IMG/VR virus record: IMGVR_UViG_3300046744_000065 | Span: 1 to 40,001 of that record | Strand: one strand, 5' to 3' | DNA length: 40,001 nt | Source of the DNA: a virus | Taxonomy: Duplodnaviria; Caudoviricetes | Shown: in pieces, positions 1 through 40,001 of the stretch | How the letters are laid out: the number at the start of each line of letters is the position of its first letter | Numbering within the stretch: the stretch's first letter is position 1 | Position numbers and translations under genes: made by a program | The notes under the pieces: model-generated | Seen by the model: only the letters and a program-made list of their open reading frames with translations | Told to the model about the DNA's origin: nothing | Databases searched by the model: none

Positions 1-1
1 A

Positions 2-2926
2 AATGAGTTTAGTGATTTAACTGATCCAAGGCAACAAGAAATACAAATGCAAGAAGCTATTCACAATGAAGCAAGAGCAAGATTTTTATCTGTAGAGTTG
101 AGATTTTTATCCAAATCAATGCAACCTGTACGTTATCAAGTTGCTGCTGCAAGGCAAGTAGCTAAAGAATTATTAGCTAAAAAAAGATTAAGAGATATTA
201 GACCCTCAAGATTTAGTAGAAACGAAACTAAAGCTGCAAAAAATGTAGAAGCAGCTATGAAAAAAGCTGATACGTTAGAAGCAATAAAAGCAAAAAAATC
301 ACAGTTATTAAACAATCAATTAGCTAAAGAATCATTAGAAATAATAAAACAATTTGATAACGCAACTAAATTATTTAGAAGCGTATTTCAAACAGATAAA
401 ACATTAGATAAGAAAAATTTTAATACTGATTTAGTTAATGTCGCAAAATCTATTTTAGCTGCTTATGGATTTGGACCTGCTGTTGATAAACCATCACAAT
501 ATACAGAAAAATTACAAGCATATAATCCTGATATGTTTGAACAATTACGTCCGTTAATAGAGGATTTAACTAGAGAAAGTAATCAAGATATTAAAAATTT
601 AACTTACGAAAAATTTGAAACTGTATACGAAACAATACAAACATTAATGTTTCAAGCAAGACGAGATAAGCAAGTTGAAATAGATGGCAAAATATTAGAT
701 TTAGAAGTGCCTGTAAATGAGTTATTGGAAACAATGGCAAGAATGGAAACACCTGATCCAGTAGGAGCTACAGAGTCACCAAGCACTAGAACAAGATTTG
801 CTAGAGCAATGCAACAAGGTAAATCAATGTTAAGACGTATAGAACATTGGGCAGATGGTATGGATGGTGCAACCAAAACTGGTAAAGGTTTAATTGGTAG
901 TGTTGTTTTAGAACGTGATGAAATCCAAGCTGGTCCATTTACAAGATATATTTGGCGGCCAGTAAAAAATGCCCTAAATAAATACAGAATAGAAAGATCA
1001 AATTACACTAAACGCTATTCACAAATGATAAGTAAATTAGATTTAGGTCAAGGTCTTATTACATCTGGAGAATTAGGGTTTACATTTGGTAATGCAAATG
1101 GTCAATACGGTAAAGTCGAAATTCTTGGTGCTATGTTGCATACAGGAAATACAAGTAACTTAAGGAAATTATTATTAGGTCGAGGTTGGGGTGATATTAA
1201 TGAAGACGGTTCATTAAATACAAGTAGATGGGATACTTTTGTAGATCGCATGATTAATGACGGAATTTTGACTAATGAAGATTTTGTGTTTTTACAAGAA
1301 GTCTGGGATTTAAACGAAGAAATAAAACCACTAATACAACAAGCTCATAGAAAAATTTATGGATATTATTTTAAAGAAGTAGAAGCAACACCTACAGTTA
1401 ACAGGTTTGGGTCATTTAGAGGTGGTTACGTTCCAGCCAAAACAAGTCCTTTTTTAGTTGCTAATACAGAATCAAAAGCAAAATTAGAAGATTTAAGAAA
1501 TGAATTTAGACAATCATTGCCTTCTACTGGTAATGGTTTTACTCAAGAACGTGTGGAATATAACAAGCCATTATCATTAGATTTACGATTAATGACTAAG
1601 CATATTGACGATACGATACGGTTTGCGTTTGTACAACCTGCAATAGAAGATGTATTTAAAATTTTAAAAAATAAAGATGTATCTACACGTTTGCAAGAAA
1701 TAGATCCAACAATTATGGACGATGCATTAATGCCTTGGCTTAATCGTTCTGCTAGGCAAACAACTATGGTTGCAGGTCGGTTTAAAGGATTTGATAAGTT
1801 TTGGACAAAAGTTAGAGCCAGTACTGGTGTTGGGATTATGTTTGCAAATATAAGAAATGGATTGCAACAATTTACTGGATATTTCCCTGCAATGATAAAA
1901 GTAGGACCGTCATATTTAAAAAATTCATTAGCTCAATATGTACAAAACCCAATGCAATTTCAAGAAGAAATAGCAGAACTATCACCTTTTATGAAAGAAC
2001 GTCAGTTTAACCAAATATTTGATGTGCAAGATACGTTAAATCAATTATTAATAAATCCAAATCAATATCAAAAAATTCAAAAATGGGCAGAAAGGCACGG
2101 ATATTTTATGCAACAAGCATTTCAAAATCAAGTTGATACTGTAGTCTGGTCTGCTACTTATAACAAAGTTTTAACAGAAAGCCCAAAAACAATGTCTGAA
2201 ATTGATGTACAAAAAGAAGCTATACAACAAGCAGATGCAAATGTGCGTTTAACACAAGATAGTTTACAGGCAGAAGATTTAGCAGCATTTCAAGTTGGGT
2301 CACCTTTTTATAAAACTATGGTTCAATTTGGTGGATATTTTAATATGATTGCAAATTTAAATGCAACACAATATAAAAAATTATTTAAAGATTTAGGATG
2401 GCGAGGAACAAAAGGGCAATTGTTTATGACATATTTATTAGGTTTTGCTTTACCGGCATTTGTTGCAGATTTAATTGTAAGAGCAACAGGTGGTGATCTT
2501 GATGATGAAGACGAAGATGGTTATTTAGATGATGTCGCAGGTTGGTTTTTTAATTCACAATTTAGGTCTGCATTAGCTTTAGTACCTTTTGGGAATATTG
2601 CAATTGTTCCATTTAATTCATTTAACGATTTACCATATGATGACAGGATGACTCTTAGCCCATCTATTTCAACATTAGAAGCATCAACTGTTGGTACTGC
2701 TAGAACTCTTATCAATGTTGCAGATCCTGATAAAGAACTTACAGGAAAAAATGTGAGAGATATATTATCATTAATGACTTTAATTACTGGTATACCATTT
2801 ACATCTATAGGCCGTCCAATTAGTGTTCAGTTCGATATTAATAGAGGTGTTATAGAGCCGGAAAATACACCAGACTATATAAGATCATTAATAACAGGTA
2901 AAGCTAGTCGCAAGAGTCGGGAGTAA
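2..2926 (+). CDS. C-terminal part of large internal virion (ejection) protein, 5'-truncated by window edge
   Basis: Frame is open from position 2 (NEFSDLTDPRQQEIQ) into the ATG at 47. Helical protein with a hydrophobic segment near the C-terminus (LFMTYLLGFALPAFVADLIV), directly upstream of tail fibres. Probably the continuation of the ORF starting at 34768. Confidence 0.75.
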   Translation, partial: NEFSDLTDPRQQEIQMQEAIHNEARARFLSVELRFLSKSMQPVRYQVAAARQVAKELLAKKRLRDIRPSRFSRNETKAAKNVEAAMKKADTLEAIKAKKSQLLNNQLAKESLEIIKQFDNATKLFRSVFQTDKTLDKKNFNTDLVNVAKSILAAYGFGPAVDKPSQYTEKLQAYNPDMFEQLRPLIEDLTRESNQDIKNLTYEKFETVYETIQTLMFQARRDKQVEIDGKILDLEVPVNELLETMARMETPDPVGATESPSTRTRFARAMQQGKSMLRRIEHWADGMDGATKTGKGLIGSVVLERDEIQAGPFTRYIWRPVKNALNKYRIERSNYTKRYSQMISKLDLGQGLITSGELGFTFGNANGQYGKVEILGAMLHTGNTSNLRKLLLGRGWGDINEDGSLNTSRWDTFVDRMINDGILTNEDFVFLQEVWDLNEEIKPLIQQAHRKIYGYYFKEVEATPTVNRFGSFRGGYVPAKTSPFLVANTESKAKLEDLRNEFRQSLPSTGNGFTQERVEYNKPLSLDLRLMTKHIDDTIRFAFVQPAIEDVFKILKNKDVSTRLQEIDPTIMDDALMPWLNRSARQTTMVAGRFKGFDKFWTKVRASTGVGIMFANIRNGLQQFTGYFPAMIKVGPSYLKNSLAQYVQNPMQFQEEIAELSPFMKERQFNQIFDVQDTLNQLLINPNQYQKIQKWAERHGYFMQQAFQNQVDTVVWSATYNKVLTESPKTMSEIDVQKEAIQQADANVRLTQDSLQAEDLAAFQVGSPFYKTMVQFGGYFNMIANLNATQYKKLFKDLGWRGTKGQLFMTYLLGFALPAFVADLIVRATGGDLDDEDEDGYLDDVAGWFFNSQFRSALALVPFGNIAIVPFNSFNDLPYDDRMTLSPSISTLEASTVGTARTLINVADPDKELTGKNVRDILSLMTLITGIPFTSIGRPISVQFDINRGVIEPENTPDYIRSLITGKASRKSRE

Positions 2927-2929
2927 AAG

Positions 2930-2963
2930 GTGTGACCGTAATACAAAGATTTAAAGCTAACCT
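2930..2963 (+). promoter_or_regulatory. Putative late promoter, copy 1 (GTGTGACCGTAA-N16-TAACCT)
   Basis: Exact 12-mer found four times, each with a TANNNT hexamer 16 nt downstream; intergenic, upstream of tail fibre genes. Confidence 0.75.
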
Positions 2964-2990
2964 TAATAAGATAGTGAGAATGTCTATTTA

Positions 2991-4730
2991 ATGACAATAA
3001 ATTCGACTACAAGAAAGACGAATGCGTTAGTTGGTAATGGTAATACTGCTACATATCCTTTTGCGTTTAAAGTTTTTACAGACGCTGATGTTGTTGTAAA
3101 AAAATTAGAAACCGCAACAAGTATAGAAACCACATTAACTCTTGGGGCAAGTAATGATTATATAGTTACTTTAAACTCTGACCAAAACGGAAATCCCGGT
3201 GGAAGCATAACTTTAAGGTCTGGAGGTAGTGATCAAAATTTAGCAAGTGGTTTTCAAATTGTTATTACTTCTGCTTTAACACCATTACAAGGTACAGACT
3301 TAACTAACCAAGGTGGTTTTTATCCAGAAGTTATTAATGATGCATTAGATAAATCAGTAATTTTACATCAACAGCAACAAGATGAATTAGATAGGTCTAT
3401 AAAATTTTCATTAACCAATGTTATTGGAAGTCTAGAAATAACAGAAAACGCAGCTAATCGTGCAAATAAAGTTTTAGGTTTTGATAATTTAGGTGAGTTT
3501 GAAGTATTAAAAGAATTAGGAACATATAGAGGTGATTGGGCTGCCAGTACTGCATATGCAGTAAGAGATCTTGTAAAGGACACATCAACAAATAATATTT
3601 TCTTTTGTAATACAGCACATACATCATCTGGCTCACAACCATTAACAACTAATACTAACTCTGCTAACTGGGATCTTATTGTAGACGCAGCGTCAGCAAC
3701 TACTGCACAAAACAATGCAGCATCATCAGCTACAGCATCTGCAAACTCTGCAACAGCAGCAGCTAATAGTGCAACAGCAGCAGCAACTAGTGAAAGCAAT
3801 GCATCAACTTCCGCATCTACTGCCACTACTAAAGCTTCCCAAGCAGATACTGCAAAGACCGCAGCAGAAACTGCTAAGACGGCTGCTGAAACAGCACAGA
3901 CGGCAGCAGAAACTGCATTAGATACTTTTGATGATAGATATTTAGGAGCAAAGACTTCAGACCCTGCTACAGATAATGACGGCAATGCATTAATAGATGG
4001 AGCGTTATATTTCAACACAACCAGTAATATTACTAAAGTTTATGATTTAGCTTCAACATCTTGGTTAGCTTTAAATATAACAGGAAGTGATTTAACTAAT
4101 ACAAATACAGTTGCGGCTGCAATAGCTAATGTAAACAATGTTGGTGGTTCTATAGCAAACGTTAATACCGTAGCAACTAACATATCAAATGTTAATACGG
4201 TTGCAGCAGACATAGCTAAAGTCGTAACCGTAGCAAACGATTTAAATGAAACAGTTTCTGAAATAGAAACAGCAGCAGCAGATTTACAAGAAACAACTTC
4301 TGAAATTGATACTGTTGCTAACAGCATTACAAACGTAGATCTTGTTGGTAATAATATTGGAAATATAAATGCTTTAGGTCAAGTTTTAGCAGGTCAAACA
4401 ACATATGCAGTTACTGTATCAGGTGGAGTATTTTATATTGATGGAGTTTCCGCACCAACTTTAAATTTAATTAAAGGATATACATATATATTTAATCAAG
4501 CAGACAACACAAATAATAATCATCCATTAGCTTTTAAAGATTCAAGTGGTAATACATATACAACTGGAGTAACAGTAAACGGTACGGCAGGTCAAGCCGG
4601 TGCAAATGTAACTTTTGTTGTACCTGCAAATGCACCATCATCATTACGTTATTACTGCACAGTACATGGTAATGGCATGGGTAATACTATTGCTGTTGGC
4701 GATGACAACATAGGAGTTGTAGCAATGTAA
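2991..4730 (+). CDS. Tail fibre protein, N-terminal part (frameshifted near 4724)
   Basis: N-terminus of the T7 gp17-like tail-attachment type (GNGNTATYPFAFKVF...LDKSVILHQQ), Ala/Thr/Ser coiled-coil repeats, 10-aa IANVNTVA repeats and a cupredoxin-like insert. Confidence 0.85.
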   Translation: MTINSTTRKTNALVGNGNTATYPFAFKVFTDADVVVKKLETATSIETTLTLGASNDYIVTLNSDQNGNPGGSITLRSGGSDQNLASGFQIVITSALTPLQGTDLTNQGGFYPEVINDALDKSVILHQQQQDELDRSIKFSLTNVIGSLEITENAANRANKVLGFDNLGEFEVLKELGTYRGDWAASTAYAVRDLVKDTSTNNIFFCNTAHTSSGSQPLTTNTNSANWDLIVDAASATTAQNNAASSATASANSATAAANSATAAATSESNASTSASTATTKASQADTAKTAAETAKTAAETAQTAAETALDTFDDRYLGAKTSDPATDNDGNALIDGALYFNTTSNITKVYDLASTSWLALNITGSDLTNTNTVAAAIANVNNVGGSIANVNTVATNISNVNTVAADIAKVVTVANDLNETVSEIETAAADLQETTSEIDTVANSITNVDLVGNNIGNINALGQVLAGQTTYAVTVSGGVFYIDGVSAPTLNLIKGYTYIFNQADNTNNNHPLAFKDSSGNTYTTGVTVNGTAGQAGANVTFVVPANAPSSLRYYCTVHGNGMGNTIAVGDDNIGVVAM

Positions 4731-5584
4731 ATACTGTTGCAGGTGGTATTGCTAACGTTAATAATGTTGGCGGTAGTATTGCTAATGTCAATTCTGTTGC
4801 AAGTAATATTAGTGGTATAAATGATTTTGCAGCTAGATATAGAGTTGGTCCTACTAATCCAACAACTGATCTTGATAACGGTGATTTATTTTATAATACA
4901 AATTTAGGTAAATTACTTGTATATAATTCAACTGCTAGTGCATGGGAAGAAACACAAACTATTGGTAGTTTCTTTATAAATACTATTAGTCAATTTACTG
5001 GTACTGGTGGTAATAGTGCCACATTTAACGGTGCTGCATATAAATTTACTTTAAGCAATGCAGGTCAATTTGCACAGCAAATGCTTGTAAGTATTGCAGG
5101 TGTTATACAAAAACCAAATAGTGGGTCAAGTCAACCAGCAGAAGGTTTTGCTATTAGTGGTAGTGAAATTATTTTTGCTGCCCCTCCACCTGCTGGTGCG
5201 GATTATTTTATTATTACAATTGGTGCGACAGTAAGTATTGGAACACCAAGTGCAGGTTCAGTTGGAACTACAGAATTAGCAGATGAGTCAGTTACGTTAG
5301 CTAAATTAGAGCATGGATCACCGTCTACTGACGGTAAATTCTTAAGGTCTAATAATGGTGCAGATCCATCATATGAAGCTGCATCTTCTCCTGAGATATA
5401 TGGTTTTAATACTGACACAGATCCTACAAGTAATACTTTTGGGCATCTAATAGTAACCACAACAAACGGTGGTGTGGACAATATATCTGGGGCAGTTTAT
5501 GATGCATTTGAAGATGTAATATATGCTGCTACAGGTTTCACTTTCACCAAAAATGCAAGTGGTAATTTAATCGCAACTATTTAA
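4724..5584 (+). CDS. Tail fibre protein, C-terminal part (continuation in the -1 frame)
   Basis: Frame is open from 4706 to 5584. From 4724 it reads NVNTVAGGIANVNNVGGSIANVNSVA, the same repeat as upstream, and runs into the listed ORF 5081-5584. Confidence 0.75.
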   Translation, partial: NVNTVAGGIANVNNVGGSIANVNSVASNISGINDFAARYRVGPTNPTTDLDNGDLFYNTNLGKLLVYNSTASAWEETQTIGSFFINTISQFTGTGGNSATFNGAAYKFTLSNAGQFAQQMLVSIAGVIQKPNSGSSQPAEGFAISGSEIIFAAPPPAGADYFIITIGATVSIGTPSAGSVGTTELADESVTLAKLEHGSPSTDGKFLRSNNGADPSYEAASSPEIYGFNTDTDPTSNTFGHLIVTTTNGGVDNISGAVYDAFEDVIYAATGFTFTKNASGNLIATI

Positions 5585-5586
5585 TT

Positions 5587-6270
5587 ATGGCAACTATTGA
5601 TCTAGGCAAAATTAAACTGGTCTGGCGAGGTACTTACAATAACTCTACTGCTTATACAGTTGATGATCTTGTAGCCTACACAGACTCAGGTATAACATCA
5701 ACGTATGTTTGCGTTGTAAATTCTACAGGTAACGCACCATCTAGTAGTGGCACAGCACACGCAAGTTGGAACTTTGTAGCAAAAGGTGTGGCAGATCCTA
5801 TACCTTCTCAATCTGGCCATGCAGGTAAATTTTTAAAAACAGATGGATCAGCAATATCGTTTGCAAGTGTAGAAGCATTTGTATCTGGCATGATATTAAT
5901 CTGGTCAGGTGCAGCAAACGCTATACCAACTGGTTGGGTTTTATGTGATGGATCAAATAGTACACCAAACTTAGCTGGTAAATTTGTTGTTGGTTATGAA
6001 TCAGGTAATAGTGAATACGCTGTAAATCAGACAGGTGGTGCAGAGACAGTAACTCTATCAGAAGCAAATATGCCGGCTCACACTCACACAGCAACTACAA
6101 AAGGTACTTCTGGAAGTCACTCTTGGACGCAATTTGGTGCAGGTAGAAACGATTGGAACTACCCCGGTGAAAACACCAGAGGATCGGCAACTACAGCTAG
6201 TACTGGTGGTGGTACTGCACACGAAAACAGACCTCCATACTATGCCCTTTGCTACATTATGAAATCTTAA
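5587..6270 (+). CDS. Tail fibre protein with tail-collar domain
   Basis: GMILIWSG...IPTGWVLCDG...TPNL.GKF collar motif, HTH fibre motif, C-terminal HENRPPYYALCYIMK. Confidence 0.85.
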   Translation: MATIDLGKIKLVWRGTYNNSTAYTVDDLVAYTDSGITSTYVCVVNSTGNAPSSSGTAHASWNFVAKGVADPIPSQSGHAGKFLKTDGSAISFASVEAFVSGMILIWSGAANAIPTGWVLCDGSNSTPNLAGKFVVGYESGNSEYAVNQTGGAETVTLSEANMPAHTHTATTKGTSGSHSWTQFGAGRNDWNYPGENTRGSATTASTGGGTAHENRPPYYALCYIMKS

Positions 6271-6272
6271 TC

Positions 6273-6539
6273 ATGAAATTTAATTGGAAACTTGCAAGAC
6301 TTTATCTTTACCCTTGCGAATACGACATTATCGCAGCTAACTATCCTTATGCATCAGGTGGTGATGCTACAAAAAAGGCTGCAATAGATGCACACATTGC
6401 ATTAGTAAATACTGCAATACCAGAAGATTCTACTGAGTATACAGAAGCAGAACTTTATGCAAAATTTGAAACAATAAAAGATGATTCTGCATTTATAAAA
6501 ATGAATGATAACAATTATTGGTACAAAAACATTTATTAA
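6273..6539 (+). CDS. Small protein, possible tail fibre assembly chaperone
   Basis: ATG 2 nt after the upstream stop; lies between fibre genes. Function inferred from position only. Confidence 0.5.
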   Translation: MKFNWKLARLYLYPCEYDIIAANYPYASGGDATKKAAIDAHIALVNTAIPEDSTEYTEAELYAKFETIKDDSAFIKMNDNNYWYKNIY

Positions 6540-6543
6540 TTAA

Positions 6544-8001
6544 ATGGCATTAACTAAAATTTCTACTGATGGTGTAAAGGATGATGCTATAACAAAAGCA
6601 AAAATCCCTGCGGATCAAATAGAAGCTAGTGAACTAGCTAATAATGCGGTTGATACTAATGCTATACAAGACGATGCCGTAACGGAAGATAAATTAGCTA
6701 ACTCTATCAACACGGCTATAGCAGCAAACACAGCAAAAGATTTAACAGCTTTAAGTGCTAGTAACCTTACGTCAGGTACAGTTCCAGATGCAAGAATTTC
6801 TGCAAGTAGTGTTACTCAACACGCTTCGTCATTTGATGATAACAATATTATTAACGATATATCAGCATTAGCTTTAAAAATTAACGCTGTACAAAACGCT
6901 TCAAGATATAATACTAATTCTATGTCTATAGAAACTTTTGAAGATTCTAATGGGATAGCTTCGTTTACTACAATGGGAAGAGACGCAACAGGTGAATACA
7001 TATCTTCTATTTATAATGCAGTTACAAATCTTAGTTCTGGTTTGACAGGTGGAGGAGGTCGTAACATGGGACAAGATGCTGTAGCTAGTGGTTCTGGAAC
7101 TCCAAGTGCTACTTCATACACAGGTATTGATGGAGTCTCAAGATCTTATGGAAAGTTTGAACGAATAGGAAGTGCAGATGCTACTCCCGGATATAACGGA
7201 TTTGCTTATGGTCACATTTTTGGAGCATCAGATAATTTTGAAGTTATTTTAGCTCAACGAGGAGAGTGGCAAGCTGCTGCTCGTATATATAATGTAAGTG
7301 GTAATAGTATGGGTGCTGTAGGAACGTTTAAAAGCGAACCACCACAAGGTAGTCCTTCACAAACTTTCTCAAGTTATCAAAGTGGTTTTGACTACAATGG
7401 TGTTTACCCTACCCCTGCTGGAAGTGAAGTATCTAATCGTACTATTTTTTATAGATTTTTTAGAGAAAATAATACTTTCCAATGTTCATATACTTTTTCA
7501 ATAAGTGATATAACTTTTGGTTCAACAGAGCTTGCAGCCTTAAGAGCATCTACAGATTATATTTCAACCTTTGGTAGCCCGACAACAATTAATTCTCAGA
7601 TGATTGTAATAATGGGAGACGCTGGTAGTACAGATTTCTTACGAATTGAAATGGCAAATACGTTTGCCGAAACAGTTAGTGCTACAGGTACAGCTATTAG
7701 TAATGTAGTAACAGCATCAAGTTCCACAAATAAAATGGGTGTTGTTGTAACTTATATAGATGCTCATGGAACTACAACTTTAAACACAGATCTAAAATTA
7801 TTTTTATCAGCAGATAATGGTTCCAACTTTACTGAAGTAACATTAGTTGCACAACCTAATTTTGCTACAGGTACAAAGATGGCACTAGCAAATGACGTTA
7901 CTGTAACTGCTGGAACGCAACTTAAATATAAAATTCAATTAGCTAACCAAGCAGCTAACTCTAAAGTAGTACGAGTTACTGGTGTATCAATGCAATACTA
8001 A
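6544..8001 (+). CDS. Tail fibre/spike (receptor-binding) protein
   Basis: MALTKI...DDAITKAKI/DDAVTEDKLA repeats typical of marine phage fibres, followed by a Gly/Ser/Thr-rich beta-type region. Confidence 0.75.
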   Translation: MALTKISTDGVKDDAITKAKIPADQIEASELANNAVDTNAIQDDAVTEDKLANSINTAIAANTAKDLTALSASNLTSGTVPDARISASSVTQHASSFDDNNIINDISALALKINAVQNASRYNTNSMSIETFEDSNGIASFTTMGRDATGEYISSIYNAVTNLSSGLTGGGGRNMGQDAVASGSGTPSATSYTGIDGVSRSYGKFERIGSADATPGYNGFAYGHIFGASDNFEVILAQRGEWQAAARIYNVSGNSMGAVGTFKSEPPQGSPSQTFSSYQSGFDYNGVYPTPAGSEVSNRTIFYRFFRENNTFQCSYTFSISDITFGSTELAALRASTDYISTFGSPTTINSQMIVIMGDAGSTDFLRIEMANTFAETVSATGTAISNVVTASSSTNKMGVVVTYIDAHGTTTLNTDLKLFLSADNGSNFTEVTLVAQPNFATGTKMALANDVTVTAGTQLKYKIQLANQAANSKVVRVTGVSMQY

Positions 8002-8129
8002 TTTACTTTTTCCATTTGCCTAGTCATCATTCCACCTATTAAATACAATGGTATAACGGTTGGCAGAATTATAAGGAAAGATATAATACTTACATGACCT
8101 ATAGCTTTTAATACTGCTTCTTTTACCAT
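7998..8129 (-). CDS. Small antisense membrane peptide (43 aa)
   Basis: MVKEAVLKAIGHVSIISFLIILPTVIPLYLIGGMMTRQMEKVN exactly fills the gap between two plus-strand genes; one long hydrophobic stretch. Confidence 0.5.
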   Translation of the reverse strand: MVKEAVLKAIGHVSIISFLIILPTVIPLYLIGGMMTRQMEKVN

Positions 8130-8367
8130 GAGAAAAATCCTTGACGGTTTAACTATTTTAACCACGATCCTAACTTTAGGCATCGTTGGTACAGGATTCT
8201 ATACATACAAATTTGTACAAAGTCCTCAGTTCCAAAAAAAAATTATGGATAAAGTACTTGGCGAAGTCCAAGGATTAATGCCAGATGTACTTGGCAATGC
8301 ACTACCTGATGTGACAGGGGAGTCTATGCCTGTACCTGTTAAACCTACTCTTCCAAAAATGTTCTAA
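8128..8367 (+). CDS. Small protein with N-terminal TM helix and Pro-rich tail
   Basis: LTILTTILTLGIVGTGFYTY hydrophobic helix; type commonly seen in cyanophages (from recollection). Confidence 0.7.
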   Translation: MRKILDGLTILTTILTLGIVGTGFYTYKFVQSPQFQKKIMDKVLGEVQGLMPDVLGNALPDVTGESMPVPVKPTLPKMF

Positions 8368-8991
8368 GTGCCAGATATTAAGTTACCTGAGATAACTCTT
8401 CCAACAATTGATATCCCAGATACTCCATATTTTACTAGACCAAAACTAGAGGGCAAGCTACCCGGATGTTATTTATATCACCGTGATTTAGAAACTACAC
8501 GCAATCCGTCTTTGCTTATTTCTGACAAGTCAGGTACATACACTTCATGTCCGTATGGCCAGATGCCTTCATATACTCCTATGAGGTACGACCCTGCCCA
8601 AGCAATAAATACAGAACCAGTACCAGTTAACACCGCTCCTACTCCCACACAGGACACAAACGTAGTACAACCAAAGCCAAAGGAAGAAAAGAAAGTAACA
8701 TACGAACCTTGCCCACCAGAGGGTGCGTTAAGAGTAGGTTCATTTGTTAATGATAAAAGGCTCGAGATAATTAAAAGTTATACTATAAATGAGAACAACG
8801 AATGCATTACTAATTATGAAAGTATCTCGTTTGTCGATTCCGTACTACCAAGTCCTTCTGCTGCACTTAATGTTGTTGCTATTTCTCTCTTGGCTGCCAG
8901 TTCTCCTTTACTTTTGGGGCTATTAAAATCAATTAGTAAGACCGTCTTTAAAAAAGTTTTAACCAAAAAAGAGCCAAAATCAAAGGTATAA
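8368..8991 (+). CDS. Pro-rich, Cys-containing protein with C-terminal TM segment
   Basis: GTG start abutting the previous stop; 4 Cys; hydrophobic AALNVVAISLLAASSPLLLGLL followed by a basic tail. Confidence 0.7.
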   Translation: MPDIKLPEITLPTIDIPDTPYFTRPKLEGKLPGCYLYHRDLETTRNPSLLISDKSGTYTSCPYGQMPSYTPMRYDPAQAINTEPVPVNTAPTPTQDTNVVQPKPKEEKKVTYEPCPPEGALRVGSFVNDKRLEIIKSYTINENNECITNYESISFVDSVLPSPSAALNVVAISLLAASSPLLLGLLKSISKTVFKKVLTKKEPKSKV

Positions 8992-9038
8992 ACATAAGCA
9001 AAGAATTTTACAAAGCCTTTACAAGCGATTTAAATGGC

Positions 9039-9818
9039 CTACTTTTTATCAATTTTGTGTGTATGTGGCACAACTTGATTAGGAATTGTCGTAAGTACAA
9101 CATTCTTACAGGCAACTGCATCTTCGTTTATCAGTTGTACTCCAAGTTTAAATTGCTCGGCACATATCTTCATACGAGCCAAATTTGCTTCTAATTTCTG
9201 TTTAGCTAATACAAACTCTTGTCCTTTTATTTGATTTTCGGCTGCCTTCATGCAAAGATCTGTACCACGACCCAATGGTATCTGTAGAGATAAGGTAAAC
9301 CCATAATTAAAATTGTGTGTTGATTGATCTATCCTTGGCTGTTCACTTTGATAAAGAATATTTCCGGGATTTACTAATGTGCCATCAGCATTTTCTGCAA
9401 GGTCATATATATTTGTTTTGGTTGTAGTCATTCTAGGTGAGCTATAGTTTTCTCCTTTAGTAACAAAGGGAGTAAAGGCTACAGTTGGTTGTTGGCATTG
9501 TATATTTCCTCCATAAATCATGGTTGGAAAACCACCATTTATAGTTTGATATCCATTATTGATAACGGTTCCAGAACTGGATGCGGATGGCGATGAAACC
9601 GTATTACCACTAGCTTTTGGGGCAAATCCTAATAATAAAAGTAAACTTAATTTGAAAAGATACTTAAACTTGTACTTTGACTCTCTGTATTTATAGTGCG
9701 TTGGATGGTGCTTGTTGCATCTAATCCGGGTGCAAGAAAATTTTCTGTAATTGAAAAAGATTCTCCGGGAGTTTTGATTTCCCATTGGGGCTTGGTCGTT
9801 AAGCTTGGAGTTACCCAT
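9039..9818 (-). CDS. Exported protein with beta-hairpin plus long helix (half-TolC/OEP-like); start uncertain
   Basis: Signal-peptide-like KLSLLLLLGFAPKASG at aa 56-71; PTVAFTPFV and NYGFTLSLQIPLG strands followed by an amphipathic helix; 4 Cys in the mature part. Confidence 0.6.
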   Translation of the reverse strand: MGNSKLNDQAPMGNQNSRRIFFNYRKFSCTRIRCNKHHPTHYKYRESKYKFKYLFKLSLLLLLGFAPKASGNTVSSPSASSSGTVINNGYQTINGGFPTMIYGGNIQCQQPTVAFTPFVTKGENYSSPRMTTTKTNIYDLAENADGTLVNPGNILYQSEQPRIDQSTHNFNYGFTLSLQIPLGRGTDLCMKAAENQIKGQEFVLAKQKLEANLARMKICAEQFKLGVQLINEDAVACKNVVLTTIPNQVVPHTHKIDKK

Positions 9819-10075
9819 TGAAACGATACCCCATTAATGGTTTGTGTATTGGTATAAGTAGCATCTGGTGATATAACTGTGCCGTCTTTAACTTGGATGT
9901 TATGGCCTTGTAAACTGTAAGAATACCCTGTCCTATAATTTTCAGTAACAATTGTCTCGACCACAATAGTCTTACTAGAACTGCTACTTTCCATTTGGCC
10001 TGTAGAAAACGATGGAGTAATTCCCCCTGCATAGGCACTAGGTATCCCAAATAAAAATATTACTAGCCATTTCAT
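9647..10075 (-). CDS. Exported Ser/Thr-rich beta protein
   Basis: Signal peptide MKWLVIFLFGIPSAYA with an AxA cleavage site. Confidence 0.75.
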   Translation of the reverse strand: MKWLVIFLFGIPSAYAGGITPSFSTGQMESSSSSKTIVVETIVTENYRTGYSYSLQGHNIQVKDGTVISPDATYTNTQTINGVSFQWVTPSLTTKPQWEIKTPGESFSITENFLAPGLDATSTIQRTINTESQSTSLSIFSN

Positions 10076-10605
10076 TAATCAATTTCTAACTTAATTGTGT
10101 TAGACATTTGTGCTGTAACCCCTGCTCCTGTAGCAGATAAGTTAACTGTCATTGCCCCACCACTATCCATAGTCATTGCCGTTGTACCGATTACCCCACC
10201 AGAAACTGTAGTTGTGTCTCCAAATATTGGTAATGCAGGTACTACCCCTGCTGTTACTGTAGTTGCTTTAAAATCTGTTGGTATGGAATCTCCTTGAATA
10301 AAACTTTCTTGCACAGACCATGCATCCCCTGCTGTGGTGACTGCATAAGTTGTAGTTGAATCTATAGTTGGAACACCATTAGTAATTTGTGCATCTGTTA
10401 AATCTAAAGTACCAATACCACCGGCAGATTCGTTAGCAGTTGGAGTGACATTTGTACCTGATGCCGCAAAAGTTGTACCAACACGATTAGCTGTAGATGA
10501 AGCACCCAAAGTACTAACAGAAACAACATTTTGGATTGAATGATTTATGTCTGCTAGTGCAACGGAAGGGCTAAACAGTAGCAGTAGTGCAAATAGTTTT
10601 TTCAT
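10075..10605 (-). CDS. Exported Thr/Gly/Ala-rich beta protein
   Basis: Signal peptide MKKLFALLLLFSPSVALA; start and stop overlap the neighbouring genes. Confidence 0.75.
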   Translation of the reverse strand: MKKLFALLLLFSPSVALADINHSIQNVVSVSTLGASSTANRVGTTFAASGTNVTPTANESAGGIGTLDLTDAQITNGVPTIDSTTTYAVTTAGDAWSVQESFIQGDSIPTDFKATTVTAGVVPALPIFGDTTTVSGGVIGTTAMTMDSGGAMTVNLSATGAGVTAQMSNTIKLEID

Positions 10606-10994
10606 TTTTTAGGATCAACTACTTTAGTGCCAATAATTTTTATTGGTGTTTCAATTCTAACTGTTTGATAACTACCAGATTGTGACGCTAGTAACTCTTC
10701 TACTTCCTTTTTGTTTAGTGGTTTGTCTTCTGGTTTAAACGTACCGTCACCTCTTTTCTTAGCACCTTCCAAACCAAAACTCGCTAATGCACCTGTCAGG
10801 AGAGAAGCCGGAAAAGTTATATCCTTGGGTTCGTTACTATACCCCGGCAAAGTTATGTAGTTAAGGGATACTATGAAACCGCTCCAAGCAACAACAACAA
10901 GTCGAACAACAACAGATATAAAAGCTAACTGTTCTTCTTTATCAGTAATGTTTTCTTTGAGTTTCTGTAAAACTCCCTTTTTTTCTTCTGTCAT
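10602..10994 (-). CDS. Membrane protein with two hydrophobic segments (possible holin-like)
   Basis: LAFISVVVRLVVVAWSGFIVSLNYI and ITFPASLLTGALASFGL segments; charged termini. Confidence 0.7.
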   Translation of the reverse strand: MTEEKKGVLQKLKENITDKEEQLAFISVVVRLVVVAWSGFIVSLNYITLPGYSNEPKDITFPASLLTGALASFGLEGAKKRGDGTFKPEDKPLNKKEVEELLASQSGSYQTVRIETPIKIIGTKVVDPKK

Positions 10995-11012
10995 AATAGG
11001 GATTTATTAGTC

Positions 11013-11041
11013 ATACTATACATAATTACCTATTTACGCAA
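11013..11041 (-). promoter_or_regulatory. Putative sigma70-type promoter of the inverted cassette
   Basis: Minus strand TTGCGT-N17-TAGTAT, ending 18 nt before the ATG at 10994. Confidence 0.5.
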
Positions 11042-11203
11042 ATGACAGAGGTACAAGCAGCACTTATAGGAGCAGCAGCTACTGCTTTTGTTATGGTTTT
11101 ATCTAACATGAGTAACCGTAGAGAAAAAACTATTATTGATATCTACACTAGATTAAACAAGTTGTCGCAAGCGGTTAGCAGAATAGAAGGCAAGATACAA
11201 TAA
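11042..11203 (+). CDS. Small TM plus coiled-coil protein (53 aa), holin-like architecture
   Basis: Own translation: MTEVQAALIGAAATAFVMVLSNMSNRREKTIIDIYTRLNKLSQAVSRIEGKIQ. Confidence 0.65.
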   Translation: MTEVQAALIGAAATAFVMVLSNMSNRREKTIIDIYTRLNKLSQAVSRIEGKIQ

Positions 11204-11234
11204 CGTGTGCTATGTTTGGAAAAACAAACAAACT

Positions 11235-11402
11235 ATGTACAAGATACTAAAACCTATTCTTGTAAGGTTCTTAACAACTACTGCGTGCAAAAGACTCATC
11301 ATAGAAATATTAAGAGAGACAATTTGTAAGCAGACCTCGAACACGTTGGACGATAAAGCAGTTGATCTTCTTGAGCAACAATTGTTTCCTAAATTAAACT
11401 AA
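11235..11402 (+). CDS. Small hypothetical protein
   Basis: MYKILKPIL...TSNTLDDKAV; T-x-N-x-x-D-D motif recalled from small phage proteins near lysis modules. ATG at 11235 preferred over the GTG at 11205. Confidence 0.65.
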   Translation: MYKILKPILVRFLTTTACKRLIIEILRETICKQTSNTLDDKAVDLLEQQLFPKLN

Positions 11403-11674
11403 TGACAGATAAATTTCTCAACATTGAAATAGAAGAGCCACCTGTAGAGTTGCAGTTATCTGTTGAGATGAGAATTAGAGAGGTTTTAAATAGTGATGAT
11501 TACGATGGTGTGAAAAGATATTGCACACACTTGATTAGACATCAAATGAAAAATGATGTATTTATGGCAGGTTTATTAGGAAGATTAGTAGAACTAGAAG
11601 CAATCCTTGCAAAAAAAGAATTAACAGAAGAGCGTAAAACTATGGACAGAATCAAAAAATTCTTTCATAATTAA
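11402..11674 (+). CDS. NblA-like (phycobilisome degradation adaptor-like) small helical protein
   Basis: VELQLSV...V...(DD)...LIRHQM...F..GLL two-helix pattern matches my recollection of cyanobacterial NblA (VEQQF.L...V......VVRQ.M....F.GMI). Confidence 0.5.
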   Translation: MTDKFLNIEIEEPPVELQLSVEMRIREVLNSDDYDGVKRYCTHLIRHQMKNDVFMAGLLGRLVELEAILAKKELTEERKTMDRIKKFFHN

Positions 11675-11691
11675 AAGAAAAGGAGATTATT

Positions 11692-11754
11692 ATGTCACCG
11701 AAAGGCAAAGGTACTTACGGAACTAAAGTTGGTAGACCACCAAAAAAAAAGTAA
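11692..11754 (+). CDS. 20-aa basic peptide MSPKGKGTYGTKVGRPPKKK
   Basis: AGGAG ribosome-binding site at 11681-11685; AT-hook-like GRP core. Confidence 0.6.
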   Translation: MSPKGKGTYGTKVGRPPKKK

Positions 11755-11794
11755 CATATAAATAAGTCTTGGCATCTCTTCCATAGCTAGGACT

Positions 11795-11842
11795 AATACC
11801 TCAGAGTAATAGGTGGTCTAGTTACTCTGGGGTATTTTATTT
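11795..11842. terminator. Long hairpin between convergent transcription units (likely terminator)
   Basis: AATACCTCAGAGTAA...TTACTCTGGGGTATT inverted repeat followed by a T-rich run. Confidence 0.65.
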
Positions 11843-12176
11843 AAAATGGAATCTCGTCTACCTCTGGTACTTTAGGCGAGCTATTCCAATCATCTGAATT
11901 ATCATTACCTTTGTAAGTTGGTGTAACTGGTGCTGGTTTTCCGGGTTGGTAATTATTATCTGCATCAAACATAGTTACCATAACTGCTGATGGATTTGGT
12001 TTGTCACCAAAATCAGGTAACCCTGCTAAATTTACCCATCGATCAATAAGCATAAACTGTTTGCCTTGGTCATTTTCCATAATGACTCCAATGTTTTGCC
12101 AGTTAGCTTTACGATTTCCTTCTTTGTCGGTATATTCCCTCGTCTTGACTGATAAATTCTTCACTTTTCTTGCCAT
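11841..12176 (-). CDS. Putative ssDNA-binding protein
   Basis: Beta-rich N-terminus, flexible linker and an acidic tail ending VDEIPF like the SSB C-terminal tip; in the replication module. Confidence 0.55.
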   Translation of the reverse strand: MARKVKNLSVKTREYTDKEGNRKANWQNIGVIMENDQGKQFMLIDRWVNLAGLPDFGDKPNPSAVMVTMFDADNNYQPGKPAPVTPTYKGNDNSDDWNSSPKVPEVDEIPF

Positions 12177-12552
12177 AAGGTGTCTCCTTTAGTATGCGTA
12201 TTTTTACAAAACCACCAAGGTAGTCTTGATCCATTGTTGAGATAACAGTATTAAATCGTTTGTCGTTTATGCGTAGTGCATCAGACAGGCCATCAATACC
12301 TGACTTCATTCTAGCAACTAGGTTATCTCTGTCATAACTTCTTCTGTCTGGCGGTATAAATGTCATTTCTAAAACTAATCTTTCTGGAATATTTTTTGAA
12401 TTTTTTTTATTTTTTTCATTTTTTAATTGTTCTTTAGTAACGCTAAGACAGGCTTGCCTGTATTGTTTTTTTGCCCTAGCTAACTTAGCCCAATGCAATC
12501 TAGCGTTAGGAGACAAATCAGATGGTGGCCAACCTAATACAATTTCAATCAT
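12109..12552 (-). CDS. rusA: RusA-like Holliday junction resolvase
   Basis: PPS.LSPN and PPDRRSYDRDNL...K...DG..DAL..ND motifs. Confidence 0.8.
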   Translation of the reverse strand: MIEIVLGWPPSDLSPNARLHWAKLARAKKQYRQACLSVTKEQLKNEKNKKNSKNIPERLVLEMTFIPPDRRSYDRDNLVARMKSGIDGLSDALRINDKRFNTVISTMDQDYLGGFVKIRILKETPYGKKSEEFISQDEGIYRQRRKS

Positions 12553-13110
12553 TTATCTAAATTGTGGTCCGTCCATCCAAGCAACAAGACTATATCTTGT
12601 GCCAGATGTAACAGGTTTAACTCTGTGTACCACCCATGATGGGAAAACACAATATGACCCTGCTTGCATTGGAATTGTTACTTGCTCTTGATTAAGAGGG
12701 TTGTAAATTTCAAATTCACCTCCTTTAAAATTATCATTTACTAAAAATGATATAGATAATTTTCTTGTGCGTTGATCTTTTTCTTTTATAGGAGATTGAT
12801 CAATGTGCCATCTATACTCTTGATTCTTTTCGTATTTTGTAACTTGTATATTATCTGAAAAGTGTATTAAATCATAATGAAAATAATCTGTGTTTGTATT
12901 TATCATTATGTTATGTAGAATGCCGGCAATCCAACTATCTACATACAACCAAGCGTTTGTTGATGACCGTGAAGTATTATCACCTGTTGCACTTGATTGA
13001 TAATCACCGCTTTTGCAAGTCTTTAATATTTCTTTAATCATACTTTTAGGTAAATATGAATTTGCATGAATACAAGTTCTTTCTGCAAAACATCTATTAT
13101 AATTTTCCAT
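12553..13110 (-). CDS. 2OG-Fe(II) oxygenase (prolyl-4-hydroxylase-like)
   Basis: WHID...RKLS...GGEF...FPS...HRVKPVTSGTRYSLVAW: HxD...H iron triad and RxS. Confidence 0.9.
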   Translation of the reverse strand: MENYNRCFAERTCIHANSYLPKSMIKEILKTCKSGDYQSSATGDNTSRSSTNAWLYVDSWIAGILHNIMINTNTDYFHYDLIHFSDNIQVTKYEKNQEYRWHIDQSPIKEKDQRTRKLSISFLVNDNFKGGEFEIYNPLNQEQVTIPMQAGSYCVFPSWVVHRVKPVTSGTRYSLVAWMDGPQFR

Positions 13111-13255
13111 TTTCTAACCTCCTTATCTCTTCATGTATGCGGTCATAATTAATGGCATAAAACTTATCTTCTAAACCTTCAAACCACCATTGGCTTTCAA
13201 GTTCTGCTAACTGCTGTTTGTAATTAGCAATTTTTAAAAGTGTTTCTTCTTTCAT
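13097..13255 (-). CDS. Small hypothetical protein
   Basis: ATGA overlap with the upstream stop; 52 aa. Confidence 0.55.
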   Translation of the reverse strand: MKEETLLKIANYKQQLAELESQWWFEGLEDKFYAINYDRIHEEIRRLENGKL

Positions 13256-14028
13256 AATTTTTTTCTGTAAGATTCCCAATCAAAACCTATCACCTTACCT
13301 CCATTCTCACGCAACCTATCGGTTACACGTTCACCAAGATAATCGGATAGCTGTTCTTTTGGTATGTTTGATAATAAAATCGATGGCTTTCTATTTTCAT
13401 AGCGTGTGTTTAATACATCAAACAACACTTGTTTTTCAAACTCTGACCCAAACTGTACTCCTACCTCATCCAGTACTAGCAAATCAGGTGATGCAAATAC
13501 ATCTATTACCTGACTTTCTGTTTCTTCTTTTGTATGCCAACTATCTTTAACTCTTCTAATTAATCTTTGAACGGTCACGAATAAAGCTGATCGTTGTTGT
13601 TGCATAATGCTCAACGCAATGCCGATAGCAAGATGAGTTTTGCCAGTACCCACTTTGCCTACGAAGATTGCACTCCGTCCTTCCTTTAAAACTAAATCAA
13701 AATTTTCTGCATACTCTGTTGCAAATGCTAATGCCTTTTGTTGACCACTAGTCTTTGCTATATAACTTTCTAATGTCCGATCTTTAAATCGCTCCGGGAT
13801 AGCTGCACTTCCTACTTTGGCTGCCCATCTACGCTGCTCACGTTCTATTGCTGCTTGTTTATCACGTTCAATATCTGCTTTTGCTTCAGCATCCCTTCTA
13901 ATCATCATGCACTTTGGACACTCTGTCCAATGGTCACCAATAAAATTTGTGGACGTATATGCCCCATGCTCTGGACAATTGCGTTCTTCCGTTGGCCTTT
14001 CTTGGTTTAAAACTTTTTGTAAACTCAT
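13252..14028 (-). CDS. DnaC/IstB-like AAA+ helicase loader
   Basis: N-terminal CxxH...CxxC, IPERF, Walker A GKVGTGKT, Walker B LLVLDE, R.TDRL. Confidence 0.9.
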   Translation of the reverse strand: MSLQKVLNQERPTEERNCPEHGAYTSTNFIGDHWTECPKCMMIRRDAEAKADIERDKQAAIEREQRRWAAKVGSAAIPERFKDRTLESYIAKTSGQQKALAFATEYAENFDLVLKEGRSAIFVGKVGTGKTHLAIGIALSIMQQQRSALFVTVQRLIRRVKDSWHTKEETESQVIDVFASPDLLVLDEVGVQFGSEFEKQVLFDVLNTRYENRKPSILLSNIPKEQLSDYLGERVTDRLRENGGKVIGFDWESYRKKL

Positions 14029-14681
14029 ATCTCTTGTTCCCCCTCACCGTAGCTAGTAGTAGCAAAAGATTTTTGTTTATCTACCACCCAATCGCTTTTA
14101 AAACTTTGCCATCCTCTTGCTTGGCACATAACCAATGCATCCTCCAAACTAATAGAAGTTTTCTTTACTTCATTCTTTATACCTTTTAAAGCAGTTTCTG
14201 TTAATGGTGCTTTCTTGTTTTTTCTATGTACCAAAAAATCATCCCATGTTTTTTTACTTACATTACGAGGACGCTTTAGCGTCTTATTAATTGGTTTATG
14301 GTTATTGGTTATTGGTTTATGGTTATTGGTTGGTTCAACGTCCGTTGAGCGAGCGTTAAACCTCCGTTGAACGGACGCTTGTGCAGCCCTTTTTGATTGC
14401 TCTACTTTGCTCTGATATTTTTTAATTTCTTTATCACCTCTAAGATTGATCCATCCTTTGCCTACATCATGTGTAAAAAATTCTTCTAAAATAGTTTTTA
14501 CTTCTGGCACATTGTCAGGCATTCTTATTTTGCGAGCAACCATACTGGCATCTTCATGCAATGGTTTCTCATGCAGGTAGTAAATGTCTAAACACCTACG
14601 GTATGCAAGATCCTCCATTGGATTTAGATGTCCTGTATGGCTCATGTAATCGCTAATGTGATGAGAGTAATAATGCATCAC
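14025..14681 (-). CDS. Replication initiator (DUF1376/YdaU, lambda O analogue)
   Basis: YYSHHISDY...T.HL...E..AY...LD.YY..E.PL N-terminus; internal iterons; W.DF..HRK.KK...WQ.F C-terminal domain; upstream of the DnaC-like gene. Confidence 0.85.
   Translation of the reverse strand: MMHYYSHHISDYMSHTGHLNPMEDLAYRRCLDIYYLHEKPLHEDASMVARKIRMPDNVPEVKTILEEFFTHDVGKGWINLRGDKEIKKYQSKVEQSKRAAQASVQRRFNARSTDVEPTNNHKPITNNHKPINKTLKRPRNVSKKTWDDFLVHRKNKKAPLTETALKGIKNEVKKTSISLEDALVMCQARGWQSFKSDWVVDKQKSFATTSYGEGEQEI
14290..14378. repeat. Putative replication origin: 2x21-bp tandem repeat plus 11-bp-period iterons
   Basis: ATTGGTTTATGGTTATTGGTT at 14290 and 14311; imperfect palindromes CGTTNAACG with 11-bp period at 14330-14373, inside the initiator gene. 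Confidence 0.7.
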
Positions 14682-15460
14682 TCCTCTTTGCGGTAGTTGT
14701 TTATAACATTATCCGCTGCCTGATCTGCTTCTTCAGTAGGCATACCCATTGCTTCTTTTAATCTAGACAATGGTTCTGCTTTTTTATTTTCATCAGGTGT
14801 TACGTTTACCATTTCATCTTCTATCCTTACGACAGAATTAATTGCATCGTTCTTTGGTAATCGTTTTGCAATTCTATGGATAACAGTTTTCTTTGCCATC
14901 TGGTCATACCATTTTACCCAAGGACTATGAGGTGATGAACTACCTTTAGATACCTGACGGCATTTTTCTATTTCATCCATATTCATAATTTCAATGTATT
15001 GACCATCATTACTTGTTACAGCAATTGCATAGACACATACAGGTTTACCTCTATCACCAGTAATTAATGGTTTATGAGTTATGTGTTGGTTAGTGCCTAG
15101 CTCGTAATCAAACAAATCATTTTCGTATACAACTTCAGCACAAATAGTTTTAATTAATCCGCTGTTATGCATTAACTTAATAACTCCTTCAACCATAGGC
15201 AAGTAATTAATTTGCTGTCCATACTGAACTGCTGCTGCTTCCCTGCCATCTAAATAAAGACCATCTGTTGCAGCATTCATAAAGGTTTGTATTAAACTCA
15301 TTTTGTCTGCTTGCAGCAATCTTGAGTTTTTACTCATTGTTAACTTAAGAACAGAACTAAATTTACCTTGCATTTCTTTAGGTAAAACTTTATTAAATCT
15401 GTCTGCCATTTGATCAATTGTTTGATTCATGGCTGCAAGTGGTGTGATTGATGTGGTCAT
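14678..15460 (-). CDS. recT: RecT-family single-strand annealing protein
   Basis: A..GL...G, A.VVYEND.F.YELG and PW..WYDQMAKKTV..R..K.LP motifs. Confidence 0.9.
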   Translation of the reverse strand: MTTSITPLAAMNQTIDQMADRFNKVLPKEMQGKFSSVLKLTMSKNSRLLQADKMSLIQTFMNAATDGLYLDGREAAAVQYGQQINYLPMVEGVIKLMHNSGLIKTICAEVVYENDLFDYELGTNQHITHKPLITGDRGKPVCVYAIAVTSNDGQYIEIMNMDEIEKCRQVSKGSSSPHSPWVKWYDQMAKKTVIHRIAKRLPKNDAINSVVRIEDEMVNVTPDENKKAEPLSRLKEAMGMPTEEADQAADNVINNYRKEE

Positions 15461-15462
15461 TT

Positions 15463-16404
15463 TTAAACTCCTTTTGGTTGATTGAATTTGAATTGGCGAA
15501 ATGCTCTGCGTGAGTTTATGTATGTACCCACCATTTCTTGAGTAATGTATTTACCCTGACTACCTTTAGTCATACCGCAATTGATAGTTCCATACTTAGA
15601 AATTATCTTGGATGCATTCTGACTTTTTTCTAAAATTTGTGCTTTTATTGATTCTTTTTGTTTTCCTAATGAAACGTACTCTCTGTTAATTGAATTGTAA
15701 TCATCAACTAATTGATCCATGTCCTCATCTGCTGCAAGACTTATTCCTGAGTCAGCTTGGTTATATAAATTTTTTATCATGTAATTAGAATCTTTTTCAT
15801 AGTCAATCTCAGGTGGAGTTCCTGTTTTAACTCTTTCCCAAAACTCTTTTACCTTTGTTTCTAATTGTTTTCCTACCTCTGGAAATCTTTCTCTTTTTAA
15901 TATTTTCATTTCATTGCCACCTACTAATGCAACAATGTATCCCGACTCTATGTTTGCAAGATGTAGCTGATGTTGTAGCTGCATTTCTATAAACGGTGGA
16001 GCAAGAATGTTTCCATTACCATCGTCTTCCCATTTAGTGCGGAAAATATATCCGTCAACATTTTTAATTTCTAGCAAAGCTTCTTTATCACCTAGAATTT
16101 TGTAATCGAAGGATGATCCCATGCGTGTTTTAGAATCTGAAAGATAAACATCGTAAGGTTTAACCTCTACACCTTCCTCTTCTGCAAAACCTCTAGCTAT
16201 AGAATCCTCAAGCCTACGACCCCATGCCATCCGAGGGCTATCTATATTCTGAATAAGTTTGTCTTTCTTTTCGTTGTAAAGTTCAAACTCTGATTTGTAT
16301 GGGTTGAGATTAAACAAACATGAAACTTCAGTAGAAGTGACATCTAGTAATCTGTTTTCTAACCAATCTTGTTTGTTGGTTATTGGAAATTCTTTTACGG
16401 TCAT
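15463..16404 (-). CDS. YqaJ-like exonuclease
   Basis: WL..R...(V)TSTE, NPYKS, WG..LE, S.D...LEIK, Q.QHQ; paired with RecT. Confidence 0.9.
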   Translation of the reverse strand: MTVKEFPITNKQDWLENRLLDVTSTEVSCLFNLNPYKSEFELYNEKKDKLIQNIDSPRMAWGRRLEDSIARGFAEEEGVEVKPYDVYLSDSKTRMGSSFDYKILGDKEALLEIKNVDGYIFRTKWEDDGNGNILAPPFIEMQLQHQLHLANIESGYIVALVGGNEMKILKRERFPEVGKQLETKVKEFWERVKTGTPPEIDYEKDSNYMIKNLYNQADSGISLAADEDMDQLVDDYNSINREYVSLGKQKESIKAQILEKSQNASKIISKYGTINCGMTKGSQGKYITQEMVGTYINSRRAFRQFKFNQPKGV

Positions 16405-16706
16405 TAAAATAATTCTCCTTGTTTTTGAATTTTTGGTAAAAAATATTCGGCAACTTTTTTACCGCTTTTAGTTCTGACCATTTTAGTTTGGATGTCATGG
16501 CCTGACTCTCTTAAATCTTTGATTCGTGCAGAAAGCCTTAAACATTGAAACTTTTCTAAAGCTTCGAGAGTGGAAAGTGAGCCACCACTTTCTAAAAAAT
16601 TAAGGATGGCTACACTTTGCGATGTTGTTTTACTCATAATTGTTTTTGTTGTGAGTTGGTTTAACATTGCTTGAGTTTCTGAGTTAACTTCTTCCATAAA
16701 ATTCAT
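16404..16706 (-). CDS. Winged HTH DNA-binding protein
   Basis: SQ...IL..L..G.SL...EA......RL.ARI.DLR..G..I pattern (HTH_39-like). Confidence 0.75.
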   Translation of the reverse strand: MNFMEEVNSETQAMLNQLTTKTIMSKTTSQSVAILNFLESGGSLSTLEALEKFQCLRLSARIKDLRESGHDIQTKMVRTKSGKKVAEYFLPKIQKQGELF

Positions 16707-16906
16707 TACTCTTCATCCTCCGCTGACCAATCACGTTTGTTAATAGGCACTCTCATCTTTATTGATGCAATAAAATAAGATTCGCCATCTTGGTTTTTTC
16801 TGATAACACTTTGGCATGAAAGTGATTGATCAAAAGGACATTCAAATTGGTACTTAGTTATTTTTTTAAAGTACTCATCTTTTGGTATGTCAATAAATTT
16901 TTTCAT
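16706..16906 (-). CDS. Hypothetical protein
   Basis: Translationally coupled ORF in the early operon. Confidence 0.55.
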   Translation of the reverse strand: MKKFIDIPKDEYFKKITKYQFECPFDQSLSCQSVIRKNQDGESYFIASIKMRVPINKRDWSAEDEE

Positions 16907-17049
16907 TGGTCTAAAAAAGAAATGTTCTTAGGGTGGTCTTGTAATTCACATTCGAGTCTGAGTTCTTCATCCCAATCCTCTGATGTGTGTTTGCAATAAG
17001 GAAGGTCGGCCAAGTCGGCCAACCTCTCTAGTTTCTGGATGTCTGTCAT
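16903..17049 (-). CDS. Hypothetical acidic protein (48 aa)
   Basis: Own translation MTDIQKLERLADLADLPYCKHTSEDWDEELRLECELQDHPKNISFLDQ; start and stop overlap both neighbours. Confidence 0.6.
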   Translation of the reverse strand: MTDIQKLERLADLADLPYCKHTSEDWDEELRLECELQDHPKNISFLDQ

Positions 17050-17315
17050 TAGTCAAGCTCCGTCTGATCAAATTGAATTTTGATTAATGGGTATGACTCG
17101 ACATCTGTCCATTTCTCTTTTGCCCCATCAAGCATTAGTTCATAAAGTTGAACTGCTTGAGCAGCTTCATCCTTCGTAAACTTATAGTTGCGTTGATTAG
17201 CAAGATTTAAAAGTTGCTTATGTCGTTTGACTAAAGCATTAACTCTTTGAGAAAAGAGAGCCTTGAATCTGGCTCTCTGATGCTGATCTTTTTCAGCCTG
17301 TGTAGCAAATTTCAT
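17049..17315 (-). CDS. Hypothetical helical protein
   Basis: Coupled ORF in the early operon. Confidence 0.6.
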   Translation of the reverse strand: MKFATQAEKDQHQRARFKALFSQRVNALVKRHKQLLNLANQRNYKFTKDEAAQAVQLYELMLDGAKEKWTDVESYPLIKIQFDQTELD

Positions 17316-17857
17316 TTAACTACACCTGCTGCTCTCAAGTCACCGTTGTGCTTGGTCATAAAGTTATTCCAGACATCGTCTGAACACCAAACACTTTTTA
17401 CTTCTTTTAGTTTTTTGGTCTTACCTCTGGAATCCCAACTATCGTAAATAGCACCATCTTTGACGCATACAAAATGTTGACATTGTTCAACGATGCAAAC
17501 ACTTGGTAAATTATCTAGATGAAAAGTTGTTCTAAGACTATGGTGATACCAGTTTCTTAGTTTAGTGTTGTAACTTCTAGCTATTTGATAAATAACAGAT
17601 GTCATGTCACCTGCGGTCATGCCACCGTAGGAAGTTTTGTATCTGGTTCTGTAACCCCAACATGGTTCAGAGTATTCATAATCATTTTCTTGAATCCACT
17701 TGTCAGCATAAAACTTAACTCGGGAATAATCTGTACCAGTAGCTAGAGTTAATGCTCTAACTCCGCAATCACCGTGGTCTTCCTTTTTAGGATGTGGGTT
17801 GCGTGTAAAAAAGTGTAGTCCTGATGGATGTGAACTTTTTGGAAATGAAATTGTCAT
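17312..17857 (-). CDS. Putative papain-fold Cys-His-Asp enzyme
   Basis: GDCGVRAL...G..Y and HFVCVKDGAIYDSWD motifs. Confidence 0.55.
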   Translation of the reverse strand: MTISFPKSSHPSGLHFFTRNPHPKKEDHGDCGVRALTLATGTDYSRVKFYADKWIQENDYEYSEPCWGYRTRYKTSYGGMTAGDMTSVIYQIARSYNTKLRNWYHHSLRTTFHLDNLPSVCIVEQCQHFVCVKDGAIYDSWDSRGKTKKLKEVKSVWCSDDVWNNFMTKHNGDLRAAGVVK

Positions 17858-17916
17858 TCGTTTTGTAATTAAAAAATTGTAAGTGACGAAAATGAGACAG
17901 TTACCTGCTCACAACC

Positions 17917-17945
17917 AATGTAGCACATAACTCCACACTTGGCAA
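17917..17945 (-). promoter_or_regulatory. Early sigma70 promoter with operator
   Basis: TTGCCA-N17-TACATT; operator TGTAG-N9-CCACA at 17919-17937. Confidence 0.7.
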
Positions 17946-17952
17946 ATATTAG

Positions 17953-18114
17953 TTAATCAAAGGCATCTCTTTTTTTTAAAACTTCTACCTGAGATTCGCA
18001 TCTGGGGCAAGATAAATTGGTCATTACTGAAAACTCTTCATGCTGTGGTAAAGACTCATCAACATCAATATCTCCTCCCCATATAAGGTCGGAATCGCAC
18101 CAATAGCATTTCAT
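17953..18114 (-). CDS. Small zinc-ribbon protein (53 aa)
   Basis: Own translation MKCYWCDSDLIWGGD...NLSCPRCESQVEV; two CxxC motifs. Confidence 0.7.
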   Translation of the reverse strand: MKCYWCDSDLIWGGDIDVDESLPQHEEFSVMTNLSCPRCESQVEVLKKRDAFD

Positions 18115-18257
18115 TTTTTTACTCTCCTTTTTTCTAAATCTTCAAATGGATCTGTTTCTTCCCACTTTCCATTTTTAAATATTTTTAATTTCTCTGCGTA
18201 ATCTGGATTAAACCATAATGTACCTTCTGGAAATTTATTAGGTTTTTTATTTTTCAT
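18111..18257 (-). CDS. Hypothetical protein
   Basis: ATGA-coupled to the Cro-like gene; start at 18257 preferred over 18308. Confidence 0.55.
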   Translation of the reverse strand: MKNKKPNKFPEGTLWFNPDYAEKLKIFKNGKWEETDPFEDLEKRRVKK

Positions 18258-18490
18258 TCTCTTCCCATCACCAAATCGTATGCTGAAATATTTAAATTTA
18301 ATTCCCATGCTTTTTCAAGTACTTTTTTTTGTACTGTCGCAGGGATGCATCCATGAAGTTTACTCCATTTAGAAATTCCAGATGGATCTTTATTGATGGC
18401 TCTACCCATTGCACGAACCCCACCAAATTCAAGTATACATACTTCAACTGGTGATAAAATTTGGTGTTCTGGTGGAATCTTTGATTTCAT
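18254..18490 (-). CDS. Cro-like HTH regulator (probably leaderless)
   Basis: FGGVRAMGRAINKDPSGISKW...IP Cro/YdaS-like pattern; the ATG at 18490 lies 6 nt after a TACAAT -10 box. Confidence 0.75.
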   Translation of the reverse strand: MKSKIPPEHQILSPVEVCILEFGGVRAMGRAINKDPSGISKWSKLHGCIPATVQKKVLEKAWELNLNISAYDLVMGRE

Positions 18491-18496
18491 ATTTAC

Positions 18497-18526
18497 ATTG
18501 TAGCAATAAGTACTACATTTAATCAA
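18497..18526 (-). promoter_or_regulatory. Sigma70 promoter with operator for the Cro-like gene
   Basis: TTGATT-N18-TACAAT; operator TGTAG-N9-CTACA at 18499-18517. Confidence 0.7.
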
Positions 18527-18536
18527 GTAATTAGGC

Positions 18537-18564
18537 AAAAAAAAAGAGGGTTGTTACACCCTCT
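18537..18564 (-). terminator. Rho-independent terminator
   Basis: Minus strand AGAGGGT-GTAACA-ACCCTCT followed by a T run. Confidence 0.85.
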
Positions 18565-18715
18565 ATAAATTTTGTAGTGCGTAGTCAAGGCATTTGATAA
18601 TGTCTTCTCTACTTGGTGTGAAACCTGTATTGATTTCTATGTAATCTCTTAAATTACAATTTAAAGAATGAGTCAGGTTTTCAATTTGCTCATCGTTTAA
18701 TTTTTGTTTGTCCAT
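18563..18715 (-). CDS. Hypothetical protein (50 aa)
   Basis: Own translation MDKQKLNDEQIENLTHSLNCNLRDYIE...YALQNL; TAATG coupling. Confidence 0.55.
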   Translation of the reverse strand: MDKQKLNDEQIENLTHSLNCNLRDYIEINTGFTPSREDIIKCLDYALQNL

Positions 18716-18873
18716 TAGCAAAGTCCTTGTTTTGTATCAATAGCTTTTTCTATTTTTTCTAAAATAGATTTTCTTACTATTGGTTGATCAGGGTCACCGC
18801 ATGATGGATGAGAACCATATTTAAAACTAGATTTCATTTCTTGCAGTTCTTGTAATGTAAAAAATTCCTCCAT
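18715..18873 (-). CDS. Hypothetical protein (52 aa)
   Basis: Own translation MEEFFTLQELQEMKSSFKYG...KQGLC; TAATG coupling on both sides. Confidence 0.55.
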   Translation of the reverse strand: MEEFFTLQELQEMKSSFKYGSHPSCGDPDQPIVRKSILEKIEKAIDTKQGLC

Positions 18874-19100
18874 TAGTTTTCTCCTGTAAATGGTTTTTTG
18901 TAATGAAAAATGTTGAAATGCTTTATGCAGAACATTCTGATTGGATCAATTAAATAATCTCGTAAAAAATAAATTACATGATCTCTAATTGTTGGATCAT
19001 TAGGTACATACTCAAATTGATCTTCTGGACAATAGTTTTCAATTGAGTCTGGATCATTCCAGTTAATGTACTTGTCGATGTTGTGGTTGATTCTTTGCAT
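18873..19100 (-). CDS. Hypothetical protein
   Basis: Coupled ORF; GGAG RBS upstream. Confidence 0.6.
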   Translation of the reverse strand: MQRINHNIDKYINWNDPDSIENYCPEDQFEYVPNDPTIRDHVIYFLRDYLIDPIRMFCIKHFNIFHYKKPFTGEN

Positions 19101-19312
19101 TAGTTGTTCTCCAATAAATTCATCATCTCTTTGTATTGGTCGGGGCTGTAGGCTCTCTTGTCATTTGGTATGAAGTCTTGCCAATCATCAGTACCTTCTA
19201 CTCTGAAGCTAAGAATTTGATAATGGCTAAAAGTAGTGTCAGTACTTTCTGCAATAAAGTAATCAAACTTGCAACCGTCAACTTTTGAAATAAATTTTTT
19301 AATAGTGGTCAT
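19100..19312 (-). CDS. Hypothetical protein
   Basis: ORF in the early operon; AGGA RBS upstream. Confidence 0.6.
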   Translation of the reverse strand: MTTIKKFISKVDGCKFDYFIAESTDTTFSHYQILSFRVEGTDDWQDFIPNDKRAYSPDQYKEMMNLLENN

Positions 19313-19354
19313 TGTTTTAATTTCCTGTAAATAAAAAAAAGGATGTAGGAGTAA

Positions 19355-20335
19355 TTAAACTCCGTACATCTCCTTAAGTTTGTTTCTAGTGTCGATACCT
19401 TTATCGAATAGTGACTTGAGTCCTGTCTCGTCATTCTGCCAATGTCTGAGGTCATTTCTCAAAGTATTGTGCTTTTCGATGTCACCTGAGATGCATTTGA
19501 TTTGCCATGCTTCATCAAATTTGTAATCCATTCTTTTGGCAGTTTTATGAGATTCAGCTAAACCTTCTGGGCTGATGATTGCAGCTAGCTTTTTGATTTC
19601 TTTGTCAATCCACTTTTCCATTTGAACTGGTAGCTTCTGGAACTTCTCCCATTTAGCCATTTGCTTTTCATTCTGGATAGCTAGCTTTTCGTCACGCTTG
19701 GCTTGTCTGTCAGCATCTGTGATTGCTTGCTGTACTGATTTGCCTTCCTGTCTAGCTCCAGATCTGTTACTTCTGAATTGAACGTACTGAGTCATGTAGC
19801 CATTAGCTGAATTCTCACCGTAGCGGTAGTTATACATCATTTGTAATTTGATCTGGAAGTCTTCGCTACTATTAGTAAATCCAGTTATATAACCTTCGAT
19901 TAGGTTAAGTTTGCCAAGTTTTAGATCATCTTCCATAGGAATGTCTAATTGATCTGTAACTGCTAGATGGCTGTTAACTCTTTGTTCTGCTAAAGCAACG
20001 CTATGGTTTCTTTGCTCTCTGGCATTCTCGAAACAAGCCTTGAGGTCAACTATGCAACTCATTGGTCTGTAATAGTCATTAGTCATTTTCTTGTAGTAAG
20101 AATCCATTTCCTGATGGAATGTAATGTCTAGTAAACCTTTTGACTTTGCATACCAGTAAATCTTTTCTTCACCGTGCCATGTTTGCTCAGTATGAAAGGT
20201 CTTGCCTTCTTGCTCACGTTTTGCCCACATAGCATTGTAACGGTCTACATCTATTTGAACTGAAGCAATAAGCTTGTTGTAGATCTCATTCTCTAAGTGG
20301 TCTGCTAGGTTCTGTGGAAATTTGAACTGTGCCAT
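19355..20335 (-). CDS. First early protein, unknown function
   Basis: 326-aa ORF directly downstream of the leftward promoter; no family recognised. Confidence 0.75.
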   Translation of the reverse strand: MAQFKFPQNLADHLENEIYNKLIASVQIDVDRYNAMWAKREQEGKTFHTEQTWHGEEKIYWYAKSKGLLDITFHQEMDSYYKKMTNDYYRPMSCIVDLKACFENAREQRNHSVALAEQRVNSHLAVTDQLDIPMEDDLKLGKLNLIEGYITGFTNSSEDFQIKLQMMYNYRYGENSANGYMTQYVQFRSNRSGARQEGKSVQQAITDADRQAKRDEKLAIQNEKQMAKWEKFQKLPVQMEKWIDKEIKKLAAIISPEGLAESHKTAKRMDYKFDEAWQIKCISGDIEKHNTLRNDLRHWQNDETGLKSLFDKGIDTRNKLKEMYGV

Positions 20336-20389
20336 TGTGTTGTTAATTGAAATTAGTAAGTGACAAATCGGTGGACAACCGATACTTAT

Positions 20390-20418
20390 AGTGTGGCATA
20401 TTGCTCCACATAAGTCAA
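20390..20418 (-). promoter_or_regulatory. Leftward early promoter with operator
   Basis: TTGACT-N17-CACACT; operator TGTGG-N9-CCACA at 20392-20410. Confidence 0.6.
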
Positions 20419-20435
20419 CAAATTAATTTTAGATA

Positions 20436-20464
20436 TTGCGATACTTCTAATATTTCTCTATATT
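20436..20464 (+). promoter_or_regulatory. Rightward sigma70 promoter
   Basis: TTGCGA-N17-TATATT upstream of the ATG at 20490. Confidence 0.6.
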
Positions 20465-20489
20465 ATGAGTAATTTTATTTATATTTTTA

Positions 20490-20747
20490 ATGACGCTTGC
20501 TCCAGTACAAAAAACAGTTGTAGTAGGTGTTAATTCTAAAGGCTATCGAGTAAATGAAGATCATGTTCGATGTACTATTCCTAATTACATTGTTGATGCT
20601 CTCAGGGATTTACATGAAGACTTTGGTATTGGCTATGGAACATTAGCTAAAATTTTTAATATGAATAGATATACAATCGCTAAAATTTGCCGTTATGAAA
20701 GAAGAGCAGATTACCCAGATCGTTTCAAAACAATCAAAGTTAGGTAG
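20490..20747 (+). CDS. Small HTH protein, candidate late-gene regulator
   Basis: LRDLHEDFGIGYGTLAKIFNMNRYTIAKICRYERR HTH; first gene of the rightward arm. Confidence 0.65.
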   Translation: MTLAPVQKTVVVGVNSKGYRVNEDHVRCTIPNYIVDALRDLHEDFGIGYGTLAKIFNMNRYTIAKICRYERRADYPDRFKTIKVR

Positions 20748-21162
20748 ACCAGTTAAAAAACCTGATCCTGTAATTGTTGAAAACCTTTTAGTTCATGTTG
20801 CTAATGGTGGAACTGTTAGAGCTTTTTGTAGAGAAAAACATAATCCTTCTTACAATACGATTTATAGATGGTTAGATAAAGATAAAGAGTTAATGACACG
20901 CTTCACATATGTGAGCAGATTCTTAGGAGCTAGAGCAATTGCAGAGGAAGCTTTAGAGCTAGTCGATACTATCCCTCCTGTAATTGGTGATGGAGATAAT
21001 GCAAGGATGGATAATGCTCACGTTAACTGGATGAGATCAAGAGCAGATTTAAGATTAAAACTATTGTCTAAATGGTATCCGCAAGAGTATGGAGACAAAG
21101 TTGGTATTGATGCAAAGGGAGATATTAGTTTGACTATCAGTACTGGCATTCCTCAAGGATGA
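20695..21162 (+). CDS. terS: Terminase small subunit (Sf6-like)
   Basis: GRP...PS..TI.RWL...AEEALELVD...R..LLSKW.P..YGDKV; directly upstream of TerL. Confidence 0.85.
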   Translation: MKEEQITQIVSKQSKLGRPVKKPDPVIVENLLVHVANGGTVRAFCREKHNPSYNTIYRWLDKDKELMTRFTYVSRFLGARAIAEEALELVDTIPPVIGDGDNARMDNAHVNWMRSRADLRLKLLSKWYPQEYGDKVGIDAKGDISLTISTGIPQG

Positions 21163-22487
21163 GCAGCATTACCCTTGATTACACCCCTAGAGCATGGCAA
21201 AAGGAATGTCATGTAAAGAAACAAAGGTTTAGTGTTTACGCTCTTCATAGGCGATCAGGGAAGACAGAACTGGCAATAATGGAATTGATTGATAAGGCCA
21301 TAAAGACAGATAAAGAGTTGGCAATGTTTGTTTATGTTGCCCCCTTCCTGAGACAGGCAAAAGCGATTGCATGGGCTAGGTTAAAACAAAAGATAGAACC
21401 ATTGCGTAGAAACTCAGTTATAGACATTAATGAGGGTGAACTATCAGTCAGGTTTAAACATAACGGAGCAATCATTAGATTGTTTGGAGGTGATAACCCA
21501 GATGCCATGCGAGGATTGCGATTAGACGGAATAGTGATGGACGAAGTAGCCCAGTTAAAGAATGAGCTATGGACAGACATAGTGCAGCCAGCCCTTAGTG
21601 ACCGTCTAGGTTGGTCTATTTTTATTGGGACACCTAGCGGAATTAATCTATTTAGTGAGTTGTATTACAAAGCTATTGATGAGGACGAATGGGCAGCAGC
21701 AAGATTCACGGTTTACGATACCGATTCCCTACACCCCAATGAAGTAATTCGTCTCAAGCGAGACATGAGTGAGACTAGTTTCGCAAGAGAGTATTTATGT
21801 GACTTTGCAGCCCAAGGAGACGATCAACTGATAGCTCTAGCAGATACCGAAGATGCAGCCAAAAGAACATATCAAGCAGACCATGTAAAGATGTCACCTG
21901 TAGTGCTAGGTATTGACCCTGCAAGGTTCGGTGATGACAGATCTGTAGTATTCCGTAGGCAGGGAAAGCAAGGCTTCAAGCCTATTGTCTATCGAGGTAT
22001 AGATAACATGGATCTAGCAGCAAGAGTAGCCAACCTGATAGAGGAACATAACCCTGATGCTGTGTTCTGTGATGCAGGTGCAGGGAGTGGAGTAATCGAC
22101 AGACTAAGACAGTTGTCATATGACGTAATCGAAATACCATTTGGAGGTAAGGCAACTAAACCAGAACAGTACATCAACCGTAGGACTGAGATGTGGTGGT
22201 TAATGAAACAATGGATAGAAGAAGGAGGTGCAATACCAAATGACACCGCACTAAAACAAGAGTTAGCAACACCGATATATTGGTACGACAATGTAGGTAG
22301 AAGAGTATTGGAATCTAAGGATCAGATAAAGAAGAGATTACAGGGAGCAGGGTCACCAGATTTAGCTGATGCACTAGCCCTAACCTTTGCCCTCCCAGTA
22401 GCCAAGAAAGAGATGGAGGACATATACATTAAAAGACGCAAGGAAGCTACAGGTAAAGCAGACTATGACCCATACAAGGTTGTTTAA
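21159..22487 (+). CDS. terL: Terminase large subunit
   Basis: HRRSGKT, MRG...DE, IGTPSG, GIDPARFGDD and SPD.ADAL motifs. Confidence 0.95.
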   Translation: MSSITLDYTPRAWQKECHVKKQRFSVYALHRRSGKTELAIMELIDKAIKTDKELAMFVYVAPFLRQAKAIAWARLKQKIEPLRRNSVIDINEGELSVRFKHNGAIIRLFGGDNPDAMRGLRLDGIVMDEVAQLKNELWTDIVQPALSDRLGWSIFIGTPSGINLFSELYYKAIDEDEWAAARFTVYDTDSLHPNEVIRLKRDMSETSFAREYLCDFAAQGDDQLIALADTEDAAKRTYQADHVKMSPVVLGIDPARFGDDRSVVFRRQGKQGFKPIVYRGIDNMDLAARVANLIEEHNPDAVFCDAGAGSGVIDRLRQLSYDVIEIPFGGKATKPEQYINRRTEMWWLMKQWIEEGGAIPNDTALKQELATPIYWYDNVGRRVLESKDQIKKRLQGAGSPDLADALALTFALPVAKKEMEDIYIKRRKEATGKADYDPYKVV

Positions 22488-22530
22488 TAATGACATCACA
22501 GATAACATTTAGATGTATATCAAATTATTT

Positions 22531-23040
22531 ATGAATAGTGTGACCGTAAGTCCTGACAATACAGCTACTGTTGACGAAAGTAGAGTACCCAAAACCATCA
22601 TCAAACTCTGCACAGTAGATGAAGTAAAGGGAAAGTTGGATTTATTATTTCTTGAGCATTACAAAGAGATTGCTCGCAACAAAGGAATAATGAAACTAAA
22701 ACCAAACTACCCAATGTATTATGCAACTGAAAAAGTTGGAGCATTATTTATTCAAGTAGCTGTGCAAAGAAATGTTTTTATTGGTTATTCTATAAATTTT
22801 GTTAGTAATCATTTTCATTATGCCGACTTAAAGTATTGCCAGAATGATGTCTTGTTTATCAAGAAGGAATATAGAGGTGGTCGAGTTGGATTAAGGTTAA
22901 TGAAAGCTACAGAAAAACACGCAAAATCACTTGGATGCAAACTTATGCTGTGGCATTGCAAAGAAAACACTCCATTAAATCAAATTTTACCTAGATTAAA
23001 TTACGGAGTACAAGACATTATTTATTCTAAGGAGTTGTAA
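22531..23040 (+). CDS. GNAT-family acetyltransferase
   Basis: DVLFIKKEYRGGRVGLRLMKATEKHAKSLG acetyl-CoA binding motif A; start may be 22513 or 22531. Confidence 0.8.
   Translation: MNSVTVSPDNTATVDESRVPKTIIKLCTVDEVKGKLDLLFLEHYKEIARNKGIMKLKPNYPMYYATEKVGALFIQVAVQRNVFIGYSINFVSNHFHYADLKYCQNDVLFIKKEYRGGRVGLRLMKATEKHAKSLGCKLMLWHCKENTPLNQILPRLNYGVQDIIYSKEL
22538..22571 (+). promoter_or_regulatory. Putative late promoter, copy 2 (GTGTGACCGTAA-N16-TACTGT)
   Basis: Same 12-mer and spacing; lies inside the 5' end of the GNAT ORF. Confidence 0.65.
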
Positions 23041-23042
23041 TC

Positions 23043-23369
23043 ATGGCAGTTAACGCAGCAATTGCATTAGGAGCAGTTAGTGTTGGATATCAAATATATT
23101 CTGGCCAAAAACAACAAAAGGCACAAAAAGAACAATTAAGATTACAGGCACAATCTAATGAAGATGCCAAGGTAAGAGCAAAAGAAGCTGCTGACCGTGC
23201 TGATATAGAACAAAACAAAGCAAATAGACAAACAGCAAATGTAGGTGCAATACAATCTAAAGAAGAACAATCAGCATTATCAGGACCTGCTGGAACAATG
23301 CTTACTGGTTCGGGTGGAGTGGACAAGAATCAATATAACCTTGGCGGTAACACATTATTAGGTGGTTAA
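23043..23369 (+). CDS. Small virion-associated protein
   Basis: Hydrophobic N-terminus, Gln/Ala coiled coil, GT.LTG...TLLG C-terminus; precedes the portal gene. Confidence 0.65.
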   Translation: MAVNAAIALGAVSVGYQIYSGQKQQKAQKEQLRLQAQSNEDAKVRAKEAADRADIEQNKANRQTANVGAIQSKEEQSALSGPAGTMLTGSGGVDKNQYNLGGNTLLGG

Positions 23370-23372
23370 AAA

Positions 23373-25052
23373 ATGAAAACAAAACGTGCAGAACTGTTAA
23401 GTAGGTGGGGTCACCTTAGATCAGAGAGAGCAACATGGTGGTCACATTGGCAAGAAGTCACTACATATCTGTTACCAAGGAACGGACGTTATTTTCAGCA
23501 AGATAGAAACAAAGGTCATAGAAGGCATAACTCGATATACGACAATACTGGTACAAGAGCATTAAGAACGTTAGGTGCTGGCATGATGGCTGGTGCAACA
23601 TCCCCTGCAAGACCTTGGTTTAGGTTAGCAACAGCAGATCCGGAGTTAAATAGTTATACACCTGTCAAGTTATGGCTAAATGATGTAACAGACCGTATGC
23701 AATTAGTGTTTACTAAGTCCAATACATACCGAACATTGCATGGAATATATGAAGAACTTGGTGCATTTGGTACAGCAGGGTCACTTATTCTTCCTGATCC
23801 CAAAACATCTATCCATCATTACCCAGTAACCATAGGAGAATATGCAATTGCTACGGATTATCAGGGCAGAGTTAATACTTTGTACAGAGAATTCCAAAAA
23901 ACAGTAGGAGAAATTGTAAGAGAGTTTGGATATAACAAATGTTCAACGTCCGTTAAGAACCTGTTTGACAGAGGTAACCTTGATAGTTGGATTACGATAG
24001 TTCATGCCATAGAACCAAGGGATGATAGGGAGCGTGACTTTAAAAAGAAAGACAATATGAACATGGCATACAAGTCTTGTTACTTTGAAGTAGGTGGAGA
24101 TGGTGAAGATGTACTAAGAGAAAGTGGATATAAAGATTTCCCTGCTGTTATTCCTAGATGGGGTATAGCTGGTGGTGATATTTATGGTAATTCACCCGGA
24201 ATGGAGTCATTAGGTGACGTAAAACAGTTACAACATGAACAATTACGCAAAGCACAAGGCATTGATTACCAAACAAAACCACCATTACAAGTACCTAGCT
24301 ACATGAAAAACAGAGATGTAGACAGTTTGCCGGGTGGGGTTACGTTTATTGATGGTCAACAGGGCAAAATTGAGACAGCATTTAACGTAAATCTTAATTT
24401 ACAACACTTGTTAATGGACATACAGGACGTAAGGCAAAGGATAAATGGTAGTTTTTATGCTGATTTGTTTTTAATGTTGGCAAATGCTACTGATACTAGG
24501 ATGACTGCAACAGAAGTAGCAGAACGACATGAAGAAAAACTGCTTATGTTAGGTCCAGTATTGGAAAGATTACATAATGAATTGCTAGATCCGTTGATTG
24601 ACATTACTTTTAACAGAATGATTGAGAGTAATTTAATACCACCTGCCCCAGAAGAATTACAGGGCATGGAATTAAGCGTAGAATTTGTTTCAATGTTGGC
24701 ACAAGCACAACGTGCTATTGGTACAAATAGTGTTGATAGGTATGTAAACAGTATGGGAGCAGTAGCACAAATGAAACCTGACGTATTGGACAAGTTTGAT
24801 TCTGATGCATGGGCTGATGGTTACGCAGATATGCTGGGTGTAGATCCTAAATTAATAGTTGCAGGTGAACGAGTAGCAATGATTCGTCAAGAAAGGGCTA
24901 CAGCACAACAAGCGGCAGCACAAGCTGAAGCAGAACAACGTGCTGTAGAAAATGCAACTAAATTAAATAACAGCAAAACTGGTGATCCATCTCTTATGGA
25001 TATGATGAACCAGTTTAGCGGTTACAATTCACCATCACCATTGGAGGTTTAA
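23373..25052 (+). CDS. Portal / head-to-tail connector
   Basis: TSPARPWF, PRW......YG.SPG and MTATEV..R..EK...LGP motifs of the T7/BPP-1 connector family. Confidence 0.95.
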   Translation: MKTKRAELLSRWGHLRSERATWWSHWQEVTTYLLPRNGRYFQQDRNKGHRRHNSIYDNTGTRALRTLGAGMMAGATSPARPWFRLATADPELNSYTPVKLWLNDVTDRMQLVFTKSNTYRTLHGIYEELGAFGTAGSLILPDPKTSIHHYPVTIGEYAIATDYQGRVNTLYREFQKTVGEIVREFGYNKCSTSVKNLFDRGNLDSWITIVHAIEPRDDRERDFKKKDNMNMAYKSCYFEVGGDGEDVLRESGYKDFPAVIPRWGIAGGDIYGNSPGMESLGDVKQLQHEQLRKAQGIDYQTKPPLQVPSYMKNRDVDSLPGGVTFIDGQQGKIETAFNVNLNLQHLLMDIQDVRQRINGSFYADLFLMLANATDTRMTATEVAERHEEKLLMLGPVLERLHNELLDPLIDITFNRMIESNLIPPAPEELQGMELSVEFVSMLAQAQRAIGTNSVDRYVNSMGAVAQMKPDVLDKFDSDAWADGYADMLGVDPKLIVAGERVAMIRQERATAQQAAAQAEAEQRAVENATKLNNSKTGDPSLMDMMNQFSGYNSPSPLEV

Positions 25053-25217
25053 ATGGAGTATCAAAAAAACAAAAAAGTAAAAATACCGGGAAATTTTAGT
25101 TTCGGTGATTTACCTGCTGAGACTAGAATGAGAATTCTAAAAATGCAAGATGAAGCAAGAAAGGAAGAAGAAAAAAGAAAATTAAAAACACTTTATAACA
25201 AATCAAAAATGGATTAA
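25053..25217 (+). CDS. Small basic hypothetical protein (54 aa)
   Basis: GGAGG RBS; own translation MEYQKNKKVKIPGNFSFGDLPAETRMRILKM...TLYNKSKMD. Confidence 0.6.
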   Translation: MEYQKNKKVKIPGNFSFGDLPAETRMRILKMQDEARKEEEKRKLKTLYNKSKMD

Positions 25218-25219
25218 TT

Positions 25220-25363
25220 ATGAAGAATCAAGGATTATGGGCAAACATTCACGCAAAGCGTAAAAGAATTAAAGACGGTTCTGGTGAACGTATGCGTAAA
25301 AAAAATAGCAAAGGAGCACCAACTAACGAAGCTTTAAAAAATAGCCAAAGTAAGAAAGCATAA
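25220..25363 (+). CDS. Small basic phage protein (47 aa)
   Basis: Own translation MKNQGLWANIHAKRKRIKDGSGERMRKKNSKGAPT...; motif recalled from many aquatic phages. Confidence 0.7.
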   Translation: MKNQGLWANIHAKRKRIKDGSGERMRKKNSKGAPTNEALKNSQSKKA

Positions 25364-25364
25364 G

Positions 25365-25398
25365 GTGTGACCGTAACACGGTTATGACTAGATATATT
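25365..25398 (+). promoter_or_regulatory. Putative late promoter, copy 3 (GTGTGACCGTAA-N16-TATATT)
   Basis: Intergenic; the ATG at 25404 follows the -10 box after 5 nt, suggesting a leaderless mRNA. Confidence 0.8.
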
Positions 25399-25403
25399 AG
25401 AGC

Positions 25404-25748
25404 ATGAGTGAATACAATCCTCTCGACCTCAAAAGTCAACAGAAATCTAAAGACAATAAAAAGTCTGAAGAAAGAATTGACCGCCAAAATGAAGAGTCGG
25501 ACATCAAATGGTTGATGAGCAGCAAGAGGGGTCGCAGATTAATCTGGAGACTTCTGGAGCAAGCAGGTGTTTTCCGATCATCGTTCAACACTAACGCAAT
25601 GGCAATGTCATTTAGCGAAGGTAACAGGAATTATGGTTTGCAAATACTAAACTTAATTCACACTCTCTGCCCAGAGCTATACCCGACAATGATTAAGGAG
25701 CAAAAAAATGTCAGACACGCTGATGACGGAAGCCAACCAAACAAATGA
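25404..25748 (+). CDS. Bbp19-like head assembly protein
   Basis: D.KWLM....GRR..WRLL...G...MSFSEG.RN.GL motif; between portal and scaffold. Confidence 0.8.
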   Translation: MSEYNPLDLKSQQKSKDNKKSEERIDRQNEESDIKWLMSSKRGRRLIWRLLEQAGVFRSSFNTNAMAMSFSEGNRNYGLQILNLIHTLCPELYPTMIKEQKNVRHADDGSQPNK

Positions 25749-26394
25749 AGGCGATACGCAGCAGCCAGTAGACGCAACAACTGAGCAATCAACTGAAGCA
25801 ACTACTGACACACAGCAGCAAGCTGAAGCTGTACAGGATCAACAAGGTTCGGATGAATCCTCTGTTGAAAGTGAAACTAGCGAATCAGAAGCACCCGAAG
25901 GTGCACCTGAGACATACGAGTTTAACGATAAGGTGGCTGACGCACCAGAAGAACTCGACCCCGAAGTCTTAACTGCATTCGGTGAAGTCGCTAAAGAACT
26001 TGACCTGCCACAGGACGCTGCACAAAAAGTAATTGACAAGGTTGCACCTGTCATGCAAGCCAGACAAGCAAAGATGGTTGAGCAAGTAAGAGTAGATTGG
26101 GCAAATGAAGCAAAAGCCGACCAAGAATTTGGTGGTGAAAATTTAAATGCCAATCTTGAAGTTGCTAAATCATCTTTAAATACGTTTGGTACTGATGCTT
26201 TGAAGTCGCTGCTGCAAGAATCTGGCTTGGGAAATCATCCCGAAGTAATTCGGTTTATGTACCGAGCAGGTAAGGCAATTAGTGAAGATGCTTATGTTGG
26301 TAATTCACAGGGTGCTAATGCTAAAAGCAATGGTATTCCTAAAGATTTTGACGGCATAGCAAACGCACTATATTCAAATCAGCAAAACAAGTAA
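25708..26394 (+). CDS. Capsid scaffolding protein
   Basis: Acidic disordered N-terminus, APETY, GLGNHP..IR......K.ISED; precedes the major capsid gene. Confidence 0.8.
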   Translation: MSDTLMTEANQTNEGDTQQPVDATTEQSTEATTDTQQQAEAVQDQQGSDESSVESETSESEAPEGAPETYEFNDKVADAPEELDPEVLTAFGEVAKELDLPQDAAQKVIDKVAPVMQARQAKMVEQVRVDWANEAKADQEFGGENLNANLEVAKSSLNTFGTDALKSLLQESGLGNHPEVIRFMYRAGKAISEDAYVGNSQGANAKSNGIPKDFDGIANALYSNQQNK

Positions 26395-26405
26395 GGAGTT
26401 ATTAA

Positions 26406-27425
26406 ATGGCTACACTTTCAAATTCAAATTTAACACTAGCGGATTGGGCAAAAAGATCTGACCCAGACGGTAGAGTTCCAATCGTTGCAGAGTTATTATC
26501 TCAAACCAACGAAATACTAGATGATTGCGTGTTTAAAGAAGGTAATTTACCTACTGGTGAACGTGTAATTATTAGAACTGGTTTACCAGCAGTTTATTTC
26601 CGTGCATTAAACCAAGGTATTCCGGGAAGCAAGTCAACAACTGCACAAGTTGATGAAGCGTGTGCAATTCTTGAAGCTCGTTCTGAAGTAGACAAAGACT
26701 TAGCGATGTTAAATGGTAACACCGCACAGTTCCGTCTATCTGAAGATACTGCTTTCCTAGAAGCAATGAATCAGACTCAAGCTGAAACAATGTTTTACGG
26801 TAATCCCGGAACAGATCCTAAGAAGTTTTTAGGTCTTGCACCAAGATACGGTGATCTTTCCGCAGATAATGCTGTAAACATTCTTGATGCAGGTGGATCA
26901 GGTTCTGATAACGCTTCTGTATATCTAGTTGTTTGGGGTGATCAAACAGTTTATTGTCCTTTCCCTAAAGGATCTAAAGCAGGTTTGATGCATGAAGATC
27001 TAGGTGAGCAAACTGTTTACAATAGTGATGGTACAAGGCTACAAGCTTTTGCTACACGTTACCAATGGAAGAACGGTTTGGTTGTTAAAGATTGGAGATA
27101 CGTTGTTCGTATTTGCAACATTGACATTTCTGATTTAGGTGGAGTTACTGGTACTCAAGCGACTACTGCTGCAACTGCACTTGTTAAATTAATGGCAAAA
27201 GCAACTTACAGAATACCTAACATGGCTCTAGGTAGAGCAGCATTTTATATGAACAGAACAGTTCATTCTGGTTTGTCAATTGCAGCAATGGATAAATCAC
27301 AAAATGTTTTAGAAATTGAAAAAGGATTAACACAGTTTGGACAAGCAAAAAGCTACTTATCATTCTTAGGTACTCCAATCAGACAGGTAGATTCCTTAAT
27401 CAATGCTGAAGCTCGTGTAACTTAA
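26406..27425 (+). CDS. Major capsid protein (BPP-1 Bbp17-like)
   Basis: TL.D.AKR.D, E.L...NEIL.D, RTGLP, SEVD..LA, YG......KF.GL.PRY, DWRYVVRI.NID, G.PIR..D motifs; AAGGAG RBS. Confidence 0.9.
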   Translation: MATLSNSNLTLADWAKRSDPDGRVPIVAELLSQTNEILDDCVFKEGNLPTGERVIIRTGLPAVYFRALNQGIPGSKSTTAQVDEACAILEARSEVDKDLAMLNGNTAQFRLSEDTAFLEAMNQTQAETMFYGNPGTDPKKFLGLAPRYGDLSADNAVNILDAGGSGSDNASVYLVVWGDQTVYCPFPKGSKAGLMHEDLGEQTVYNSDGTRLQAFATRYQWKNGLVVKDWRYVVRICNIDISDLGGVTGTQATTAATALVKLMAKATYRIPNMALGRAAFYMNRTVHSGLSIAAMDKSQNVLEIEKGLTQFGQAKSYLSFLGTPIRQVDSLINAEARVT

Positions 27426-27469
27426 TAGTTACTTAGATTATTCTTTTATTTTTTGGAGATTTTTACAAA

Positions 27470-27901
27470 ATGATTACAGATGCATTGCTCAGAGTGAGTG
27501 AAGATCAAGCGGTTACAACAACTGCTGTATCTACTAACACTATTGATTTAGGTGTTGCTAGAGACATAGGTGAAGGTACTGCTTTGTACATGAACTTTGC
27601 ACTAACCGAAGCATTTGCTAACGGTACTAGCGTACTTTTTGAAGTAATTACTAGTGCAAGTGCAAACTTAGGTACACCTACTGTTATTGGTAGCAGTACA
27701 GTATTGGCTACAGCAGCACTTACATTAGGTAAGAACGTTGTTGTACGCTTAAATCCAGATATTGCTGGCAAAGGCCAAAGATATCTTGGTGCTAGGTATA
27801 CAGTTGTAGGTACTATGAATGCAGGTAAAGTAACTGCTGATATAGTAGAAACAATTGGTGATGGACAGAAGTACTATGCTTCTGGCTTTACCGTAGCTTA
27901 A
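27470..27901 (+). CDS. Capsid cement/decoration protein (Bbp16-like)
   Basis: MI.D..L..S..QA.T.TA.STN.IDL...RYL...YTV; follows the major capsid gene. Confidence 0.8.
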   Translation: MITDALLRVSEDQAVTTTAVSTNTIDLGVARDIGEGTALYMNFALTEAFANGTSVLFEVITSASANLGTPTVIGSSTVLATAALTLGKNVVVRLNPDIAGKGQRYLGARYTVVGTMNAGKVTADIVETIGDGQKYYASGFTVA

Positions 27902-27915
27902 ACTAAGAACGACTT

Positions 27916-28209
27916 ATGCCTATTTACAAAGCAAAAATTAAGTGTTTCGTTGGCCAATCTATAAGAGAAGTTGACGAAGAATTTGAGTATAACGGAGAGT
28001 ATTGCAAACATCTTGAGCTAGTTAGTGGTCAAGAACCTCAGACACCTGTAGCGTCTACTACACCTGTGGAATCTGAAGTAAAGATAACTAATTTAGAATT
28101 GATGACTAAAGCAGAACTTGAAGTTTATGGTCGCACTATCGGTATTGAACTTGATAGGAGACAAACAAAAGATACTCTTATTAAACAACTTGAAGCAGCT
28201 AGTAAATAG
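27916..28209 (+). CDS. Hypothetical protein with C-terminal helix-extension-helix-like motif
   Basis: MTKAELEVYGRTIGIELDRRQTKDTLIKQL. Confidence 0.65.
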   Translation: MPIYKAKIKCFVGQSIREVDEEFEYNGEYCKHLELVSGQEPQTPVASTTPVESEVKITNLELMTKAELEVYGRTIGIELDRRQTKDTLIKQLEAASK

Positions 28210-28233
28210 GTTTAGTCTTCTTATTTGATTTAC

Positions 28234-28270
28234 AGGGGGCTAGTAGTATTACTGCTATCCTCCTCTTTTT
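28234..28270 (+). terminator. Putative intrinsic terminator after capsid genes
   Basis: AGGGGG-C-TAGTAGT-ATT-ACTGCTA-T-CCTCCT imperfect hairpin followed by CTTTTT. Confidence 0.65.
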
Positions 28271-28282
28271 ATAGGAGATGTT

Positions 28283-28951
28283 ATGGCAACTGAAGTAGAT
28301 ATTTGCAACCTTGCCCTAGCTCATTTGGGTGATGATGCAACAATAGCTTCGCTATCCCCACCAGAAGGATCAGCACAAGCAGAAAAAGCTGCACGTTTTT
28401 ATCCAATTGCTAGAAACAGTTTGCTTGAAATGCATACATGGAATTTTGCAGCAAAACGTGGCAATTTAGCATTAACTACAAATACATTAGATCAATGGGA
28501 TTATGCATATGTTGCACCTGCGGATATGATGTCACCTGTTTCAGTTATATCTCCAACAGCACAAAATGATTATGCTACAAGAATGTCAGCAGGGGATACT
28601 CCCGGAGGAATAACAAGTAATTATGCACCAACAATTGTGGCAGGTCAATATACACCACAACAGTTTGCAGTAGAAGGATCATATATTTATACAAACCAAG
28701 AAAATGCAATGTTGAGATATCAGGCATTTATAACAGATCCATCGTTATTTTCTCCATTGTTTGTTGTTACATTGTCATGGCATCTGGCATCAATGCTTGC
28801 AGGTCCTATTATTAAAGGTGATCAAGGAGCGGCAGAAGCAAAACGTAGTACACAAATGATGGTTAATTATTTAACAAGTGCAAAACAATCTGACAATTTA
28901 CATCGAGATATAACAGTAGAGCATATAGTACCTTGGACTTCTGGGAGATAA
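28283..28951 (+). CDS. Tail tubular protein A / adaptor
   Basis: DICNLAL..LG, L..H.WNFA, Y..P.D, F...L...LA motifs. Confidence 0.85.
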   Translation: MATEVDICNLALAHLGDDATIASLSPPEGSAQAEKAARFYPIARNSLLEMHTWNFAAKRGNLALTTNTLDQWDYAYVAPADMMSPVSVISPTAQNDYATRMSAGDTPGGITSNYAPTIVAGQYTPQQFAVEGSYIYTNQENAMLRYQAFITDPSLFSPLFVVTLSWHLASMLAGPIIKGDQGAAEAKRSTQMMVNYLTSAKQSDNLHRDITVEHIVPWTSGR

Positions 28952-28954
28952 TTA

Positions 28955-31423
28955 ATGCCAGTTACACGCAACTTTAAACAAGCATTTTCTGGAGGAGAAA
29001 TATCACCAGAAATGTTTGGTCGTATTGCTGATAATAAATTTCAACAAGGTGCATCATTGATGCGTAATTTTATTGCTAAACCACAAGGACCTGCACAAAA
29101 TAGACCGGGTCTTGCATTTGTAAAAGCAGTTAAAGATAGTACAAAAGCAACAAGATTATTATCTTTTACCTTTAATACTACCCAAACTATGGCTATAGAG
29201 TTTGGTGATCAATATTTTAGATTTCATACGCAAGGTCAAACATTAAATTACAGCGATGGCACAGCATGGAATAGCGGTACTAACTATGCAATAGGAGATA
29301 TAGCTAAATATAGTGGTACAAATTATTATGCAAAAACTGCACATTCAAACAGTCAACCTCCAAACTCTACAAATTGGTATGCATTACCTGCTGATATGAC
29401 ATATGAAATACCTCATTCATATTTAGAAGCACAATTATTTGATGTGCATTATGTACAGTCTGCTGACGTTATGACTTTGGTACATCCTAGTCATCCACCT
29501 AAAGAATTAAGAAGACTTGGGGCTACACAATGGGAATTAAAAACAATAGATTTTGGTAGCCCATTAACTGCCCCTACAGGTGTATCAGTTAGTGCTTATA
29601 TACCTTCTTCTACTAGTACAAATTCTGATACTTATGAAGATCATATTTATGTTGTAACTGCTGTAAAAGCAAATTTAATAGACGAAAGTAATCAATCCAG
29701 TAGTGCTACTGTGAGCAATAATATTTTTGTAACTGGTGCTAAAAATACTATTTCTTGGAATGCAGTTACTGATGCTTCAAGGTACAAAGTATATAAAGAT
29801 CAAGGCGGTATTTTTGGTTTTATAGGAGAAACAACTACTACATCTATAGTTGATAATAATATTTCTCCAGATTTTTCTGTTACTCCACCAATCCATGAAA
29901 ATGATTTTGTAGGTACTGGTAATTATCCCGGTGCTGTATCTTATTTTGAACAACGTAGAGTGTTTGCAGGTACAAATAATGCACCACAAAATATATGGAT
30001 GACCAAATCTGGAACTGAAAGTAATATGTCATTTGGATTACCTATACGAGATGATGATCGTATTGAGTTTAGAGTTGCTGCTCGTGAAGCAAATACAATT
30101 AGACATATTGTTCCTTTAACAAATTTACTTATGCTTACAGGATCAGCAGAATGGAGAATTACTTCTGTTAATAGTGATGCTATAACACCAACATCTATAT
30201 CAGTAAAACCACAATCATATGTTGGGTCTAATAATGCACAACCAGTAATTGTTAATAATAGCTTAGTATATACTGCTGCTCGTGGTGGTCACGTTAGAGA
30301 ACTTGGTTATAACTGGCAAGCAAATGGATTTGTTACAGGTGATCTATCACTTCGTGCTCCACATTTATTTGATAATTTAGAAATAAAAGATATGGGGTTA
30401 TCAAAAGCTCCGTTACCAATTGTATGGATGGTTAGCAGTAATGGTAAACTATTAGGTCTTACATATGTACCAGAACAAGCAATAGGAGCATGGCATCAAC
30501 ATGACACAGACGGTACGTTTGAAAGTGTAGCTTGTGTTTCTGAAGGCAATGATGATGTTTTATATGCAGTAATAAAAAGAACTGTAAATGGTAATAGCGT
30601 TAGATATATAGAACGTATGGGAACAAGATTATATGCAACACAACGTGATAGTTTTTTTGTAGATGCAGGTGCTACTTACGATGGTACTAATACAAATACA
30701 GCACAAAATGTCACTATATCTGGCGGTACAAATTACACAAAGGGAGAAAGCGTTACGATAACAGCTAATTATAATTTATTTACTGCTCCACCTAGTACCA
30801 ATGATATTGGCGATGCAATTGTATTAGTAGATGGCACAAATTATTACAGATGCAATATAACTTCTACTTCAAGTGCAACAGTAGCAACCGCCAAACTTGA
30901 CAGAGATTTACCTGTATCTTTGCGTAATACAGCAATAACAACGTATGAAGTTGCAAGAAATGTTTTTACTAATGGATTAGATCATCTAGAAGGCAAAACA
31001 GTAAACATCTTGGCAGATGGTGCGGTACATCCACAAAAAGTAGTTTCTAGTGGTTCTATTACTTTAGATCAGGCATCTAGTGTTGTTCATATTGGATTAC
31101 CTATAGAAGCTGATTTGCAAACTTTACCTATGGCATTACAGGTAGAAGCATTTGGTCAAGGCAGAGTAAAAAATTTAAACCATGTTTGGTTACGAGTATT
31201 AGAAAGTTCTGGTATTTTTGCAGGTCCTAGTGCAGATAAATTAGTAGAAGCAAAACAACGTACAACAGAACCATATGGATCGCCACCAAATTTAAAAACG
31301 CAAGATATTAAAATTATGCTTACACCAACATGGCAAGATAATGGGCAATTATTTGTAAGGCAAACAGACCCATTACCATTGACAGTTGTAGGTTTAACAT
31401 TAGAAGTAGCAATGGGTGGATAG
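28955..31423 (+). CDS. Tail tubular protein B / nozzle
   Basis: FSGGEISP...GR, QSADV, YP.AV..FEQR and AWHQH motifs; contains a short carbohydrate-binding-like insert (AWNSGTNYAIGD...NW). Confidence 0.9.
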   Translation: MPVTRNFKQAFSGGEISPEMFGRIADNKFQQGASLMRNFIAKPQGPAQNRPGLAFVKAVKDSTKATRLLSFTFNTTQTMAIEFGDQYFRFHTQGQTLNYSDGTAWNSGTNYAIGDIAKYSGTNYYAKTAHSNSQPPNSTNWYALPADMTYEIPHSYLEAQLFDVHYVQSADVMTLVHPSHPPKELRRLGATQWELKTIDFGSPLTAPTGVSVSAYIPSSTSTNSDTYEDHIYVVTAVKANLIDESNQSSSATVSNNIFVTGAKNTISWNAVTDASRYKVYKDQGGIFGFIGETTTTSIVDNNISPDFSVTPPIHENDFVGTGNYPGAVSYFEQRRVFAGTNNAPQNIWMTKSGTESNMSFGLPIRDDDRIEFRVAAREANTIRHIVPLTNLLMLTGSAEWRITSVNSDAITPTSISVKPQSYVGSNNAQPVIVNNSLVYTAARGGHVRELGYNWQANGFVTGDLSLRAPHLFDNLEIKDMGLSKAPLPIVWMVSSNGKLLGLTYVPEQAIGAWHQHDTDGTFESVACVSEGNDDVLYAVIKRTVNGNSVRYIERMGTRLYATQRDSFFVDAGATYDGTNTNTAQNVTISGGTNYTKGESVTITANYNLFTAPPSTNDIGDAIVLVDGTNYYRCNITSTSSATVATAKLDRDLPVSLRNTAITTYEVARNVFTNGLDHLEGKTVNILADGAVHPQKVVSSGSITLDQASSVVHIGLPIEADLQTLPMALQVEAFGQGRVKNLNHVWLRVLESSGIFAGPSADKLVEAKQRTTEPYGSPPNLKTQDIKIMLTPTWQDNGQLFVRQTDPLPLTVVGLTLEVAMGG

Positions 31424-31456
31424 TGTGACCGTAAACAGATATAGTGTGTGTATATT
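31423..31456 (+). promoter_or_regulatory. Putative late promoter, copy 4 (GTGTGACCGTAA-N16-TATATT)
   Basis: Intergenic, upstream of the ejection-protein genes. Confidence 0.8.
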
Positions 31457-31481
31457 AGAAAAATAAGAGAGTGTAGAAGTT

Positions 31482-32093
31482 ATGGCAACATCTGTTCAAT
31501 CAACTACAGTAACAGGAACAAGCTGGAGTGATTTAAGTCCTTTAGGGCAAGCTGGAATTATTACACAAGGTTTTGGTGCTTTAAGTGGTGCTATTGGTTC
31601 ATTTTATTCTGCAAAGTCAGAACAAAATAAAGCTAGAAGTTTGGCATTAAATTTAGAACATAAAGCAGATATGCTGCTTTTTAATAAACGTATGAAAGAA
31701 AGTCAAGCAGAATTTATAGGCCGTCAAGCAAACAAAGCGTTTCAAATACAATCAATAAAAGCAGGTAATAGAAGGTCTAGAGCTAGAGCATCATTTGGAG
31801 CTAGAGGAATACAGATGGGAGTGGGAAGTACTAAAGATGCATTTGTTAGTTCTGAAATATTAGCGACTTTAGATAAGCTTACTATGAATTCAAATAAGGT
31901 AAGAGCTATGTCTAATAAACGACTAGAAGCTGTTGATATTGGTATAAGAGCGGACATGACAAGTCTTAGTGCTAGTAATATGTTCCAAACGGCATCTTCT
32001 ATTGATCCTTTTTTCAGTATGAGTAGTAGTTTATTAACTGGTGCAAGTAGCATTATTGGTAGTTTGCCACCTTCTATGTTTCTTAAAAAATAA
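31482..32093 (+). CDS. Internal virion protein (gp14-like)
   Basis: Gly/Ala hydrophobic termini and an A.GI....GS motif; first of three post-nozzle genes. Confidence 0.7.
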   Translation: MATSVQSTTVTGTSWSDLSPLGQAGIITQGFGALSGAIGSFYSAKSEQNKARSLALNLEHKADMLLFNKRMKESQAEFIGRQANKAFQIQSIKAGNRRSRARASFGARGIQMGVGSTKDAFVSSEILATLDKLTMNSNKVRAMSNKRLEAVDIGIRADMTSLSASNMFQTASSIDPFFSMSSSLLTGASSIIGSLPPSMFLKK

Positions 32094-32095
32094 TT

Positions 32096-34765
32096 ATGGC
32101 TAAAAGTGTACCTTTTCAAACAGCACCCGAAGTACAGTTAACGTCAGGTTCCGAAGTACAATTTTCTGGCGGTCAAGTAAAACCTAGTGAAGATGTAGTT
32201 TCTGGTGAAATAAAAAAACAAGGTCAAGCATTGTTAAACGCTGGACAAGTTTTAAACAAACTAGACGATGAGATAAATGATGCGGAATCAAAAATGTTAT
32301 ATAACGAGTTACATAGTGAGGTACAAAACGTAGTTACAAATTATTCAAATTTAAAAGGTGCGGACGCTGTTAAAGTTACAAACAAAGATACTGGTGCTAC
32401 GTCATATGATGATAGTAATACATTAATTCAACAAATTTTAGATAATAAAGGCAAGCAAGCAAGAAACGGAATGGTTAAATTTATGGTTGAAAAAATGGCT
32501 TCTGTAACTGTAAAAGATGCTCAAAATAAAATGCTTTCGCATTCATTAACACAACAAAATAAATATAATTTAAGTGAAACAGAAACAAAAAGAGATACAC
32601 ATAAAGTCAATGCACAGATAAATTACAAAAATTTTGCTGAACCGGGTGGTGCATTTCAAACTGAATTTAATGCGGGTTTAAATATGATTGACGAAATAGC
32701 AACCTTAAAAGGTTGGAATACAGATCCTAATGCAATAGGTCCAGACGGTAAAAAAATGGGAATAAGTTCAAATTATTTAAATGCAATAAATGAATATATG
32801 GTTGAAGTTGCAGAAGATGCTCTTGATAAATTTAAAGAAGATGAAGATGCTCAAGGTAACAAAAATTTTTTAAAGTTTTTAAATGAATTAGTAGATAAAA
32901 AAGTTGTTGAAAAATACGAAGTAAGTAGTGAAAAAAACCATACAGCAATAAAAAATGAAAAAGTGGTAGACGCAATATTAAATAATAACGGAAATCAAAA
33001 TGACGGTAATTATATAAATGTAGTAAACAAAACTTTATCCTTGTCTAGTAATCATTCTTATGAAGATGGTGTAGGAAATACTGTTAATGACGGTTTAAAT
33101 AGCGGTGAAAATGATACTACTAATAAAAAACAAACTGAAAACATAGAATTATTAGAACAAAAAAGAAGTCAATCTTTATTTTTTAATTTAGATTCTCCAA
33201 AAATTGGTACTTTAATACCTCAACATGAACCAACACATATGTTTGCTATAGAACAGATAGGTGTTGCTAAAGCTGATTCTTTATATTTAAAAGCACAACG
33301 AGAGTACGAATTACCTGAGTTTGAAAATAAATTTTCAGATACTAAAGCAGGTCGTAGAAAATATGCAATAGCTAAGAAAAAATTTGAAGAAGAATTTTTA
33401 AAAAACCCAGAAAATGAAAATGTTATAAAGGCAGCAATATTAGATAAATATAATGAACTAATTGTAAATGAACATGAAAATAAATTTAATAGATTTTATG
33501 GGGCAACAAAAGACACATATCCAAATGCACCTAAAAAAGAAGATTTTGGGTCAGGAGCAAGTGGATCTAAAAAATACAGAGAAGCTAAAAAAGAATTTTT
33601 TAGTAATCCAGAAAATATAGTAAAAGTTAACCCCGGTGTAGATGCTGAAAATTTAGAAACTATGACAGGTGAAAAAAAATACCAAGGAAGATGGGGATCA
33701 GAACAAGCAAAAATAGAAAAAGAAGAAAAATTTCAAAACCATCAAGACAAGGTTGCTAATGATTTACAAATTATAAAAAATGGTGTTGATTATAATGCAA
33801 TTATTGAAGAGCCAAAAGTAAATTTTATAACAGGTTTACGTCCATTAAATGATTTAAAAAAAGAAATTAAGGCAACAATCACAAATAAAGAAGAACAAGA
33901 AGTTGCATTAAAAGATTTAGAAGTTAAATACAATAAAATAGCAGAAGAAAAAACAGCAATTTATAATGAGAAACGAGATGCTGCAATAAAAATAGCATTT
34001 GCTGAACCAAATGGTTGGAAAAATCTTGCAGCTAATGGTATTAAAATAGATAATTTTACGGAAGAAGATCAAACAATATTCAAAGAAGGACCACCAGAAG
34101 AATCAGATTTAGATACACAAATTAAATTAATTGATAACCCAGCAGAAGTTAGAGATAATTTAAATGCACACAGGCATCGTTTAAACCCTAATACTTATCT
34201 ACAATTAGAAAGATATTCACAAGATTTAAAAAATGAAAATAAATATGTTGAAGCAACAGGCGATAAAAATATGTTAAAAAATACTTTAAATAAAAATGAC
34301 ATGGGCGATTTACATACATCTGAAAATAAAAAGAAAAAAGCAAAATATGTAGCTATAAATGACGCATGGATTAATGAAATTAACGCACGACAAATAGCAA
34401 AAGGCAACGTTAAATTAACTAGAGGTGAAAAACAAGATGCACTAAATGCTGTTTTGTTAGACACAGTTAATATTGACAGGTTTTTTGGGGACACAAAAAA
34501 TGAAAATATTTATTTTGTTGATCAAGATGATTTACAGGACGTTTATGTTGATGTACCGTTTGATGGTCAAAATGAAAGAGTCTTTATAAGCAAGATCCCT
34601 GCCCAACCGGGAAACAATGTATTGAAATTAATTAAAGCTTCTTTACGATTAGCAAATGAACCTGTAACGCAACAAAATATTGCTGAATATTGGTTGATAT
34701 CAGGAAAAGCAGAAAATGAAAAACAGGCTAGAGAAAATATTTCAAATTACTACATGGATAAATAA
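32096..34765 (+). CDS. Internal virion protein (gp15-like position)
   Basis: 889-aa charged helical protein between gp14-like and the giant protein; assigned by synteny. Confidence 0.65.
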   Translation: MAKSVPFQTAPEVQLTSGSEVQFSGGQVKPSEDVVSGEIKKQGQALLNAGQVLNKLDDEINDAESKMLYNELHSEVQNVVTNYSNLKGADAVKVTNKDTGATSYDDSNTLIQQILDNKGKQARNGMVKFMVEKMASVTVKDAQNKMLSHSLTQQNKYNLSETETKRDTHKVNAQINYKNFAEPGGAFQTEFNAGLNMIDEIATLKGWNTDPNAIGPDGKKMGISSNYLNAINEYMVEVAEDALDKFKEDEDAQGNKNFLKFLNELVDKKVVEKYEVSSEKNHTAIKNEKVVDAILNNNGNQNDGNYINVVNKTLSLSSNHSYEDGVGNTVNDGLNSGENDTTNKKQTENIELLEQKRSQSLFFNLDSPKIGTLIPQHEPTHMFAIEQIGVAKADSLYLKAQREYELPEFENKFSDTKAGRRKYAIAKKKFEEEFLKNPENENVIKAAILDKYNELIVNEHENKFNRFYGATKDTYPNAPKKEDFGSGASGSKKYREAKKEFFSNPENIVKVNPGVDAENLETMTGEKKYQGRWGSEQAKIEKEEKFQNHQDKVANDLQIIKNGVDYNAIIEEPKVNFITGLRPLNDLKKEIKATITNKEEQEVALKDLEVKYNKIAEEKTAIYNEKRDAAIKIAFAEPNGWKNLAANGIKIDNFTEEDQTIFKEGPPEESDLDTQIKLIDNPAEVRDNLNAHRHRLNPNTYLQLERYSQDLKNENKYVEATGDKNMLKNTLNKNDMGDLHTSENKKKKAKYVAINDAWINEINARQIAKGNVKLTRGEKQDALNAVLLDTVNIDRFFGDTKNENIYFVDQDDLQDVYVDVPFDGQNERVFISKIPAQPGNNVLKLIKASLRLANEPVTQQNIAEYWLISGKAENEKQARENISNYYMDK

Positions 34766-34767
34766 TT

Positions 34768-37700
34768 ATGTCTGATAATCCTTTTGACATTATAAAAAAA
34801 TCACCAAGTCAAAACTATGGTAATGATAATCCTTTTGACCTTATACGAGAAAAAAGAAATCAAAGAAATGATAATTTAATAAAACAAACTTTAAATGCTG
34901 TTTCTAAATTAGATCCTGATAGAACTGGTGAAGCACAAAAATTAGCAGAGCGTTTAAATTTACCGTCAAACATTGCTTTAGATAGTGATGAAACTTTAAG
35001 ACTTTTAAAAGAAAGAAATAAAGAAAGAAATATATATGAATTGGATTTAGCACAAACAAATCCTATATTGATGCGTCATTTAACTGATCCTGATTTTGCA
35101 GCTATAGCACAAGATAATGTTGAGCAGTTAGGTCTTATTGAATCAACATTTTCTGGAATACAAAATTTTCCTGAGAACGTTGGACAAGGTTTTGAAAAGG
35201 GAAGATTAGAAGCTGAAATGGGTAAGCTTGGATTTCAAAAAGGTTTAAACGTAGAGTTAGGTAAAACTAATGAATCTATAAATAAACGTATAGAAGAAAT
35301 TGGTGTAAGACTAGCAGAACTAGAAGGTGATGGTTCGGGTCTTTGGGAAAACACAGGTTCTATTGTTGGTCAATGGTCACGGACATTACAAGAATCAGTA
35401 AAATATGGAACGGCAGGTGCTGCTACAGGTGGAACACTAGGATTAGCAGGTGGTCCTTTTGCTCCTATTACAGTTAAAGGTGGTGCAATTACTGGATTTA
35501 TATGGGGATTAACAACAGGCTCTGCAAAAGAAGGAGCAATGATAGAAGCAGGTCATCAATACAATGAATTAATAGAAAATGGTATTTCGCACGAAACTGC
35601 AAAAAATGTTGGAATTGCAGTTGGCCTTGTAAATGGTGGATTAGAATTTGTAGGTCTTGGTCTGGTTTTAGGTCCGGCAAAACAATTGTTAATAAGAGCA
35701 ACACTAAAAGAAGTAAATAAATCTTTGAGAAAATACACAATGCAGCAGGTATTTAGAACAGCAGGTACGACTGCTTTTCGTAATTGGGCATCAGAAGTTG
35801 CAACAGAAGAATTACAAGAATTGGTAAATATTGCAGGTGCTGATTTTGCAGATTATTTTGATACAGGTGAGTTCGAAAGTAAATTTGCTACAGAAAAAGG
35901 TAGAGAAGAAATAGCACAAAGACTTGCTGCTGTATTTGAAAAAGTTGGTACTGGTATGATTCCACTTGCAGGTTTAAGTGCAGGGCCTACATTTTTTTCA
36001 AATAGTACAAAATCTAAAGAAGCAACAAAAAATACTGCATTTGTAGAATCACTAGCTACTTTATCTGCTAACGATAAAACTAAAATTAGAAATCCTAATA
36101 AATTTCAAAAATATATACAAGACGTAGCAGACGGAAAAGACGTTCCTAATATTTTTATAGATGCAAAACCATTTAATCAAGCATTAAAAGATAACGGTAT
36201 AACAACAGAACAATTAGAAATGTTTTCTCCGCAAATAGCAAATGATTTAAAAGATATAAATGGTACTGGAGAAAGTGGTGATCTAATAATACCAACAGGA
36301 GAATATGCAACAAACATTGCAGGTACTCAATTAGGTAATGCATTACAACCTCATATTCGTGTTACAGAAGATAGTTTTAGTGCTACAGAAGCAGGGGTAT
36401 TTGAAACTGAAAAAGATACATTAAAAAAACAGGCAGAACAAATAATAAATAACGATGAAAATGCAAAAAAAGAATTAATAAAAGAAGGTAAAGCTATAGA
36501 AGAAAATATTACACAACAATTAAAAAATGCAAAACTAAAAGCTTTTACACCTAGTCGAATTAAATATTTAGCACCTTTAGTAAGAGATTTTGCAATAGTG
36601 CAAGCAAATCAATTAGGAATAAAACCTAGTGAATTTTTTAGTAAATATTTTTACAACATAACTACTGACGATAAATTTAATAAATTAGCAGAAGAACAGT
36701 TGTTTAATCAGGATGGCACGGTAAAAACAGAATCACCTGCGTTTAAAAACTTTTTTGGCCAATCTAAAATAGTTGACAAAGATGGTTCTCCTTTAGTTGT
36801 ATATCATGGAACTACAGACAGCATAAGCGAATTTAAATTAGATCATCCGCATAGATTAGATAGTGGTTGGTTAGGTACTGGAGTTTATGTAACTGATAAT
36901 ATTCTCTTAGCTGAACAATATACAAAATTAAAAAAAGAAAGAATTAAATCAGGTCGTTTACCACCCGGTCCTACAGATCCAATAATTATGCCTTTGTATG
37001 TGCGTTTAGAAAATCCATACGAAGCAACTTTAGAAGATAAAAACAAAATTAGAACAGGTCAAATAACAGCACAAGGATTTAGAGATCAATTAATTGCACA
37101 AGGACATGATGGTGCGATAATGCCGGGTCAAATGCAAAATGTTAGGGAAATAGTTGTATTTGATCCTAAAGCAGTTAAATCAACAGAAAATAGTGGCACA
37201 TGGAGAAGGGATCTAGCAAATATATATAAACAATTAAAAGCTGATGATGAGCTTTTTGCACAGAGAGGTAAACAAAAACAAGGTAAGCCAGTACCAGAAG
37301 CTGTATTTCAAATTGCAAAAATAACTGAAAATTTTGATTTTGCAACTAGTAAACCATTTGGAACTATTAAAGATTTTAAAATAGAAATACAAAAGAAAGT
37401 CAACAATGAAGCTAAAAAAGGTAAAGTTAATGTTTCTGAACCTACCGTAGAAGTAGAAAAATATTTAGTAAAAACATTATTAGCAGATGCTCAATACGCT
37501 TTAGTAGAAAATCCAAACGCAATAGGTTGGTACAACGAAAAAGTTACAAAAGCTAAAAGGTTATTAGCAAAAATACATCCAGAATTAACTACTGATGCAG
37601 CATCAAATTTTGCTTTTACTTGGGCATTAGCAACTACATCTAACGGTATAGATGTAAATACAAATTTTGACCTTGCAGAAGATGTGTACAGTTACTGGAA

Positions 37701-40001
37701 ACAAAATGGTAAGTTTCCAACACCTTATGGGCAGGGCAAAGCAGGTCGTGCTATGTCAAAAAGTTTTAAATTAATAAATGAATTAATTGAGAAAAACGGT
37801 GTAGAAGATGTAGAAAAATTTATGAGTACAACACATACAGTAAAAGAAGTAGAAACATATACAGGTGTTGAAGTTACAGATTTCGGTAAAACAGAAATAG
37901 TTTATGGTGCTGCTGTTATTGGCCCTAAAATAGGTAATGGATTTTTTGCAAATCTATATGGTAATTATGAACAACTAACTTTAGATAGATGGGCTATGCG
38001 TACATGGGGTCGCATGACAGGTACGTTAGTTACTGATTATACAAAGCAAGCTAGAAATAAACGTGACCAATTAAAACAATATATAAAAGCTTTAACCAAA
38101 AAACAAAAAAAAGAATTTGAAACAATCCTTGGTAGAAAACTTACATTAGGTGATTTAGATGCAGTTGCAAAAAGAATAGAGACTAGAACAACCATACCTG
38201 CTAATCGTAAATTAATGGCAGCAATATCTTTAATTCAACCTGATAACAATGTTGGTGAAATAATAACAAACATTAAGGGTAAACCTATAAAAGGTGAACC
38301 CAGAATAAGTATTGGAGATGAAATTCGTAAGGCAGGTAATTCATTGGCAGGGTATTTAGATGGTCAAAAAGAACAGCCTAAAGGACCACCAGAAAGAAGA
38401 TTTATAGAAAAAGTTTTTGGGCAAGTGTTGCCAGTATTGCAACAACAAGAAAAAAATCTGACTATGGCAGATTTGCAAGCACTTATGTGGTATCCAGAAA
38501 AAAAATTATATGATACTGCAAAATTAAAAGAAACAGTAGTAGAAACAGGTTACGAAGATAACGCAGCACCTGATTATGCCAATGCTGCTGCAAGTTTAGT
38601 TGCTAGAATGGGTATATCAGAAGCTGACATACAATCTACATTACAGGAGGTAGACAATGAGTTATCAGTACAATCCGAGGAGCAATCAGGAGACACACAA
38701 CGAAATGTTGGAGAATCTGGATCTGTACGAGGAGTTGATACTTTCCAACAACAAGGACTTGAATCAGAAGGAACAAACATTGACGAGACCACAGGACTCC
38801 CCCTTAATGCAGACGGAACAGTTACCGTCTACCACCACACCAGTAGAGCAAACGCAGAACGAATCAAAGATACAGGTGAACTCAGAAGTGCTTCAGAACC
38901 TGATGTCTACGTTACCACCAGAGCTATCGCAGATACTGGCTATGGCGATACAGCAGTTGCCATCAGAGTCGAACCTTCTAGACTTAGTCTCGATGATGAA
39001 TTCCCTAACGGACGAAGAGATTACAGACTCTCAGTTGGAAAGCCTAGAGGATCTATTCGAGTAGATGTAGGAGAGTTTGCACAACAACAAGAATCTGAAG
39101 GTCCTAGAGGACAGTTTAGCCCGACAACATTAACAACAATACTTACACAAGAAGCAGATTTTTCTACGTTTTTACATGAGACAGCACATTATATGTTGAC
39201 CGTTATGGAAGACATAGCAATGTCTGGAAAAGGTTCAGAACAACAAAATAATGATTTTCAAACATTGTTAGACTTTTTTGGTGTTAAAGATATACAAACA
39301 TGGAGCAAGTTATCGTTAGACGAAAAAAGAAAATATCACGAAAGTTTTGCATATAATTATGAAATTTATTTATTTGAAGGCAAAGCACCAAATAATAAAT
39401 TACAAGAAATTTTTAATGAATTTCAAAAATTTTTAAAACGAATATATAAAACAATAACTGATGAGTTAAATAAGCTATACAGACAAGAAAACGGTACAGA
39501 TTTACCAATACTTACTGATGAAATAAGAAGTGTAATGGATCGTATGATTGCTAGTGAAGAACAAATCACACAAGCAGAAGCAATATATGGAATGAAGCCT
39601 ATGTTCCAAACACAAGAAGAAAGTAATATGGATGACGCTACATGGAAAGAATATAGCGATGCAATAAAACAAGCACAGGATGAATCATTGCAAAAATTAA
39701 CTGAAGCTAGTATGCGACAAGTAAAATGGCTAGGTAATGCTAAAGATAAATATATTAAAAATTTACAAAAAGATGTAGCAAATACTAGAAAAAAAGTAAT
39801 GCAAGAAGAAACTAATAAAATAGAAAAAGAAAAACTATATCAACTACACGCATTTTTAAAACGTGGTGAATTTATAAATGATAATAACGAAAGAGTTGTA
39901 GCAGGTGACGGTTACAAAATAGATATAAATTCTTTAAAAAATTCAATACCATTTTTTGATATGAGTGAAATTATTAAAAAATTTGGCCGTGGTAAATATG
40001 G
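34768..40001 (+). CDS. Giant polyvalent internal virion protein, 3'-truncated (ART, HhH-like, ART, HExxH peptidase domains)
   Basis: ATG at 34768 (MSDNPFDII...) with no stop seen to the window end (~1744 codons; absent from the ORF track, consistent with no stop). Motifs: VYHGT at 36799, GPKIG at 37921, VYHHT at 38827, HETAH at 39175. Confidence 0.85.
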   Translation, partial: MSDNPFDIIKKSPSQNYGNDNPFDLIREKRNQRNDNLIKQTLNAVSKLDPDRTGEAQKLAERLNLPSNIALDSDETLRLLKERNKERNIYELDLAQTNPILMRHLTDPDFAAIAQDNVEQLGLIESTFSGIQNFPENVGQGFEKGRLEAEMGKLGFQKGLNVELGKTNESINKRIEEIGVRLAELEGDGSGLWENTGSIVGQWSRTLQESVKYGTAGAATGGTLGLAGGPFAPITVKGGAITGFIWGLTTGSAKEGAMIEAGHQYNELIENGISHETAKNVGIAVGLVNGGLEFVGLGLVLGPAKQLLIRATLKEVNKSLRKYTMQQVFRTAGTTAFRNWASEVATEELQELVNIAGADFADYFDTGEFESKFATEKGREEIAQRLAAVFEKVGTGMIPLAGLSAGPTFFSNSTKSKEATKNTAFVESLATLSANDKTKIRNPNKFQKYIQDVADGKDVPNIFIDAKPFNQALKDNGITTEQLEMFSPQIANDLKDINGTGESGDLIIPTGEYATNIAGTQLGNALQPHIRVTEDSFSATEAGVFETEKDTLKKQAEQIINNDENAKKELIKEGKAIEENITQQLKNAKLKAFTPSRIKYLAPLVRDFAIVQANQLGIKPSEFFSKYFYNITTDDKFNKLAEEQLFNQDGTVKTESPAFKNFFGQSKIVDKDGSPLVVYHGTTDSISEFKLDHPHRLDSGWLGTGVYVTDNILLAEQYTKLKKERIKSGRLPPGPTDPIIMPLYVRLENPYEATLEDKNKIRTGQITAQGFRDQLIAQGHDGAIMPGQMQNVREIVVFDPKAVKSTENSGTWRRDLANIYKQLKADDELFAQRGKQKQGKPVPEAVFQIAKITENFDFATSKPFGTIKDFKIEIQKKVNNEAKKGKVNVSEPTVEVEKYLVKTLLADAQYALVENPNAIGWYNEKVTKAKRLLAKIHPELTTDAASNFAFTWALATTSNGIDVNTNFDLAEDVYSYWKQNGKFPTPYGQGKAGRAMSKSFKLINELIEKNGVEDVEKFMSTTHTVKEVETYTGVEVTDFGKTEIVYGAAVIGPKIGNGFFANLYGNYEQLTLDRWAMRTWGRMTGTLVTDYTKQARNKRDQLKQYIKALTKKQKKEFETILGRKLTLGDLDAVAKRIETRTTIPANRKLMAAISLIQPDNNVGEIITNIKGKPIKGEPRISIGDEIRKAGNSLAGYLDGQKEQPKGPPERRFIEKVFGQVLPVLQQQEKNLTMADLQALMWYPEKKLYDTAKLKETVVETGYEDNAAPDYANAAASLVARMGISEADIQSTLQEVDNELSVQSEEQSGDTQRNVGESGSVRGVDTFQQQGLESEGTNIDETTGLPLNADGTVTVYHHTSRANAERIKDTGELRSASEPDVYVTTRAIADTGYGDTAVAIRVEPSRLSLDDEFPNGRRDYRLSVGKPRGSIRVDVGEFAQQQESEGPRGQFSPTTLTTILTQEADFSTFLHETAHYMLTVMEDIAMSGKGSEQQNNDFQTLLDFFGVKDIQTWSKLSLDEKRKYHESFAYNYEIYLFEGKAPNNKLQEIFNEFQKFLKRIYKTITDELNKLYRQENGTDLPILTDEIRSVMDRMIASEEQITQAEAIYGMKPMFQTQEESNMDDATWKEYSDAIKQAQDESLQKLTEASMRQVKWLGNAKDKYIKNLQKDVANTRKKVMQEETNKIEKEKLYQLHAFLKRGEFINDNNERVVAGDGYKIDINSLKNSIPFFDMSEIIKKFGRGKY
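38657..39064 (+). CDS. Nested out-of-frame ORF (135 aa, acidic)
   Basis: AGGAGG at 38645-38650, 6 nt before the ATG; +1 frame inside the giant gene. Confidence 0.5.
   Translation: MSYQYNPRSNQETHNEMLENLDLYEELILSNNKDLNQKEQTLTRPQDSPLMQTEQLPSTTTPVEQTQNESKIQVNSEVLQNLMSTLPPELSQILAMAIQQLPSESNLLDLVSMMNSLTDEEITDSQLESLEDLFE

What the first reader, a model, noticed from the sequence alone, without database searches (positions are those of the whole stretch)
36700..39189. Recurring [FY]-x-Q motif at every domain boundary: candidate self-cleavage sites of a phage polyprotein
Seen: LFNQ (36700, before ART1), IYKQ (37222, after ART1), LFAQ (37252, before the HhH-like domain), TFQQ (38740, before ART2) and EFAQ (39073, between ART2 and the peptidase). 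The motif flanks each cargo domain and is followed by an intact HExxH peptidase. Inference: the peptidase cuts at or near these sites to release individual effectors after packaging or injection. The sites may also mark the modular units swapped between phages.
Basis: partly seen in the sequence, partly recalled or inferred. Interest (0 to 1): 0.75.

Follow-up and report, generated by a model that had tools for sequence, protein, structure and literature searches.

The report
Cut-site code inside split phage peptidase
A giant protein of a marine short-tailed phage carries the same three-residue tag (Leu/Phe/Tyr-x-Gln) at the joints of a string of swappable enzymes, that string is predicted to sit in a loop of the protein's own zinc-protease domain, and the tag likely marks where this protease would cut the enzymes free, although no cut has been measured.

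Summary
The five motifs are at the stated coordinates, in a ~2,776-aa Bbp10-family protein of a BPP-1-like podophage. In the window alone the signal is weak (12 [FY]xQ against 6.9 expected; four lie inside cargo domains). Relatives make it strong, and the motif is really [LFY]-x-Q. It precedes the HExxH half in 114 of 148 relatives from separate 50%-identity clusters (shuffled 28). It marks 42 of 67 two-sided swap points found without the motif (about 15 expected). The same ART domain ends in this tag in 31 of 31 proteins that bear this peptidase clade and in 0 of 10 that do not. New: cargo-less relatives and a model indicate that the cargo is inserted between strands 1 and 2 of the zincin itself. 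Best reading (0.6): the zincin cuts before the hydrophobic residue, freeing ART, HhH-GPD and ART modules. No cleavage is shown, no dead-peptidase relative was found, and some joints lack the tag. MPTase self-processing was proposed in 2017 without a site. This scan earlier noted other junction tags in other giant phage proteins.

The parts
34768..40001 (+). Giant Bbp10-family polyvalent protein, aa 1-1744 (open at the window end), likely an ejection protein
   Evidence: phrog_9880; 36% to BPP-1 Bbp10 over aa ~1447-1724; lies after tail tube and internal virion genes
2..2926 (+). C-terminal continuation of the same gene (circularly permuted contig; ~150 bp missing at the break); full length ~2,776 aa
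   Evidence: window end and start map to L001 10333-10932 and 11083-11682; protein halves 84% and 92% identical to L001 aa 1-1744 and 1796-2775
34891..35166 (+). LPD22 domain (aa 42-133), conserved N-terminal scaffold
   Evidence: PF18834 E 1.8e-11
36550..36669 (+). Pre-cargo helices and strand 'YNITT' (aa ~595-634): predicted N-terminal helix and strand 1 of the zincin
   Evidence: inferred from cargo-less relatives, model strands E66-69/E86-89/E94-97 and zincin matches starting at model residue 27-32; not assigned as a strand in the window's own model
36700..36711 (+). Tag 1, L-F-N-Q (F646): start of cargo; may also be a structural hairpin of ART1
   Evidence: [FYL]xQ in 38 of 38 close relatives; pLDDT block 77 with a beta-bridge near residue 646
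36775..37194 (+). ART-PolyVal ADP-ribosyltransferase-fold module (ART1)
   Evidence: E 1.5e-16; ART/PARP fold matches, model 66-229
37222..37233 (+). Tag 2, I-Y-K-Q (Y820): ART1 C-terminal tail
   Evidence: 34 of 38; this tail position reads [LFY]xQ in family proteins and IRFS/IRYS/IRKS etc. in others
37252..37263 (+). Tag 3, L-F-A-Q (F830): start of HhH-GPD module, in a predicted disordered linker
   Evidence: 38 of 38, Q832 invariant; pLDDT <50 at aa 827-836
37438..38574 (+). HhH-GPD glycosylase-fold module (DUF7178-like)
   Evidence: 3n0u Z 10.9, NTHL1 8.3, MagIII 8.1; DUF7178 E 0.009, below cut-off
38740..38751 (+). Tag 4, T-F-Q-Q (F1326), in a predicted disordered linker; the least conserved joint
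   Evidence: 30 of 38; pLDDT block 24; absent in L014, L021, L027, L028, L033
38773..39075 (+). Second ART-fold module (ART2)
   Evidence: TreTu Z 6.5, Tpt1 5.3: middling; Tox-ART-HYD1 E 0.057, below cut-off
39073..39084 (+). Tag 5, E-F-A-Q (F1437): end of cargo, 10 aa before the RG strand
   Evidence: 38 of 38; same position in 114 of 148 distant relatives and 28 of 29 relatives found by the C-terminal scaffold
39106..39549 (+). Second half of the zincin-like MPTase: RGQF strand, LTTIL strand, HETAH (39175-39189), HESFA Glu1525 (39340-39342)
   Evidence: (H, E, H and distal E invariant)

Best explanation
The Leu/Phe/Tyr-x-Gln tag sits at the joints of a string of swappable enzyme modules that is predicted to be inserted into a loop of the protein's own zinc-peptidase fold, and this peptidase likely cuts at the tags to free the modules. 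Steps: (shown) a conserved scaffold encloses a variable cargo region of 4 to 2,462 aa between a conserved helix-strand and the RG strand of the HExxH half, and the tag is enriched at both ends and at module joints. (Predicted) The pre-cargo helix and strand are the N-terminal helix and strand 1 of a gluzincin (HExxH plus distal Glu), so the cargo is a loop beside the active-site edge strand. (Inferred) The tag is read in extended form with L/F/Y as P1' and Q as P3', so the cut would fall before the hydrophobic residue, in cis or between the copies in the head. (Inferred) The freed ART1 (~19.5 kDa), HhH-GPD (~55 kDa) and ART2 (~12 kDa) would act in the host cell, while the two scaffold halves (~71 and ~153 kDa) could stay joined through strand 1. 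(Unknown) Whether this happens at assembly or only after ejection. I favour after ejection, because tethering is what would bring the cargo into the head (inference).
For: Tag before the RG strand: 42 of 44 non-redundant cargo regions (background 13%; composition-shuffled 12.0 +/- 2.8). Also 114 of 148 representatives of separate 50% clusters, found with a profile that left the tag out (shuffled 28.3 +/- 4.5, max 45), and 28 of 29 relatives found by the C-terminal scaffold alone (several near-copies). Both ends tagged in 76 of 107 relatives with cargo >100 aa. Two-sided swap points in a hold-out set: 42 of 67 (random 14.9, shuffled 14.1). Protein-level constraint: codons vary (TTT/TTC/TAC/CTN/TTG; CAG 14, CAA 11) across loci of 33-67% GC. 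The tag belongs to the host protein, not the ART fold: ART tails read [FYL]xQ in 96 of 100 instances in proteins with this peptidase clade and 2 of 33 in others; under a stricter filter 31 of 31 against 0 of 10 proteins. Register: Pro 0 of 202 at the middle position but 36 of 202 just before the hydrophobic residue and 21 of 202 just after Gln. Metallopeptidase read-out is strongest at P1', then P3 and P3' (PMC3630115, passages). Thermolysin needs aliphatic or aromatic P1', and Pro at P2' blocks Ste24/ZMPSTE24 (PMC7948416, passages). Tags 3-5 lie in or next to linkers with pLDDT <50, the internal look-alikes in folded parts. Split fold. HExxH intact in 29 of 29 relatives found without using it.
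Against: No cleavage has been measured for any member that I found. N4 vRNAP bears an HExxH domain yet was purified full length (PMC13492108, passages), and Iyer 2017 lists N4 vRNAP, ArdC and TraC1 as unprocessed. No relative with a dead peptidase turned up, so joint loss could not be tested. The peptidase is kept in cargo-less relatives, one with a 4-aa loop and no tag (P0259), so it has a job beyond cargo release. The cargo-tag association (3 of 11 cargo-less against 65 of 74 long-cargo; Fisher p 6e-5) is not significant on independent pairs (6 pairs, 3.3 with, 0.2 against, p ~0.25). All 246 hold-out breakpoints, one-sided ones included, gave only 74 against 51 (random max 77). Some joints lack the tag (ART2|M5 0 of 5; HhH|ART2 15 of 22). 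Two conserved [FY]xQ lie inside the HhH-GPD module. The window's own model did not place YNITT in a strand (pTM 0.47). Zincin Z-scores are middling (best 6.7). The ART tree is unresolved, so repeated tag switching is not proven.
Confidence: 0.6

Rival explanations
1. The tag is a binding signal that is not cut: it docks on the zincin groove or another scaffold surface to fold, pack, silence or thread the cargo in the head and during ejection, and the peptidase acts on something else (a host protein or the cell wall).
For: It explains the clade-specific tag and the Pro pattern as well as cutting does. The peptidase persists without cargo or tag (P0259). N4 vRNAP stays whole. The phi24B preprint proposes a cell-wall role for the peptidase of its giant ejection protein (section 5).
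Against: A single docking site per protein fits poorly with up to five copies at every joint. A catalytically intact HExxH plus Glu is kept throughout. The P1'/P3' spacing matches known metallopeptidase subsites.
Confidence: 0.2
2. The tag is a by-product of how modules spread: each module was copied with the short linker of its donor, and the linker is kept as a structural cap (for tag 1, a hairpin of ART1), not as a signal.
For: Joints are inherited, so counts are not independent. LFNQDG forms a bridge in the model, and some relatives keep F..DG without Q (LFTPDG, LFDNNG). The tag is lost at some joints.
Against: The same ART domain ends differently in other scaffolds, and 9 of 15 non-family ART domains have a family ART as best BLAST hit. 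The tag is kept at under 50% identity while its flanks turn over. No DNA-level word is conserved.
Confidence: 0.11
3. The tag is cut, but by another protease (a phage head protease or a host enzyme), as head proteases of T4 and phiKZ cut internal proteins at short motifs (recalled).
For: PHROG names 25708-26394 'protease' (phrog_458, E 8e-47).
Against: That protein looks like an acidic, low-complexity scaffold and has no Pfam peptidase match. BPP-1 capsid proteins are uncleaved (PMC3863775, passages). The tag is shared across phages of Bordetella, Caulobacter, Vibrio, Pseudomonas and Nostoc and tracks the in-protein peptidase clade.
Confidence: 0.07
4. Chance in Gln-rich linkers.
For: Linkers are Gln-rich; the window has only 12 against 6.9 expected.
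Against: Composition-matched shuffles never reached the observed counts (and the two-sided set). After F, Gln is at +2 in 63% of cases against 8-28% at other offsets.
Confidence: 0.02

Closest known systems
Phage-type polyvalent proteins with a zincin-like MPTase (Iyer et al. 2017, PMC5512222; I read the abstract, sections 8, 9, 32, 33 and searched passages; the FTP supplements were not seen)
   Same: Large late-region protein with LPD22, ART-PolyVal and an HExxH MPTase. The paper proposes that the MPTase processes such proteins into functional units, before packaging or after injection.
   Different: Its main text names no site or motif: 'linker' 0, 'boundar' 0, and 'cleavage site' only in a reference. 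In the sections I read it does not describe cargo inserted inside the MPTase fold.
BPP-1 Bbp10 family (annotated 'crystallin beta/gamma motif-containing protein' or 'lysis protein'; also Caulobacter JessA gp39, Cobetia Carin1 gp32, Limnohabitans DC33, Pseudomonas AF gp16)
   Same: Same gene position and scaffold; 36% (BPP-1) to 52% (DC33) identity over the peptidase half. Tags flank the cargo in cultured phages: BPP-1 QFDQ...KFYQ, JessA SLTQ...LLAQ, PS25B.1 VLEQ...LLRQ.
   Different: The record annotations mention no peptidase or processing. Cargo differs: 175 aa in BPP-1, one ART in JessA, three modules here.
Gluzincins: thermolysin, Ste24/ZMPSTE24, PPEP, ArdC MPTase, proabylysin/selecase
   Same: HExxH plus distal Glu; the model of a cargo-less relative matches these folds (Z 3.7-6.7). 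The tag fits hydrophobic P1' read-out.
   Different: No sequence match to solved structures. The domain is interrupted by up to 2.4 kaa of cargo. Activity untested.
N4 virion RNA polymerase (HExxH in C1 subdomain; PMC13434306 and PMC13492108, passages)
   Same: Giant ejected protein with an internal zincin-like HExxH motif.
   Different: Purified recombinant protein was full length: a caution that HExxH need not mean self-cleavage in vitro. No sign that it belongs to this scaffold family (not among the 40 listed of 49 hits).

Membership tests
Phage-type polyvalent protein (Iyer 2017) | Several biochemically unrelated domains in one large polypeptide, with LPD and ART-PolyVal domains | tested here: met
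   LPD22 and ART-PolyVal above Pfam cut-offs; HhH-GPD and second ART fold in the model
Phage-type polyvalent protein (Iyer 2017) | Encoded among late virion genes | tested here: met
   After portal, capsid, tail tube and internal virion genes, before tail fibre genes
Phage-type polyvalent protein (Iyer 2017) | Packaged in the virion and injected | not testable with these tools
   Inferred from gene position; no proteomics for this family was found
Bbp10 family | Homologous scaffold on both sides of the cargo, same gene position | tested here: met
   phrog_9880 at aa 215-634, at the peptidase half and at 47-2923; BPP-1 Bbp10 E 4e-46; N-anchor profile hits all 12 fetched isolate or environmental phage records
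Zincin-like MPTase (gluzincin type) | HExxH helix plus a distal Glu in a later helix | tested here: met
   H1470, E1471, H1474 and E1525 invariant in alignments A2 and A4
Zincin-like MPTase (gluzincin type) | N-terminal helix plus three-stranded sheet before the HExxH helix | tested here: inconclusive
   Met in the model of cargo-less relative P0181 (pLDDT 84; three strands; zincin hits, best Z 6.7). In the window's own model only two strands are assigned. Strand pairing is not printed by the tool.
Zincin-like MPTase (gluzincin type) | Zinc-dependent proteolysis | not testable with these tools
   Needs an assay
Self-processing polyprotein | A recurring site at module joints | tested here: met
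   with the exceptions
Self-processing polyprotein | Site is lost when the protease is lost | tested here: inconclusive
   No dead-peptidase member found (29 of 29 intact); proteins lacking this peptidase clade carry other tails (0 of 10)
Self-processing polyprotein | Cleavage at the site by the encoded protease | not testable with these tools
   No experiment possible; none found in the papers searched
HhH-GPD glycosylase superfamily (middle cargo) | HhH-GPD helical fold | tested here: met
   Z 10.9, rmsd 4.2, 198 of 209 aligned to 3n0u; many HhH-GPD rows follow; activity and substrate not tested

The most novel reading that the evidence does not exclude
BPP-1-like podophages use a 'cassette loop' peptidase. 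The zincin of the largest ejection protein is split around an expandable array of effectors and excises them at x|[LFY]-x-Q, while the scaffold halves stay clasped by strand complementation. Each MPTase clade imposes its own tag on any module that moves in (xQ here; IRFS-type elsewhere). If the cut is before L/F/Y, every freed effector would begin with a bacterial N-degron (ClpS rule, recalled), giving a built-in timer. This would be a general, programmable protein-delivery device in thousands of phage lineages (3,947 representatives at E <= 1e-10).
Probability: 0.35. Interest if true: 0.85.

Novelty: new variant of a known kind. Interest (0 to 1): 0.66.

Why it matters
Self-processing of phage polyvalent proteins was proposed in 2017, but I found no site named in print (searches; Iyer's FTP supplements unseen). 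A concrete site, a predicted register and predicted fragment sizes make the question testable in cultured phages with harmless hosts: Caulobacter phage JessA has one ART between two tags. The tag also gives a rule for cutting thousands of unannotated giant phage proteins into their cargo domains, a route to new anti-host effectors. A protease that carries its substrates inside its own fold would be an unusual architecture.

Tried and rejected
Complex prediction of the window's two zincin halves plus Zn with the linker aa 815-846 gave 'no answer' (score 0.02, mark 0.32); it is not used either way. The window's 1,015-aa model did not rebuild the split sheet. Sequence searches of solved structures found no relative of the peptidase, ART1 or the full protein; Foldseek on PDB gave nothing at E <= 0.001. 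The scan of genome contigs found no relative. The first all-against-all BLAST failed on a parameter and was redone. One-sided BLAST ends proved too noisy to define joints. The ART tree did not finish in careful mode and is star-like (4 of 48 branches starred). The independent-pairs test of cargo against tag was underpowered. A DNA-level recombination word was rejected. The strict [FY]xQ form was rejected as too narrow: 28 of 148 against 114 of 148 for [FYL]xQ. A cut after Gln, as in TEV/3C proteases (recalled), was judged less likely because Pro follows Gln in 21 of 202 tags. Literature searches gave no virion proteomics for Bbp10, Carin1 gp32 or relatives; the BPP-1 paper has 0 mentions of Bbp10. 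Look-ups of this scan's notes by sequence and by family words found nothing.
Full report
Setting. The window is a near-whole, circularly permuted ~40 kb podophage genome with BPP-1-like head and tail genes (GP7 capsid, Bbp16, portal). The closest listed capsids are 82-85% identical (Limnohabitans phage DC33, zth2-2 and spring viruses); the host is unknown. The finding lies in ORF 34768-40001, which continues at 2-2926; about 150 bp are missing at the break, and relative L001 gives a full length of 2,776 aa. The protein has LPD22 and ART-PolyVal domains, matches phrog_9880 on both sides of a gap and is a Bbp10 relative. Its position after the tail tube and internal virion genes suggests the largest ejection protein (inference).

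Observation. The same 1,744 aa hold 12 [FY]xQ against 6.9 expected; four (aa 663, 987, 1067, 1217) are inside cargo domains. In 38 close relatives [FYL]xQ is kept at 38, 34, 38, 30 and 38 of the five named sites. It is kept at 1, 6, 38 and 34 of the four internal ones. An AlphaFold model of aa 580-1594 (39 sequences, mean pLDDT 76, pTM 0.47) puts tags 3 and 4 in stretches under pLDDT 50 and tag 5 at the edge of one. Tag 2 is at a helix end (54-70), tag 1 in a hairpin (77), and the internal words in folded parts (84-87). Structure search confirms ART, HhH-GPD and a weaker second ART fold for the three modules.

The tag marks swappable modules. From 250 family proteins, 234 had both anchors (16 fragments dropped), giving 163 different cargo regions and 44 clusters at 70% identity. 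[FYL]xQ lay within 16 aa before the conserved RG strand in 42 of 44 and within 24 aa after the N-terminal anchor in 34 of 44; the scaffold background was 13% and 19%, and shuffled windows gave 12.0 and 16.8. BLAST breakpoints found without the motif gave 84 joints in 33 proteins. [FY]xQ lay within 15 aa of 41 (random 14.8, max 25) and [FYL]xQ of 57 (23.6, max 36); [FY]xE/N/K/D were depleted. L020 and P0048 have the modules in another order with breaks at tags, and L034/L035 add one or two modules that each end in a tag. Exceptions: ART2|M5 0 of 5, HhH|ART2 15 of 22. These joints are inherited, so they are not independent events.

Hold-out tests. A profile of the peptidase half without the tag found 7,631 representatives (E <= 0.001); the best 150 were listed. 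Two lacked upstream sequence, and two were also in the first set. Of 148, 114 have [FYL]xQ before RG (shuffled 28.3 +/- 4.5), only 28 the strict [FY]xQ; 135 match if S or A may replace Q (shuffled 67.7). In 100 of them with cargo over 150 aa, two-sided joints carried the tag in 42 of 67 (random 14.9, shuffled 14.1). All 246 breakpoints, one-sided ones included, gave only 74 against 51. Of 29 further relatives found by the C-terminal scaffold, all have HExxH, 28 the tag before RG and 24 at both ends; about a dozen are near-copies. Codons under the tag vary freely across loci of 33-67% GC, so the constraint is on the protein.

The tag follows the peptidase clade. A search with one ART domain returned 89 giant proteins. 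The tail after the ART's closing 'N.G.FD' word read [FYL]xQ in 96 of 100 instances in proteins scoring >= 60 bits with the family peptidase profile. It did so in 2 of 33 instances in the others, which read IRFS, IRYS, IRKS, ILRS, ILES and similar. A stricter filter demanded the ART's first-strand word upstream; 41 of the 89 proteins passed, Met was allowed as first residue, and IRFSQ was not counted. It gave 31 of 31 against 0 of 10. The ART tree shows no clustering by host protein (14 changes, shuffled mean 13.2) but is unresolved, so one origin is not excluded. For 9 of 15 non-family ARTs the best BLAST hit is a family ART.

The cargo sits inside the peptidase. In 125 representatives with both anchors the cargo spans 4 to 2,462 aa; 11 have 45 aa or fewer. 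In these the conserved helix and strand run straight into RG-x-F, a second strand and HExxH. The model of one, P0181 aa 560-791 (15 sequences, pLDDT 84, pTM 0.85), has strands at 66-69 (pre-cargo), 86-89 and 94-97, then the HExxH helix. Its structural matches are mostly zinc peptidases: lethal factor catalytic domain Z 6.7, PPEP-2 5.5, ArdC 4.9, proabylysin 3.8. The minimal ones align from model residue 30-32 (91 of 105 and 93 of 109 residues). Iyer et al. define the MPTase core as a three-stranded sheet after an N-terminal helix. So the pre-cargo segment likely supplies that helix and strand 1, and the cargo fills the loop before the edge strand. Caveats: the Z-scores are middling, contacts are not printed, and the window's own model did not assign YNITT as a strand.

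Register. In 114 end tags and 88 start tags Pro never occupies the middle position. It precedes the hydrophobic residue 36 times and follows Gln 21 times; 143 ART tails also show no Pro in the middle. Metallopeptidases read P1' most strongly, then P3 and P3' (PMC3630115, passages). Thermolysin needs aliphatic or aromatic P1', and Pro at P2' blocks Ste24 (PMC7948416, passages). A cut before L/F/Y, with Gln at P3', fits these rules better than a cut after Gln. This is inference by analogy.

Against. No cut is shown. No dead-peptidase relative was found. The peptidase is kept without cargo, even with a 4-aa loop and no tag (P0259). Cargo-less members carry the tag less often (3 of 11 against 65 of 74) and are scattered on the tree (at least 6 forced changes), but six independent pairs cannot reach significance (p ~0.25). 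N4 vRNAP has an HExxH domain and purifies whole. The phi24B authors assign the peptidase of their giant protein to the cell wall, untested. A non-cleaved docking role fits most of the data too (0.2). The neighbouring gene labelled 'protease' looks like a scaffold, and BPP-1 capsid proteins are uncleaved.

What is known. Iyer et al. 2017 proposed MPTase processing; the main text gives no site, and the FTP supplements, which I could not see, may bear on this. PMC9503650 (passages) adds none. Nine paper searches showed no report of this tag or of processing in the Bbp10 family; most subscription papers are outside the library. I also read passages of PMC13730344 and PMC12002296, which did not bear on the tag. 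This scan's own unreviewed notes describe different junction tags in other giant phage proteins. They are not independent evidence, but they suggested looking for peptidase-tag coupling, which I tested here by another route.

Verdict. A real, family-wide junction code; a new variant of a known kind. Likely self-cleavage by a zincin split around its cargo (0.6). Interest 0.66.

Noticed in passing
window 25708-26394: PHROG labels this gene 'protease' (phrog_458), but it lies between portal and capsid genes, is acidic and low-complexity at the N-terminus and has no Pfam peptidase match: likely a scaffolding protein.
   Followed up: partly
PDB 9k3a chain B, residues 1418-1601: A chain of the cyanophage A4 pre-ejectosome matches ART1 (Z 8.6, rmsd 3.7, 121 aligned). 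The paper's main text has 0 mentions of 'ribosyltransferase': possibly an unnoticed ART cargo in a solved ejection complex.
   Followed up: partly
L001 and L005 against window aa 631-1479: Both are 98% identical to the window in the peptidase half, but 72% and 94% over the cargo region: recent exchange of cargo alleles.
   Followed up: no
L051 (Pseudomonas phage AF gp16, aa 807), L052 (CP2, aa 926), P0271, P0291, P0302: A second HExxH domain occurs as cargo inside the array; several of these proteins carry PF18838.
   Followed up: no
L005:5699-10318: The giant gene stops at 1,540 aa, shortly after HExxH, and resumes in another frame; assembly error or pseudogene.
   Followed up: no
window 22513-23040 and 12553-13110: A GNAT acetyltransferase between terminase and portal genes, and a 2OG-Fe(II) oxygenase among the replication genes.
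   Followed up: no
window 38657-39064 (+, other frame): A 135-aa ORF overlaps ART2 in another frame; probably not a gene.
   Followed up: no
P0131: Four stretches match the peptidase profile in one 2,496-aa protein, and it lacks the tag before RG.
   Followed up: no

Follow-up and report, generated by a model that had tools for sequence, protein, structure and literature searches.

Our data show that a second gene lies out of frame inside the gene for a giant virion protein in the window, the whole stretch of 40,001 nucleotides analysed here (positions 1 to 40,001 of the IMG/VR virus record IMGVR_UViG_3300046744_000065). By sequence tests this nested +1 frame (38657..39064, + strand, 135 codons) is a real overlapping gene, and its translation is predicted. 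The first-pass annotation had proposed such an overprinted gene, and we find it to be conserved and under selection. Its N-terminal part follows an upstream HhH-like domain, rather than the second ART domain on which its 3' part is written. The nested gene was not annotated in the three GenBank records examined, and a search of the main texts of mostly open-access literature found no paper on it.

The outer gene

The outer gene is a phage polyvalent protein, as its Pfam and PHROG matches place polyvalent-protein domains inside a virion gene block, and it sits in the internal-virion module. Its main frame starts at 34768, reaches the window's end at 40001 and runs on at 2..2926 of this circularly permuted contig, with about 51 codons absent at the junction (all features described here are on the + strand). 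Both portions match phrog_9880, and they align with residues 3-1746 and 1798-2777 of one related protein, L001. The main frame encodes an LPD22 domain (aa 42-133, 34891..35166; PF18834, E 1.8e-11), a first ART domain of the ART-PolyVal type (aa 670-809, 36775..37194; PF18760, E 1.5e-16), an HhH-like, DUF7178-related domain (aa 905-1292, 37480..38643), and, behind a low-complexity linker, a second ART-fold domain, ART2, recognised by structure model and fold comparison (aa 1340-1435, 38785..39072). An HExxH motif follows at 39175..39189, a site with no Pfam match, and we take this region after ART2 to be metallopeptidase-like.

The ART2 model (pLDDT 90.7) has ART-fold proteins as its top structural matches, the closest being TreTu (Z 7.1, rmsd 2.8, 82 aligned) and KptA (Z 6.9, rmsd 2.8, 78 aligned), and the domain scores 14.8 bits against Tox-ART-HYD1, for which the cut-off is 25. 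A candidate triad of His (38833), Tyr (38908) and Asp (39019) is present in 106 of 107 cores of the window's marine clade and in 50-51 of the 51 other cores; in the H-Y-D ART clades these residues stand in strands 1, 2 and 5 respectively. ART2 occurs in 486 cluster representatives; no cultured phage matched it.

An open frame beyond chance

The start codon, ATG at 38657, stands 6 nt downstream of AGGAGG (38645-38650), the core of a Shine-Dalgarno sequence AGGAGGT (38645..38651) that is encoded by the main-frame codons CAG GAG GTA, and the frame ends with TAG at 39062-39064; these coordinates are as first annotated. Another +1 stop, TAG at 38651-38653, lies one codon ahead of the start. The stop-free run amounts to 136 codons, and the second-longest in the same frame of the gene is 38. 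The suspicion that so long an off-frame run is unusual proved well founded: when the main frame is rewritten with synonymous codons drawn at the phage's own frequencies, 9.8 stops are expected over the region, none of 20,000 draws left it open (analytic P ~3e-7), and none of 2,000 draws over the whole gene reached 135 codons (maximum 96). The turn of the main frame to C-ending codons, noticed at the same time, is also real, with third-position C at 0.36 in main codons 1351-1395, 0.18 in both adjacent windows and 0.00-0.13 elsewhere in the gene. By itself the SD-ATG pattern, with 3 matches in the window, lacks significance, as 7 of 100 shuffles reach that number, and it carries weight because it is conserved among relatives. 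The frame had been described as lying exactly over ART2, which is correct for its end, the stop falling at ART2 codon 93, directly past the last predicted strand, and incorrect for its start, which lies 30 codons downstream of the HhH-like domain and 43 codons upstream of ART2, so that the first 43 codons fall on the linker.

Conservation among relatives

After 6 truncated loci had been dropped, 158 cores were examined. The +1 frame is open across the ART-like domain in 102 of the 154 distinct copies from main-frame searches, a count that excludes 4 cores found by the nested-ORF query only; these 4 are included in the 106 clade members below. Of 80 loci found through the main frame, 78 have an open +1 frame; in the +2 frame every locus has 3-13 stops. 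The +1 frame remains open though main-frame identity drops to 67%. An SD of at least 6 nt at fixed spacing together with an NTG start is found in 102 of 106 clade members, compared to a background of 96/21,671. The start is ATG in 76, TTG in 19 and GTG in 7, switches that cost residue changes in the main frame, and the stop codon stands at the same position in 100 of 106. Thus the conservation of SD, start and open frame that the first-pass annotation had asked for is present in the homologues, and the broken frame in close homologues that it had named as grounds for rejection did not appear. Among individual members, L239 has the domain relocated to another protein and has lost the +1 frame, and L041 has lost the last 11 nested residues. 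Outside the marine clade, all 51 of 51 ART2 copies have a closed +1 frame with 1-10 stops each, AT-rich copies included.

A frameshift fusion from the upstream domain was rejected for this clade, where 74 of 97 members have a +1 stop one codon before the start. No excess of internal promoters was seen (6 found, 6.6 expected). Contigs of relatives from RNA libraries span the region in two runs; assembled contigs cannot show frame or level.

Selection on the two frames

The linker, which lies outside ART2, gives the strongest selection signal. In nested codons 1-30 (45 disjoint pairs) the ratio of third- to first-position changes is inverted, at 0.36, from the 2.1 seen upstream; divergence over these codons is 0.090 for the +1 protein and 0.178 for the main frame. 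In relatives without ART2 (37 pairs) the ratio is 0.66, compared to ~2.0-2.5 upstream and past codon 100, and there too the +1 protein is more conserved than the main frame at the nested ORF. Going by these patterns, either frame may be the older one in the linker. Over ART2, synonymous codons are fixed and synonymous choices are position-specific, changes silent in both frames are ~6x faster than transversions silent in the main frame only, and SN/NS is 1.7 inside the overlap, 4.3-5.4 in the flanks and 12 in outgroup ART2. This is the suppressed synonymous variation that had been put forward as a check, and a codon shift explained by recent transfer alone, tested as the second ground for rejection, did not overturn the gene.

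The nested product

The nested protein has 24 acidic and 5 basic residues, and its model is all-helical with a flexible middle. Its N-terminal motif and predicted helix (residues 6-33, 38672..38755) overlap the main-frame linker and are common to relatives without ART2. Its acidic C-terminal part (residues 76-134, 38882..39058; pLDDT ~83), overprinted on ART2, is predicted to form four helices, in agreement with the acidic helical tail first annotated, and tail identity within the clade is 0.83. Net charge is -11 to -22 in the clade; for the remaining Q-type members, a group defined by a motif described below, the range is -10 to +5.

Pfam and PHROG matches of the nested protein are weak and the PDB sequence search was uninformative; Foldseek gave no match under E 0.001, the best Z was 5.5 and the best Atlas match 0.81. 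This outcome is evidence for neither a new fold nor an absence of relatives. The C-terminal parts of nested proteins fall into distinct conserved modules, and a second type, the P-x-L-T hairpin, matches no family and could not be aligned to tails of the ART2 type. A TAL-repeat identity of this hairpin type was rejected, the matches being summed short ones.

Linkage to the HhH-like domain

In the window the HhH-like domain has a lysine in GPKIG (37927) and an aspartate (37984) 19 residues apart, and its end motif APDYANAA begins at 38566. Both residues are invariant in 58 rows. Relatives were taken as the best 80 per scan of 495 matches, which gave 132 distinct sequences and 75 representatives below 85% identity, and in this best-80 set the spacing is 19 in 75 of 75. 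The spacing is 18 in the Nth sequences compared, and 19 in OGG1. Glycosylase identity is at motif level only: set against 8 Nth/MutY/AlkA-type sequences, a shallow 8-row alignment, the domain gave no profile match (probability 0.3%), and neither PDB nor NCBIfam yielded a match. No literature was found on DUF7178.

In relatives that have the HhH-like domain and no ART2, a shorter nested ORF occupies the corresponding site, and its N-terminal motif is similar. One of these relatives is the cultured Limnohabitans phage DC33 (PQ492659; host Limnohabitans sp. DCL3), whose nested ORF of 71 aa begins 31 codons past APDY within the gene at 22242-31619. Among the 75 representatives (best 80 per scan of 495), a Q-x-E-H-N-like motif stands behind the domain in the +1 frame in 39, compared to 0/75 in the +2 frame and 0/825 upstream windows; a wider Q-type pattern takes in 48, 47 of them with a start codon, and of the others 17 have a different motif and 10 neither by pattern. 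All patterns were composed after inspection of the sequences. In the same best-80 set, the SD outside the clade is weaker (at least 4 nt in 34/48, background 222/1,637), and 32 of the 48 Q-type representatives have a stop between APDY and the nested motif. The shared N-terminal motif is short, with one invariant column in 45 rows. A motif-blind scan showed a further ATG peak immediately ahead of APDY, for which conservation of the main-frame motif is partly responsible, and a narrow choice of queries found no loci with a C-terminal HhH-like domain. The window's own 9-member subfamily (support 96 in a quick tree that pools C-terminal types) has a common helix, and the next domain varies.

The first-pass annotation had the nested gene travel with ART2 as one cassette, and the sequences do not support this part of it. 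The nested start and its N-terminal motif are found again after the HhH-like domain in proteins without ART2, the outside-clade ART2 copies are all closed, and L211, with both domains, has a candidate short nested ORF, lacking an SD, that stops before ART2. The HhH-like domain, the second of the two neighbours first named as targets, is therefore the better candidate. As in toxin-immunity pairs, the small gene lies directly behind the HhH-like domain and is inherited with it, one of the two motifs being present in 65 of 75 representatives (best 80 per scan of 495), and no such co-inheritance is seen with ART2. Linkage does not show binding, because adjacency alone makes genes travel together.

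Origin and possible function

The N-terminal helix is likely the older part, tied to the HhH-like domain, and the acidic four-helix tail was likely overprinted de novo on ART2, the C-terminal part being narrower in distribution than the main frame (closed in all outgroup cores). ART2 would have come in downstream of the linker, and over ~90 of its codons the +1 frame would have been opened anew, which would have given the older helix its acidic tail.

Our preferred reading, which is quite possible and which we hold tentatively, is that the nested protein is an inhibitor of the HhH-like domain during assembly. The gene would be translated late from the virion-gene mRNA via its own ribosome-binding site. 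The product, small and helical, would bind through its N-terminal helix to the HhH-like domain encoded directly upstream, a putative DNA-attacking enzyme, and keep that domain inactive until packaging and injection of the giant protein, from which the nested partner would be left out. The acidic tail may contact ART2 as well. The strong conservation of the tail in the clade is not required by this inhibitor model. A broader version, out-of-frame immunity in which a +1 antitoxin behind an effector re-evolved its tail de novo over the next-inserted domain, here an intact ART, and guards two neighbouring enzymes, seems to us unlikely.

The nested protein might instead act independently of its neighbours, for example on a late host target, its gene having once stood after a free-standing domain and been engulfed by main-frame read-through; the conserved +1 frame over a low-complexity main frame in the linker looks as if the small gene predated read-through, and the distinct C-terminal modules also suit this. 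We nevertheless judge it rather unlikely, since the start lies at a near-fixed distance from the HhH-like domain across ~31-57% identity and many architectures and no free-standing copy was found among 61 protein matches, each closely related to the overlap product, in a search insensitive to short distant copies.

That the protein is instead an ART2 immunity factor, its four-helix part capping the NAD site, is improbable. The likeness of the ART fold to TreTu and KptA, the selected tail with its conserved stop, and the loss of the frame in L239 where the domain moved are all in its favour; yet the ART2 copies elsewhere lack the overprint, the nested gene occurs without ART2, L211 lacks the extension although it has the two domains, L041 does without its last 11 residues, and TriTu is described as a beta-sheet lid (PMC9825190), unlike the all-helical product predicted here. 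We are more doubtful still that, rather than inhibiting an enzyme, the protein serves the 2,700-aa ejection protein as a whole, be it as a chaperone in assembly or as an adaptor in packaging. A place on the virion-gene mRNA, a strong SD, a helical, acidic product with a flexible middle, and an outer gene in the internal-virion module would fit such a role, but related giant proteins differ in nearly all other domains and the nested gene tracks one domain only.

That no functional protein exists, the open frame being a by-product of codon bias in a domain acquired recently by transfer, or the internal SD serving only to regulate translation of the giant gene, is very improbable: NN/NS is no lower inside (0.37) than in the flanks (0.33, 0.48) and NTA is avoided before pyrimidines (1/501) as before purines (1/1,227), so that this control does not isolate stop avoidance and neither measure discriminates, yet the start switches at a main-frame cost, the position-specific synonymous choices, the signal peak in the linker and the frame's persistence in diverged members all argue for a protein.

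The nested genes form a previously unannotated family in widespread aquatic podovirus-like phages. They offer a probable case of de novo gene extension over an intact enzyme domain, with examples available of the ancestral state, in which the frame is closed (51 copies), of a sister with the short form and of a decayed copy. They also suggest how phages could make injected effector domains without self-harm, an open point for polyvalent proteins, and the short form in cultured phage DC33 makes the idea directly testable.

Comparison with known systems

Among known inhibitors, Ugi is a DNA mimic. The DNA-mimic inhibitor p56 (PMC2018632) resembles the nested product of this clade in being small and acidic; for the whole family DNA mimicry was rejected, relatives outside the clade not being strongly acidic. 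The candidate G-x-K...D motif of the HhH-like domain resembles that of HhH-superfamily glycosylases, including the anti-phage Dag proteins (10.1101/2025.10.29.685425), from which the domain differs in giving no profile match with the 8-row alignment.

Polyvalent proteins are predicted to be packaged and injected, and H-Y-D ARTs have been described in them (Iyer et al. 2017, PMC5512222). Like them, the outer gene encodes a large protein of the virion module in which LPD22 and ART-PolyVal occur; the passages of that paper examined mention no nested partner gene, and the words 'overlapping' and 'glycosylase' are absent from that paper's main text. The Rhs pairs TreTu/TriTu, TreX/TriX and RhsP2/RhsI2 (PMC9825190) share with our system an ART fold, here that of ART2, and a small gene behind the effector, and Rhs TA modules are expressed internally (PMC7043789). 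In the Rhs pairs a separate immunity gene accompanies a C-terminal toxin, whereas here the effector domain is internal and the small gene is therefore out of frame within the same ORF. TriTu is a five-stranded beta-sheet lid (PMC9825190), unlike the predicted helical product here, and the linked domain here is not the ART.

As embedded genes go, the Rz/Rz1 spanins, which exist in embedded, overlapped and separated layouts (PMC6139136), likewise place one phage gene inside another, and their two products bind. They are lysis proteins, a membrane protein and a lipoprotein, with no sequence relation to the nested gene, whose outer gene is a virion polyprotein and whose 3' part is replaced along with the downstream domain. 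Viral genes overprinted de novo, such as E and K of phiX174 (PMC8227390), share with the nested gene a distribution narrower than that of the ancestral frame, which in the nested gene holds for the C-terminal part, as well as shifted codon usage and an expected accessory role. Unlike E and K, the nested gene is chimeric in age, its N-terminal part being as widespread as the HhH-like domain and better conserved than the linker of the main frame on which it is written.

A nested gene within the giant polyvalent gene

The window, a 40-kb contig of podovirus-like phage origin, carries genes for terminase, portal, major capsid, tail and internal virion proteins, and its major capsid protein is 82-85% identical to those of Limnohabitans phage DC33, two Manatee Spring phages and phage zth2-2. 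On the - strand, 13252-16404 holds genes for a RecE-like exonuclease, a RecT-like annealing protein and a DnaC-like loader. The gene of the giant polyvalent protein begins at 34768 and resumes at 2-2926, with about 51 codons absent at the junction, and encodes LPD22, ART-PolyVal, an HhH-like DUF7178-related domain (37480-38643), a small ART-fold domain (ART2, 38785-39072) and an HExxH region.

Re-reading the sequence bore out the Shine-Dalgarno (SD) motif, ATG, length, stop and acidic tail claimed for the +1-frame ORF at 38657-39064 (135 codons). The first-pass annotation placed this ORF exactly over ART2; it begins 43 codons upstream of that domain, and therefore only its 3' two-thirds overlie ART2. 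None of 2,000 synonymous re-codings of the giant gene reached the observed 136-codon +1 run (maximum 96), and 9.8 stops would be expected in the nested region under such re-coding. Elsewhere, the tail-fibre gene (2991-4730) holds a 78-codon stop-free +1 run from 3685 onward, the second longest alternative-frame run among the large + strand genes of the window, and a 216-aa antisense ORF (3368-4018) covers the same area.

Conservation and selection on the +1 frame

The open frame to be expected in homologues is present: main-frame searches gave 80 viral loci, of which 78 have no +1 stop over ART2 (one of these terminates at a contig end), and all 80 carry 3-13 stops in +2. Wider, more distant searches gave 158 distinct cores that split cleanly into 106 open, one (L041) with a stop 11 codons early, and 51 closed with 1-10 stops each; four open cores came from the nested-ORF query only, and without them 102 of 154 are open. 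AT-rich ART2 copies are among the closed ones (L365, 10 stops; L134, 7 stops). An SD of at least 6 nt, 5 nt from the start, is found in 102 of the 106 non-truncated members (background 96/21,671), with ATG (76), TTG (19) or GTG (7) as start codon, and the stop falls at the identical codon position in 100/106.

The suppressed synonymous variation expected of a dual-coding region was also seen, codon choices in the main frame of the clade being fixed by position. The ratio of main-silent substitutions to those that change the main frame and are silent in +1 is 1.7 inside; the flanks give 4.3-5.4 and outgroup copies 12. Two controls were not discriminating: NTA codons are also avoided when a pyrimidine follows, and the NN/NS comparison of substitution classes by effect in the two frames is similar inside and outside the nested region. 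ENA gene callers predicted the nested product on many short contigs (61 matches, none named). Because a +1 stop lies one codon ahead of the nested start in 74/97, the nested frame is separately initiated; it is under purifying selection and its position is fixed behind one domain. The nested gene is almost certainly real.

Several relatives deserve mention. A GC-richer relative (L333:1915 onward, GC3 0.54) has the full arrangement with a 144-aa nested ORF running 22 codons beyond the usual stop. In L283 (ART2 match 3001-3318), which has another upstream domain, +1 is open from 71 codons upstream to ART2 codon 81, possibly by chance among 51 copies. In L349, L473 and L530 a single in-frame stop interrupts the giant gene soon after the HhH-like domain, in one case within ART2, and the nested frame is intact; these stops may be assembly errors or real truncations.

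The nested gene follows the HhH-like domain

Travel with ART2 as one cassette, as first proposed, is not what we found: the nested gene tracks the HhH-like domain, which is immediately upstream in all clade members with sufficient sequence. In proteins with this domain and without ART2, a low-complexity stretch follows it. Three scans matched 495 viral loci. The top 80 from each scan, pooled with three GenBank phages, the window and L333, gave 132 distinct loci, from which 75 representatives below 85% identity were taken, 73 of them without ART2. A Q-x-E-H-N-like motif, a pattern composed after the sequences had been inspected, is encoded in +1, 20-50 codons beyond the domain's end motif (APDY), in 39/75 (controls 0/75 and 0/825); a broader pattern occurs in 48/75, with most starts between +30 and +32, an acidic E-I-D-W-D motif stands instead in 17/75, and 10/75 have neither. 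A motif-blind scan (ATG, SD and 30 open codons) peaked at +30 (28 counts; bins within the upstream domain have 0-2). In its second peak, at -10 (35 counts), the ATG shares the reading frame of the second motif in 17/17; part of this peak mirrors the main-frame motif. In the first 30 nested codons, conservation is higher in the +1 protein than in the main frame, with or without ART2.

The window's own subfamily shares a common helix but has a variable next domain, namely ART2, a peptidase-like region, a domain that by eye resembles ART-PolyVal, or others, and in members without ART2 the nested ORF stops after ~30-60 codons. DC33 carries a 71-aa nested form, unannotated in its record (PQ492659.1, L615), whose taxonomy reads Inoviridae although the paper describes a tailed, dsDNA phage. 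In L211 a 32%-identical HhH-like domain is followed by ART2, and the nested ORF (32 aa, similar motif, no SD) stops before it.

Another nested type and another C-terminal form were seen. In the L536-L581 group (17/75 representatives) the +1 frame opens ~33 codons ahead of APDY and gives ORFs situated where the HhH-like domain ends. These ORFs encode an acidic E-I-D-W-D-L-L motif, and an ATG in frame with them lies between -12 and -1 in 17/17, with an SD of at least 4 nt in 9; they may be frameshift fusions from the upstream domain. The L378-L528 group (e.g. L386:3933-4019; DC33) has ORFs of ~70 aa with a conserved C-terminal helical hairpin (D-P-I-E...H-P-x-L-T-R...F-G-F), which is unrelated to the ART2-type tail and gave no match in a family search.

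Age of the tail over ART2

ART2 was found in 486 cluster representatives of diverse proteins. Its model (pLDDT 90.7) matches ART-fold structures, the top one being TreTu (Z 7.1, rmsd 2.8, 82 aligned), followed by KptA (Z 6.9); candidate His, Tyr and Asp residues are nearly invariant, and a Pfam search gave no family above cut-off. The domain is compact and highly conserved, at 50-90% identity across unrelated proteins (P0062-P0211). ART2 is widespread and represents the ancestral frame, so the +1 tail that overlies it is judged the younger one, a narrower distribution being a criterion for the younger overprinted frame (PMC8227390). At L239:2252-2539 ART2 ends a 304-aa protein and +1 still reads as the tail but with two stops, likely a copy decayed after transfer, the reverse of the overprinting step.

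Possible role of the nested protein

AlphaFold predicts an N-terminal helix (11-33, low confidence), a disordered middle and four helices (76-134, pLDDT ~83); a fold search with this model gave no outstanding match. Net charge in the clade's proteins runs from -11 to -22, and they are richer in Glu and poorer in Lys than ordinary +1 frames; the proteins of other members are close to neutral.

In the upstream domain, a Lys and an Asp spaced 19 residues apart are invariant. HhH glycosylase-lyases have a comparable Lys/Asp arrangement; a profile test against eight Nth/MutY/AlkA-type sequences gave no match. Packaging and injection are predicted for polyvalent proteins (PMC5512222), and therefore a DNA- or cell-damaging domain would have to be silent during synthesis. 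The upstream domain might be such an effector, kept silent while the giant protein is made, and the nested protein would be its silencing partner, encoded right behind it in toxin-immunity order. With the effector inside a polyprotein, a small gene directly behind it can exist only out of frame. By this analogy we regard inhibition of the upstream domain as the likeliest role of the nested protein, at slightly under even chances.

It is unlikely that the nested protein is independent of its neighbours and was engulfed by read-through; its place behind one domain is fixed. An immunity factor for ART2, over which the tail lies, is distinctly improbable, and most representatives with a nested motif have no ART2. 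An assembly chaperone, perhaps compatible with the acidic clade products, is more doubtful still, and an open frame without protein function can hardly be entertained.

Comparison with known systems

We found no description in the literature searched of this nested gene or of any nested partner in polyvalent proteins, and the main text of the DC33 paper (PMC12195039) contains none of the terms 'overlap', 'virion' and 'proteom'. Embedded phage genes are known from Rz/Rz1 (PMC6139136), as are overprinting of viral genes (PMC8227390) and ART toxin-immunity pairs (PMC9825190); what is new here is a hidden nested gene family of mixed age, which a cultured phage makes possible to test.
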